NCBI RefSeq assembly: GCF_006345805.1
Contig: NC_043000.1
Location: 87,482,001 to 87,546,000, forward strand
DNA: 64,000 nucleotides
Reading direction: 5' to 3'
DNA from: Octopus sinensis
Lineage: Eukaryota
The notes under the pieces were generated by a model that saw nothing but the letters and a program-made list of their open reading frames with translations, was not told where the DNA came from and ran no database searches. This document shows, in pieces, positions 1-64,000 of this stretch (position 1 is its first letter; the number at the start of each line of letters is the position of its first letter). The translations under genes were made by a program, and so were the position numbers.

Positions 1-266
1 GCAGGGAAACGTTTGCATAGTCAAGTACCTGCACGCCTGGAGAACTGCGTTGCGTAGAAACAATTGTAGTGATTGAAACATAAATGTCCAACCGTACTCC
101 TTCTTGTTGATTCCAAATTTTTAAAGTTATCTATTCACCCACGACAGATGCCCAAACGCAAGCATGGAAGTACGTATAATACTAGTATTGGATAGCACAG
201 GGTGAAACCTGACGGTGGACGAGCTTTATACTGTATTCTGCTACGTTCTTACTATAACTATGTATT

Positions 267-320
<54 letters not shown>

Positions 321-487
321 ATCCACCCCCAAAATGCATAGACACATCAAGAAAGGAAAATTCTGTATAAATATTTAACTTGTATAAGTACCTGTGTAAA
401 TATAAATACCACTTTCGATATTTTATCAAATTGTGATAACACTGTTTACTGCCGAACGATATTTTCTCAACATATGGCGTTACTCTC

Positions 488-1135
488 ATGACTGTAGTAT
501 CAACAAATGACGCCTACAACATGGAGGACGTACAATTATCGTTTGAGGAACTAAAGATTATTTTAAAGTGGTATTTCAAATTTGAGAATGTCGTTGAAGT
601 CCAAAGGCAGTTGAGTCGTGACTTTGGAACATCTTCAACACGTTTGACAATTCCACGGATTCATAAGTTCGAAGCTCATAGTACCGTGTGTGATGTGCAT
701 AAAGGAAAATCCGGCAGATCTCGTACAGCAACAAGTGCTGCTTCTTCAGCTATAGTGTTGAAACAGCTTACACATTCACCACACAAGTCTACCACGCAAT
801 ATGTATGTAAAACAGGAGTAATCAGTACAAGCAAGCGATACATCCTTAGAATAGCTACATCCCAAGATTATTACATGCAATTAATGAAGACGATCCAATT
901 TTGTGAGTGGTTCAAAACATGGTAGGCGGGGATGAAGAGCTGGTGAGAAAAATGAGCAGACAAAATTTAAGCTAAATGGAACAGTGAACCGACATAATTG
1001 TGTTTACTGGTTATCAGAAAATACCCACGTGCCTGTGGACAAGGCAGTCAATTTACTGGGTGTCAAAGTCTGGTGTGTTGTGTCATCTAGAAGTTTAATA
1101 TGACTATTTTCCTTTCAAGGTACTGTCAACTATAA
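488..1135 (+). mobile_element. Degenerate Tc1/mariner-superfamily transposase (HTH plus start of DDE domain)
   Basis: N-terminal LKWYFKFENVVEVQRQ...KSGRSRT. After frameshifts, [20 protein letters not shown]...VNL.GVKVWC, which matches the pattern following the first catalytic D of Tc1/mariner transposases. Contains stops and frameshifts. Confidence 0.75.
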
Positions 1136-2904
1136 CAAGATTTGTTATTGTTGTGTTCAAAATTTCTGAACGGAAAACTTTTAAAGTGATGGCATAGTGA
1201 ATTTTTAAAGCTTTTCTTTCATCATCCTCTTCAGAGTACAATCGTTTTTCTGTCCAGAGTAACTTCACCCAACTACATATCCCCGAAAATTACGTCTGAA
1301 CTGATTTCTTAACCATATTGCAGCAGGAAGGTGTGCAAGCCAGGGTTCAACCACATCACCGATGTCCTAGGCGGAGCTCCTTGTGTTCGTTGTATCAGCT
1401 TAAAGAAAATGCAGAGTCCTACAGCCTTCTCCCAATGAAGATTTCATTTAGAGTACCTCACAGAGTTGTTTCCAGTTATTCCTCGGATGGAATAAGGAAA
1501 TACCCCGTGGCTTTGGCAAAACACAGACTTGTTGTGTTTTTCTTCTTACGCACTGCGCCTGTCATGAACCGTGGGCGGCTAGCGCCAGTTTTGCGGACAA
1601 AATGTCACGTTTTATTTCTTTGAGCAAAATTTTCTATATTCAACGTTTTTTGCTCGAAAGAATGTTAGCTAATGAATATGAGAAGTCACGTATATGTCTG
1701 TGGTTGTTGTTTTTGTAATTATAATTGTAGTTGTTAAATGTGTTGTCGAAATTGTTTTCTGGTATGCTATGCTGTTTTGTGGAAGGAAATGCCATTATTT
1801 CATTTCTGTCGTTTATTTTGCTCATTTATGCGTTCATTTTCTCTTTTTATTTAGAATTTTAAATTTTGCTTGTTAGTTGTTTGACTTTATTCGATATAAT
1901 TTCTCTTAGGTTAGGATCTCAGATAAAAAAAGCAACCATTTTAATCTAAACAGTAAAATATAGTGAAAATATTGAAAATAAGATAACGCCTCTGTTCTGT
2001 AACAAGACGCTCAATAAGAGTCCCTTCTTGAAAGAGTATCCAAAGCGAAAATTTATTTTTTCGGAGGACTAGTGATCTTTTCCACCATTCCCGAAGTTCC
2101 GAATGATGGTACCCTATGACTATCAGCTTCAGTGTCCTGTTAGTGTTGCTCTTGTCTCTGCTATTTCTTTGCTGGCAGCACTGAAGACAAGATGCCATTT
2201 TATTTAATTCCACTTTAGCTATTCTCGGAGCTACAATCGTTGGTACTTAAGAATCAATGATAGAAGCAATGATGGCTTTTCACCTCTAACGTATGCTGTT
2301 CTTCTTACTGAGGTTTCTGCTGTTGCTTTCTTCCTCTTGTGTTGTCGACATAAAGCCCTGAAGAGACCTTTACTACCATACGTGCAGCAATTCAGTTTTC
2401 TTTCCTGTACAGTCCCGTCCCTTTGATTCACCCCTTATTTATTCCCACAACGATGTATAATTCCAGGAGAGTTTGTTGTCATCAGGAAGGGGCAGCTTCT
2501 GGATGCCCTTGTGAACCTTGTCTCGTATTCCTTTTCCCATGAACAGCACTGCAAGACTATGGACAGGCGTATGAATCACCAGTTCCGCTTAACTCCTCAC
2601 TTAATTCTCAGTCTTAAAGACCAGACAGATGCTTTCATATGTCCTGATCTGTGAACCATGTATACTTTTACAAATTGATCAAGGTTCTCTTCAGTGTATG
2701 AAAGCCTCCCAATTTCTAAATAACAAAGATAAAAGAATAATTTGCTTGAATTATGTTTAATTTAACTTTTTTAATTATTTCCTGAATTATTATAACTCGT
2801 CCCATTATACTCGTCTCAATTTCTAACTCGTCCCTCGAGACTTGATAAGAACATACCACTTTAGTAGACATGAAATGAAAAGCTGGTACATTAATAACAC
2901 ACAT

Positions 2905-3038
2905 TGGTGGTTATTTTATTGACCCCGAAAGGATGAAAGGCAAAATAGACTCTGGTGAAATTTGAAGTCACAAAGTAAAACCGGAAGAGACGCTGCTAAA
3001 CATTCTGCCTTGCGTGCTTACGATTCTGCCAGCCCGCC
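2905..3038 (-). mobile_element. tRNA-headed SINE family S1 (Meta-domain-like core), partial
   Basis: Reverse complement matches other S1 copies: GCTGGCAGAATCGTAAGCACG...CTTTCATCCTTTCGGGGTCAATAAAATAA. Confidence 0.75.
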
Positions 3039-4206
3039 GCACTGATGAAGATGAGGATGATGATGATGGTGATGATGACGACGACGACGACAACAACATC
3101 AACAACAGCAACAACTGCAAGATAATTTTTTGCATGCTTTTGTTTTCCATGTCTATTTTTTTTATAGGCATCTTAATTTGTTCTTATAATGACCCTTTCA
3201 TCCATTGTTCTTGAGTTAAATAACAGCATTGATAATAACTATCATTAGGTGTGGTGATAGATTAGAATCGGTAGAGTCATTCCAAATGTATGCCTTGTGG
3301 TATTTAGTAGCGTCTCTTTACATTCTGAAACATGATGTCTCTCTTAGAAATCATTGTTATTATTAATGGTTCTGGTGGGTTATGTTCGGAATGCTGCCGA
3401 ACCGAATACTTTACAATGTTTAATTATGTCTTCGCACATTCTTAGCTCAAATAGCGACGAAGTTTTATATGTCAATGATCGGAATTTTACTCCGCTGCTC
3501 TCACGTTAGATTTATTACCTTTGAGCATTAATAAATTTCAGAATAGCTTGCAACAAATTCCAAGCAAATTGGAAATATAATGTGTAACATGAAGAACGTC
3601 TTATTTCTATAGCTTTGTGATGCTCCGTACTCGACCCCTGTAACATCACAATCAATTATGAACAGGAATTAAAGCGGAGGAGATGACAGTGAGCGTAGTA
3701 CAACGAGCTTGGTTAATTTCTCTGCGTTTAAATGTTAGAGTGTCAGCATTTACTTTATGTTGTTTTTGCTAGATTAATTACCTGGCACATGCAGCCGCTG
3801 AATGTCAGATTTATTCATTTATAAAGCTTTAAAGCTGCAATTCATTGTTTAAGTCTTCACACCTCTATTCAATATATTGCCTACTACTACCAAATGGCTA
3901 AAAAAATTATTCTTATTGTATTGGGATAATACGATTTCAGAACCAATGTACAGCAGCAATAAATCAAGAGAATTACAATTTCTTACCTAGGTACTAAGCT
4001 ACAAATTTTATGGAAAAGTAACAGTCAATCATGTCAACCGCAATATTTGACTGGTGCTTTACTTTAACGATCTTGGAGGAATAAAAAGTACAGCTGACTC
4101 CTTGGCTGGTTGAACATAAGAACGTAAGGAGCAGAGATACTGCAAGTAATTTTTCGACCTCTAATCATTATAACAATCTATTGACCTGATAATAATAATA
4201 ATGATG

Positions 4207-4281
<75 letters not shown>

Positions 4282-4290
4282 CAACAACGA

Positions 4291-4503
4291 TGTTTTCTAC
4301 TCTAGGCACAAGGCCCGAAATTTTGGGGGAGAGGACCAGTCGATTAGACCGACTCCAGTATGCAACTGGTACTTAATTTATCGACCTCGAAAGGATGAAA
4401 GGCAAAGTCGACTTCGGTGGAATTTGAACTCAGAACGTAGCGACGGGCGAAATACAGCTAAGCATTTCGTCCAACGTGCTAACAATTCTGCCAGCTCACT
4501 ACC

Positions 4504-4505
<2 letters not shown>
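4291..4505 (-). mobile_element. SINE S1, full length
   Basis: Minus strand: A-box-like GAGCTGGCAGAATTGTTAG, B-box GAGTTCAAATTCC, core GACTTTGCCTTTCATCCTTTCGAGGTCGATAAATTAAGTACCAG, (GTT/ATT)n tail. The core resembles the Meta domain from memory (not verified). Confidence 0.85.
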
Positions 4506-4553
<48 letters not shown>

Positions 4554-4554
<1 letters not shown>

Positions 4555-6103
4555 GATTAGAAAAATGCGCCAAAGTAACCCTGAAAAGAGGAAAACTAGT
4601 TAAGAGTAACAACATCACACTAGATAAAACCAATGAAATAAAAGAATTAGACCAAAGCCAAACTTACAAATACTTAGGAATCCATGAACTAGATAAGACA
4701 CAACACACACAAATGAAAGAGAAAATAAAAAAAGAATATTATAGACGAGTTAGATCACTACTAAACACAGAGCTCAATGCTAAAAACAAGATAATAGGTA
4801 TCAACACTTTAGCTGTCCCAGTTATAAGTTACAGCTACAATATCCTTAACTGGACACGAAATGAACTGACCAAAATAGATAGGAAAACAAGAAAAATAAT
4901 GACAGGATCTAGGATGCATCACCCAAAATCTGACATAGAAAGACTATATATACAACGTATAGAAGGTGGTAGAGGCCTTATACAGCTGGAAAACTACTAT
5001 AAAATAACCACCATAGGACTGCAAAAATATCTACTTCAGAAGGAAGGAAAACTGATCCAGATAGCGGCAAAACACGAGCAAAAAAAATGTTCTCAGTATT
5101 TAAGGAAGCTGACAAATACAAACAAGAAATCATACCACCTAATAAACATGAAGAAGAAGAAGAAGATGAAGAAACAACAAAAGCTATAAAACAAATGAAA
5201 TCCAAACTAAAAACAGAACAGCAACGAACCATGATAAAACGATGGCAAGAAAAGCCCCTTCATGGTAAATACTGCACTAAACTAAACGCAAAAGAAATAG
5301 ACAAAGAAAAATCCCAGCAATGGTTGAGAAGCTCAGGACTCAAAGCAGAGGCAGAGGGATTTTTAATTGCAGCACAAGACCAAAGCCTCCCCACCAGAAA
5401 TTACCAAAAACATGTAATGAAAAGAAATATTACAAGTAACTGCAGAATATGTGGAGATGGACAAGAAACAATAAATCATATTATCTCTAGCTGCCCAGTC
5501 CTGGCTAAGAAGGAATATATTCACAGACATGACAGAGTTGGAACCTACATACATTGGAAGCTATGCCAACGTTATGGAATAACAACAGAAAAAAGATGGT
5601 ATAGGCACACACCAGAAAAGGTCACAGAAAACGAGAAAGCAACCATACTCTGGGATATGCCAATACACACAGATAGAGAAATTAATGCCAACAGACCAGA
5701 TATAGTTGTCAGAGATATGAAGAAAAAAAATGCTTTCTAATTGATGTATCAATACCGGCTGATGAAAACGTGTCTCTAAAAGAAATGGAGAAACTCTCAA
5801 AATACAAAGACCTGGAAATAGAGGTAACTAGAATGTGGAATCTGAAAACAGAAACAATTCCTATCATAGTAGGTGCATTAGGCATGATAAAAAAATATTC
5901 AGACAAATACATAACAAAAACACCAGGACTTACAAACACATATAACATACAGAAAATTGCACTACTAGGCACTGCACACATCCTACGCAGAACACTTTCC
6001 ATACAATAACCATCAGAGCATCACAACAAATCACAGCACATACCCAAGGCACACAGAGCTGTGCTCGGTAGTGAAGTGAAAGCACGCTATAAAAATAAAA
6101 CTA

Positions 6104-6106
<3 letters not shown>
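4554..6106 (+). mobile_element. R4/Dong-type RLE LINE, family A, 5'-truncated
   Basis: GLEKCAK..KRGK, YKYLG, HPKSDIERLY, WLRSSGLKAE, CRICGDGQETINHIISSC (CCHC knuckle), RHDRV, RPDIVV..LIDVSIP (PD-D endonuclease). About 100-nt 3'UTR; (AAT)n on both sides; two frameshifts. Confidence 0.93.
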
Positions 6107-6182
<76 letters not shown>

Positions 6183-6300
6183 TTTTCTTCTAGAGACACA
6201 AGGGCTGAGTTTTGGTGGAGGGGATAATTGATTGCACTGACGCCAGTTCTTAGCTGATACTTATTTCATTGATCCCACACTTTCCTTTTGAAGTAAAAGT
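6183..6300 (-). mobile_element. SINE S1, 3' fragment
   Basis: Matches the 3' half of 4291-4505; its tail faces the Dong-A tail across (AAT)n. Confidence 0.65.
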
Positions 6301-6428
6301 TGAAAGAAAGTCGATATGGGATATACCAAAAAGGAACGTTTCTGTTCTCGTATCTTGTTGATGCTGCAGTTGCATACATACATACATACATACATACATA
6401 CATACATACATACATACATACATACATG

Positions 6429-6514
<86 letters not shown>

Positions 6515-6515
6515 T

Positions 6516-6617
6516 ACAACGGGCTTCTTTCAGTTTCTGTCTACCAAATTCACTCGCAAGGGACTGAATACTGAACCATCTGATTTGGAAGCAAGCTTCT
6601 ACCACACAGCCATGCCT
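6516..6617 (-). mobile_element. tRNA-headed SINE family S2 (CORE-like), internally deleted fragment
   Basis: GGGCTTCTTTCAGTTTCTGTCTACCAAAT...AAGCAAGCTTCTACCACACAGCC matches 32060-32215. Confidence 0.7.
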
Positions 6618-7079
6618 GGAGAAGAATCTTCAATTTTTTTCCAGAAAAAATCTCACGTTTTGTTGATATTTTTCTGCTTTTTTTGTTGTCTTTGTCGCTG
6701 CCGTCATCAATCAACTAACAAACACTTCGTAGTTGAGAGAATGAAGGAATAAGAGCGGAGTTTTTAGCTGTAAGAAACTTGGACAGAGGAAGGGTTTTCT
6801 CCTTCAGGGTTTCGATGGTGGACGTTTTTTTTTTGACGCCACCATCTTGAATATATATTTTTTTTCCTTTTCACACTAACTAAGCGTTTTCTTGATAGAA
6901 AAAGGTACCCATTAAGGGGCAAAAACAACCACAAAACACCAGTTAAAAGATTCCTGATGCACTCAATAGCAAAAAACGACAAAATTATGTACATCCAATT
7001 ATACTAAACAGGTAAAATAGTGATTCTAACGGAGACTTACACAGCGTGATCAAAAAACTTTTCCGAACTATTCAACTGC

Positions 7080-7141
<62 letters not shown>

Positions 7142-7155
7142 GTAATAATAATAAT

Positions 7156-7574
7156 TTGTCAGTTGTTTCACCTTAACCAATTGAGTATGTCCCTTAGTGG
7201 CTGACGATATGTGCATCTCTGATCACGAGTAGAAGTAGTGGGGGAGCATCATAGCCATGTGTTGAGAGGGATTCTTTGGGGTTTGAATAGTTCACCTCTG
7301 GAAACATGGGTGGCTCTTTCAACATCCTTAAACAACCCTTATTCAGGGACCGTTTGAGCGGGATGGGCTACTCAACCTGAAGAAAATTCTAACTGGGCCC
7401 CACCTGCAAGGTCATGTGCTGTTTATCTTGATAAGAGATCACCATGTCGCGCACATATGGTTGTGATGCATGTGCCTAGTGTACCTTTATCAGACGGGTA
7501 GTCATGATGGGTATATTGGGCTTCGTATATTTTACCCCAGTGTGACTTTGATGGCATGAACTGCTCTCTCACTC
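7156..7574 (+). mobile_element. Non-coding element X, 5'-truncated copy
   Basis: Aligns to the last ~420 nt of 10493-11043; same 3' end CTGCTCTCTCACTC followed by (AAT)n. Confidence 0.85.
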
Positions 7575-7605
<31 letters not shown>

Positions 7606-7674
7606 TAATAATAATAATAATAATATAATAATAATAATAATAATAATAATATTAATAATAATAATGATAATTTC

Positions 7675-10190
7675 TTTATTAGCTACGGAGGTCTTACACG
7701 AAAGAAATCATTAAGGATGCCACAGAACGGTACAATGGGGGCCTTAATTCAAACAAAGTAAATTCCCTAATAGCGAGGGAGCGTCTAAGCGTTATACATG
7801 GAGAAAGCCCACAAAAATCAATGGTGCCCTCTCCCAGTCTTACCTTTCCAGTCGACAGATAGACACTCAGAATAGGTCCATTCACTCGGGCAATGCTCTC
7901 GCCTCTCTTATCCACCTTTCAGCAAAATACTTGTAAGGCAACACATCCATCTACATCCTGAATTTCCTCTTCAAGTGAAACCTGAAAAAGTGTATCAGAG
8001 TTTTGCCGAAAAGAAAAATGCTGGTCTTCACTCCTTTCAAATGTGTCCACCAGGTAAAAAAACAAAACCTCCTTGCCTTTCCCGGCTAAAGGAAGGCGGC
8101 GGGGCTATCTTCACGATGGACTCAGTTGATTGTTGGACCCATCCGACACGCGAAGGTATGTGTTCAACATAAACCTGCTAGACAGCAATGTCTGAACATG
8201 CCTGGCTGATGGTATTTCCATGTCTGTAGGGTTTATCTCAAACTGGCAATGCTCCCCGGTAGCACTGCCAGGTCAGGGATTTCTGGACATTATCCATGGG
8301 CCTTGGATCGAAAGTTCTCCGGAAAATATTGGCTAGTTGATTATCGTCGACGCCCAGAGTCTCCCCCAAGGACGTCGTTGCTTTTACCCTCCACTAACCC
8401 TCTATCGAACGACAAGATGGAGTTTCCACCCATCGTACTGCCCGACTGGTTGAGAGCTGTGAGAGCTTGGACACATTCCAGTCTCCAAATGCTCTCTTTC
8501 GGTCTTCGCTTGACCCAGGACTGCAGCTCCGCCAAGGAAACGAGCTGGGGAAATGAATGTTTAGCAAACGGTGACCACATCTGTTCATCGTCGAGAAAGA
8601 GTTGGAGATCTTGTAGCCTCAGTGCATGTCTGTGCATCATTAGCCACCGACATGCCCATCCCTCCACGCAGCGGATGTTGGCAATAAATGAACCACCTGA
8701 CCAGTGGAACCTGTCCCTTCCACAAAAAGCGAAATGCTAGCGTTCCAGTGCAGTTATACGTGTACTAGACAAGGCACTACAGTTAGGTGGTAGTGGATGT
8801 CGGACGCAATGTACGCGTTCGCCACCTCTACCCGACTTTTCAGGGATAGCTTCCTCTCAATCCATTTCTGGGTGAGAGAGGTGGAGATTGTCGTGGATGG
8901 ATCTATTTATGATGGCGCATGTCTCCACCTCTTCCCAAATCCGCCAACGACGAGCGCCAACCTCTTTGCCAAAACCTTGACCAAAACTTTAAACTCTGCA
9001 TTTAGCAGAGTTATGAGCCTAAAATCATTGCTACGGTCCCCTTGTTCGCGTCCTTCAGCAGCGCTACGGCTCCACGGCTCACAGAACTGGGAATTTTTTT
9101 TCATTCTTCTACCAGTTGCAGTAGACGTCTGCCAATAGGTCGCCGAACAAGTCTAGCATATAAACATAGAGCTCGTAGGGCAGACCATCAACACTAGGCG
9201 ATTTGTCCCTTGTGCATTCATTCGTCGTCTCCAGTATTTCAGTAGCTGCTATCGCCTTTCACAACACTCCGCTTCCATTGTTGAAAGCTTCGGCAGTCCG
9301 TCGAGGTAAGCACTAATGTCTATCTCGTGATCCGGCTCACCACTGTCTCCGAACAGTTGAGCGAAGCGTCGCTGAAAAACCGCACACATCTGCTTGGGGT
9401 CGAGTAACACGCGCCCGTCGTCGTCCGCCGAAGACTACATTGTAGTTTTGTTTTCACGGCACACCTCTTCCACTCGGGCTCATTGAATGGTTTTCATCCC
9501 CTTGTGTTTAAGAGCAAGCGCCCTAGCTTTCTTTGCGATGACGAATTGGTCGAGAGACAATCTTGCCGCAATCACGTCAGTTGCGCTGCCTTTCGTAAAA
9601 ACTCTTCTAGCTTTCTAGGCCTTTACACCCTCCTCCCCAACTGAGACCCACACAGTGCCAGCGTGAGTCTAAGATATCGTTCCAATCGTCAACTAAGATT
9701 AAAGAGCCAGACGTTTTTAGAAAGGTCGTAAGGCGCCTGACGAAATCAGGCCGTCCTGGCGGGGCAAGGACTGCCATTAGCCTGAAAGCTTAGCCTTCAT
9801 TGTTGGTCGCGTCCAGCACCACAAAATTACTTTACAGGTCCAGGAAGATAGTCTGTATGACGAGATCCAAGCCTTTCCGAAACAACACAGTGACTCCGCC
9901 TCCATATCCCAGACTACTTGGAGATTCGTACACCACGTAGATGCCGAAAGTGGATGCGAAGGCTCCTGTCCCCGAAATTCTGGTTTTGCTGATGGCCACC
10001 ACATCTATGTTCAGCAATCTGACGTCGTTAAGTAGGTGGCCCTGCTCTCAAGACGACTCCAGGGCACGTACATTCATAAAGCCTATTCTAAGTGAGGCCA
10101 TGTTAACTGAAGAGACAGAAAAGAGGAGCAAAACCACTTACCTTAGGTTTTTGGAGGAAGAGCTGTTGCTCCATCCTTGTGTCCAGTTGT
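7675..10190 (-). mobile_element. Degenerate, internally deleted L1/Tx1-like LINE (APE + RT + C-terminal region)
   Basis: APE-like LNIDVVAIS.TRI...GGGVTVLFRKGL; RT-like FRLITLLNAEFKVLVKVLAKRL; AATAAA then (ATT)n at the 3' end. Many stops and frameshifts. Confidence 0.7.
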
Positions 10191-10237
10191 GGGTTCTTTC
10201 ACGAGAATATCTGTATTATTATTATCATCATGAGATC

Positions 10238-10269
<32 letters not shown>

Positions 10270-10285
10270 GCCGCCGCCGCCGCCG

Positions 10286-10318
<33 letters not shown>

Positions 10319-10372
10319 TACTACTACTACTACTACTACTACTACTGCTACTACTACTACTACTACTACTAT
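10238..10372. repeat. (TAC)n microsatellite with (GCC)n interruption
   Basis: Read directly from the sequence. Confidence 0.95.
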
Positions 10373-10492
10373 TAATACTAATGATAGTAATGATGATGAT
10401 GATGATGATAATAATAATAATAATAATAATAATAAAATAATAATAATAATAATAATAAATGCCATGATGAGTACCAGGCAGTGGCTCTAAAT

Positions 10493-11043
10493 GCCCTGAT
10501 GCAGTACCAGGCAGTGGCTCTCATGGCTTCTGATCTTAACTGATTGGAAGTGTTATCATGTTCATTGTTTTGTCTTGGTATAAAATATGGGCTACAGCAA
10601 ATATTCTGCTCAGTACCACAGACTTGCTTGTCAGTTGTTTGACCTTAACCAGTTGATCATGTCCCTTAGTGGCTGACGATATGTGCATCTCTGATCACGA
10701 GTAGAAGTAGTGGGGGAACATCAAAGCCATGTGTTGAGAGGGATTCTTTGGTGTTTGAATAATTCACCTCTGGAAGAAAGTGTTTCGTTCAACATCCTTA
10801 AACAACCCTTCTTCAGGGACCTTTTGAGCGGGATGAGTTACTCGACTAGAAAAAATTCTAACTGGGTCCCACCAGCAAGGTCATGTGCTGTTTATCTTGA
10901 TATGAGATCACCATGTCGCGCACACATGGTTGTGGTGCATGTGCCTAGTGTACCCTTATCAGACGGGTAGTCATGATGGGTATACTGGGCTTCGTATATT
11001 TTACCCCAGTGTCACTTTGATGGCATGAACTGCTCTCTCACTC
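10493..11043 (+). mobile_element. Non-coding element X, full length (551 nt)
   Basis: Starts GCCCTGATGCAGTACCAGG and ends CTGCTCTCTCACTC; (AAT)n on both flanks. A partial duplicate of the head lies at 10461-10488. Confidence 0.88.
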
Positions 11044-11056
11044 AATGATAATAATA

Positions 11057-11091
<35 letters not shown>

Positions 11092-11137
11092 TAATAATAA
11101 TAAATGCCATGATGAGTACCAGGCAGTGGCTCTAAAT

Positions 11138-11688
11138 GCCCTGATGCAGTACCAGGCAGTGGCTCTCATGGCTTCTGATCTTAACTGATTGGAAGTGTTA
11201 TCATGTTCATTGTTTTGTCTTGGTATAAAATATGGGCTACAGCAAATATTCTGCTCAGTACCACAGACTTGCTTGTCAGTTGTTTGACCTTAACCAGTTG
11301 ATCATGTCCCTTAGTGGCTGACGATATGTGCATCTCTGATCACGAGTAGAAGTAGTGGGGGAACATCAAAGCCATGTGTTGAGAGGGATTCTTTGGTGTT
11401 TGAATAATTCACCTCTGGAAGAAAGTGTTTCGTTCAACATCCTTAAACAACCCTTCTTCAGGGACCTTTTGAGCGGGATGAGTTACTCGACTAGAAAAAA
11501 TTCTAACTGGGTCCCACCAGCAAGGTCATGTGCTGTTTATCTTGATATGAGATCACCATGTCGCGCACACATGGTTGTGGTGCATGTGCCTAGTGTACCC
11601 TTATCAGACGGGTAGTCATGATGGGTATACTGGGCTTCGTATATTTTACCCCAGTGTCACTTTGATGGCATGAACTGCTCTCTCACTC
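11138..11688 (+). mobile_element. Non-coding element X, second unit of a 645-bp tandem duplication
   Basis: Appears identical to 10493-11043 at offset 645; the ORF translations at 10710 and 11355 are identical. Confidence 0.88.
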
Positions 11689-11705
11689 AATGATAATAAT
11701 AATAA

Positions 11706-11890
11706 TCTTTTCTACTAATGGCACAAAGCCTGAAATCCTGGGAGGGGGCTAGTCGATTACATCGACCCCGGTGGGTAACTGGTACTTACTTCATGGACCC
11801 CGAAAGGATGAAAGGTACTAAGCATTTTGCCCGGACGAAATGGTGCTAAGCATTTTCCCCTGAATGCTAAAGACTGTCAGTTTGCGGACT
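11706..11890 (-). mobile_element. SINE S1, degenerate
   Basis: Contains AGTCGATTACATCGACCCCGG..AACTGGTACTT..CCCCGAAAGGATGAAAGG. Confidence 0.75.
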
Positions 11891-12149
11891 TAATAATACT
11901 GATAATAATAATACTGATAATAATAAGACGGAGAAAAATTGGGGAGTGAGGGACCTTCGTTGGGAAATTCTGGGTGTTGTGCGTGTCTATTATTATTTTA
12001 TGTTGTTGAAGGTGATGGTGGTGCATCAACTGTTGGTGTTATTGGTATTGTTGGTGTTGCAGGTGTTGCTGGTGTTGATGCTTTACCATCATTTGCTGGT
12101 TCTGCTGTTCCTGTTGTTGATGTTGCCTCTCAGGAGGCGAATGAGATCT

Positions 12150-12700
12150 GGAATCTTGTGGCTGGTGTTTGGTTGTGGACAGCTGACTCTTTCCATCATA
12201 CCCATCAAAAAAGCTGTGAGCTTTCATCAACTGATAATAATAATAACAATAATAATTTCTTACATTGGCATAGTTCCAGTAGCCCTTGCTTGTCATTAGG
12301 ATTTGCAAATCCATTTTATCCACTATTGACCACTCTTGATCTTTCGTTAGCCCTATTTTAAACCCTCTTCATAATGCGATATAAAAATGACAACTACCCA
12401 CGGATCGTTAATGTTTCCGATGTCTCTTATCATTACTCTTGCATTTCTTTAATCCATGTACTGCGACACAAATGTATAGTCAGAAATATGTCAGACAATT
12501 TCAACCTATGTTTTGGCTGTTTTCAGTTGTGAAGGTACACCAGACAGAGCCATTACTTTTGCCTTTTTCATCTCAGAAAATTTCTTCCTATATATCTTGA
12601 AGAAACTGTTATACTACTTTACGTGAGGGAAGCGATTGAGTCTACTTCCGTTTTTTGATAAGCAGAAGTATGTAATTTTCTCTGCTTTCTCCTAAATTAG
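12150..12700 (-). pseudogene. Possible very old APE endonuclease relic (RTE-like)
   Basis: Minus-strand translation NARV...W.VVI..H..G...N...GLLELCQ resembles the APE GDFNARVG..N.NG.LL.FC region; weak. Confidence 0.3.
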
Positions 12701-13293
12701 ATCCAATGGTAAAGAAATGCTGTTCACATTTACAAAACTCTTTCAACAAATTCTTTTTCTGGTAACTGTAAATAGATCTAAAAGCTCCATTTGTTCAGTT
12801 TGCATTAAGGGAAGGTTCACTTTCACGCAACTACTGTATGAACAAACTATAATATTTGACTGCGTCATAATTGCTACTGCAGTTATTGTTGTTGCTATCA
12901 TTGCTATGCTTGAAACTACTTCTTTGAATATTTAAAATGATTATTTTATATTTAATGTTCAGTAAATTTCATTTTCTCCTTTTGTATATTCCATTGTGTG
13001 TTTTGCTTTTGTATTTTTCTTTTTTGCTATTGCAGTGGTCGGTTGTATAACATAAGTATGTTTGGTAGCCATTTTCGGATGTAAGAATATAATGTATGTA
13101 AATAAAATGATAAAAGTTTGTAAAATAAACATGTTTTTTCTTTTGTTATGTACCCTCTGGTATTGATAACAGACTCCCCTTGGGTAATTATAATTCTGTT
13201 TTGCAAATATTCCAAAGAAAGCGCTATTTGAAATGTTTTCTAGGTGAGGAAAAATATCATAAAACAAATAGTAATAATAATAATAATAATGAC

Positions 13294-13349
<56 letters not shown>

Positions 13350-13390
13350 CGATGATGATGATTATGATGATGATGATTATGATGATAATG

Positions 13391-13425
<35 letters not shown>

Positions 13426-13430
<5 letters not shown>

Positions 13431-14674
13431 ACTGACCAAAATAGATAGGAAAACAAGAAAAATAATGACAGGATCTAGGATGCATCACCCAAAATCTGAC
13501 ATAGAAAGACTATATATACAACGTATAGAAGGTGGTAGAGGCCTTATACAGCTGGAAAACTACTATAAAATAACCACCATAGGACTGCAAAAATATCTAC
13601 TTCAGAAGGAAGGAAAACTGATCCAGATAGCGGTAAAACACGAGCAAAACAAAAAACTGTTCTCAGTATTTAAGGAAGCTGACAAATACAAACAAGAAAT
13701 CATACCACCTAATAAACATGAAGAAGAAGAAGAAGATGAAGAAACAACAAAAGCTATAAAGCAAATGAAATCCAAACTAAAAATAGAACAGCAACGAACC
13801 ATGATAAAACGATGGCAAGAAAAGCCCCTTCATGGTAAATACTGCACTAAACTAAACGCAAAAGAAATAGACAAAGAAAAATCCCAGCAATGGTTGAGAA
13901 GCTCAGGACTCAAAGCAGAAATAGAGGGATGTTTAATTGCAGCACAAGACCAAAGCCTCCCCACCAGAAATTACCAAAAACATGTAATGAAAAGAAATAT
14001 TACAAGTAACTGCAGAATATGTGGAGATGGACAAGAAACAATAAATCATATTATCTCTAGCTGCCCAGTCCTGGCTAAGAAGGAATATATTCACAGACAT
14101 GACAGAGTTGGAACCTACATACATTGGAAGCTATGCCAACATTATGGAATAACAACAGAAAAAAGATGGTATAGGCACACACCAGAAAAGGTCACAGAAA
14201 ACGAGAAAGCAACCATACTCTGGGATATGCTGATACACACAGATAGAGAAATTAAGGCCAACAGGCCAGATATAGTTGTCAGAGATCATGAAGAAAAAAA
14301 ATGCTTTCTAATTGATGTATCAATACCGGCTGATGAAAACATGTCTCTAAAAGAAATGGAGAAACTCTCAAAATACAAAGACCTGGAAATAGAGGTAACT
14401 AGAATGTGGAATCTGAAAACAGAAACAATTCCTATCATAGTAGGTGCATTAGGCATGATAAAATAATATTCAGACAAATACATAACAAAAACACCAGGAC
14501 TTACAAACACATATAACATACAGAAAATTGCACTACTAGGCACTGCACACATCCTACGCAGAACACTTTCCATACAATAACCATCAGAGCATCACAACAA
14601 ATCACAGCACATACCCAAGGCACACAAAGCTGTGCTCGGTAGTGAAGTGAAAGCACGCTATAAAAATAAAACTA

Positions 14675-14677
<3 letters not shown>
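13426..14677 (+). mobile_element. R4/Dong LINE family A, 5'-truncated
   Basis: Same CCHC/RHD/PD-D motifs and 3'UTR as 4554-6106; preceded by (GAT)n(AAT)n and followed by (AAT)n; stop codon in GMIK*YS. Confidence 0.93.
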
Positions 14678-14756
<79 letters not shown>

Positions 14757-14774
14757 TAATAATAATAATAATAA

Positions 14775-14914
14775 GTACTTAATATGAAAAGAGGGAAGAA
14801 AGTAGCCTGCAGAAGATTGCGGTTACCATCAGGAGAGACCATGGGTGAACCCGACGTTAGTCAGTATAGCTATTTAGGGATTTTGGAGGTGGATGACATT
14901 CTACACAGAGAACG
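14775..14914 (+). mobile_element. Short R4/Dong RT-thumb fragment of a different family
   Basis: VLNMKRGKKVACRRLRLPSGETMGEPDVSQYSYLGILEVDDILHRE. Confidence 0.65.
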
Positions 14915-14917
14915 TAC

Positions 14918-16254
14918 TATAAGTACTTGGGGATATGGGAAATGGATAAATTGATGGAGAAAGAAATGAGAGAAAAATTTAAAGTGGAGTACTTGAGCAG
15001 ACTAAGACTGATCCTTAAGTCAAAATTAAAAGGACGGAATAAGATTGAAGCTACCAACACCTGGGAGGTTTTACTACTTAGATAAGGAGCAGGGGTAATC
15101 GCATGGACAGTAGACGAACTAAACAGATTGGACAGAAAGACAAGGAAGTTGCTGAGTAGATATGTGATACTCCATCCAAAAAGTGACACAGACAGACTGT
15201 ATGTACCAAGAAAAAAGAGGGGGAAGATGATTGATTGGATGCGAACACAACATTAGTGCAGAGGAAAATAACATGGTATGATATGTTAAACATGCCATAG
15301 AAACACTAATTTTGGAAGCAAGAAGGTTAGCCTTGTGTAGTGTAGGATGGAAGATTTCAAAGATAAAGCATTGTACAAGAAATTGAGAATGAATGAAACT
15401 GAAAATAGATGGATAAAGAAAAGAGTGCATGAAAATTTCATAGAGATGTTAAACATAAAAGTGACAAAGAAAAGAGATGGCTATGGATGACTGGAAGTGA
15501 TATAAAACCAGAAACGGAGGCTCTAATCTGTGCTGTCAAAGAGAAAGCATTATGATCCAATTACATCAAATACTGAATAAACAACACATCAAAAGTAATA
15601 AGTGCAGAATTTGTGGACAAAATGGTGAAACCGTATGGAATATTAACAATCAATGCACGCCACTAGCCTAGAAAGAATATAAGAGACGTCATAACAATAT
15701 AGCCAGGCTTGTCCATTGGAAACTTTGCAAGAAGTATGGACTTGACAGAGTAAAAAATTGGTACGAACGTAAACCCGAAGGCATCATCAAGAATGATAAT
15801 GCAAATATCCTATGAGATTTTATGATTTAGTGCAACCATGCGATAGAGAATAGGAAACCAGACTTAGTGTTAATTGAGAAAGAAAGCAAACGATGCTGGA
15901 TCATAGATATAGCATGCCCAGTTAACAACAAGGTATGCGATAAGGAAGAAAGAAAAGTCGATAGATATGACAGATTAGCTTGGGAGGTGAAGCACTTGTG
16001 TTTGATGAAAATGGTGGTAGTAGTACCAATAATTGTCAGAGCCCTGGGAACAGTGAGTAAAAATCTGGAGAACTACATGGAATAAATAGGGGCTACAATA
16101 AGGATGGAGCACTTGCAGGAAACAGCACTGCTTGGAACCGCTTGAATATTCCGGATGGTGCTCGAAAAATAAGGGGTGTTGCCTTAGTTCACTGGTAGTG
16201 AAAAGCTGGCACCATAGTACATCTCCAGCGTTAGAAGCTGTGGAAAGACAATGG
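14918..16254 (+). mobile_element. R4/Dong LINE 3' portion (family D/E), degenerate
   Basis: YKYLGIWEMDKLMEKEMREKFK...HPKSDTDRLY, CRICGQNGET, KPDLVLIEK..WIIDIACP, 3'UTR, (AAT)n tail at 16255-16410. Confidence 0.85.
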
Positions 16255-16281
16255 ATAATGATGATGATGATAATAATAATA

Positions 16282-16410
<129 letters not shown>

Positions 16411-18707
16411 CCATTTCCAAAATCTCAAAGTACTTTTAGCCCGTCTCTTCTATCTGCTTCATAAACCCCCCACCTCCACCGACGGTATCGTGAGTCCGTC
16501 CATATATTTGATTTTATCTCTCTTCAAGACTAACACACCACACTTTTCAGTGCGAACTCCATTCTGATACCTGCACTCAAAGTATACACCATATCAGCGA
16601 GGGAACTGACTTGGGATTCATCTTTACCATAAAGTTTGAGGTCATCCATGAATAACAAATGGCTGACATTTTGTTGGCGGCTTTTGAATACATACCCAGC
16701 TATTGCTTTCCTCAGAATCAGTGTTAGTGGTATCAAGCACAGTACAAAGATCACTAGGAACAGGCAGTCTCCTTTGAAGATGCCCCCTCTAATTTCTGCC
16801 GTTTCTAAACTTCTTCCGTATGCTGTCAGATCCGTCCTCGAATTCGCCATACATTTTCCAAGCAATCGCTCAACATTCGATGCAATACCAAATAGTTTCA
16901 TACATTCCATAATCCAAGAATGTGGGATCATATTCTACGCCTTACGATAGTCGATGGCTAAGTTACTTTTCCTCCTCTTGCAGTCTCTAAGTATACTTTT
17001 CTCTCTCAGGAGTTGATCCTTGGTACCTCTGCACTTACGCTTGCAACCCTTCTGCTCATGTGGCAGGACTCCATTTTTATCCAGATGTTCGTATTTTGAT
17101 TCTACGGGTATTCCAGTCAATAACTTTCCCATAAGTGGCAAACAGGATATCAGCCTGTAATTGTCTACCGTATTGCCTTTCCCGCTGTTTTTCAAGCACA
17201 GAATTGTCCTACCCAATGTCAACCACTCTGGTGTTACTTGGTCGGCATTTAATAAGGTGTTGAGTTGCGCAACTATTCGTGCATGACGTTCATGAAATCT
17301 TTTGAAGCAGTAGCCTTGAACTCCATCTGGTCCTGGGGCCTTCCAGTTGCTCATTTTTTTGTTGATTTCCTTCACATCCCTAACCGATATGACTAGTTCT
17401 GCCTGTTTTGGACAGACTACTGTTTGTTTCAGTTCTTGCAACCATTCAGCATCCTTCTTGTGCTCCTTTTCTTTGCTCCAGATGACACTCCAAAACTTTT
17501 GACTTTCATAGTTATCTAGTATCAACTTTTCATCTGTACACTCTCTATTTATTTATTTATAGAAACTCTTCTGATCTACTCTGAATAATCTATTCTGGCG
17601 GTAACCCTTCATTCTTTGGTCGTTTCTTACTATATTCGCTTCCTTTGCAACGAGTCACTGTTTCAGTTCCTCCATCACCAATTTCCGACCCTTTCTATAT
17701 TGTCTATATGTATTTTGTATATTATACTTCCTTTTCAGTACCCTGTATGTTTGTTCGCTTTTAGGTCTAACACAGAGATTTCCTTCGAGAGCATGTCTAA
17801 CCCTGCCTGTATTTTTCTTTTCTACCATGGATCTTTTCTTTTGTCACTTCCATTATGTTTCTTTCTCTTGACATCAACGCCCACGTTTCTACTACAACAA
17901 TACTTGCTGCTTTGATCAAATTACTTGTTTCTGTGCTGTTGTTTGTTCTAATGTATTTCAGAATTTCATTGAGATTTTTAACTTCTTGGTTCAATTTCCA
18001 TCGATCAACCTTTTTAAGGTTGTAAATAATGTCACTATCTTGCTCCTGTAGTCTTGCCTTTATTCTGTCGTAGATTGCCTTTTGTTCATCTGTCATGTCA
18101 CCATTAGTTTTATTGTCTTCTTTTTGATCATCTATATGTCTCATGAAGTAAACTACCACTGCTCCTTTCCTGTGCTATGGGATTACTCATATTAGTAAGA
18201 ACTGTAATTTTATCGTTATCTCTGCTTCTATTTTCCAAGACCCGTTTTTTGATAGCTTCGAGCTCTACTTCTGTGAACGAACGATTTTTCTTATTACTCT
18301 AGCTTGAACACATAGTCTCTGTTCCGTAAGTTAAAACAATCCCTTTTCTCTCCAGTGATCATACATACGTTGTCAGTAACCCCTATTTTCATCTACCGGG
18401 CTGCTCGGGTAGTAACACTCCATGACCACAGCATTAATTTACTTGCTCCATCTACGCCGTGTGTGGTGCTGCCGTTCTGGATATCGACGACCTGGAGCCT
18501 GACCAGAGTCTCTGAGCATGCCGGGTGGAACACTGTCACCATCAATGGCTTCAGTTTCATGACCATCGTTATTCACAATATTTTGTTTATTCATTGTCAA
18601 TCATTTGAGGTAGCGATTATCAGGTTGCGCAATTACCAGTGTTTTTATTGTGACACCATCACTAGATGTATCATTAATCAGTCCAGGGGTGCTCTACCAG
18701 TTTCCTT

Positions 18708-18709
<2 letters not shown>
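16411..18709 (-). mobile_element. R4/Dong LINE family D, 5' portion to RT, 3'-truncated
   Basis: N-terminal RRRWSK.IN.VVMECYY..P.DENRGY..MYDHWREKG..TEQRL; WKAPGPDGVQG; YRLISCLP; IDYRKA; LLFMDDLKLY; ends at KYFEILEM. Confidence 0.88.
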
Positions 18710-23633
<4,924 letters not shown>

Positions 23634-25099
23634 ATCATCATCATCATCATCATCATCACTGATGTCACTGATATTATTGTTTTCATGTGTAGTAGCAGCA
23701 GTGGTTGCAGCAACAGCAACAGTAGCAGGGGTGGGGTTGTGGTAAGAATGGTAGTTGGGCTTTATGTTCATGTGCTATCATAATAGTAGTATCTGTAGCA
23801 TAAGCAGCTGCTCATATTATTATTAATATTATTATTTTTATCAGTATCACCATCACCACCGTTACCGTTGTTTTCATCGTCATTACCATTTCCATTTATT
23901 ATTAAACGATTTTACTAAATGTTCTTTATTTTGAACTTTTGTCTTGTACTTTTCATAGTCATAAATATGTGGATGTTGATGGAACCAGTTTTGTAGCAGC
24001 TTGGTGAATAGATCATATTCTACAGGTCTCTAAATAGATTCGGCAGATGGTGGGGAGGTCAGCCATAGAGACAAAGGAATCTTCGCACCCTTTGGATCAG
24101 CAGAGGTCAAATGTGTTTACTACTACTAGTCACCACTGAGAGCGCTGCCTTGGAAAGAAGCAATTCAACCTGTTCTATTTGTAATTACTGCTATAAAACG
24201 CAATAATACACACACACACAGATACATATATACTGATATTCACGTCATTGAATTTATTGTTCCTTTGTTTCAGGTTTACTTATGATATTTACTTCAACAA
24301 TTAGAAAACTAAAGATTTGTTCACGATGACGATTCTCAACATTTCTAGGGAATTAGACATAAATTGATTAACATGAATTTTCTAGACGTAATTAAATATT
24401 CTAAATTTGATTAATGAGATTAACATAAATGTTCTAAACATGATTAATCAGATTAACATAAATTCCCCCAAGATAACTGCAGCTTTAAAGCTGAAACATT
24501 TTAAAGAGTTTTTAAAAAACAGAAATTAAAGAGGTTAACCTAAATGTTCTAGATAGATTAATTAGATTAACGTGAATATCTTCTATATAATAAAATAGAT
24601 TAGCATAACTTTTCTAAACACAAATACAGTACTGTAATTTACTAGAGATAGTATATTGTGTAATTGATGTATATAGTTAAAAGAAAAGCCTTTATGAAGG
24701 TAATTTACCAGTAAAAAGACACAAAGACGACATATTGCATTAGCCTACATAGATTGTTGTTAAAGCTTCTATCACATTTCAAGAAATCTCAGATTATTTT
24801 CTCTCTTCCATTTGATAAGAAGCTTTCCTAAAATATAAAAGCAGCATTAAACATGCTATGTAGGATAATATTGTATCTTGTCTTAGTTTTTATTTATTGG
24901 CATCACTATCCATAATTTACCTAAATTTTCACTTGCATTTCTTAAAGAACATAAAAATATTTCTACCAGACTAGCATTAACTTTCTAGACATTATTAAAA
25001 AGATCAAAACTTTGGTATACATAATTAAGACAGTATTTAGTTAAAATAGTCATCCATGTATCATACGTAACGTATGCATACTGTCAATGGCCCATTTAC

Positions 25100-25460
25100 G
25101 GTTACAATACCTGTAATTGTAGGAGCACTTGGAGTGATAAAAAAAAAGGAACTGAATATTATTTAAGAATGATTCCTGGCTTACCATCCATGCAGGAAGT
25201 GCAAAAGAATGCCTTAACTGGTATGTCACATGTACTGAGAACAGCATTGTCGCCGTGAATTTCCTTTCCTTTTATTTTCTTTGTTTACTTTTTAATTTTT
25301 CATTTTTTCCGTTTTTTCTCTATCCTTTTCCCTCCTTTTTCTTTATCATATCAAATAGTAAATGAACAATCTGGCGTGTTTATTTTAATGGCTTTCCACT
25401 GTATACAGTGTGTTTCTCTGCCTTAGATGTTAGGAAGAGATTTGACATGAAATGGAAACA

Positions 25461-25461
<1 letters not shown>
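25100..25461 (+). mobile_element. R4/Dong LINE family B, 3' fragment
   Basis: VTIPVIVGALGVIK..MIPGLPSMQEVQK..TGMSHVLR; 3'UTR homologous to 50820-50910; (AAT)n tail. Confidence 0.8.
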
Positions 25462-25529
<68 letters not shown>

Positions 25530-25560
25530 TGATGATGATAAATAAATAAATAAATAAATA

Positions 25561-25697
25561 AGAAGAGCGAATTGTAATAGAGATTGTTTATTGAATGTAT
25601 TGAACAATATTTCGACAGCCCGTCTGTCTTTTTTGCGCTCTTATTGTTTCGTGAAGAGTTACGTATATCTTTATAAACTAATAATAATAGTAATAAC

Positions 25698-25774
<77 letters not shown>

Positions 25775-25823
25775 TGATGATGATGATGATAATAATAATA
25801 ATAATAATATAATAATAATAATA

Positions 25824-25862
<39 letters not shown>

Positions 25863-26002
25863 TGATGATAAATAAATAAATAAGAAGAGCGAATTGTAAT
25901 AGAGATTGTTTATTGAATGTATTGAACAATATTTCGACAGGCCGTCTGTCTTTTTTTTGCGCTCTTATTGTTTCGTGAAGAGTTACGTATATCTTTATAA
26001 AC

Positions 26003-26003
<1 letters not shown>
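25561..26003. repeat. Two copies of a ~120-bp unit (25561-25679, 25883-26003) embedded in (AAT)n
   Basis: AGAAGAGCGAATTGTAATAG...ATCTTTATAAACT occurs twice, differing by a substitution and T-run length. Confidence 0.9.
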
Positions 26004-26043
<40 letters not shown>

Positions 26044-26088
26044 TAATAATAATGATAAGATAATGATAATAATATAATAATAATAATA

Positions 26089-26152
<64 letters not shown>

Positions 26153-26192
26153 TAATAATAATAATGATAATGATAATATAATAATAATAATG

Positions 26193-26266
<74 letters not shown>

Positions 26267-26269
<3 letters not shown>

Positions 26270-26538
26270 CCCCAAAATGGCAGAAATTCAAAAGATAGTG
26301 CTCATGGGAACTGCTCATATCCTACGCAAAATACTCTCTATGTAATCCCAAGGTTTAAAACAAACTTTTTATTTATTTATTTATTTATTTATTTTTTTTT
26401 TTTTTATGTATTAGACATTCACTAGTACAACACCCCCCCCCAAGTATATGGCACAGAACTTCCAACCTGTTGTCTCTTGAGGTTTCTGGGTGAGACTTGG
26501 AGCCAACTTGTACAGACATAAAGCAAAAGTCAAACATA

Positions 26539-26540
<2 letters not shown>
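26267..26540 (+). mobile_element. R4/Dong LINE family C, 3' end
   Basis: PKMAEIQKIVLMGTAHILRKILSM* plus ~195-nt 3'UTR; (AAT)n on both sides; homologous to 28707-29165 (minus). Confidence 0.85.
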
Positions 26541-26601
<61 letters not shown>

Positions 26602-26624
26602 TGATAATAATAATAACAATAATA

Positions 26625-27290
26625 AAGAAATGGCATGGAGAAAAAAAATTCACGGTCAGTTTTGCAAAGATAGATGCAGAAAGTAGGTGAAGTGATTTGA
26701 AAGTAGAAATAGTAGTAATGCGGCTCAAAAAAAGCAAGTATTAAGGACAAACTATCTGAAGTGCCGAATGGACAAAACCACCAAGAACGAAAAATTCAGA
26801 TTGTGTGGTGAGAGGATAAAACAGTGTGGCACATGGGTAGTGAGTGCCCTAATTTGGCACAACGTGAATTCAAAAGGCGATATGACAATGTGGCAAGAAT
26901 GATCCGTTCTTATTACCTAGAAAGATCAAAGACGTGGTATGACCAAATTCCAGAAGAAAAACATACTTGATAATTGACCTAGCATGTCCTGGTGACAACA
27001 GGGTTGAAAAGGAAGAAGATAAAGGGAACAAATATGATGAATTGAGGTGGGAAATACGCAGGTTATGGGCAATGAAGGAAGATGTGATAGCAGTACCGAC
27101 TACCAATATGGGTCAAAAAGATTGGAACGAATGTAATGTTAGAACACCTACAAAAATCATCATTGCTTGGAATTACAAGAGTATTCGCAGTGTTCTTGAC
27201 GCATAATCAGTAAACACATGCCACTTTAGTCTGCTGGCTGTGGACAGCTGACATTTTCCATCATACCTAGCAAAATAAAGCTGGAATTTT
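26625..27290 (+). mobile_element. Degenerate R4/Dong LINE family G, 3' part
   Basis: EKKIHGQF, RLCGE..TVWH..SECPNLAQREFKRRYDNVAR, IIDLACPGD; 3'UTR GCTGGCTGTGGACAGCTGACA shared with 29361-29430. Confidence 0.75.
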
Positions 27291-27894
27291 TCACGCTAGA
27301 AAACTAAGTGAATTACAATGGCGATAAATGAAAGCAAGAAAAATAATAATTGTATTTAGAATACGGCGCTCAAAATTCGATACAGAAAAATATTAACTTC
27401 ATCTACAACTAGAACAATAAAGCAAAAAGGAGAAAAAAAAAGAAAAAGAAAAGAAAAATTTAACTGCAAGACGATGAAAATATTTTGAAAAGAAAAGTAG
27501 AAAAGAAAATTTATAAGAATTTAATGAACGACATTATAACAAAACCAGTTACCTCTCTTCAAGGGAACCAAGAGATATAAAGTAAAAGCTGAGTAAGCGT
27601 ACAACTGCAAGGCGAGGTTGAGACAATAAATGAAAGTATTTAAAAGTCAACAACTAAATTGTTAATAATATATAAAATGTCATGCTCAGATATTGACAGG
27701 AAAATCATTGGCATAGCCAGTGGTTGGTATGACTCTGCACAGCGGTAGTCGTTAGAGAAAAAATAAGGAAAGAACTTGATCAATTGAGAATTCCTGAAAC
27801 TGAAGGGTATTTTAGTTCAGTTTAAGACCAACACTTTCCACCACAAAAATATAATGAAATAGTATTTCCTTATATTATGAAGAAAAAGGTGGCG

Positions 27895-28300
27895 AACTGG
27901 CAGAATTGTTACCGCACCGGACGAAATGCTTAGCAGCATTTCTTCCGACTTTACGTTCCGAGGTCAAATGCAGCCGGTATCTACTTAGTCTTTCATTTGT
28001 TCAGGGTCAATAAAATAAGTGCCAGTTGAACACTGGGGTCGATGTAATCAAATTTTCCCCTCTTCCGAAATTGTTAGCTATTATGCAGAATAAAGTAGCA
28101 AATGGGTGGAATCATTGGTTCGGTAGACAAAAGTATTTAGCAGTATTTCTTGCTCTCTCTCTCTCTCCCTCTCTCTCTCTCTTTCTCTCTCTTTCTCAGA
28201 GTTCAAATTACGCCGAGATCGACTTTGCCTTTTATCATTTCAGTGTCGATAAAGTCACGCTTGAATCCTAACCTTCCAAATTTCAGGCCTTGTGCCCATA
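27895..28300 (+). mobile_element. Two SINE S1 pieces (27895-28060, 28195-28300)
   Basis: GGCGAACTGGCAGAATTGTT head; second piece GAGTTCAAATTACGCCGAGATCGACTTTGCCTTT. Confidence 0.7.
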
Positions 28301-28309
28301 GCAGAAAGG

Positions 28310-28352
<43 letters not shown>

Positions 28353-28389
28353 TCATTATTATTCGGGATCGATGAATTAAGTACCAGTG

Positions 28390-28640
28390 ATTCACTCAAC
28401 AAACGGCTATGATGCTCCCCCACTACTTCTACTCGTGATCAGAGATGCACATATCGTCAACCACTAAGGGATATGCTCAACTGGTTATGGTCAAACAACT
28501 GACAAACAAATCTGTGATATTGGGCAGAATATTTGCTGTAGCCCATCTTCTATACCAAGTCAAAACAATGTACATGATAACACTTCCAGTCAGTTAAACT
28601 CAGAAGCCATGAGAGTCACAGCCTGGCACTGCATCAGGAC
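28390..28640 (-). mobile_element. Non-coding element X, 5' half, inverted
   Basis: Reverse complement starts GTCCTGATGCAGTGCCAGG immediately after (AAT)n on the minus strand; the 3' half is missing. Confidence 0.82.
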
Positions 28641-28706
<66 letters not shown>

Positions 28707-28708
<2 letters not shown>

Positions 28709-29165
28709 TATGTTTGACTTTTGCTTTATGTGTATGCAAGTTGGCTCCAAGTCTCACCCAGAGACCTCAAGAGACAGCAGGTTGGAAGTTCTGTGCCATA
28801 TATTTGGGGTTTTTTTTTTGTGTTGTACTAGTGAATGTCTAATACATAAAAAAATAATAAATAAATAAATAAAATAAAATAAAATAAAATAAATAAATAA
28901 ATAAATTTAAAAAAAGTTTGTTTTAAACCTTGGGATTACATAGAGAGTATTTTGCGTAGGATATGAGCAGTTCCCATGAGCACTATCTTTTGAATTTCTG
29001 CCATTTTGGGGTTTCCTGGTATCTGAGTTAGGTAGCAATTATTCCCTTTCGCTATCATTCCCAGGGCACCTATGACAACAGGTATTGTTTTAGTCTTCAG
29101 CTTCCACATTTTGCTGTCAAGATCTTTATATTTGCTCAGTTTTTGGTAGGTCTTGACAGATACGT
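28707..29165 (-). mobile_element. R4/Dong LINE family C, 5'-truncated
   Basis: LSKYKDLDSKMWKLKTKTIPVVIGALGMIAK..PKMAEIQKIVLMGTAH; (AAT)n on both sides. Confidence 0.87.
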
Positions 29166-29183
29166 TTATTATTATTATTATTA

Positions 29184-29234
<51 letters not shown>

Positions 29235-29260
29235 TATTATATTATTATTATTATATTATT

Positions 29261-29291
<31 letters not shown>

Positions 29292-29311
29292 TTATTATTA
29301 TTATTATATTA

Positions 29312-29342
<31 letters not shown>

Positions 29343-29360
29343 TTTATATTATTATTATTA

Positions 29361-29880
29361 TGCGATAAAAACTCACTGCTTATTTTGTTGGGTGTGATGG
29401 AAAGTGTCAGCTGTCCGCAGCCAGCAAGAGGTCACTTCTCCTTATCCATAGCCATCGATCCTCTGTATCTGTCTTGGCGTTCACATCTCTTATAAACTGG
29501 CCGTATATTTCCTTTACCTTCTATGCTTTTTTTTGTTCATTTGTTCATTTCTGATCATAGTAGTCTGTTTTCCTATGGCAACTGATCAAACCCCTCCGAC
29601 CCTTTCTTCTGGACAAGTACAGCCTATCGGTGTCAAACTTAGGGTGGAAGGCTCCGTGTACTGTCAAAAGTTTTCTGGTCTTGGTATCCATTGTCTTCAT
29701 TTCTCGCTTTTGCCATTTTGTAATTCTCGCTCCAAATCGAAATGATGTTATCGCCCTCGTATTAACTGCTTGGATTTTATTTCATCCAGTCAATTTTGAG
29801 CGCATTACCAGCCTGAGTCTTCGGAGATACTCCATCCTCAGTTGCTCTTTTATTTCCTCTTCCATTATCTCGTTGAACTC
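29361..29880 (-). mobile_element. R4/Dong LINE family G, internally deleted 3' part
   Basis: EFNEIMEEEIKEQLRMEYLRRLRLV..AFHPKFDTDRLYLSR..RWLWIRRSDL joined directly to the 3'UTR. Confidence 0.8.
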
Positions 29881-29966
29881 ATTATCCTCCTCCTCCTCCT
29901 CATTATTATTATTATTATTATTTTATTATTATTATTATTATTATTATTTTATTATTATTATTATTA

Positions 29967-30069
<103 letters not shown>

Positions 30070-30108
30070 TTATTATTGTTGTTGTTATTATTATTATTAT
30101 TATTATTG

Positions 30109-30167
<59 letters not shown>

Positions 30168-30169
<2 letters not shown>

Positions 30170-30690
30170 GGCAGTGCCTTAATTTTACGCCATCAGAGTT
30201 TATCTTCCGGCCTCTCTTCATAGTTTGTACTGACTGCACACTTATCTGCTCCAAATTGCATTCCAGTGTCTTTATTGAATATTCTCACTGTCTGGATTAG
30301 AGAATCCAGGTTTGTCTCATTTTTAGTATATACTTGAGATCATCCATATAAAGTAGGTGATTTATTTTTATTTTGGTTTTGAAAAACTCATGGGACGCAG
30401 GCCCGGATTTTCTCAGAATATTTGTCAGAAAGATTAGCGCAATGACGAACATTAACGGAGAGAGCGAGTTTCTTGGAAAACGCCCTTGCATATTTTCACG
30501 TTACCTAGCAGTTCATTTGCACTTCTCTCATTACTTTCTCCAAGAAGTTGCTTATCTTCTCATTGACTCCAAGCGTCCCCAGACATTTCAAGAATCAGCT
30601 GTGTAGGGCACTGTCGTAGGCCTTCCTGTAATCAATCCATCTAATAGCTAGATTCTTCCTCCTTAGTCGTACCTCATTTAATGCTGTCTA
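30168..30690 (-). mobile_element. R4/Dong RT fragment
   Basis: QGRFPRNSLSPLMFVIAL, INHLLYMDDLK, KRGRKINSDGVKL. Confidence 0.8.
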
Positions 30691-30691
30691 A

Positions 30692-30905
30692 GTGCAACGA
30701 GCTGGTAGAATCGTTGGAACACCGGGAAAATGCTTAGTAGCGTTTAGTCTATTTTCACGTTCTGAGTTCAAATGCCGCCGGGATCGACTTTGTTTTTCAT
30801 CTCATCAGGATCGATAAAATAAGTACTAATTGAACCCTGGGATCGAGGCAATCGACTTAATTCCTTCCAAAAAATGCTCACCTTGTGCCAAAATTTGAAA
30901 TCAAT
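30692..30905 (+). mobile_element. SINE S1
   Basis: GAGCTGGTAGAATCGTT..GAGTTCAAATGCC..GATCGATAAAATAAGTAC. Confidence 0.8.
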
Positions 30906-31149
30906 ATTTTACTGTCTATGAAAAGCAGACCAATAGTTCCTCTTGATTACTGCCAACATTCTTTTGGGTCTTCTGTCAGTAGGCTCTCCTCTTCCAGAAA
31001 ATTATACACCTCTAATAATTTCCAGAGTTATACTCAACAATTAATAAGTCTATAATTGCTAACTTCTCCTCGCCTTTCTTTGTCCTTCTGTGTGAGCCCT
31101 GTCCTTCTTTTGTCATCCTTGTTGATGTTCTATTTTCTATGCAGTCAAT

Positions 31150-31324
31150 AAAAAGCAGCCAGTTTCCATTCGACTATTTCCATCTCTAGGTCCTTTTATT
31201 TAGCAAATATTTCGAACTTTTTAACTTAGCTGGTACGGTCATATTTATTAGATAGTAGGCATTTTGTCGATGATCTTTAATAACAAAATCAGATCTATTG
31301 ACATTTACCTGCCTGTCAGTATGG

Positions 31325-31389
<65 letters not shown>

Positions 31390-31805
31390 ATTTTAGCGTG
31401 ATTTCGGGGCATTTTAGTTACTAGCCGAGTCTCTACCTGAGCCCTAAGGCTAGTAACTGTGTTATAACGTTACGAATTTTCTCAAAGAATGGGGTGTTGA
31501 GGTTAGTGCAATCTTTTGAACATCCTGTATATTTGATTTCCCAGATATTTTATAAATGAAGATTGAAGATCCCTTTTTAACCATGCTTAGTGCTCCTACT
31601 ATAACTGGTAGAGTAAATGTTTTCGGTTTCCACATTCTGCTGATTTCTATCTCTAGATCCTTTTATTTAGCTAATTTTTCGAATTCTTTAATTGAGCTAT
31701 TCCTATCTGATGGTACTGTCTTATATATTAGATAGCAGACACTTTGTCGACGATCTTTGATAATAATATGAGGTCTATTGGCATTTATTTGTCTATCACT
31801 ATGGA
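31150..31805 (-). mobile_element. Two degenerate R4/Dong RLE-domain fragments (31150-31325, 31388-31805) separated by (ATT)n
   Basis: Both translate to a degenerate HTDR..NRPD.IIKD...L.DM.VP...KDLEIEI motif. Confidence 0.6.
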
Positions 31806-31817
31806 TTGTTATTATTA

Positions 31818-32224
31818 TTTACTCTTTTACTTGTTTCAGTTATTTGACTGCGACCATGCTGGAGCACCGCCTTTAGTCGAGCAAATCGACTTCAGAACTT
31901 ATTCTTTAGAAACCTAGTACTTATTCTATCGGTCACTTTTGCCGAACCGCTAAGTTACGGGGACGTAAACACACCACCATCGGTTGTCAAGCGATGTTGG
32001 AGGGACAAACACAGACACACAAACATACACACACACATACATATATACATACATATATACGACGAGCTTCTTTCAGTTTCTGTCTACCAAATCCACTCAC
32101 AAGGCTTTGGTCGGCCCGAGACTATAGCAGAAGACACTTGCCCAAGGTGCCACGCAGTGAGAATGAACCCGGAACCATGTGGTTGGTAAGCAAGCTACTT
32201 ACCACACAGCCACTCCTGCGCCTA
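31818..32224 (-). mobile_element. SINE S2 (CORE-like), full length, with internal (TA/TG)n tract
   Basis: Minus strand: TGGCTGTGTGGTAAG A-box, GGTTCATTCTC B-box-like, GGCACCTTGGGCAAGTGTCTT CORE-like segment, internal microsatellite, then 3' domain. Confidence 0.85.
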
Positions 32225-32274
32225 TAATTACTATTCTTCTTCTTCTTCTTCTTCTTCTTCTCTTCTTCTTCTTC

Positions 32275-32357
<83 letters not shown>

Positions 32358-32359
<2 letters not shown>

Positions 32360-32545
32360 GGCAGCAGTCTTGAAGAATCATGAGCACCTAGGAGAAAATG
32401 CTTAGCAGTATTTTCTCCGGCTCTGTAGGTGTTCTGAATTCAAATGCCGCAAAGGTTAAATTTACTTTTCATCCTTTCGAGATCGATAAAATAAAATACT
32501 AGCCAAGTACTGATGAATTCCTTCCCTGATAATTGGAGGTCTTGA
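32358..32545 (+). mobile_element. SINE S1, degenerate
   Basis: Head follows (TTA)n; TTTCATCCTTTCGAGATCGATAAAAT core. Confidence 0.7.
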
Positions 32546-32569
32546 ACCAAAATTTAAGACAATTATATC

Positions 32570-32664
32570 ATGCAAAATATAACTGCAGAATTTTTGGAGA
32601 TGATTAACTAGCTATCAGCTATATTATTTCTAGCTGCCAAAAAAAAACGAATGTTTGAGTGTTA

Positions 32665-32727
<63 letters not shown>

Positions 32728-33110
32728 CGTGCGCGTGCGTGTGTGTGTGCGTGCGTGTGTGTTTGCGCGCGCATGTTGAATTGAGGCTATGGGAAACTCA
32801 GGCAGTTATGATTGCTTTTCCAAAGGAGAAAGAGAAATGTCTTCTAATAGATATATCACTTCCACAAAAGGTGTTATATCGTTGCATCAAAATGAATAAC
32901 TTGTCGAAAGATAAATATCTGGAGACAGAGATAACCAAAATATAATGATTAAAAGCAAAAACAAACTCTAATAAATGTCTCGAGAATCTAAAAAATAAGG
33001 AATCTTATAAATAAATACATTTCTCCAAGAGGAAGACTTTTACATATCTACAACATACAAATGATAGTAGCTGTACGTACTGTGCACAGATAAATTAGAA
33101 CGCTTTCATC
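32570..33110 (+). mobile_element. Degenerate R4/Dong 3' fragment interrupted by (GT)n
   Basis: CRIFGD..IISSCQK, KEKCLLIDISLP, LSKDKYLETEITKI. Confidence 0.55.
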
Positions 33111-35250
33111 ACAATAGGGAAACACAAAAACAAATCTAAACTCGTAGTCTATCCAAAGTATACAGAACTTTATGCGGTTGTGCTGTCATCTCACGCGTTA
33201 AGAAAAAAGAGCAATGAAATACCTACATATTAACACTCTACGGTTAAATGCGTGGCGTTGTTACGTTATTAGTTGAAGAGGAAGGCAAAGAGAAACAAAG
33301 AGGAGAATGGTTAGCGGTAATAGCTTGGAGAAATGGATGGTTACTTATTGATGTGAAAATAAAATAAATAGCTAACCAATGTCAAGGTAGAAGAGGTTAC
33401 AATTGCATAACAATACATATAGTTTTCTTTTACAACTGCGCATTTAGTTCTATCTATGTGGACTTTATAACATCTCAGCATAGGAAAAACCACAATTTCA
33501 AAATAGTGTATTTCCTGATACATTTAAAACTTCCAACAATCTCAGTGTTTTTTTTTTAAATAACCGTATCAAGATTTGTTAAAACTTTTCCAATAAACTC
33601 AATCAGAGTAATATTATAGATAACGCCTTCGATTTTGTTCCTTAGATAAGATTGTTTTCTTCTTGACATAAAATTAAAAAAATAATAATAATAACTGGGA
33701 AGACCTAAGAATATAACTTTCAGAGATGTTATTTCTTGGAATTTACCTTCTATACCACCATCTCAAGAACCAAATGCTACTGCAACTACATAAAATTCCA
33801 TCTTACAATTTAAAAATAACCCTGGAATTTCCACTAGGACGACTAATTAATAAATAGTTTTTTTCTTTATTCCCCACAAGGACACGACAAAATTATTTTA
33901 CCAAAACAATGAATGGTGGGTATTATTGCAAAATTGCTTATTTCAAAAGAAAAAAACATCAGGCAACGAAAGACAGCAGTATAAAACATCTGTTAAGGGC
34001 TTGTCAAAGGATTCTACACTTCCAGGATTATACTTACCACAAAAGAAAATAGACCACAGCGCATGTGTGAGTAGGATAGCAACTGTCGCCTATCTTTTGT
34101 AAAATTTACAGGAGGAGAGCACGCTCTCTGCACCTCACATTTCTCTTTACATTAATGGGAGTTTGACCGCGGTGCAAACTATCTAGTCTCATGTTTTTCA
34201 ATCAAGCCCACCATGTAACATTTCGCTTTAGACACCAGAAAATTATCTCTCTGTCGAAGGAATAAGGTTGGCAATTGTAAAGAAAGATTCGACTGGCAAC
34301 CAGAACCGTCCAACATGAAACAGCGGATATTCGACTGCACAAGTCAGTCAGGTTCGGACAGAGAAGTGTGCAGAATTGTTTCGTCACTCTATGTTCAGAT
34401 GTTCAGGACTGCCTGTAAAGTGTATGACTGCTAAATTATGCCGTCAGGTAACAATGTAGTGCCAAAAACTTCTGGAAGTTGTCCAAAAGGAAAGCGGGCT
34501 CGAGCCGTTTCGCATCTCTTGGATTTATAGCTTCATCTCTGAACATACTGTCATGGTGTCTGTTGACAGAACTATCTGTTCCCCATTTTATGAAGTCAAG
34601 TATGCCAGAAGGTTTGATCTTGTGCACCTCCTCTTCCTTCAGTACATCAATGATCGATTTGCTATCACGTCCACGAACACGCATACTTAAGATACTACTC
34701 TCCATTCTTCTCTAATCTCTCGAAAACATCATCATGTATGCTACAAACCCATTATGGAATGCAATACATGGCGTGCCACTAGTTGTACTGCCTGACTACG
34801 AGCTCCTGAAACACACTACCTTATTGCACGATCCATACAAGTTCCATCGACGCTAATATTTAAATGAATAATACATTTTTGCGGCTACGTTTGTGACTTT
34901 CATTGTTACTAGTATTGATGTTACACCTGCTACTGTTGGAATTGCTACTGCTGTTTTTTTTTTGCCAAGCTTTCTAATAGTCGTGGCGCTTATAGTGTGT
35001 TTGAGGGTGATAAGGGTGTTGAATATTGAACATAAACTTCAGTTACCAATTTTTTCTATTAATGTCGCTGTTACTGCATTCAACAACACTGACACCTGTT
35101 GTTGATATTATTGGTGTTTGCTGTTGTTGCTGTTCGGAATCCCACCACCACCGTCACATAACAGTTGCGTTTCTGAAGGGAATGTGCTCAGGCTGTATAG
35201 ATCCGATTCTGGGTCCAAACCTTTAAGTAGCTTAGGATATATATATATAT

Positions 35251-35348
<98 letters not shown>

Positions 35349-35381
35349 TATATATATATATATATATCTGTAAATGTAATA

Positions 35382-35455
35382 TGGCCGGATAACTGAAGAG
35401 ATGGCGGCGTGGATTTCCACCTCGGCATCTGAAACTCGGAGTTTTATCATGGCTA
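35382..35455 (+). ncRNA. Type I hammerhead-ribozyme-like motif in a short element next to (TA)n
   Basis: Stem I GATAA/TTATC (extended by TGGCC/GGCTA), core CTGAAGA at 35393-35399, stem II GATG..CATC, GAAAC at 35431-35435, short stem III, predicted GUU cleavage after 35443. One extra T before GAAA. Confidence 0.6.
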
Positions 35456-36670
35456 CCGAATAATTATCACATATTACATTTAGAGATAAATTCTTCTATT
35501 TACATAATATCGAGGTCTCTTTCTTTCTTTTGTTGCCTTACCATTTTTATTAATATATATCAATGTGACCGGAGTCAGCCGCTCGAAAATTTCTGTTTCT
35601 GTCTATGAAAATTACCCTCTATGTATGTAAGATGAAGTTGAAGTTCAAAGGAACATCAATTTAAACAATTGATGGAAAACAATGCAAGTATCTGAAAACA
35701 ATGACACACAATGCGACTATTTGGAATCTAGGAGCAAAATACAGCTATTTTCCATCAACAAATATAGAACGAATGTTAAATTGAGAGATTAGTTGGAAGA
35801 GGAGGAAGGAGCTACGACAAAATTGTGAATAATATCTGAAAATATATTCATAAATTTTCCCATAAGACAAATTAATTTACGGGCCAATAGGTGCTATGAT
35901 TTAATAATATCGACGTGGACTACGGAACAACTCAGTAATAGCTTAAAGAGAAGTCTAAGGGTTTTAATCACTTTATGGGATCCAAATTATCCACTCTAGA
36001 TATTTTTATTATTTGAGCGACAAATAATAAAGCAGAAAGTAAAATATTGAGAAATAATGGAAGTTAGGAAGAGATTGTCAGACACTTCTTTTTAGATGTA
36101 ATGTCTTGCAAAATTAGAGCATGGAAAAAAATCAATAGAAAATATATTGATTAACGGAATATATGGAAAATATATTGATTAGCGGAAATCTTTTGACAAT
36201 GTTACCCACATATGGATTTCGTAAACAATAACGTTGGGTAAGCTAGTACAATTATATGCAGATAAATCAAACATGCCAATAGCAAGTCGGAAACTCATGT
36301 ACACATGAAAATAAAAGAAGAAATTCAGAACAAAACCAATATGTATTAATGGATATTTCTTTTCTCAATCTACTGCTTTGTAATACCAGCTTTCTTTTAT
36401 CAGCGTGTTAAACTTAACTGAATGTGAAGGTATGTTCAGTGCGGTTGGACAATTGACCATTTTCTAAATATGAATGTCCAGAACGTTAGCAATTTTATAT
36501 CAAAACAAACTGAAAATCTTACTGAAAAAGTCTTACGGACTGTGGGTAAATTAGCATAAAAATAAAGGAAGAAACGAGCTAGACCTATTAAAGAAAGGAA
36601 AGCTCGATACAAAAATACAATTCCTTAATAACGTGCGATAAACGGAAATAAAATAATCAGAAAGAAGGCA

Positions 36671-36733
<63 letters not shown>

Positions 36734-37100
36734 GACAATCAAACACACATATAAATGTGTATGTGTGTGTGTGTATGCATGTCTGATAAGCATATCTGTT
36801 GATTCTTTATAACATGTGTCAAATTACAGAACTCAATACGTAAAAAGTAGACTGTTCTTTAATACATTGCAACTGAAAATGAAAGGCTCCATATCGTCAG
36901 TACTCCCGCGCTTTCATGTAAATGGTGATCAGATTTCTGTTTTTACTCGAATTTTCCGATAGTTCAATGGGGAAAAATGTAACTTCGAGCAGTTGCATGA
37001 AAATCGAATCTTGAGACAAACTCCAGTTTCAGTGTGTGTATGTGTGTGTGTCTGTGTGTGTATGTGTGTGTGTGTGTGAGTGTATATATATATATATATA

Positions 37101-37370
37101 TACAAGGTGCGATGGGTAAATTGTCGCAATTTTATATTTTTAATTTCGAGCATGCACATTGTTTGTTTTTTATTTTGTCAACTGCATAGTATAGTAGGGA
37201 CAGTTGGACACTGTCTGTGAGCAAAACAGTACTATGATTTCCAGAGATTTTGGAAACGACATGCTGTACTACTTGGCATTCGCGCCAGAAGCTCCATTTT
37301 CAGAGTGTTTGGGTGTCAGTCTGAGGACAGTGCATTCTAAAGACATGTACCGAGAGTGATAAATATCCCA
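37101..37370 (+). mobile_element. Possible Tc1/mariner 5' end (TIR-like TA-CAAGGTGCGATGGG)
   Basis: Starts at a TA after (TA)n with a mariner-like TIR start; no partner TIR found. Confidence 0.35.
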
Positions 37371-38846
37371 CCAGTTTGCCATCACTCATTCCTTCCTTAT
37401 TCATCTATCACCCTTCCTTTCTCATTGTTATGTAGTGACGGGGAAAAACACAAGAATACTATTCTAGTAGATAGAAACTAAAATTAGCCGTCATAGTGTA
37501 TATATATATATTGAGATTGAACACAGAATTACTGGTTACAGAGCGGAGCTTTTAGCCCTACACCCATGCCAGTAACTTCATTATTGATGTAATTTTTAAA
37601 AAATACCATCCGTAGTTCACATGAACAATAAATTCAACCTATTCTTGTGAACTTTTCTCTCATCTGAAAATAAAGATGGAATTAAGATTTGTTAAAGTTT
37701 TATCAATAGAACCAACCAGTGCCAAAATAACATTATTGAAAGATCATATCTGCGATTTTGTTTCATTGTTAAATTTGTTTAAATCTTACGTGACACGAAA
37801 AATAATAGTTAACGACAATTGGTGTTTTGAATTTTATTGCATTGAGAATATACTACGTATGAGTGCGTTCCCAATATGTTATTTTCTGTATGTTACATAT
37901 ATTCGTATGTTATGAGGTTTGGTTATGTATTATGTTTTTGACCGTTCCCATTTGATCTAGTTATACATTTATATAACTGGAATATAATTTTCAGAGGTGT
38001 TCCCTCATAAGATTGCGCATTCATTTCTACGCGAAGTTCCACGAGAACTTCAAACCTTCACAACGATAAAATATTTACTAAAAAATAAAATTTCGAAGAC
38101 CCTTCTATATTTGACAGTCTTCTAGGAATTTTCAACCATGTTACAGTTTTCAAAAATAATTGAAATTGCTGTGGATACTGATAGTGAAATATTAACGCTG
38201 ATAAAATGCTTTCCCGAGAACAAGAAAACACTTCTTGTGAAAGGGCTTTTAGTGGCCTCAAAATGAATAAATAAAAAAAGAAAATCATTATATATTTCAA
38301 TATCTCAATACTTGAAAATATTTAACACTAAAATGTATTAGCATGTCAGGTACACATATTTTGGTATGTATGGCTAAGCTTCTATTTTGTCGAGTTACAA
38401 ATGTTTAAGTATACCTTCAATAACACGCACATAAATACATGTGCACACACATATTAGTGTGTATATGTATGTATGTACCTGTGTATGTATGCATGTATGC
38501 ATGCATGTGTGTGTATATATACATATGTACATATATATATTTATACGCATACACACGCGTACACACATTTATGTATATAATATATATACTGGTATACATA
38601 CATATGTACGTACGTACGTAAGTACGTACGCATGTACATGGCTATCAAGTTGAAATCTAAATTGTCATAAAATGTTTTTCTATATTCTTAGATTCTTAGA
38701 ATAAAACTTGAATATACATAGATAGATATACGAACATATTTACATGCATATAGAAATAAATACTTATATATATATATATAGGGAGAGTTTACGAAAAAAA
38801 CAAACAGATGTATTAGTATAACGCTCTCTCTCCCTCTCTCTCTCTT

Positions 38847-38880
<34 letters not shown>

Positions 38881-39152
38881 AACACAATTACACTAATAAA
38901 ATGCATTAAATATGTATAGATAATGTACTATCTGGTTAACCGCAAGGGGTCGCTCTATAAATATGACGTATGTAATTGCTACTTATTTAATGGACACCAA
39001 ATTTATAAGAAAGTTTTTTGCTACAAATTGCAGATTAAATTTCACATGCACACTCATACACACGCACAAACACAGCACACACATACACACACACACCCAC
39101 ACACACCCACAAACATACATAAACACTCACATACAAATACACACATTTACAG

Positions 39153-39306
39153 ATATAGCCGAGTGGTAAGTAGCTTGCTTACCAATCAAATGGTTCCGGG
39201 TTCAGTCCCACTGCGTGGCACCTTGGGCAAGTGTCTTCTGCTATAGCCTGGGGCCGACCAAAGCCTTTTGAGTAGATTTGGTAGTCGGAAACTGAAAGAA
39301 GCCCGT
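39153..39306 (+). mobile_element. SINE S2, 5' half
   Basis: TAGCCGAGTGGTAAG..GGTTCAGTCCC..GGCACCTTGGGCAAG..GAAAGAAGCCCG, then (TA)n. Confidence 0.85.
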
Positions 39307-39326
39307 GTATATATATATATATATAT

Positions 39327-40016
39327 ATGACTTTACACATCACATCACATATGATGTGCCATACTAATACACACACCAACTAATACATACTAATACGTAC
39401 TAATACATACTAGTACATACTAATACTTACACCAACCCTATACATACACACGTCCAGACCCCGATAAGCACTTATACTCTCTCACACACACACACACACA
39501 CCTATACATACCAATACGTACTAATACATACTAATACATACTAATACATACACCAACCCATACATACGCACGTCCAGACCAATCTTACGCACTAATACTC
39601 TCTCAACACACACACACACACACACACCCTTATACATACTAATACATACACCAACCCTATACATACACACATCCAGACCCCTCCCACGCACTTTAGCTGG
39701 TCCCTCAACCCGTTTATCAACCCTATTATCTCCCCTTATTTCGCTCTCGCGTCTCATGTTTGATCTTTGACCTCTGGCCGAAATCAGATCGCCATGTTGA
39801 TTCGTTAGCTACTGCACGCATTTTTTTTCTCTCCTTCTTTCTGTGTTTTTCTCTCTCTGTGTTTTTCTCTCTCTGTGTATCTTTCTGTTGAAGAGCGTAG
39901 GCTCGAAACGTTAAAGACTTGTTTTATTTATATTTCCTGAGCGCCATACTAATACAATTGTTCGTTTGTTTTCCACCTGCCTTCGTCTTTTGTTATTTTC
40001 ATAAAGCTTCCCGTTA
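39327..40016 (+). repeat. Penelope pseudo-LTR, upstream direct repeat
   Basis: Near-identical to 43842-44508; internal CATACTAATA units and ~110-bp subrepeats. Confidence 0.9.
39880..39917 (+). ncRNA. Minimal type I hammerhead-like motif (core variant CUGUUGA)
   Basis: TCTTT-CTGTTGA-A-GAGC(GTAG)GCTC-GAAAC-GTT-AAAGA; stem I TCTTT/AAAGA; palindromic ACGT stem III. Confidence 0.7.
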
Positions 40017-40633
40017 TATATTATGCGCTCACGTGGTCTCACTTTCATCTATTTCTTACCAATACCACTATCAACACTTACCTCTACTTGGATTTTCTTT
40101 ACCTCTTGGATACTTACCATTGGCTGCACCTCTCTTTCGCGGATCAAAGTGACTTTGCATTGATGTGAAATCCTTAAAAATATACCACGACGTCTACACA
40201 TTTCTCACCTTGAACTTTCAACCTTGAACTTGTTCGCATAAACTGTCCCGTTTGTTGTATTTTTATTTTCTCTTATATTACCACTTTTTTTACATTCATT
40301 TCATGCTTCCACATTTTCCTGAATTTTTGTTCTCCTTTCCGTCTTTCTTCCCTCTCTGGATGTCCATACTCCGTTTCCTCTGCCTGCACCCCCCTTTTTT
40401 TGCCTCCCCCTTCTCTGCTTCCCTTCTTTCTTTCCCTTTTCCGTTTGCCAGTCTTTTCTGCCCCTATCGCTTACTTATCTAGTTTTTTCATACGATTATT
40501 ATTTTTTTGTTTTTTTGAACGTTTGTTTTTACCCCTTTTTTCGCTATCCCTTTTTTTCTATTTTTTTCATACGATAATTTTTGTTTTTTGTTTTTTTTTG
40601 TTTTTTCGAACGTTTTTTTTCCGCTATCCCATC

Positions 40634-43500
40634 ATGCCGGATCCTAGGTCCTACCTCCTCACCCTCCATCACCCTTTGAAGGATCATCTACGTTCGCTTC
40701 CTGTATATTGCCTTCAGCCCTCCGTTAATCTCGCTCTACTTCTTTTTAAAAAAACCCGCTTCTCTAGCCATGTCTCTTTCCTAAGCCGCTGCCTACATCA
40801 CCGACTCATCCCTAAAGGTTTCCGCCTCCACTTCCACCCTGCTCTCCACTCGGATTCTTCCATCTTACCCATACTCCGCACCACATCTTACCGCCTTATG
40901 CGGGCCACCATTCGCTCCAATCTCTCCAAACTACATGCCATCAACCGCCTTCTTTTCTCCTGCTTTCTCCACCTTCTTCTCCTCTCTGCCGCTCTCTATG
41001 CTCCAAACACGCTACGCTTCATTATCCATTTGAATCAACTCTTCCATCAATTTCTTTCTGATACCAAACTTCGTAAACTCCAATCACTTTCCGTTCCACC
41101 CTACCCGACGCCACTACCCCAACTCCTCCACCACCCTTCTCCCCTCCCGATAGGCTCCATCCACCCACACCTAACCCCACTGCCCCTCCCTACAACCCCT
41201 TCTCCCCTCCCGTTAGGCTCCATCCACCTACACCTAACCCTACTGCCCCGCCCAACCACCCCCCCCCCCCTCGCCAATCCCTCCCCCTCAGACCTCCACG
41301 AGACCTACCACCCCCCCTACTTCTATTCCACCCACCCCTTCTTCCACTTCCGTCTGTTGTTACCATTCCCCCCGATCTTCCCCTCTCTGCGGCTGAACGC
41401 TCCGTCCTTGGTAGGGGTCTGCGTTTCATCCCCCTCACTCCATCCTGTAAGGAATTCCAGACGCGAGTTGATGTCCACAGCTTTGTGCGCCGTGTCCGGT
41501 TGGGTGCGCATTACCACGACTCGCCACCCACACCCCACGAAGAGGACGACTGCTTTACTGGCCTGGGCCGCCGACCATCCCCGTGGACGCCTGCCCCTGG
41601 CCAGATCCTAGCAGTGGATCTTTTCGCGGGCGCTTGTCAGCGTGCATTGGAGCGGTTCAACTTCTCCAGGCGCCAACGCCGCCTCAACATCTCCCCGGCT
41701 GAGCTCTTGGCTCTTCGTTCCCTCCAACGGCGCGCTGACATTATCATCAAACCGGCTGACAAGGGTGGAGCTGTAGTGGTGTGGCGCGCGGACCTCTATA
41801 GGGCCGAGGCTTTCCGCCAACTCAATGACACCTCCTTCTATTCCCCTCTGCCCTCTAACCCCACACGTAGCTACCAACAGACGGTATCCTCTACTGTCCA
41901 AGACCTCATCTCGTCCTCCCGTCTCCCCCGCACCGCATCCAACCTAATTGTGCGAACCCCACGCCCCCACCATTTACTTCCTCCCCAAATCCACAAACCA
42001 ACAACCCTGGCCGCCCCATCGTCTCGCCTGTAACTGCACCACGGAGCTCATCTCTAAATACCTCAACCGTGTCCTTGCCCCCTAGTGGCATCTCTTCCCT
42101 CCCACATCCACGATACCAACCATGCTCTCCGGCTTTTCAACTCTTTCTCTTTCCTCCCGGCTCCTCCAAAATCCTTTTTACTATGGACATCCAAAGCCTC
42201 TATACTTTATCCCTCACCACAAGGACTGCAGGCCCTTCGACACTTTCTTGACCTCCGCTCTAACCCTGTACCTGACCCTCCACACTCATTCGTCTGGCCG
42301 AACTTGTCCTTACTCTGAACTGCTTCTCGTTCGCGGGCGAGTTCTACCATCAGGTCTCGGGAGTGGCCATGGGAACGCGAATGGCCCCAACTATGCGAAC
42401 CTGTTCGTTGGCTATGTTGAGGCCCAAATATTCTCTAATTTCACTGGTCCCACTCCTGAACTATATGGTCGTTATATTGACGACATTATCGGTGCCACCT
42501 CACTCTCCCGCGAACATCTAGATTCCTTCCTCTCTTTCGTCCAATCTTTCCATCCAGCTCTCCACTTCACTTCCACTATCTCCAACACCTCTGTCTCCTT
42601 ACTCGACATTTCGGTTAGCATTCTTCACTCCACTCTTACCACCTCCATTCACTACAAACACACAGACTAACACTCATACCTCAACTTCTCTTCCTCCCAC
42701 CCAGAACACACCAAGCTTTCCATCCCCTATTACCAATTCCTCCGTCTACGTAGGCTCTGTAGTGACGACCATGACTTTGAGACTCAGTCTCAACGTATGG
42801 CTCACCACTTCACCCTACGTGGATACCCCCTCACCACTATCCACACCGCCCTTGCCAGAGCACGGTCCGTGGACCGTGTATCTGCTCTCTCTCCCCGAAC
42901 CCGCCCTGTAGTCTCCCGCCTCCCTTTTCCCCTCACTTACCACCCCACGACCCTACGTCTCCAACGCACCATTCTTCGAGCTTTCCGTCATCTCCAGTCC
43001 GACCCGTCCACTTCACACCTCTTCCCTAACCGACCCCTCCCCTCTTTCAAACGAGCCCACAACCTTCGAGACCTTTTGGTCCATAGCTCCTTCCCTGACC
43101 CTACCTCCCCACCCGGCTCGTTCCCCTGCTCCCGCCCACGTTGCCGCACTTGCCCTTACCTCTCCAACACCACCCGCCTCACTAGCACCCACCATCGACC
43201 CTATCCCATCATCCACTCCTTCACCTGCACCTCCAGCAATATTATCTATTGCATCTCTTGCTCTCTCTGCAATTCCTTGTACATCGGACAAACGGGACGC
43301 CGCTTGGCTGACCGGTCCGCGGAACACCTTCGTGACATCCACCTTGCGAACGACACAACGGTCTCACGCCATTTCCGCTCCACCGGTCACTCCTTGCAAC
43401 ACCTATCTGTGTTCGGTTTGTCCTTACACAGAGGCCATCCGGATTCCCGTTGCGCCGTGAACAGGAATTAATCTTCTCTCTTCGCTCTTATACGCCATTT
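40634..43500 (+). mobile_element. Penelope-like element ORF (Neptune-like): RT + Cys-rich linker + GIY-YIG endonuclease, frameshifted
   Basis: FLSRC..LIPKGFRL; IIKPADKGGAVVVW; TMDIQSLY; GVAMGT; NYANLFVGYVE; GRYIDDI; YKHTD; FPCSRPRCRTCPY; IYCISC..C..LYIGQTGR.L.DR..EH. Confidence 0.92.
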
Positions 43501-43841
43501 GGTCTCAACTCCCCCCCTCCTCATCTAAAACCCCCTCTCCCCCCTCCTCACCTATCCTTTCCCCCCCGACCCCTACTTCTTCAGTCCTTCATCCTTTCAC
43601 CCCTACTCCCCTTCCTTCTTCCCTCTTTCTCCCTCCCTCTTCCCCTTCCCTCTGCTCCCTCACTCCCTCTCTCCCCTTCTCTCTCTCCCCCTCTCCCTCT
43701 TTCCTCCTTCATCCCCCTCCTCACCTTCCTTCTCCCCCATCGTCTCCTCTTCCCCCTTCTCCTCCCCCTCTTCTTCCCTCTCCTTCTCTCCCCTTCTCTC
43801 CCCCTCTTCTCCCCCTCCCCCTCTTCTCCTCACTACACCAC

Positions 43842-44508
43842 ATGACTTTACACATCACATCACATGTGATGTGCCATACTAATACACACACCAACTAATA
43901 CATACTAATACGTACTAATACATACTAGTACATACTAATACTTACACCAACCCTATACATACACACGTCCAGACCCCGATAAGCACTTATACTCTCTCAC
44001 ACACACACACACACACCTATACATACCAATACGTACTAATACATACTAATACATACTAATACATACACCAACCCCATACATACGCACGTCCAGACCAATC
44101 TTACGCACTAATACTCTCTCATACACACACACACCCTTATACATACTAATACATACACCAACCCTATACATACACACATCCAGACCCCTCCCACGCATTT
44201 TAGCTGGTCCCTCAACCCGTTTATCAACCCTATTATCTCCCCTTATTTCGCTCTCGCGTCTCATGTTTGATCTTTGACCTCTGGCCGAAATCAGATCGCC
44301 ATGTTGATTCGTTAGCTACTGCACGCATTTTTTTCTCTCCTTCTTTCTGTGTTTTTCTCTCTCTGTGTTATCTTTCTGTTGAAGAGCGTAGGCTCGAAAC
44401 GTTAAAGACTTGTTTTATTTATATTTCCTGAGCGCCATACTAATACAATTGTTCGTTTGTTTTCCACCTGCCTTCGTCTTTTGTTTATTTTCATAAAGCT
44501 TCCCGTTA
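43842..44508 (+). repeat. Penelope pseudo-LTR, downstream direct repeat
   Basis: Near-identical to 39327-40016; follows a C/T-rich tract and is followed by (TA)n. Confidence 0.9.
44371..44408 (+). ncRNA. Minimal type I hammerhead-like motif, second pseudo-LTR copy
   Basis: Same sequence as 39880-39917. Confidence 0.7.
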
Positions 44509-44532
44509 TTATATATATATATATATATATAT

Positions 44533-44738
44533 GAGACCGCATGTGTACCGTTGGCGATTTTTTCCCCTCCGTCATCCCTTCTTTGGATCTTTCCTTTCCT
44601 ATATTTCTGACGAAGAGCTCCGCTCGAAACGCTAAACCCTCCTTCTTTCCTTCTTTCTTGAGCGTCCAATAATACTATGCTTGTTCCACGTCCTCGCGTT
44701 GTTGTGTCTTCTCTTTGTATTTTCATGTTTGGATTAAC
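44533..44738 (+). mobile_element. Short pseudo-LTR-like element of a second family, with hammerhead core at 44607-44633
   Basis: CTGACGA-A-GAGC(TCC)GCTC-GAAAC-GCT-AAA. Downstream GAGCGTCCAATAATAC resembles the pseudo-LTR's GAGCGCCATACTAATAC; (TA)n on both sides. Confidence 0.65.
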
Positions 44739-44754
44739 TATATATATATATGTA

Positions 44755-44970
44755 TATGTTTGTGTATCTGTTTTTGTCCTCCTACCATCGCTTGACAACC
44801 GATGCTGATGTGTTTACGTCCCCGTGAATTAGCGCTTCGGTAAAAGAGACCGATAGAATAAGTACTAGGCTTACAAAGAATAAGTCCGTGAGGTCAATTC
44901 ATTTGACTAAAGGCAGTGCTCCAGCATAGCCGCAGTCAACTGACTGAAACAAATAAAAGAAGAAAAGAAT
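44755..44970 (+). mobile_element. SINE S2, 3' half
   Basis: CATCGCTTGACAACCGATG..GTTTACGTCCCCG..GATAGAATAAGTACTAGG..GCTCCAGCAT matches the reverse complement of 31830-32010. Confidence 0.85.
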
Positions 44971-45602
44971 ATAAAATATGTAGGTAAAGCTGTAGAAAAT
45001 TACGGAATATACCAAACGAAACTCCCTTAATTGCTACAAGTAGCCTAAAATATATCTGATTTCTGCATTAAGATTGGTCCAGTTCTTAGGACATCGTGGA
45101 AGAAAAGAAAGATGGATGATGGTCACGCGTGAGCAACGAGAGAGAGAAAATGAGAAAGAGGGGGAAGTGAGGAGAGACACAGATATAAAACGGTAAAGGA
45201 GAGGAAAAGGGAATTAGAGAATGATAGGGATATATATATACTATTTCCTGTATGTTATATATATATATATATATATATATACGAACGTAGTTGAAATTTA
45301 TGGAAAAGCAAAAGACGGAGACGAGTGTATGAACAACAAGCAACAGAAAGAAATAAAAGGAATAAAAGGCTGAAAAAAATTGTAGATTTCAGCGGTCTAT
45401 TATTGCTACAATGCAAAAGTGTCGTAAGTCAAAAATGTTGCTTTTTCAGAAACCGAAATTATAACTTCACCATTCCATAGCAAAACCGTTGTACTACGCT
45501 TTGACAATTTTTGATATCTTGGCATCTGAAGCAGCTGGAGATGTTTGACCAAAAGAACCAGCTATTGAAGCAAAAGTAAATATTGAAAACGCATTTGGGC
45601 AG

Positions 45603-45634
<32 letters not shown>

Positions 45635-45642
45635 GTATATTA

Positions 45643-45689
<47 letters not shown>

Positions 45690-45731
45690 ATATATATATG
45701 TTTATATATATATATATATTATCTATCTATA

Positions 45732-45778
<47 letters not shown>

Positions 45779-45797
45779 ATATATATATATATTATAT

Positions 45798-45832
<35 letters not shown>

Positions 45833-45867
45833 TATTATTATAATATATATATATTATATATATATAT

Positions 45868-46205
45868 GTACAAGATCCCAGCAATGCCATCACGCTTCAG
45901 GACCAGCTTCTGTAACAGCCTGGGTTTCAAGGGCCCACAGCTTTTTAATATTCTCCCAAAGAGTCTGAGGAACTTGCACAAAGTAGATGTAGCGGTTTTT
46001 AAATCAAAACTGGACATCTTCCTGTCAAGAGTCCCAGATGAACCTACCTCACGGCAAGAGGTGCAAATGAGAGTAGCTGTATCAAAATCCATTCTTCTCC
46101 AAACTCCATTCTTCACCATATTAGACGAGGTTCGTCGCAATAACAGTGTAGCACAAAACGGCGGTGCATCAGCATGGCCGCAGCTCTGAGCTGAAACTAG
46201 AATAA
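45868..46205 (+). mobile_element. CR1/L2-group LINE 3' fragment
   Basis: [32 protein letters not shown]; A-rich end. Confidence 0.7.
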
Positions 46206-46223
46206 AAAAAAATATATATAAAT

Positions 46224-46580
46224 TTGGCTAAATGCGAACTTGAAATAGAAATTGGCAAAATGTGGGCTAAAACAGTACTCGTTGTCATAGGTGTACTAGG
46301 AATGATAGCAAAAGGGGCTGATTCCTACCTATATATATATATACGAGGAAACCCCAAAATGGCAGAAATTCAAAATTCAAAATATTGTGCTCATAAGAAC
46401 TGCCCATATCCTACGTAAAATACTGTCTATGTAATCTCTAATTCTAAAACAAACTCATAATGTTCTTGTGAGTTCTTAAACATTCTCTAGAATAATACTA
46501 TATGCAAAACCAAATATATGACACTCTAGTCATAACACCAACATGAGCTTCTAACTTGTCACTTGAGGTCTCTGGATGAG
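46224..46580 (+). mobile_element. R4/Dong family C-like 3' end, degenerate
   Basis: LEIEIGKMW..VVIGVLGMIAKGAD..PKMAEIQ; 3'UTR CTTGAGGTCTCTGGATGAGA. Confidence 0.7.
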
Positions 46581-46590
46581 ATTAATAATA

Positions 46591-48070
46591 AGAGCGGATG
46601 GATTCTTCCCATGTTTTGAATAATGATACATCTAGTGATGGTGTCACAATAAAAACACTGGTAATTGCGCAACCTGATAATCGCTACCTCAAATGATTGA
46701 CAATGAATAAACAAAATATTGTGAATAACGATGGTCATGAAACTGAAGCCATTGATGGTGACAGTGTTCCATCCGGCAGGTTCAGAAATTCTGGTCTGGT
46801 TCCAGGCTGTCGATATCCAAAAAGAGACCACCACACATGGCGTAGATGGAGCAAGTAAATTAATGAGGTGGTCATGGAGTGTTACTACCTGAGCAACCCG
46901 GTAGATGAAAATAGGGGTTACTGACAACGTATGTATGATCATTGGAGAGAAAAGAGATTGTTTTAACTTACGGAACAGAGACTATGTGTTCAAGCTAGAG
47001 CAATAGGAAAAATCGTTGGTTCACAGAAGTAGAGCTCGAAGCTATCAAAAAACGGGTCTTGGAAAATAGCAGCAGAGATAACGATGAAAATACAGTTCTT
47101 ACTAATATGAGTAATCCCATAGCACAGGAAAGGAGCAGTGGTAGTTTACTTGATGACACATATAGATGATCAAAAAGAAGACAATAAAACTAATGGTGAC
47201 ATGACAGATGAACAAAAGACAATATACGACAGAATAAAGGCAAGACTGCAAGAGAAAGATAGTGACGTTATTTGCAACCTTAAAAAGGTTGAACGATGGA
47301 AATTGAACCAAGAAACGAAAAATGTCAATGAAATTCTGAAATACATTAGAACAAACAACATCACAGAAATGAATAATTTGATCAAGGCAGCAAGTATTGT
47401 TGTAGAAGAAAATGTGGGTGTTGATGTCAAGAAAAAGAAATATATTTGGAGCGACAAAAGAAAAGATCAATGGTGGAAGAGAAGAATACTGGCAGGGTTA
47501 GATATGCTCTCGAAGATATGTCCAGTAGAACTGTTACAAGAGGTTTACCTCTTTGGCACTGTCAGAATAATCAGGCAAATATTAGATAGCTGTGAAGGCG
47601 CACAATAAATATTGTGAAGGCGCATGGCTCAGTGGTTAGAGCGTCGAGCTTACGATCGTGAGGTTGTGAGCTCGAATCCCGGACCGGGCTGCGTGTTGTG
47701 TTCTTGAGCAAAACACTTTATTTCATGTTGCTCCAGTTCACTCAGCTGTAGAAATGAGTTGCGACGTCACTGGTTCCAAGCTGTATCGACCTTTGTCTTT
47801 CCCTTGGATAACACTGGTGGCGTGGAGAGGGGAGGCCGGTATGCATGGGCGACTGCTGGTCTTCCATAAACAACCTTGCCCGGACTTGTGCCTGGGAGGG
47901 TAACTTTCTAGGTGCAATCCCATGGTCATTCATGACCGAAGGGGGTCTTTACCCCTTTATTAGATAGCTGAAAAAGACGAAAACCATGGTACCGTAGTAG
48001 TCTGCAGGTAGTAAGCCCGCTACGCATGCAAGACTGCAGGAGCTCCAACAAAACCTGTGATAAAAATAAA
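46591..48070 (+). mobile_element. Internally deleted R4/Dong element (family D 5' region fused to an ORF C-terminus and 3'UTR), interrupted by a SINE
   Basis: 46621-47515 is homologous to the reverse complement of 18676-17785; then ICPVELLQEVYLFGTVRIIRQILDS*, UTR and AAT-rich tail. Confidence 0.8.
47615..47957 (+). mobile_element. tRNA-headed SINE family S3 with 13-bp TSD
   Basis: TGGCTCAGTGG A-box, GCTCGAATCCC B-box-like; TSD TATTAGATAGCTG at 47580-47592 and 47958-47970. Confidence 0.9.
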
Positions 48071-48086
48071 TGATAATAATAAGGAT

Positions 48087-48218
48087 AATGGTTTCAAATT
48101 TTGGCACAAGGTCAGCTTGTTCCTGGGAGGAGGCAAGTCGATTAGATCGGCCCTAGAACTCAAATGGTACTTATTTTATCGACTCCGGAAGGATGAAATA
48201 CAAAGACGACCTCGGCGG
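48087..48218 (-). mobile_element. SINE S1, 3' half
   Basis: TTTCAAATTTTGGCACAAGG..AGTCGATTAGATCG..GGAAGGATGAAA. Confidence 0.75.
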
Positions 48219-48290
<72 letters not shown>

Positions 48291-48317
48291 TAATAATATA
48301 ATAATAAAATAATAATG

Positions 48318-48901
<584 letters not shown>

Positions 48902-48942
48902 ATAATAATAATAATAATAATAATAATGATGATGATAATAAA

Positions 48943-49006
<64 letters not shown>

Positions 49007-49045
49007 GTAGTAGTAGTAGTAGTAATAATAATAATAATGATGATG

Positions 49046-49081
<36 letters not shown>

Positions 49082-49084
<3 letters not shown>

Positions 49085-50932
49085 GAATTTTTCAAGGTGA
49101 CTCACTTTCACCTTTAATATTCTGCATAGCCCTAATACCCCTTACAAGTGAATTAAACAGAACAGGGTATGGGTATAAAATTGCCAATAAAAAATAAGCC
49201 ATCTATTTTATATGGATGACTTAAAACTTTATGGTAAAGACAATAATGAACTTGAAGGCCTATTGCGCACGTGAAAGCATTCAGCGATGACATCGGGATG
49301 GAGTTTGGACTTGAGAAGTGTGCCAAGGCCACTTTCCAGAAAGGGAAAGTGAAGACCACAAATTCAGTCGTGTTAGATGTTGACACAGTCATAAGAGAGC
49401 TTGAGCAAGAACAAACATACAAATATTTAGGGATAAATGAAGGCTCTGGTATTCAGCATGCAAGCATGAAAGAGAAAATCAGGAAGGAATGTTATAGGAG
49501 TGTTCGTGCAGTCCTGAAATCTGAACTAAATGCACGTAACAAGGTGTTAGCTATAAATTCCTTAGCAGTTCCAGTTGTTACTTATAGCTACAGTGTGTTG
49601 AACTGGAATATGAGTGAAGTAAAGAATATAGATAGAAAAATACGCAAGCTGCTGAGTTGTAATAGGATGCACCACCCAAAGGCAGACGTAGATCGCCTTT
49701 ACCTTCCCAGAGCCCAAGGAGGTTGAGGCCTGATCCAATTTGAACTAGCTTACAAAACAACCACAATTGGACTGGCCAAATATCTCGAAATATCGAATGA
49801 CTGGATGCTAAAGCTCGTGGAAAATCACGAGAGACGAAAGAAGCTTCATTCTATCATAAAGGAAAGCAAAAAATTTGCTATTGATCTCGTGCAGGATACC
49901 CAAACTGAACAACCCGAGGGAAGTACGGCAACTATTGTTACAAAGAAGGTGAAAATGATGGCAATGAAAAAAGCGCACGAGCAATTGGCTGTTAGGTGGG
50001 AGGAGAAACCTCTGCACGGCAAATATGTGACCCGCAGCAAACAAGCTGATGTTGACCAGAAGCAAACCCATCAGTGGTTACGGAGCTCAGGGCTAAAAGC
50101 AGAGAGCGAAGGTTTCATCCTGGCTGCTCAAGATCAAAGCCTATTAACCCGGAACTACCAGGCCAATGTGATGAAAAATGGAGCAGACCCAAAATGCCGA
50201 TTCTGCAACGACATGATTGAAACAGTGGACCACCTAATCTCTGGATGTAAAGTCTTAGCACCAGTGGAGTATAAATTAAGACATGACAGAGTTGGCCAAT
50301 ATCTCCACTGGCTAATAAGTCGGCATTACAATATCAAAACTGCCGACAAGTGGTATAATCACCACCCTGAGGCTGTAACTGAAGGAGAAAATGTAACCAT
50401 TCTGTGGGACTTTCCAGTACATACAGACCGAACCATCAAGGCCAATAAACCAGATATTGTTGTGAAAGACCAAAACAATAAAGTTTGCTTATGATCGACA
50501 TGAGCATCCCGTGTGATCATAATATCTCAGCGAAAGAGTTTGACAAGCTCAGAAAATATAAAGACCTACTCATTGAAATTGAGAAAATGTGGCATCTCAA
50601 GGCGGTTACAATACCAGTGATCGTAGGAGCACTAGGAATGATCAAGAAGGGAACCGAAAATTATATGAGAATGATCCCTGGCTTACCATCCCTGCAAGAA
50701 GTGCAAAAGATTGTCTTAACTGGTACAACACACGTATTGAGAAGAGCATTGTCGATGTGAGAACTGTTGCTGCTCATGTATTTTAATTTAACTTAAAAAA
50801 AAAAAAAAAAATGAACGAACTACTGAGTTTGGTTTAATGGCCTACAAATGTATACTATGAGTTTCTTTGCCATAGGAGTCGGGAAGACACTCGGCAAGAA
50901 ATGGAAGCAGATTTGAAAGAAGAAAAAAAAAA

Positions 50933-50934
<2 letters not shown>
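49082..50934 (+). mobile_element. R4/Dong LINE family B, 5'-truncated
   Basis: GIFQGDSLSPLIF, YMDDLKLY, FGLEKCAK, HPKADVDRLY, CRFCNDMIETVDHLISGC, RHDRV, KPDIVV; 3'UTR; (AAT)n on both sides; several stops. Confidence 0.93.
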
Positions 50935-50992
<58 letters not shown>

Positions 50993-51544
50993 GCCCTGAT
51001 GCAGTACCAGGCAGTGGCTCTCATGGCTTCTGATCTTAACTGATTGGAAGTGTCATCATGTACATTGTTTTTTTTTCTTGGTATAAAAGATGGGCTACAG
51101 AAAATATTCTGCTCAATACCACAGATTTGCTTGTCAGTTGTTTGACCATAACCAGTTGAGCATGTCCCTTAGTGGCTGACAATACGTGCATCTCTGATCA
51201 CGAGCAGAAGTAGTGGGGGAGCATCCTAGCCATGTGTTGAAAGTGATTCTTTGGAGTTTGAATAATTCACCTCTGGAAACATAGGTGTTTCGTTCAACAT
51301 CCTAAAGCAACCCTGTTCAGGGACCTTTTGAGCAGGATGGGCTACTCGATCTGAAGAAAATTCTAACTGGGCCCCACCTGCAAGGTCACGTGCTGTTTAT
51401 CTTGATATGAAATCACCACGTCGCGCACATATGGTTGTGATGCATGTGCCTGGTGTACCCTTATCAGACGGGTAGTCATGATGGGTATGCTGGGCTTCGT
51501 ATATTTTACCCCAGTGTCACTTTGATGACATGCACCGCTTTCTC
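50993..51544 (+). mobile_element. Non-coding element X, full length
   Basis: Same 5' start GCCCTGATGCAGTACC; ends CCGCTTTCTC then (AAT)n. Confidence 0.88.
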
Positions 51545-51580
<36 letters not shown>

Positions 51581-51622
51581 GTAGTACTAATAATAATAAT
51601 AATAATAATAATGATGATGATG

Positions 51623-51675
<53 letters not shown>

Positions 51676-51727
51676 CGTAATAATAATAACAGCAACAACA
51701 ATAATAATAACAATAATAATAATAATA

Positions 51728-51775
<48 letters not shown>

Positions 51776-51825
51776 GTATGATGATGATGGTGGTGGTGAT
51801 GATGATGATAATAATAATAATAATA

Positions 51826-51881
<56 letters not shown>

Positions 51882-51914
51882 GCGGTTTGTAATGTATGTA
51901 CAAGCGTAGCAGTA

Positions 51915-52060
51915 CTTGACTTGTATCTTGTTTTATTGATCCCGGTGGGATGAAAGGAAAAGCTCGTCGTAACGATATTAAATTCAGAATATAAAGAGGC
52001 GGAACAAATACCGCATGGCATTTTGTCTGATGCTCTAGCGATTCTGTCAATTCACCAAAT
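51915..52060 (-). mobile_element. SINE S1, degenerate
   Basis: TTTATTGATCCCGGTGGGATGAAAGG..AATTCAGAATATAAAG..GATTCTGTCAATTCACC. Confidence 0.65.
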
Positions 52061-52108
52061 TTCTCACGTTGGTTCAAAGTACATAAATTGTTTGGAATAG
52101 TTGCTCAT

Positions 52109-52303
52109 TACGAGGAGGTGCTGAAATATTCCTGGAGTTAATGGCATCCTGAAAGGCCTTGTTGGAGGCCCAACTTTCTGGCTTCTTTTACAGGGCTTAG
52201 AAAAACTAAAGGACCGCTGCAGTAAGTGTGTGAATCTGAGCGGGAGAGATGTTGAATAAAATCATAATTAACTGATTCTCCTGCATTTTTTTTTATCCAA
52301 AGC
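52109..52303 (+). mobile_element. Internally deleted mariner (MITE-like), right TIR lost
   Basis: TA-CGAGGAGGTGCTGAAA TIR-like start; mariner-like C-terminus GLEKLKDRCSKCVNL..RDVE*. Confidence 0.65.
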
Positions 52304-52315
52304 CTAGATTCTAGG

Positions 52316-52376
52316 CAAACAAGAACACGTCTTCTTTGTTCTAGGCCCTAGAACAAAGAAGACGTGTTCTTGTTTG
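52316..52376. repeat. Perfect 30-bp inverted repeat with 1-nt centre
   Basis: CAAACAAGAACACGTCTTCTTTGTTCTAGG-C-CCTAGAACAAAGAAGACGTGTTCTTGTTTG. Confidence 0.97.
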
Positions 52377-52902
52377 TCTCCTATCCTAGCTTGATTTCTT
52401 ATCTTCTATCTTCTCAACGCCGCCGGTCAAATAGCCACTGTCCCCACATACTGCCACACGCATCTAATGAAGGAATCTAAACACATGTGTAACTATACAA
52501 CTCTCAAAAATGTAAGCCTAAAGATTTAACGAACTGTTTTCTTTGTCTTTTTCGTTCCACTTTCCCTCCAATCATTCTGAAGATGTTTAGTAAATGTAAC
52601 GAGGTAAATGTAAATTTGATAAACAAAAACAGCTGTAAATGGTTCCAAATACAATTAAACTATGACTTTTAAACACCAATGGTCCACTTCTAATTGTTAA
52701 TTATTGCTCCATTTCTTATCTTCTCTATATATTAAACCATGGTTTTACCTTTAAATTACCTACCACCGTATAGGTTATAACTAGGACTATACATAGTAAG
52801 GTAATACACCAGGAGTGCCTACGGATACGTCTATCCCTTAGATGGTTGCATGACATATAACTTATATCTTGCTTATATATATATATATATTATATATATA
52901 TA

Positions 52903-52949
<47 letters not shown>

Positions 52950-53320
52950 ATATATTAATAAAATATATATATATTCTGTCTAATTCTAGTGGTAGAAATA
53001 GACAGAATTAAAGTGACAGAAGGAGGAAACCTTGAAAACCATTAGGATATGATACACACAGAGAATCATATAGTATGAATTCACGCATACATAAAGTATA
53101 TATTAATACATATAGAAAAAGTTAAATGCTAAACAGACAGGCACCATTCAATACATGAGTGGAAATACAGACGCACAGATGCACCTTGTCAAGTATATAT
53201 TAGTATTTAAAGAAAAATGAAGTTAAGTATACTTAATGACTATAACGTTATATACTTAGCGTATATACACATTCGTATATGCATAAATAAAAAAAATGTA
53301 TATCCACACAAGTAGTGACA

Positions 53321-53586
<266 letters not shown>

Positions 53587-54439
53587 CATATAGACACAGA
53601 TATATATGTACATATCTATGTGCATGCGTGATTGTATGTGTGTATCAAGTCACAAGGAAGTAAATATATAAACAAGAAGTGCCTAGATAATTGGATGTGT
53701 ATGAATCTAGTGGAACAGTAAGTAATTAACGGTATAAAGATGATTTTTCAAGTAGGTTTTGTCAAGATATAAATTAGACATGATATAGATCAGCAATAGA
53801 CTTTTTTTCGCTATCTACAATAAATTCAACCTCAAACTTCCGAATATAGAGAACCACTCTCCCTCCCTCCCTCCCTCTGTCTGTCTGTCTCTCTTTTTGC
53901 CTTCGATTCACCAGCATTTCTTAGGTTGCGAAGGACATCTTGTATTTATTCATAAAGAAACAGTCAGGGTTCCGGTAAATCAGTCATTCACATTATCACG
54001 TCCAACCATTGTACTCTCAGAAGATCCAAGCAGGTGGCCATGCTTCCAATTAAATCCCAAGCTCCTAACATTCAGATAATCAATTTCTGAATAATTGATG
54101 GCCGTGAAAGTAATAGAGTGCACGGTTAACATGCAGTTTAGGGACTAAAAAGAACGAAAGGGAATTGATCGCAAGTGACGACAATGACACCAACTAATTT
54201 CATGCAAACATATCTACGTGGCATAACTAATGTATGGATTCTATCTATATTTTATATACCCTGCAAATCGTACATATTCTTTATATTACATGAAAACCGT
54301 ATTTTAATGAAGATGAATACAATTGCATTTATGCTGCTTATAGTGCATTAGAATGATAAACCTCAGTTGCTACCAATGTATCTGTCTATCTTGGTCTATT
54401 CCAGACAATGTTATGAACTTAGAGTAAATGTAAGAAATT

Positions 54440-54605
54440 TGGTGAATTGGTAGACTCGCCAGAGCATCAGACAAAATGCTATGTTCTGGATCTTTATATT
54501 CTGTGTTCAATACCGCTACGGTGAACTTTTCATTTCATCCCACCAGGGTCGATAAAATAGAATACAAGTTAAGTATTGGGATTGACAGTATCGAATAAAC
54601 CACGC
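54440..54605 (+). mobile_element. SINE S1, degenerate
   Basis: GGTGAATTGGTAGA..TTTCATCCCACCAGGGTCGATAAAATAG. Confidence 0.65.
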
Positions 54606-56303
54606 CATCATTCGTGGGCGTCGACTTCAACTTATGAGCGCGTCCCAGCTCTGAGATATTGCACAATCCTGTGTCCGACAAATGTTCACGGGCATTCATC
54701 ATGCAGGCTTGATCAGCAAGCTTGAAAAGCAAACTTGATTAGAAGGCTTGATCAGCAGGCTTGATCCGTAGGCTTAAACGTCTATACGGAGTTTTAGTAA
54801 AAACAGAAGCTCAGTGACAGGTTGATCTGTTCTGCTGAAACAGTGGCCGTCAAATGTTAGCCGTCTTTGTTAGATTGTCTGACTGACAAGCAGTAAAGAT
54901 CCTTATAGCGACTTGTTTGATATATGGTTGGCATAAGGGATATTAAGCATTGTACAGAGCAGCTCAGGAAAATCCTGTTACTGGTACCATATAAGCCAGT
55001 ACTATCTGTTTCATGGTTGAGTGGTTGGTGGCTGACCTGGTTCCCCTACCTGGCTGGCTAGGTGCTGATAGAGCTGATAGAACTGAAAGGCTAAAAACAA
55101 GACTTGTCAAAGGGCGGATGAGTTTGTCATGAGCCAACGGCCATCCAAGCGAGTGGGGTCTCGTAAAAACATTCTACACAAGTGCTGGCAAACCGTACAA
55201 CTGATCCAAAACCATATGCACGAAAACTCCATCGAAGGACATACTTCCGAAATGCATATGATATTATAAAAAGGTTCTATATAAGTAGGTGCATGTGGAC
55301 GCAGAATAATGAGGGAATTGTACTAATAAAATGAATAAATATTACCAGTTCCTTTATGTTCTCTTTATGAAATCATGAGATGTCATTGTCATCACTTTCG
55401 GTCAAGTTACTTTCATTCCTTTCTTTTCATTTCATTTTATAAGTCTCTAAACTGCATGTTAATCGAATGCTCTCACTTGTATAGAATTCCATCTTTCAGA
55501 ACAGATCAGTTAGTATCTTAAGTAACGTTTTAAACATAGTTTCGTTGGGTGCATTTCGATCAAAAAAGCCAGGCAAAAACTGAAAATTGCGCATATCTCA
55601 CATAGCATGGTCTTAAATATAAACATGGTAACAACCTTTCTGAACTAACTTTCTTAAGGATATGTAATTAATATAATCTTCATATCACCATCTGTGTATC
55701 ATACTAAATAAATATATACAATTGACAGGGATATTGCTGTGGAATTATCAGGAAAAAAACCCCTCTTTATTGACATACTGTATAAAAAGCTCAATATATA
55801 TTGGAGCAAGGGAACCATCGTCGCGGCAGTATGTAACAAGAATGACAGATGTGTTTCACTCTTATTGGTGTTTCTAAATGCCACACACAGATTTCCATTT
55901 GTCAAGACGAAATTCGTGCATCGATATTTAGGGAACTGATGTTTTGGAAAGCTGTCGGGTTATAACAAACTTCACTGGATGCAATGCTGTTTCAATTGCT
56001 TTCACAGAATAATTTTCATATATTTCACACCTGATTATTTCATTTTTCGGTGCGTATTATTTGTCATTTTCATTAATCATATTTTTTACTCTTTCACTGG
56101 TTTCAGTCACCATTTACCAGTTTATATTCGATTCATATGCCCCTCCCGATATATGCGCACACATTTTTTCTTTCAAACGCAAACACAGGCAATTATATAT
56201 GAATGAGAAACAAAGTTGACGTTGGTGTAATTTGAACTCATAACGTAAAGGGAAACTGTCAAATGTTGTAAGCTATGTTGTCCGGTGCTCTGCCCACCCT
56301 CTG

Positions 56304-56400
<97 letters not shown>

Positions 56401-56450
56401 CATATATATATACATATATATATATATATACATACAATATATATATACAT

Positions 56451-56499
<49 letters not shown>

Positions 56500-56607
56500 T
56501 ATATATATATACATATATATATATTATATATAAATGATATCCCATAGTGAGTTCACCCATAACCCCTATCTTACTTTGTACTCTATATACATATATATAT
56601 ATATATC

Positions 56608-56644
<37 letters not shown>

Positions 56645-57706
56645 ATGTATGTATGTATGTATGTATCTATCTATCTATCTAGCTATCTGTCTGTCTGTCT
56701 ATATTTATATGATTTGGACTGTCTACGTTCAGTCCACTACAGGACAAAGGCCTCAGCATGTTCTCCACTGAAATCATACTGGTTTGGTGACCTTATTCCA
56801 GTGACTCCCAACCGATTTTTGGTCATGCCCCACCAAATCATTTCTAAAATCCTGATACCCCATTGTGATATTTAATTTCTGTTATTCAAAATTTGGTTAA
56901 TGATTACAATATTACCCAGAAACACCCCCAAAAATAGTGCAACGGACGTAAAAAAATGTGTAGGAAACGAATTTGAAAAAAAATGCGCGGAAATCAACAG
57001 GGCTGGGGGAGGACTTCGGAAACTTCACAAGATCCGTTTTTCCCTCAAGTTTTAGGAAAATGTCTTTTTTTTAAAATGAAATTTTATATAAATGCCTTTG
57101 AACTGGCATAGATTACGATTATAAAGAAATTTGTGGGGAAATCTTTTCCGAGGGGTTGAGAGAGGACTTTGGAAAATTCACAAAATCTGAGCTTTTCGCC
57201 TATAACTTGGTGACAGTTTAACGTGGACAGCGGATATAAATCCAAATTTTAAATATTCCTCTGAATATTAACGAACTTTCTTTTACTTTCACTACTCATT
57301 TTATGTACTTTTGAATCAACATAACTACAGATTTCTGTGCCCCCTACTTTGGTTGATTATAACTTTCAGAAAAATAAATATTTTTAATGAAATTATCTAC
57401 GAATATGTGTTATATCATGTAGATTCGAATATACAAAATTTTGGGGGGAAAGTATTTTAGGTGGGGTTAGGGTGAGAAATTTCACCGGAGTCCATGTCAA
57501 TTCGTTTTAGCTTTCAAGAAAATTGATATTTTTAAATAAAATTCTCTACAAATATACCTCAGACCATGTAGATTCCGAGGACATAGGAATTTTGGGAAAA
57601 ACAATTGTGTGTTATTTTTGAGAACTGTTTCCCACTCGCGGGTGTTTCTGAAAAAATCGTCCATATTTGTTTCATTTTCTCCGTTATATGCGTTTGTGCA
57701 TCCGTA

Positions 57707-57740
<34 letters not shown>

Positions 57741-58649
57741 GTAATTAGAAAAGTTCAAACGCGGAATTATTCCATTCAGTATCATGTTTGTTATAGAGAT
57801 TATGTAACAAATCATACTTCACACTTCTATATTTAACTGTGCGTGTATATTATTTATTTTTGCTTCTGGTGACTTCTGCCTTTCTATTAGAAACGTCTAC
57901 TTGGGAATTTTCTTAAAGTGAAAAAAAATCGAATGCAACAGATAAGCCGTCGTAATAACATATTTCTGTGCACCAGACCTTTAGCTTTTATTTTTAGCAT
58001 AACGAGTTTTCTGGTGAGGGCTTCATTTGCCTTCATTGTCTGTTTGTTGCTTCAGTAGAAATGTACGGATGCACAAACGCACAAAACGGAGAAAATAATA
58101 CAATTATGAAAGACTTGTTGTGAAACACCGGCGAGTGGGAACAGTTCTCAAAAATATACACTTCTTATACACACGCGTATATATATATGCTTATGTATGC
58201 CTATATATTATACATGTGATGTGGGCTTCCACGCAGTTTCCATTTGCAATATCTTTGTATGTTACTCACCAGACGTTAGTCGACTTGAGATTATATTAGC
58301 AGACACTCGTCTAAAGTACTGTGGAGTAATATTCACCTCAGAATCACATGGTTATAAAGCAAACTTCTTAACCACACTACTATACCTGCACCTAAGGACA
58401 AATAGAAAATTGATTCACCACATGTTAATTTCTGCTTAATAGCTTTGCAAAGAAACAGTCTGACAACTATTGCGCATATCACAATGGTGTGAATGCTGGA
58501 TTTTAAAATATCTGTCCCTCCATAGACTTTTTATTTTCTCTGACACTTTATAGTCTTCTATTATCATCCGCCGCCTAATACATATTCACTATCTTTGTCT
58601 TTGTTATGGCTTCTATATTCAGTATGGTGCCTATGCGACAGCTATGTAT

Positions 58650-59095
58650 GCGTGGAGTGGATTGAAAGCGTTTGAAGAAGCCAGAATAACGTATGCAAGA
58701 ATCAAGAGAAATTTAAAGAAGAATGTTACAATCGAGAAAGTGAATCCCAATGACCTGTTTGTGTGCACAGTTTGTGACAGACCATGCCTTTCTTTTGCTG
58801 GGCTCAGATCTCTTTTGCGAACCCATGGAAAACGAACTTCCACCAACTATTCTGCCTAAATGTCTGTGCACACCCCTCAATGCAATGTGTGCCAGAAGGT
58901 CTGTAAATCTAACGGAGACCTCAAAAGACATTTTAAGATCCACAAAGATCAGAACTTAACTGCAGCTCTTGGTGGTCCAAATCGGATATGCAATCTATGT
59001 GAGTGTCTTTTCAAAATACCGTGCGGTTTAAAAAGCCACACCAGCTGGTTCTAAGGTGTAGGTACTGGAGGTGGTAAAACTCTGCATAAGGAGTA
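58650..59095 (+). mobile_element. RTE-like LINE 3' fragment with three C2H2-like zinc fingers
   Basis: GLKAFEEARI..CTVCDRPCLSFAGLRSLLRTH; PQCNVCQKVCKSNGDLKRHFKIH; ICNLCECLFKIPCGLKSH. Confidence 0.6.
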
Positions 59096-59234
59096 GAGAA
59101 CCACCATATGTATATATGTGTGTGCGTGTGTGTGTTTGTGTCTGTGTGTGTATGTGTACCTACGTGTATGTATAACCGAGCAGAAATATAAAAGCTTAGA
59201 TAGCTGTCTGTATTTGCACTTTTAAAACAGGCAT

Positions 59235-59395
59235 ATAAGTTTTTCATATTTTGGCACAAGACCAGTAATTTTAAGGGGAAGAGAGTTAATGGAATATAGC
59301 GATTCTTGTATTTGACTGGTACCATATTTTATCTATCTTGAATGCAATGGAAGGCACAGTTGGCCTCCGAACATAAAGAGCCAGAAGACATAAGG
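59235..59395 (-). mobile_element. SINE S1, degenerate
   Basis: TTTTGGCACAAGACCAGTAATTTT..GACTGGTACCATATTT..GAAGGCACAGTTGGCCTC. Confidence 0.55.
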
Positions 59396-59404
59396 GAAAG
59401 TAAA

Positions 59405-60620
59405 TTATAAGGGTTACACCGAAAGTAATGCAAAATCAGGCATAACTCTCTTATTAATTCACATAAGTGATCCAAATTTTACATATTGGTGGAATAACTC
59501 TTTACGGATTTTACGGATTCCATGGACAGCGAGGCTCACCAATGGAAAGGTTCTTAACCAGATCAACCGAAACTGTCGCTAGAAGCTAGGATCACCAAGC
59601 ATAGATTGGCATATTTTGGTCATATTATGCGGAGAAAATCCCTGGAGAAGGACATCATGCTCGGAATGGTCAGTGGCAAGGGAGGAAGAGGCCGACCAAG
59701 AACCCGCTGGCTTGACACCATCAAGAATGACACGGGAATGGCCATAGACAATCTGAAAGAAGCAACCCAGGATAGAACTGGCTGGAGAACACTGATCCAT
59801 CGAGTAACCGAGAGTCGACTTCGACTGAACGGATAGATAGATAGAATAACTCTTCTACACAAAATTACTATTCAACATAGTCTCCATCAACAAGCGATGC
59901 ATTTGCACTATCGTTAATCTAACTCCCAAATCCTTTTTGAAAATATTCAGGTGTGCTCTGTTGTGTCCATTTCTTCACAGCTACTTTCACCTCGCCGTTT
60001 TATCTAATCGTTGTCCATGATTATTCTTCTTTATTGAGTAGAAGTGGAAGTTTACAGGTACCAGATCCGGTTTGCACAGCGAATGGAAAACCCAGTTTGT
60101 TTATTATCATATTACTTGCCATATATGCATGAGATTACTCTTTGGCATGGTGAATAGGATCGTTTTCAGATCCTTCTATTGTACCTTCCTCCTAATGGCT
60201 TCCCTAAATTTTTTCAGTATCTCACTGAACCGGTCGCTGCTCACGACAGAGCTACTTTCCAGAAAATCAAAGTGAATGACGCCGTTGTCATCACAAAACA
60301 TCTACTTTGACTTTCAATGCCGATCGCTGGGTTTTGACCATCTCATAATTTGAGGGTAGGTGTGACGCGATTAGATAGACTGAGTTTACGTTTCCGGATC
60401 ATGTTTTGTCTTCTGTCCCAAGATAGACAAAGCCTATCCCAATAAGGGATTCAAATGCTTCCTGTAGATCTGAGCAGATTTCTAACCTTCTCTCTTTCAG
60501 ATTGGGTGTCAACGGCAGAGATAGCAACTTTGCACACAAGGTCATCCACCATGTTCTGGAATGCATTGTAGCCATATGAGCACAGGTTCTGCAATTTCCA
60601 GGAGTACGTAAAGGCTCAGT
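59405..60620 (-). mobile_element. Degenerate mariner transposon (interrupted by an RTE insertion)
   Basis: Minus strand: GVIHFDFLE..SEILKKFREAIRRK, EVKVAVKKW..EYFQKG..DGDYVE*; TIR-like TA-TAAGGGTTACACCGAAAGTAATGC at 59405. Confidence 0.7.
59503..59843 (+). mobile_element. RTE (BovB-like) LINE, 5'-truncated, with 11-bp TSD
   Basis: IPWTAR..LAYFGHIMRR..SLEKDIMLGMVSGK..RGRPRTRWLD..DRTGWR..RLNG*; (GATA)n tail; TSD GAATAACTCTT at 59492-59502 and 59844-59854. Confidence 0.9.
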
Positions 60621-60749
60621 AAATTATATTGAGCCCAGTACTTGTTTAGTATGTCATTGCATCGATCCTGAAATGAACAGAGAACGATTGTAAAGCGCTA
60701 GATCAATTAGTACAAGGCGTATTTTTCGACGCTCTAACGATCGTGTTTG

Positions 60750-60950
60750 TCTGCTGACAGAATCGTTAGCACGCCGGGCAAAATACTGAGCAACATTTCG
60801 TCCGTTTTTACGTTCTGAGTTCAAATTTTGCGGAGGTCGACTTTGCCTTTCATCCTTTCGGAGTCGATAGAATAAGTACCAAATGAGCACTGGAGTCTAT
60901 GTAATTGACCTGCCTCCGAAATTGCTGGCCTTATGCCACAATTTGAAGTC
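60750..60950 (+). mobile_element. SINE S1
   Basis: GCTGACAGAATCGTTAGCACG..GAGTTCAAATT..GTCGACTTTGCCTTTCATCCTTTCGGAGTCGATAGAATAAGTACC. Confidence 0.85.
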
Positions 60951-61407
60951 AGTAAATGTCTTTGATTCACAAAGTTAAAAATATATTCTTTTGTACTTAT
61001 CAAGTGTCCCCCAAAGTCTTTATATTACTTTTAACTTCTATACTAACAGATTTTTCAACACAGTTTCTGAGTTTCATTGAGTAACTAAATATTTTGTACT
61101 TGAATCTGTATTTATTTAATTTTTGTATCAGTAGGAAATGGTGGTTATTTGAAACTACGATCACTGTTGTAACTAGTAGATGCGTTCCCTTACCACTTAG
61201 ACAACAATTTGAAATAAAAACAACGATGCCAATACCCTTGATAAAAAATATACACAAAGTAGAAAAATTTATACTAAAAGATCTTTTCTTAGCAAAAAAA
61301 AGAAGAAAGTAAAAATTAACATTTTTATTCGGTAATCCGGGGAAAAATTACTTTCTCAGTATGTGTTCTGTGAAATATTTTCTTTTCGCATGACAATTCT
61401 AGTATCA

Positions 61408-61457
<50 letters not shown>

Positions 61458-61555
61458 GGATATTAGTATACTCTTCACAAACGTAACTATACGATTAAAA
61501 AAGATAATATATATATATATATATACATATACACACACACGCACACCACACACAC

Positions 61556-61603
<48 letters not shown>

Positions 61604-62149
61604 AACACAGACATTATTTATTGAACAATATTTCAATAGTACATCTGTTTTCTTCAAGTTGAAAATAAAATGAGAATAATGGACAATGAAAATCACACGA
61701 AGAACATAAGTCTATTTACAAGTATCGCTTGTTTGTAACTGGTTAAAACAAGAAAGGCAAAGATAAGTGCGAGAAATACTAGTCAAAGAGATTTGTATAA
61801 ATCCGATGGAACTATCCTGTCATTTTGTTCCTACTCCAGGGTTAGACATTAGTAACTTTTAAATATATTTGTTTTTGTGTGGTTTGAGGAGTGAAAGTTC
61901 AGTGGAGTCAGAATATTTTTTGAGAACGTGTACTTAAATGTGATTGTCGCAGTTATGGCCATTTGTATTAAGATGCTCGGAAAGTTTCGTTGAAGTAGTA
62001 TGGTGCCTTTGATCTATTTTTTCCGTTGCTCAACCGACATAAGTCACGTCGTGTTGCGTGTATTCAGCTGCTTACACAATGAACAAGGCTTTCTGAAATA
62101 AATCTCAAATGACACAGTTAAAAGTCACGAACATAAGACATTAAATAGT

Positions 62150-62385
62150 AACGGTGAGCTGACAGAATCGTTAGCACGCAGGGCAAAATGCTCAGCGACT
62201 TTTCTCCTCCCGCCTTTACGTTCTGAGTTCAAATTCTGCTGAATAAAACTTTGGCTTGCTTTCTTTCTTTCTTTCTTTCTTTCTTTCGTGGTACATAAAT
62301 ATATGCCAGTTGATCACTTGAGGTGATGTAATCGATTATCTCTCTCCCCGAAATTGTTGGTTATGTGCCAAAACTTGAAACCAGT
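62150..62385 (+). mobile_element. SINE S1 with (TTTC)n replacing part of the core
   Basis: GGTGAGCTGACAGAATCGTTAGCACG..GAGTTCAAATTC; 3' end GCCAAAACTTGAAACC. Confidence 0.8.
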
Positions 62386-64000
62386 ATTAACTAGCAACTT
62401 TAATCGTTAGTACACTGGAGCTTATGAACGTCGTCTCTCCTAAAACCTGTGGCAAAAATAGCTAAGCTTTGTTCAATGTGCAACAAAATAAGATACGTCC
62501 TGGAAAAGAACAGAAGAGATTAATTAGTGTTGAAGAGCTTAGAACTTTGTAAAAAGAGTTACACGACATATTAATATCAAAGAGGCAATTGATTTGTCTC
62601 TTCGAGTGTACTTAAAAATACAAAAAGCAACTAATGAGATTTTGGGCATAACTGAGGAGCCGTAAAATTCTATTGTATTATTGACTTATCTTGTCTAATG
62701 TTTATTTTATGGTATTCATCTCTTGCTCAACTAATGCTCTTCGCAGCTCCTTCCTCGATGTAGACAGTGATGTTTAATTAAGTTACGGGAAATTTATGGC
62801 CATTATTGTATTTTGACCTTCATTAAAGTACGATTATACTTCCTTGTATAAGGATATGTCTGAATCTAAAAAAAAACATTAAGTTCAATATCAGTATGGT
62901 CAAAATTCCTTCTAAAGCCAGAAGGCAGACTATAAATATCTCTACCTCGTGATACTTTTTAATCGTATCTTCTCATTTTAAAGTTGCAAGCATAAAAAAT
63001 TACGTCTAAATTTGTCGGAAGTGAGAAAATTAACACTTCCACTTGAGTGTCTATTGCACGTTATGTTACGAAATCTAATTTATTTGGTTCTCTAATAAAA
63101 TTTTACACTGCAGAGTGCAAAATTAAATGGTTTTGCTAACTTCGTAGTCTCAAAATAAATAAATAAATCTAAGAAAAATAACTTATGTTTGTGTTTGAAA
63201 ATGTGTTGACATCACTAACCTCCATAGCACCAACACAGAATCTATACATCGCTATTTGACTTAAAGTGCGAAATAAAGAAATTTTAAAAAATGACGTACA
63301 CTAACGCAAAGAAATGAATTTCAGTATTTTGGATTGAAAAGAATCATCATAATTCAAAAGCTGTTAATGTAATCTGAAAATTTTAAGACCAACCTATAAT
63401 CTTCATTTCTAAGAATAATCTTTATTTCTAAGAATAATTCAAAGTGAAGCCTATATTAAATTGTTGCTTGGCATAACCTATGTACAACAAACAGGTTACC
63501 ATAGTTTAATGAAATGTATGTGATGATGATAATGCTGGCAGTGATGCTGATAGTAGTTGTTAGAACTGTTCTAGATATGCAGACAATGAACAGAATAAAT
63601 ATATAGTTTCACTGAAGAATGTAATTGCTAAGTTTCTGTAAAACGGACATGAAATCTGGTCTATAGAAGCGCCTGAAAGAAATATGTGACTTCCAAGTGA
63701 AATAAAACAAAGAATAAACGTCTAACCTGTTCCGGCTAGTCTGAAGACAAATGAAGATAATGAAAAATGGTCAAGAAAAGGAAGTGTGTGAAAGTGATGT
63801 GGGAGGAAGAAAAGTTGGATAGATAAAGGTGCAACATTGACAGTCATTGATATGGAGTTGGATTCAAGGTTCTGAAAGAGATGGTACTTTATAGAAAACG
63901 TATCTATTGTAATGAGACGAAATAATGCTATAACAATTAAAATGGTGTTAAGAGTAGGCAGACTTAGCAATCGTAATATGAAAATGACGCAGTCAGCTTG

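What the first reader, a model, noticed from the sequence alone, without database searches (positions are those of the whole stretch)
10493..11043. Element X: ~551-nt non-coding retroposon with no clear Pol III head, inserted in (AAT)n with Dong polarity
Seen: six copies (7156, 10493, 11138, 28390 inverted, 48425, 50993). Three independent copies start at the same point (G(C/T)CCTGATGCAGT). All copies that keep the 3' end finish at CTGCTYTCTC(ACTC) followed by (AAT)n, and two are truncated only at the 5' side. Every copy reads on the AAT strand, as do the Dong LINEs. There is no conserved recognisable protein and no convincing tRNA A/B box pair. A stem ACTGGG...CCCAGT lies near the 3' end. Known: a constant 3' end with variable 5' truncation is the signature of target-primed reverse transcription (TPRT), and Bombyx Dong (R4 clade) targets (TAA)n. 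Inference: X is a non-autonomous passenger of an R4/Dong RLE enzyme with an unknown promoter or 5'-processing mechanism. Its 3' end matches none of the Dong 3'UTRs seen here.
Basis: partly seen in the sequence, partly recalled or inferred. Interest (0 to 1): 0.8.

Follow-up and report, generated by a model that had tools for sequence, protein, structure and literature searches.

The report
Octopus (AAT)n-targeting non-coding retroposon family
Element X is a real non-coding repeat of about 551 nt in an octopus genome that sits only inside (AAT)n microsatellites, in one orientation and often cut short at its 5' end, just like the neighbouring Dong-type LINEs; it most likely borrows their enzyme, but which LINE copies it and how it is transcribed are not shown.

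Summary
BLAST and profile searches find exactly six X copies at the stated places. Five keep the same 3' end followed by (AAT)n, and two are truncated only at the 5' side. Four start at G(C/T)CCTGATGCAGT, and all lie in (AAT)n in AAT polarity.

- The copies at 10493 and 11138 are identical (0 differences in 554 columns), so there are five independent insertions, not six.
- Both of those copies carry an extra 29-nt restart of the head upstream.
- The favoured 3' fold is a 48-nt hairpin (X451-498, dG -28.4, z -6.7), not ACTGGG/CCCAGT.

X has no conserved ORF, no tRNA or Rfam match, conserved T4+ runs that argue against Pol III, and no terminal inverted repeats. It shows no similarity to any LINE in the window. 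Those LINEs are RLE-type (RT, then CCHC, then a PD..D..K motif; the closest solved structures are R2 proteins). They belong to at least four families with the same target, polarity and truncation pattern.

X-derived ORFs occur in Octopus bimaculoides, and a 77%-identical copy occurs in another sequencing run.

The best reading is a non-autonomous element copied by target-primed reverse transcription (TPRT), using Dong/R4-like LINE enzymes. The partner LINE, the promoter and any 5' processing remain unshown. No HDV-like ribozyme was found. Interest is moderate to low.

The parts
7156..7574 (+). X copy c1. It is 5'-truncated (starts at X~189), keeps the intact 3' end ...CTGCTCTCTCACTC, and is flanked by (AAT)n at 7081-7155 and 7575-7650.
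10460..10488 (+). Partial head of c2: a 29-nt restart of X positions ~1-29, followed by AAAT and then the full element.
10493..11043 (+). X copy c2, full length (551 nt); this is the finding's interval.
10943..10990 (+). 48-nt imperfect hairpin (X451-498) lying 53 nt from the 3' end. dG is -28.4 kcal/mol and z is -6.7. It is kept in c1, c5 and c6, where every substitution in the stem preserves pairing through G-U.
11105..11133 (+). Partial head of c3, identical to that of c2.
11138..11688 (+). X copy c3. It is identical to c2 (0 mismatches in 554 columns) and has the same first 15 nt of tail, AATGATAATAATAAT.
28371..28640 (-). X copy c4. Its 5' end is full length and preceded by (AAT)n (28641-28707) and the 3' end of LINE3. 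Its 3' part is lost at X~255-278 next to SINE fragments.
48425..48903 (+). X copy c5. It is 5'-truncated (starts at X~127) and has the 3' end ...CTGCTTTCTCAT followed by (AAT)n.
50993..51546 (+). X copy c6, full length. It lies 57 nt of (AAT)n downstream of the 3' end of LINE2.
18782..22766 (-). LINE1c, a near full-length (3,985 bp) RLE-type LINE with broken ORFs. Its first 18 nt (AGAGAGTGAACACCGGGG) are duplicated in tandem at the 5' terminus. Its 3' end is ...AAAACTACTG followed by (AAT)n.
4554..6106 (+). LINE1a, a 5'-truncated copy of LINE1 (98% identical to LINE1c), with (AAT)n on both sides.
13429..14677 (+). LINE1b, a 5'-truncated copy of LINE1 in (AAT)n.
49084..50934 (+). LINE2, a 5'-truncated RLE LINE of a second family. 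Its C-terminal part is 48% identical in amino acids to that of LINE1. It ends ...AAAAAAAAGT followed by (AAT)n, and c6 follows directly.
28708..29014 (-). LINE3b, the 3' fragment of a third family, ending ...GTCAAACATAG followed by (AAT)n. It lies directly upstream of c4. A homologous fragment lies at 26266-26539 (+).
17783..18709 (-). LINE4, the 5' part of a fourth LINE family. It starts (GAAAGGAAACTGG...) right after the (AAT)n tail of LINE1c. A homologue lies at 46617-47515 (+).

Best explanation
X is a family of non-autonomous, non-coding non-LTR retroposons of octopus genomes. New copies are made by target-primed reverse transcription (TPRT) inside (AAT)n microsatellites, most likely in trans by the enzyme of the Dong/R4-like RLE LINEs that share the same arrays.

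**Proposed cycle**
- Shown: the end product. Each copy is (AAT)n, then X (full length or 5'-truncated), then (AAT)n, always in one polarity.
- Inferred: an X RNA that ends in an (AAU)n tail is bound by the LINE protein, probably through the 48-nt 3' hairpin together with the tail.
- Inferred: the restriction-like endonuclease nicks the (TTA)n strand. The nick primes the cDNA. Early termination gives the 5'-truncated copies.
- Inferred: when the RT reaches the RNA 5' end it sometimes jumps to an internal site of another X RNA. This creates the heads that restart at position 1.
- Inferred: transcription is not by Pol III. It is by Pol II or by read-through from upstream elements, and the way the 5' end is defined is unknown.
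For: 1. There are five independent insertions. All have (AAT)n on both sides in AAT polarity. The chance of this is about 1e-7, given 3.9% array coverage.
2. Five copies share a constant 3' end. Truncated 5' ends lie at X~189 and X~127, and three independent copies share one 5' terminus. This is the classical TPRT signature.
3. At least four LINE families in the window show the same anatomy: 5' truncation, (AAT)n on both sides, and the same polarity.
4. These LINEs are RLE-type. They have RVT_1, a CCHC motif and an RPD..D..K motif, with no APE domain and no N-terminal zinc finger. R2 proteins are the nearest solved structures.
5. Dong elements target TAA repeats in Bombyx, Anopheles and a snail (PMC3812793), with (TAA)n upstream of the sense strand (PMC3774820).
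6. Dong-R4 LINEs are abundant and recently active in Octopus vulgaris (PMC13282606).
7. Duplications that restart at position 1 occur in X c2/c3 (29 nt) and in a related X copy from another run (L003, about 73 nt). O. bimaculoides ORFs show the same (CIRALANLWY against CIRAFRATAWY in c2), and so does LINE1c (18 nt). This points to a common integration machinery.
8. X is non-coding and has no tRNA or Rfam match. T4-T9 runs at X~75, ~325 and ~505 are conserved in all copies and would stop Pol III.
9. The 3' hairpin is strongly structured (dG -28.4, 0 of 500 shuffles as stable).
10. The family is old and widespread. Eleven O. bimaculoides UniRef ORFs derive from X. Logan contigs L003 and L004 carry X preceded by (AAT)5(AAC)3 and by TAATAATAAAA.
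Against: - X shows no sequence similarity to the 3'UTR, 5'UTR or coding part of any LINE in the window (blastn-short, tblastx and nhmmer --max). The usual proof of a SINE/LINE or SIDE/LINE partnership is therefore missing.
- The LINE families also share no 3'UTR similarity with each other, so recognition rules cannot be read from the sequences.
- No promoter or 5'-processing element was identified.
- The sample is small: five independent copies from one 64-kb LINE-rich region, plus a few biased external glimpses.
- One O. bimaculoides copy (P0123) has only about 9 nt of AT-rich sequence upstream of the X start, not a long array.
- R4-clade membership of the LINEs was not tested by phylogeny.
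Confidence: 0.68

Rival explanations
1. X is a non-autonomous retroposon, but its driver is a different LINE that is not in this window. One example would be an APE-type element whose RNA ends in (TAA)n, as the Drosophila I element does. Insertion into (AAT)n would then come from base pairing of the tail with AT-rich nick sites.
For: The I element ends in TAA repeats (PMC3747384). X shares no sequence with the Dong-like LINEs present.
Against: No APE-type LINE ending in (AAT)n is present in the window. All nine or more LINE fragments that end in (AAT)n are RLE-type. X shows no target-site duplications beyond the microsatellite. X shares the terminal restart duplications with LINE1c.
Confidence: 0.12
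2. X is only the 3' part (a UTR) of a longer element, and the 'full-length' copies are truncations at a hotspot.
For: Two O. bimaculoides ORFs (P0128, P0130) read past the X start into a shared sequence, ALANLWY.
Against: That extension is homologous to the partial head of c2 (RAFRATAWY against RAL-ANLWY). It is therefore a restart of X itself, not new upstream sequence. Three independent window copies, L003 and P0123 all begin at CCTGATG directly after (AAT)n or AT-rich sequence.
Confidence: 0.05
3. X spreads at the DNA level. Units of X plus (AAT)n would be amplified by unequal crossing-over or segmental duplication between microsatellite arrays, without an RNA step.
For: c2 and c3 are adjacent and identical, as expected for a tandem duplication of a 646-bp unit.
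Against: The other copies are dispersed in unrelated contexts, differ by about 9-11%, and have different 5' truncation points joined directly to (AAT)n. The spacer between c2 and c3 does not carry the point irregularities of the array upstream of c2. That fits two insertions from one master at least as well as a duplication.
Confidence: 0.05
4. X is a non-autonomous Helitron/Helentron-like or other DNA transposon that inserts at AT-rich sites.
For: X has a hairpin in its 3' region and inserts in A/T sequence.
Against: The ends are not 5'-TC / CTRR-3'. The hairpin lies 53 nt from the end, not 10-12 nt. There are no terminal or subterminal inverted repeats. The strict single polarity relative to AAT and the 5' truncation series fit TPRT.
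Confidence: 0.03

Closest known systems
R2 SIDEs (short internally deleted elements) of Drosophila: non-autonomous parasites of the RLE LINE R2 (described in PMC3774820, which cites PMC3414825)
   Same: They are non-coding and have no Pol III head. They are copied by a site-specific RLE-type LINE into that LINE's own target, in the same orientation.
   Different: SIDEs keep the parent's 5' HDV-like ribozyme and its 3'UTR sequence. X shows neither a ribozyme nor any similarity to the co-resident LINEs. The target here is a microsatellite, not 28S rDNA.
Dong (R4 clade), the (TAA)n-specific LINE of Bombyx, Anopheles and Biomphalaria
   Same: X has the same target repeat and the same polarity: (TAA)n lies upstream of the sense strand and at the 3' end. 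X shows TPRT-style 5' truncation and co-resides with Dong-like LINEs in the same arrays.
   Different: X encodes nothing and is about 0.55 kb rather than 4-5 kb. Bombyx Dong has a proven 5' self-cleaving HDV-like ribozyme (PMC3774820); none was detected in X.
Canonical SINEs, including the tRNA-derived octopus SINEs
   Same: X is short, non-coding and high in copy number, has a simple-repeat tail and depends on a LINE.
   Different: X has no tRNA/5S/7SL head and no LINE-derived tail in the window, and it has conserved internal T4-T9 runs. The tRNA-type SINE copies in this window lie in the opposite polarity relative to (AAT)n.

Membership tests
Canonical Pol III SINE | 5' head derived from tRNA, 5S or 7SL (or snRNA), with an internal promoter | tested here: not met
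   ARAGORN finds 0 tRNA genes. Rfam finds 0 matches at the gathering threshold and 0 at E<=10 on 10430-11060. Only a partial A-box-like AGGCAGTGG is present, with no B box at proper spacing (read directly from the sequence).
Canonical Pol III SINE | Body free of Pol III terminators (T4 or longer) | tested here: not met
   Conserved TTTT runs lie at X~75 (T9 in c6), ~325 and ~505 in all copies.
Canonical Pol III SINE | 3' tail shared with a partner LINE, or a simple-repeat tail | tested here: inconclusive
   An (AAT)n tail is present. No similarity to any LINE 3'UTR in the window was found. The rest of the genome could not be searched.
SIDE-type derivative of an RLE LINE | 5' end identical to the parent LINE 5' end (an HDV-like ribozyme) | tested here: not met
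   No similarity to the 5' ends of LINE1c or LINE4. No Rfam ribozyme match. A home-made HDV-like descriptor gave 0 hits and had only a synthetic positive control. A parent LINE outside the window was not testable.
SIDE-type derivative of an RLE LINE | 3'UTR identity with the parent LINE | tested here: not met
   blastn-short, tblastx and nhmmer --max against all LINE fragments in the window found nothing above chance.
SIDE-type derivative of an RLE LINE | Same target site and orientation as the LINE | tested here: met
   All X and all LINE copies lie in (AAT)n in AAT polarity.
TPRT-made non-LTR retroposon (general) | Constant 3' end with variable 5' truncation, and no terminal repeats | tested here: met
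   See the alignment. No terminal inverted repeats were found.
R4/Dong clade (applies to the neighbouring LINEs, not to X) | A single ORF with an RT followed by CCHC and a PD-(D/E)XK restriction-like endonuclease, and no APE domain | tested here: met
   Pfam finds RVT_1 and zf-RVT, with no Exo_endo_phos domain. The CX2C...HX4C and RPD..D..K motifs are present. R2 proteins are the best PDB hits across the RT and the C-terminal domain.
R4/Dong clade (applies to the neighbouring LINEs, not to X) | Insertion in (TAA)n in sense polarity | tested here: met
   Shown. The polarity of Bombyx Dong comes from the primer and cleavage product described in PMC3774820.
R4/Dong clade (applies to the neighbouring LINEs, not to X) | Phylogenetic placement of the RT within R4 rather than HERO, R2 or NeSL | not tested
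   No named reference sequences were available. The homologues found are unnamed.
Helitron / Helentron non-autonomous element | 5'-TC and CTRR-3' ends, a hairpin 10-12 nt from the 3' end, and subterminal inverted repeats (Helentron) | tested here: not met
   The ends are GCCCTG... and ...CACTC or ...CTCAT. The hairpin ends 53 nt from the 3' end. No inverted terminal repeats were found.
Already described repeat (Repbase, Dfam, SINEBase) | Sequence match to a curated consensus | not testable with these tools
   No repeat library was available. The paper searches found no description of such an element. O. vulgaris is reported to have 893 recently active unclassified SINE families (PMC13282606), so X may be catalogued but unnamed.

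The most novel reading that the evidence does not exclude
X is a headless retroposon unrelated to any LINE and independent of Pol III. It captures the Dong-type RLE reverse transcriptase through only a 3' hairpin plus an (AAU)n tail. Its 5'-terminal restart duplications, also seen in the LINE, are in-vivo footprints of end-to-end template jumping by that enzyme. The identical c2/c3 pair would mean the family is still active in an animal whose Dong-R4 LINEs are reported as transcribed in the brain.
Probability: 0.22. Interest if true: 0.55.

Novelty: new variant of a known kind. Interest (0 to 1): 0.33.

Why it matters
If the partnership is real, X would be a microsatellite-specific counterpart of the R2 SIDEs: a passenger of an RLE-type LINE that shares no sequence with its driver. 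That would help define what a Dong-type enzyme actually recognises in its RNA template, whether structure plus a repeat tail or the 3'UTR sequence. This bears on current efforts to use R2-like enzymes for targeted insertion. It would also explain part of the large 'unclassified SINE/unknown' repeat fraction of octopus genomes. It shows how (AAT)n arrays act as shared landing pads where LINEs, X and SINEs pile up. For most readers, though, it is an ordinary finding: one more non-autonomous retroposon family.

Tried and rejected
- **DNA scans for X.** An exact-pattern scan for a conserved 31-mer of X found 0 hits in metagenome contigs and 0 in viral contigs.
- **Rfam.** The whole window gave 0 hits at the gathering threshold. 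X gave 0 hits at E<=10. The LINE 5' ends gave only chance hits. and the first LINE1c descriptor scan used a wrong 5' coordinate for LINE1c; both were redone.
- **HDV-like ribozyme.** A home-made double-pseudoknot descriptor gave 0 hits within +/-15 nt of the 5' ends of X, LINE1c and LINE4. It did find a synthetic control, and it hit 48% of shuffled sequences. An HDV-like fold is therefore not supported. No natural ribozyme was used as a control.
- **Hammerhead ribozyme.** CUGAUG(C/A) at the X start resembles the hammerhead core, but no Rfam hammerhead model matches. This idea was rejected.
- **Conserved 5' structure.** The predicted 100-nt 5' domain is not supported by the changes seen in c4, L003 or L004 (compared by eye).
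- **Finding X through translated ORFs.** Searching with ORFs translated from X found octopus hits. The UniRef entries have no contigs on record. Only two short Logan contigs could be fetched, so no genome-wide census was possible.
- **Species of the related data.** A literature look-up of GCA_024449705, JAANSU and SRR7158634 gave nothing useful.
- **Shared 3' hairpin at a fixed distance.** LINE1, LINE2 and LINE3 have small stems ending about 42 nt from the tail. The X hairpin ends 53 nt from the tail and is much larger. This is too weak to claim.

Full report
**What is there.** The window is eukaryotic, AT-rich and full of microsatellites and interspersed repeats.

A BLAST of 10440-11060 against the window finds six copies of the element. 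Profile searches (nhmmer --max) built from the full element and from its 5', middle and 3' thirds find the same six copies and two short partial heads, and nothing else.
- c1, 7156-7574 (+).
- c2, 10493-11043 (+).
- c3, 11138-11688 (+).
- c4, 28640-28371 (-).
- c5, 48425-48903 (+).
- c6, 50993-51546 (+).

In the alignment, c2, c3, c4 and c6 begin at G(C/T)CCTGATGCAGT. c1 begins at X~189 and c5 at X~127. The five copies that keep the 3' region end either at CTGCTCTCTCACTC (c1, c2, c3) or at C(T/C)GCTTTCTCAT (c5, c6), followed directly by (AAT)n. c4 loses its 3' part at X~255-278, next to fragments of a tRNA-type SINE.

Every 5' junction also abuts (AAT)n, and the element always reads on the AAT strand. 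Arrays of at least five AAT units cover only 3.9% of the window. Five independent insertions all inside them would happen by chance with p of about 1e-7.

**Corrections to the observation.**
- c2 and c3 show no difference over 554 aligned columns, whereas all other pairs differ by JC 0.09-0.12. They also share the first 15 nt of tail, AATGATAATAATAAT. They are either a tandem duplication of an X-plus-spacer unit or two very recent insertions from one master. Either way there are five independent events, not six. The spacer between them lacks the point irregularities of the array upstream of c2, which mildly favours two insertions. This is not decisive.
- c2 and c3 each carry, upstream of the full element, a 29-nt partial head (10460-10488 and 11105-11133). 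It restarts at element position 1 and is joined to the full element by AAAT.
- The stem ACTGGG...CCCAGT is present. However, folding prefers a 48-nt imperfect hairpin, GCCUAGUGUACCC...GGGUAUACUGGGC (X451-498, window 10943-10990). Its dG is -28.4 kcal/mol, z is -6.7, and none of 500 shuffles is as stable. The four substitutions that fall in this stem in c1 and c6 all keep pairing through G-U. This is weak support, about 1 in 16.
- The whole element is only moderately structured (z -1.8 and -2.9).

**X is non-coding and has no recognisable head.**
- No ORF is conserved. The longest stop-free stretches differ between copies.
- ARAGORN finds no tRNA in the whole window.
- Rfam finds nothing at gathering thresholds and nothing even at E<=10 on X alone. 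That search covers tRNA, 5S, 7SL, snRNAs, hammerhead and HDV-like families.
- Conserved T4 runs lie at X~75 (T9 in c6), ~325 and ~505. They would terminate Pol III, so Pol III transcription of the full 551 nt is unlikely (established property of Pol III; inference).
- There are no terminal inverted repeats.

**The neighbours.** The window holds at least four families of LINE fragments that end in (AAT)n in the same polarity.
- LINE1: 4554-6106, 13429-14677, 22766-18782 and 23633-22874. Copies are about 98% identical, and LINE1c is near full length at 3,985 bp with broken ORFs.
- LINE2: 49084-50934, with a relative at 25099-25461.
- LINE3: 26266-26539 and 29014-28708.
- LINE4: 18709-17783 and 46617-47515.

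Their pieces hit RVT_1 and zf-RVT and no APE domain. The LINE1 C-terminal piece shows CX2C...HX4C followed by RPDIVV...IDV...K, the restriction-like endonuclease pattern. The N-terminal piece has no zinc finger. The nearest solved structures for both the RT and the C-terminal domain are R2 retrotransposon proteins. LINE1 and LINE2 share 48% amino-acid identity in the C-terminal part, so they are distinct families of one group. Their truncated copies are joined to (AAT)n at the 5' side exactly as X c1 and c5 are. X copies c6 and c4 lie directly downstream of the tails of LINE2 and LINE3.

**Organism and distribution.**
- An antisense 50-aa ORF of X hits seven 'uncharacterized proteins' of Octopus bimaculoides at 67-90% identity.
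- A profile of another antisense frame hits three O. bimaculoides entries and two Logan contigs from run SRR11869384.
- The window is thus from an octopus, and X is a family shared among octopods.
- The LINE1 piece has homologues all over Metazoa. Its best hits are only 90% and 76% identical, so the window's own genome is not in the protein collection.
- L003 carries an X homologue at about 77% identity. It is preceded by (AAT)5(AAC)3 and has two head units of about 73 nt, both starting at position 1. Its 3' part is replaced at X~460 by a 5'-truncated LINE that entered at a TTAATAAT site.
- L004 is an old X fragment preceded by TAATAATAAAA.
- Among the O. bimaculoides ORFs, P0124 shows a 5'-truncated X joined to poly-Ile, which is (ATT)n read in antisense.
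- P0123 shows the same X start preceded by about 9 nt of AT-rich sequence.
- P0128 and P0130 read ...CIRALANLWY, homologous to c2's ...CIRAFRATAWY. This is the same partial-head restart as in c2/c3. These ORFs survive repeat masking, so they are a biased sample.

**What the literature adds.**
- Dong elements target TAA microsatellites in Bombyx, Anopheles and the snail Biomphalaria (PMC3812793).
- Bombyx Dong sits downstream of (TAA)n in sense orientation. It has a 5' HDV-like ribozyme that cleaves at the element's 5' end.
- R2 has non-autonomous SIDEs made of the ribozyme plus the 3'UTR (PMC3774820).
- The RLE LINE clades are CRE, R2, R4, NeSL and HERO, and some HERO families are also microsatellite-specific (PMC4640811).
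- Dong-R4 LINEs are abundant in cephalopods (PMC8967140). In O. vulgaris they are recently active (5 families, 1,129 insertions), alongside 893 recently active unclassified SINE families (PMC13282606).
- The I element ends in TAA repeats (PMC3747384), which keeps a non-Dong driver possible.
- I found no paper describing a non-autonomous partner of Dong.

- X against all LINE fragments in the window gives nothing above chance, by blastn-short, tblastx and nhmmer. The statement that the 3' end matches no Dong 3'UTR here is therefore correct. For the same reason the standard proof of partnership is missing.
- The HDV-like ribozyme idea was tested in two ways: Rfam at E<=10, and a permissive home-made double-pseudoknot descriptor. 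The descriptor finds a synthetic control and hits 48% of shuffled sequences. It gives no hit within +/-15 nt of the 5' ends of X (three copies and the partial head), LINE1c or LINE4.
- The LINE 5' ends also give no Rfam ribozyme. Because the LINEs themselves are negative, this says little about X specifically.

Full-length copies of both X and the LINE carry tandem duplications that restart exactly at position 1: 29 nt in c2/c3 and in the O. bimaculoides copies, about 73 nt in L003, and 18 nt in LINE1c. Independent duplications of different length that all restart at the terminus are what end-to-end template jumping of the reverse transcriptase at the RNA 5' end would produce. Template jumping is a known property of the R2 enzyme; this rests on my own knowledge of the Bibillo and Eickbush work and was not checked here. 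This links X and the LINE to a common integration machinery, although 5' promoter-unit duplication is an alternative.

**Most likely mechanism.** X is a non-autonomous non-LTR retroposon made by TPRT inside (AAT)n, most likely by Dong/R4-like RLE LINE enzymes (confidence about 0.68). The anatomy of the insertions and their identity with the anatomy of the LINE insertions are shown. RNA recognition through the hairpin plus the (AAU)n tail, priming at a nick in (TTA)n, template jumping, and Pol II or read-through transcription are inferred. The rivals are:
- a different LINE with a (TAA)n tail as the driver (0.12);
- a fragment of a longer element (0.05);
- DNA-level amplification (0.05);
- a Helitron-like element (0.03).

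**Verdict.** This is a real, neatly behaved repeat family. It works like an R2 SIDE or a SINE but fails the defining tests of both: no Pol III head, no parental ribozyme and no LINE-derived tail, at least within this window. That makes it a new variant of a known kind rather than something categorically new. It may already sit unnamed in octopus repeat libraries, which I could not check. Interest is about 0.33.

Noticed in passing
window 4290-4505, 6182-6300, 11704-11870 and the region around 28250-28370: Copies of a tRNA-type SINE (…GGCACAAGGCCTGAAAT…ACTGGTACTTA…CGACCCCGAAAGGATGAAAGG…) lie antisense next to (AAT)n, so in SINE sense their 3' ends are followed by (GTT)n/(ATT)n. This is the opposite polarity to X and the LINEs. 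SINE tails may seed the arrays that Dong-like LINEs and X then use. ARAGORN calls none of them a tRNA. From memory they resemble the common octopus SINE; this was not tested.
   Followed up: partly
window 22731-22766 (-), the 5' end of LINE1c: The first 18 nt of the near full-length LINE (AGAGAGTGAACACCGGGG) are present twice in tandem, right after the (AAT)n tail of the upstream LINE1 copy. This is the same kind of terminal restart as in X c2/c3.
   Followed up: partly
window 4554-6106, 13429-14677, 18782-22766, 22874-23633: The four LINE1 copies are 92-98% identical (the three longer copies about 98%, the 22874-23633 copy about 93%). They are arranged head to tail through shared (AAT)n arrays, which suggests a recently active Dong-like family. 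The longest copy has its ORF broken into at least five pieces.
   Followed up: partly
window 39327-44518: Two direct repeats of about 700 bp (95% identical, each containing a 121-bp tandem repeat) flank a C-rich segment of about 3.8 kb (GC ~50-53%, GC skew to -0.57) with long + strand ORFs. One ORF has a weak GIY-YIG hit (E=0.006). It may be a Penelope-like element with pseudo-LTRs, or another composite repeat.
   Followed up: partly
L003 (Logan SRR11869384), reverse strand positions ~560-1105: A 5'-truncated LINE homologous to window 15680-16202 has inserted into an X copy at a short TTAATAAT site. This suggests that only two or three TAA units are enough as a target.
   Followed up: no
window 10179-10400 and 6370-6520: Long compound microsatellites lie next to the X and LINE arrays: (ACT)n, (GAT)n and (AAT)n upstream of c2, and (CATA)n, (CA)n and (TA)n downstream of LINE1a.
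   Followed up: no
window 18574-18629 (-): Inside the LINE4 5' region there is a weak Rfam match to the plant C/D-box snoRNA Z103 (24.5 bits against a gathering score of 44, E=0.018 in a 431-nt search). It is probably chance.
   Followed up: no
window 31325-31447 (-) and 30087-30227 (-): Two more unrelated sequences end directly at (AAT)n in AAT polarity (…CACGCTAAAATTT and …AAGGCACTGCCTT). They may be the 3' ends of further families that use (AAT)n.
   Followed up: no
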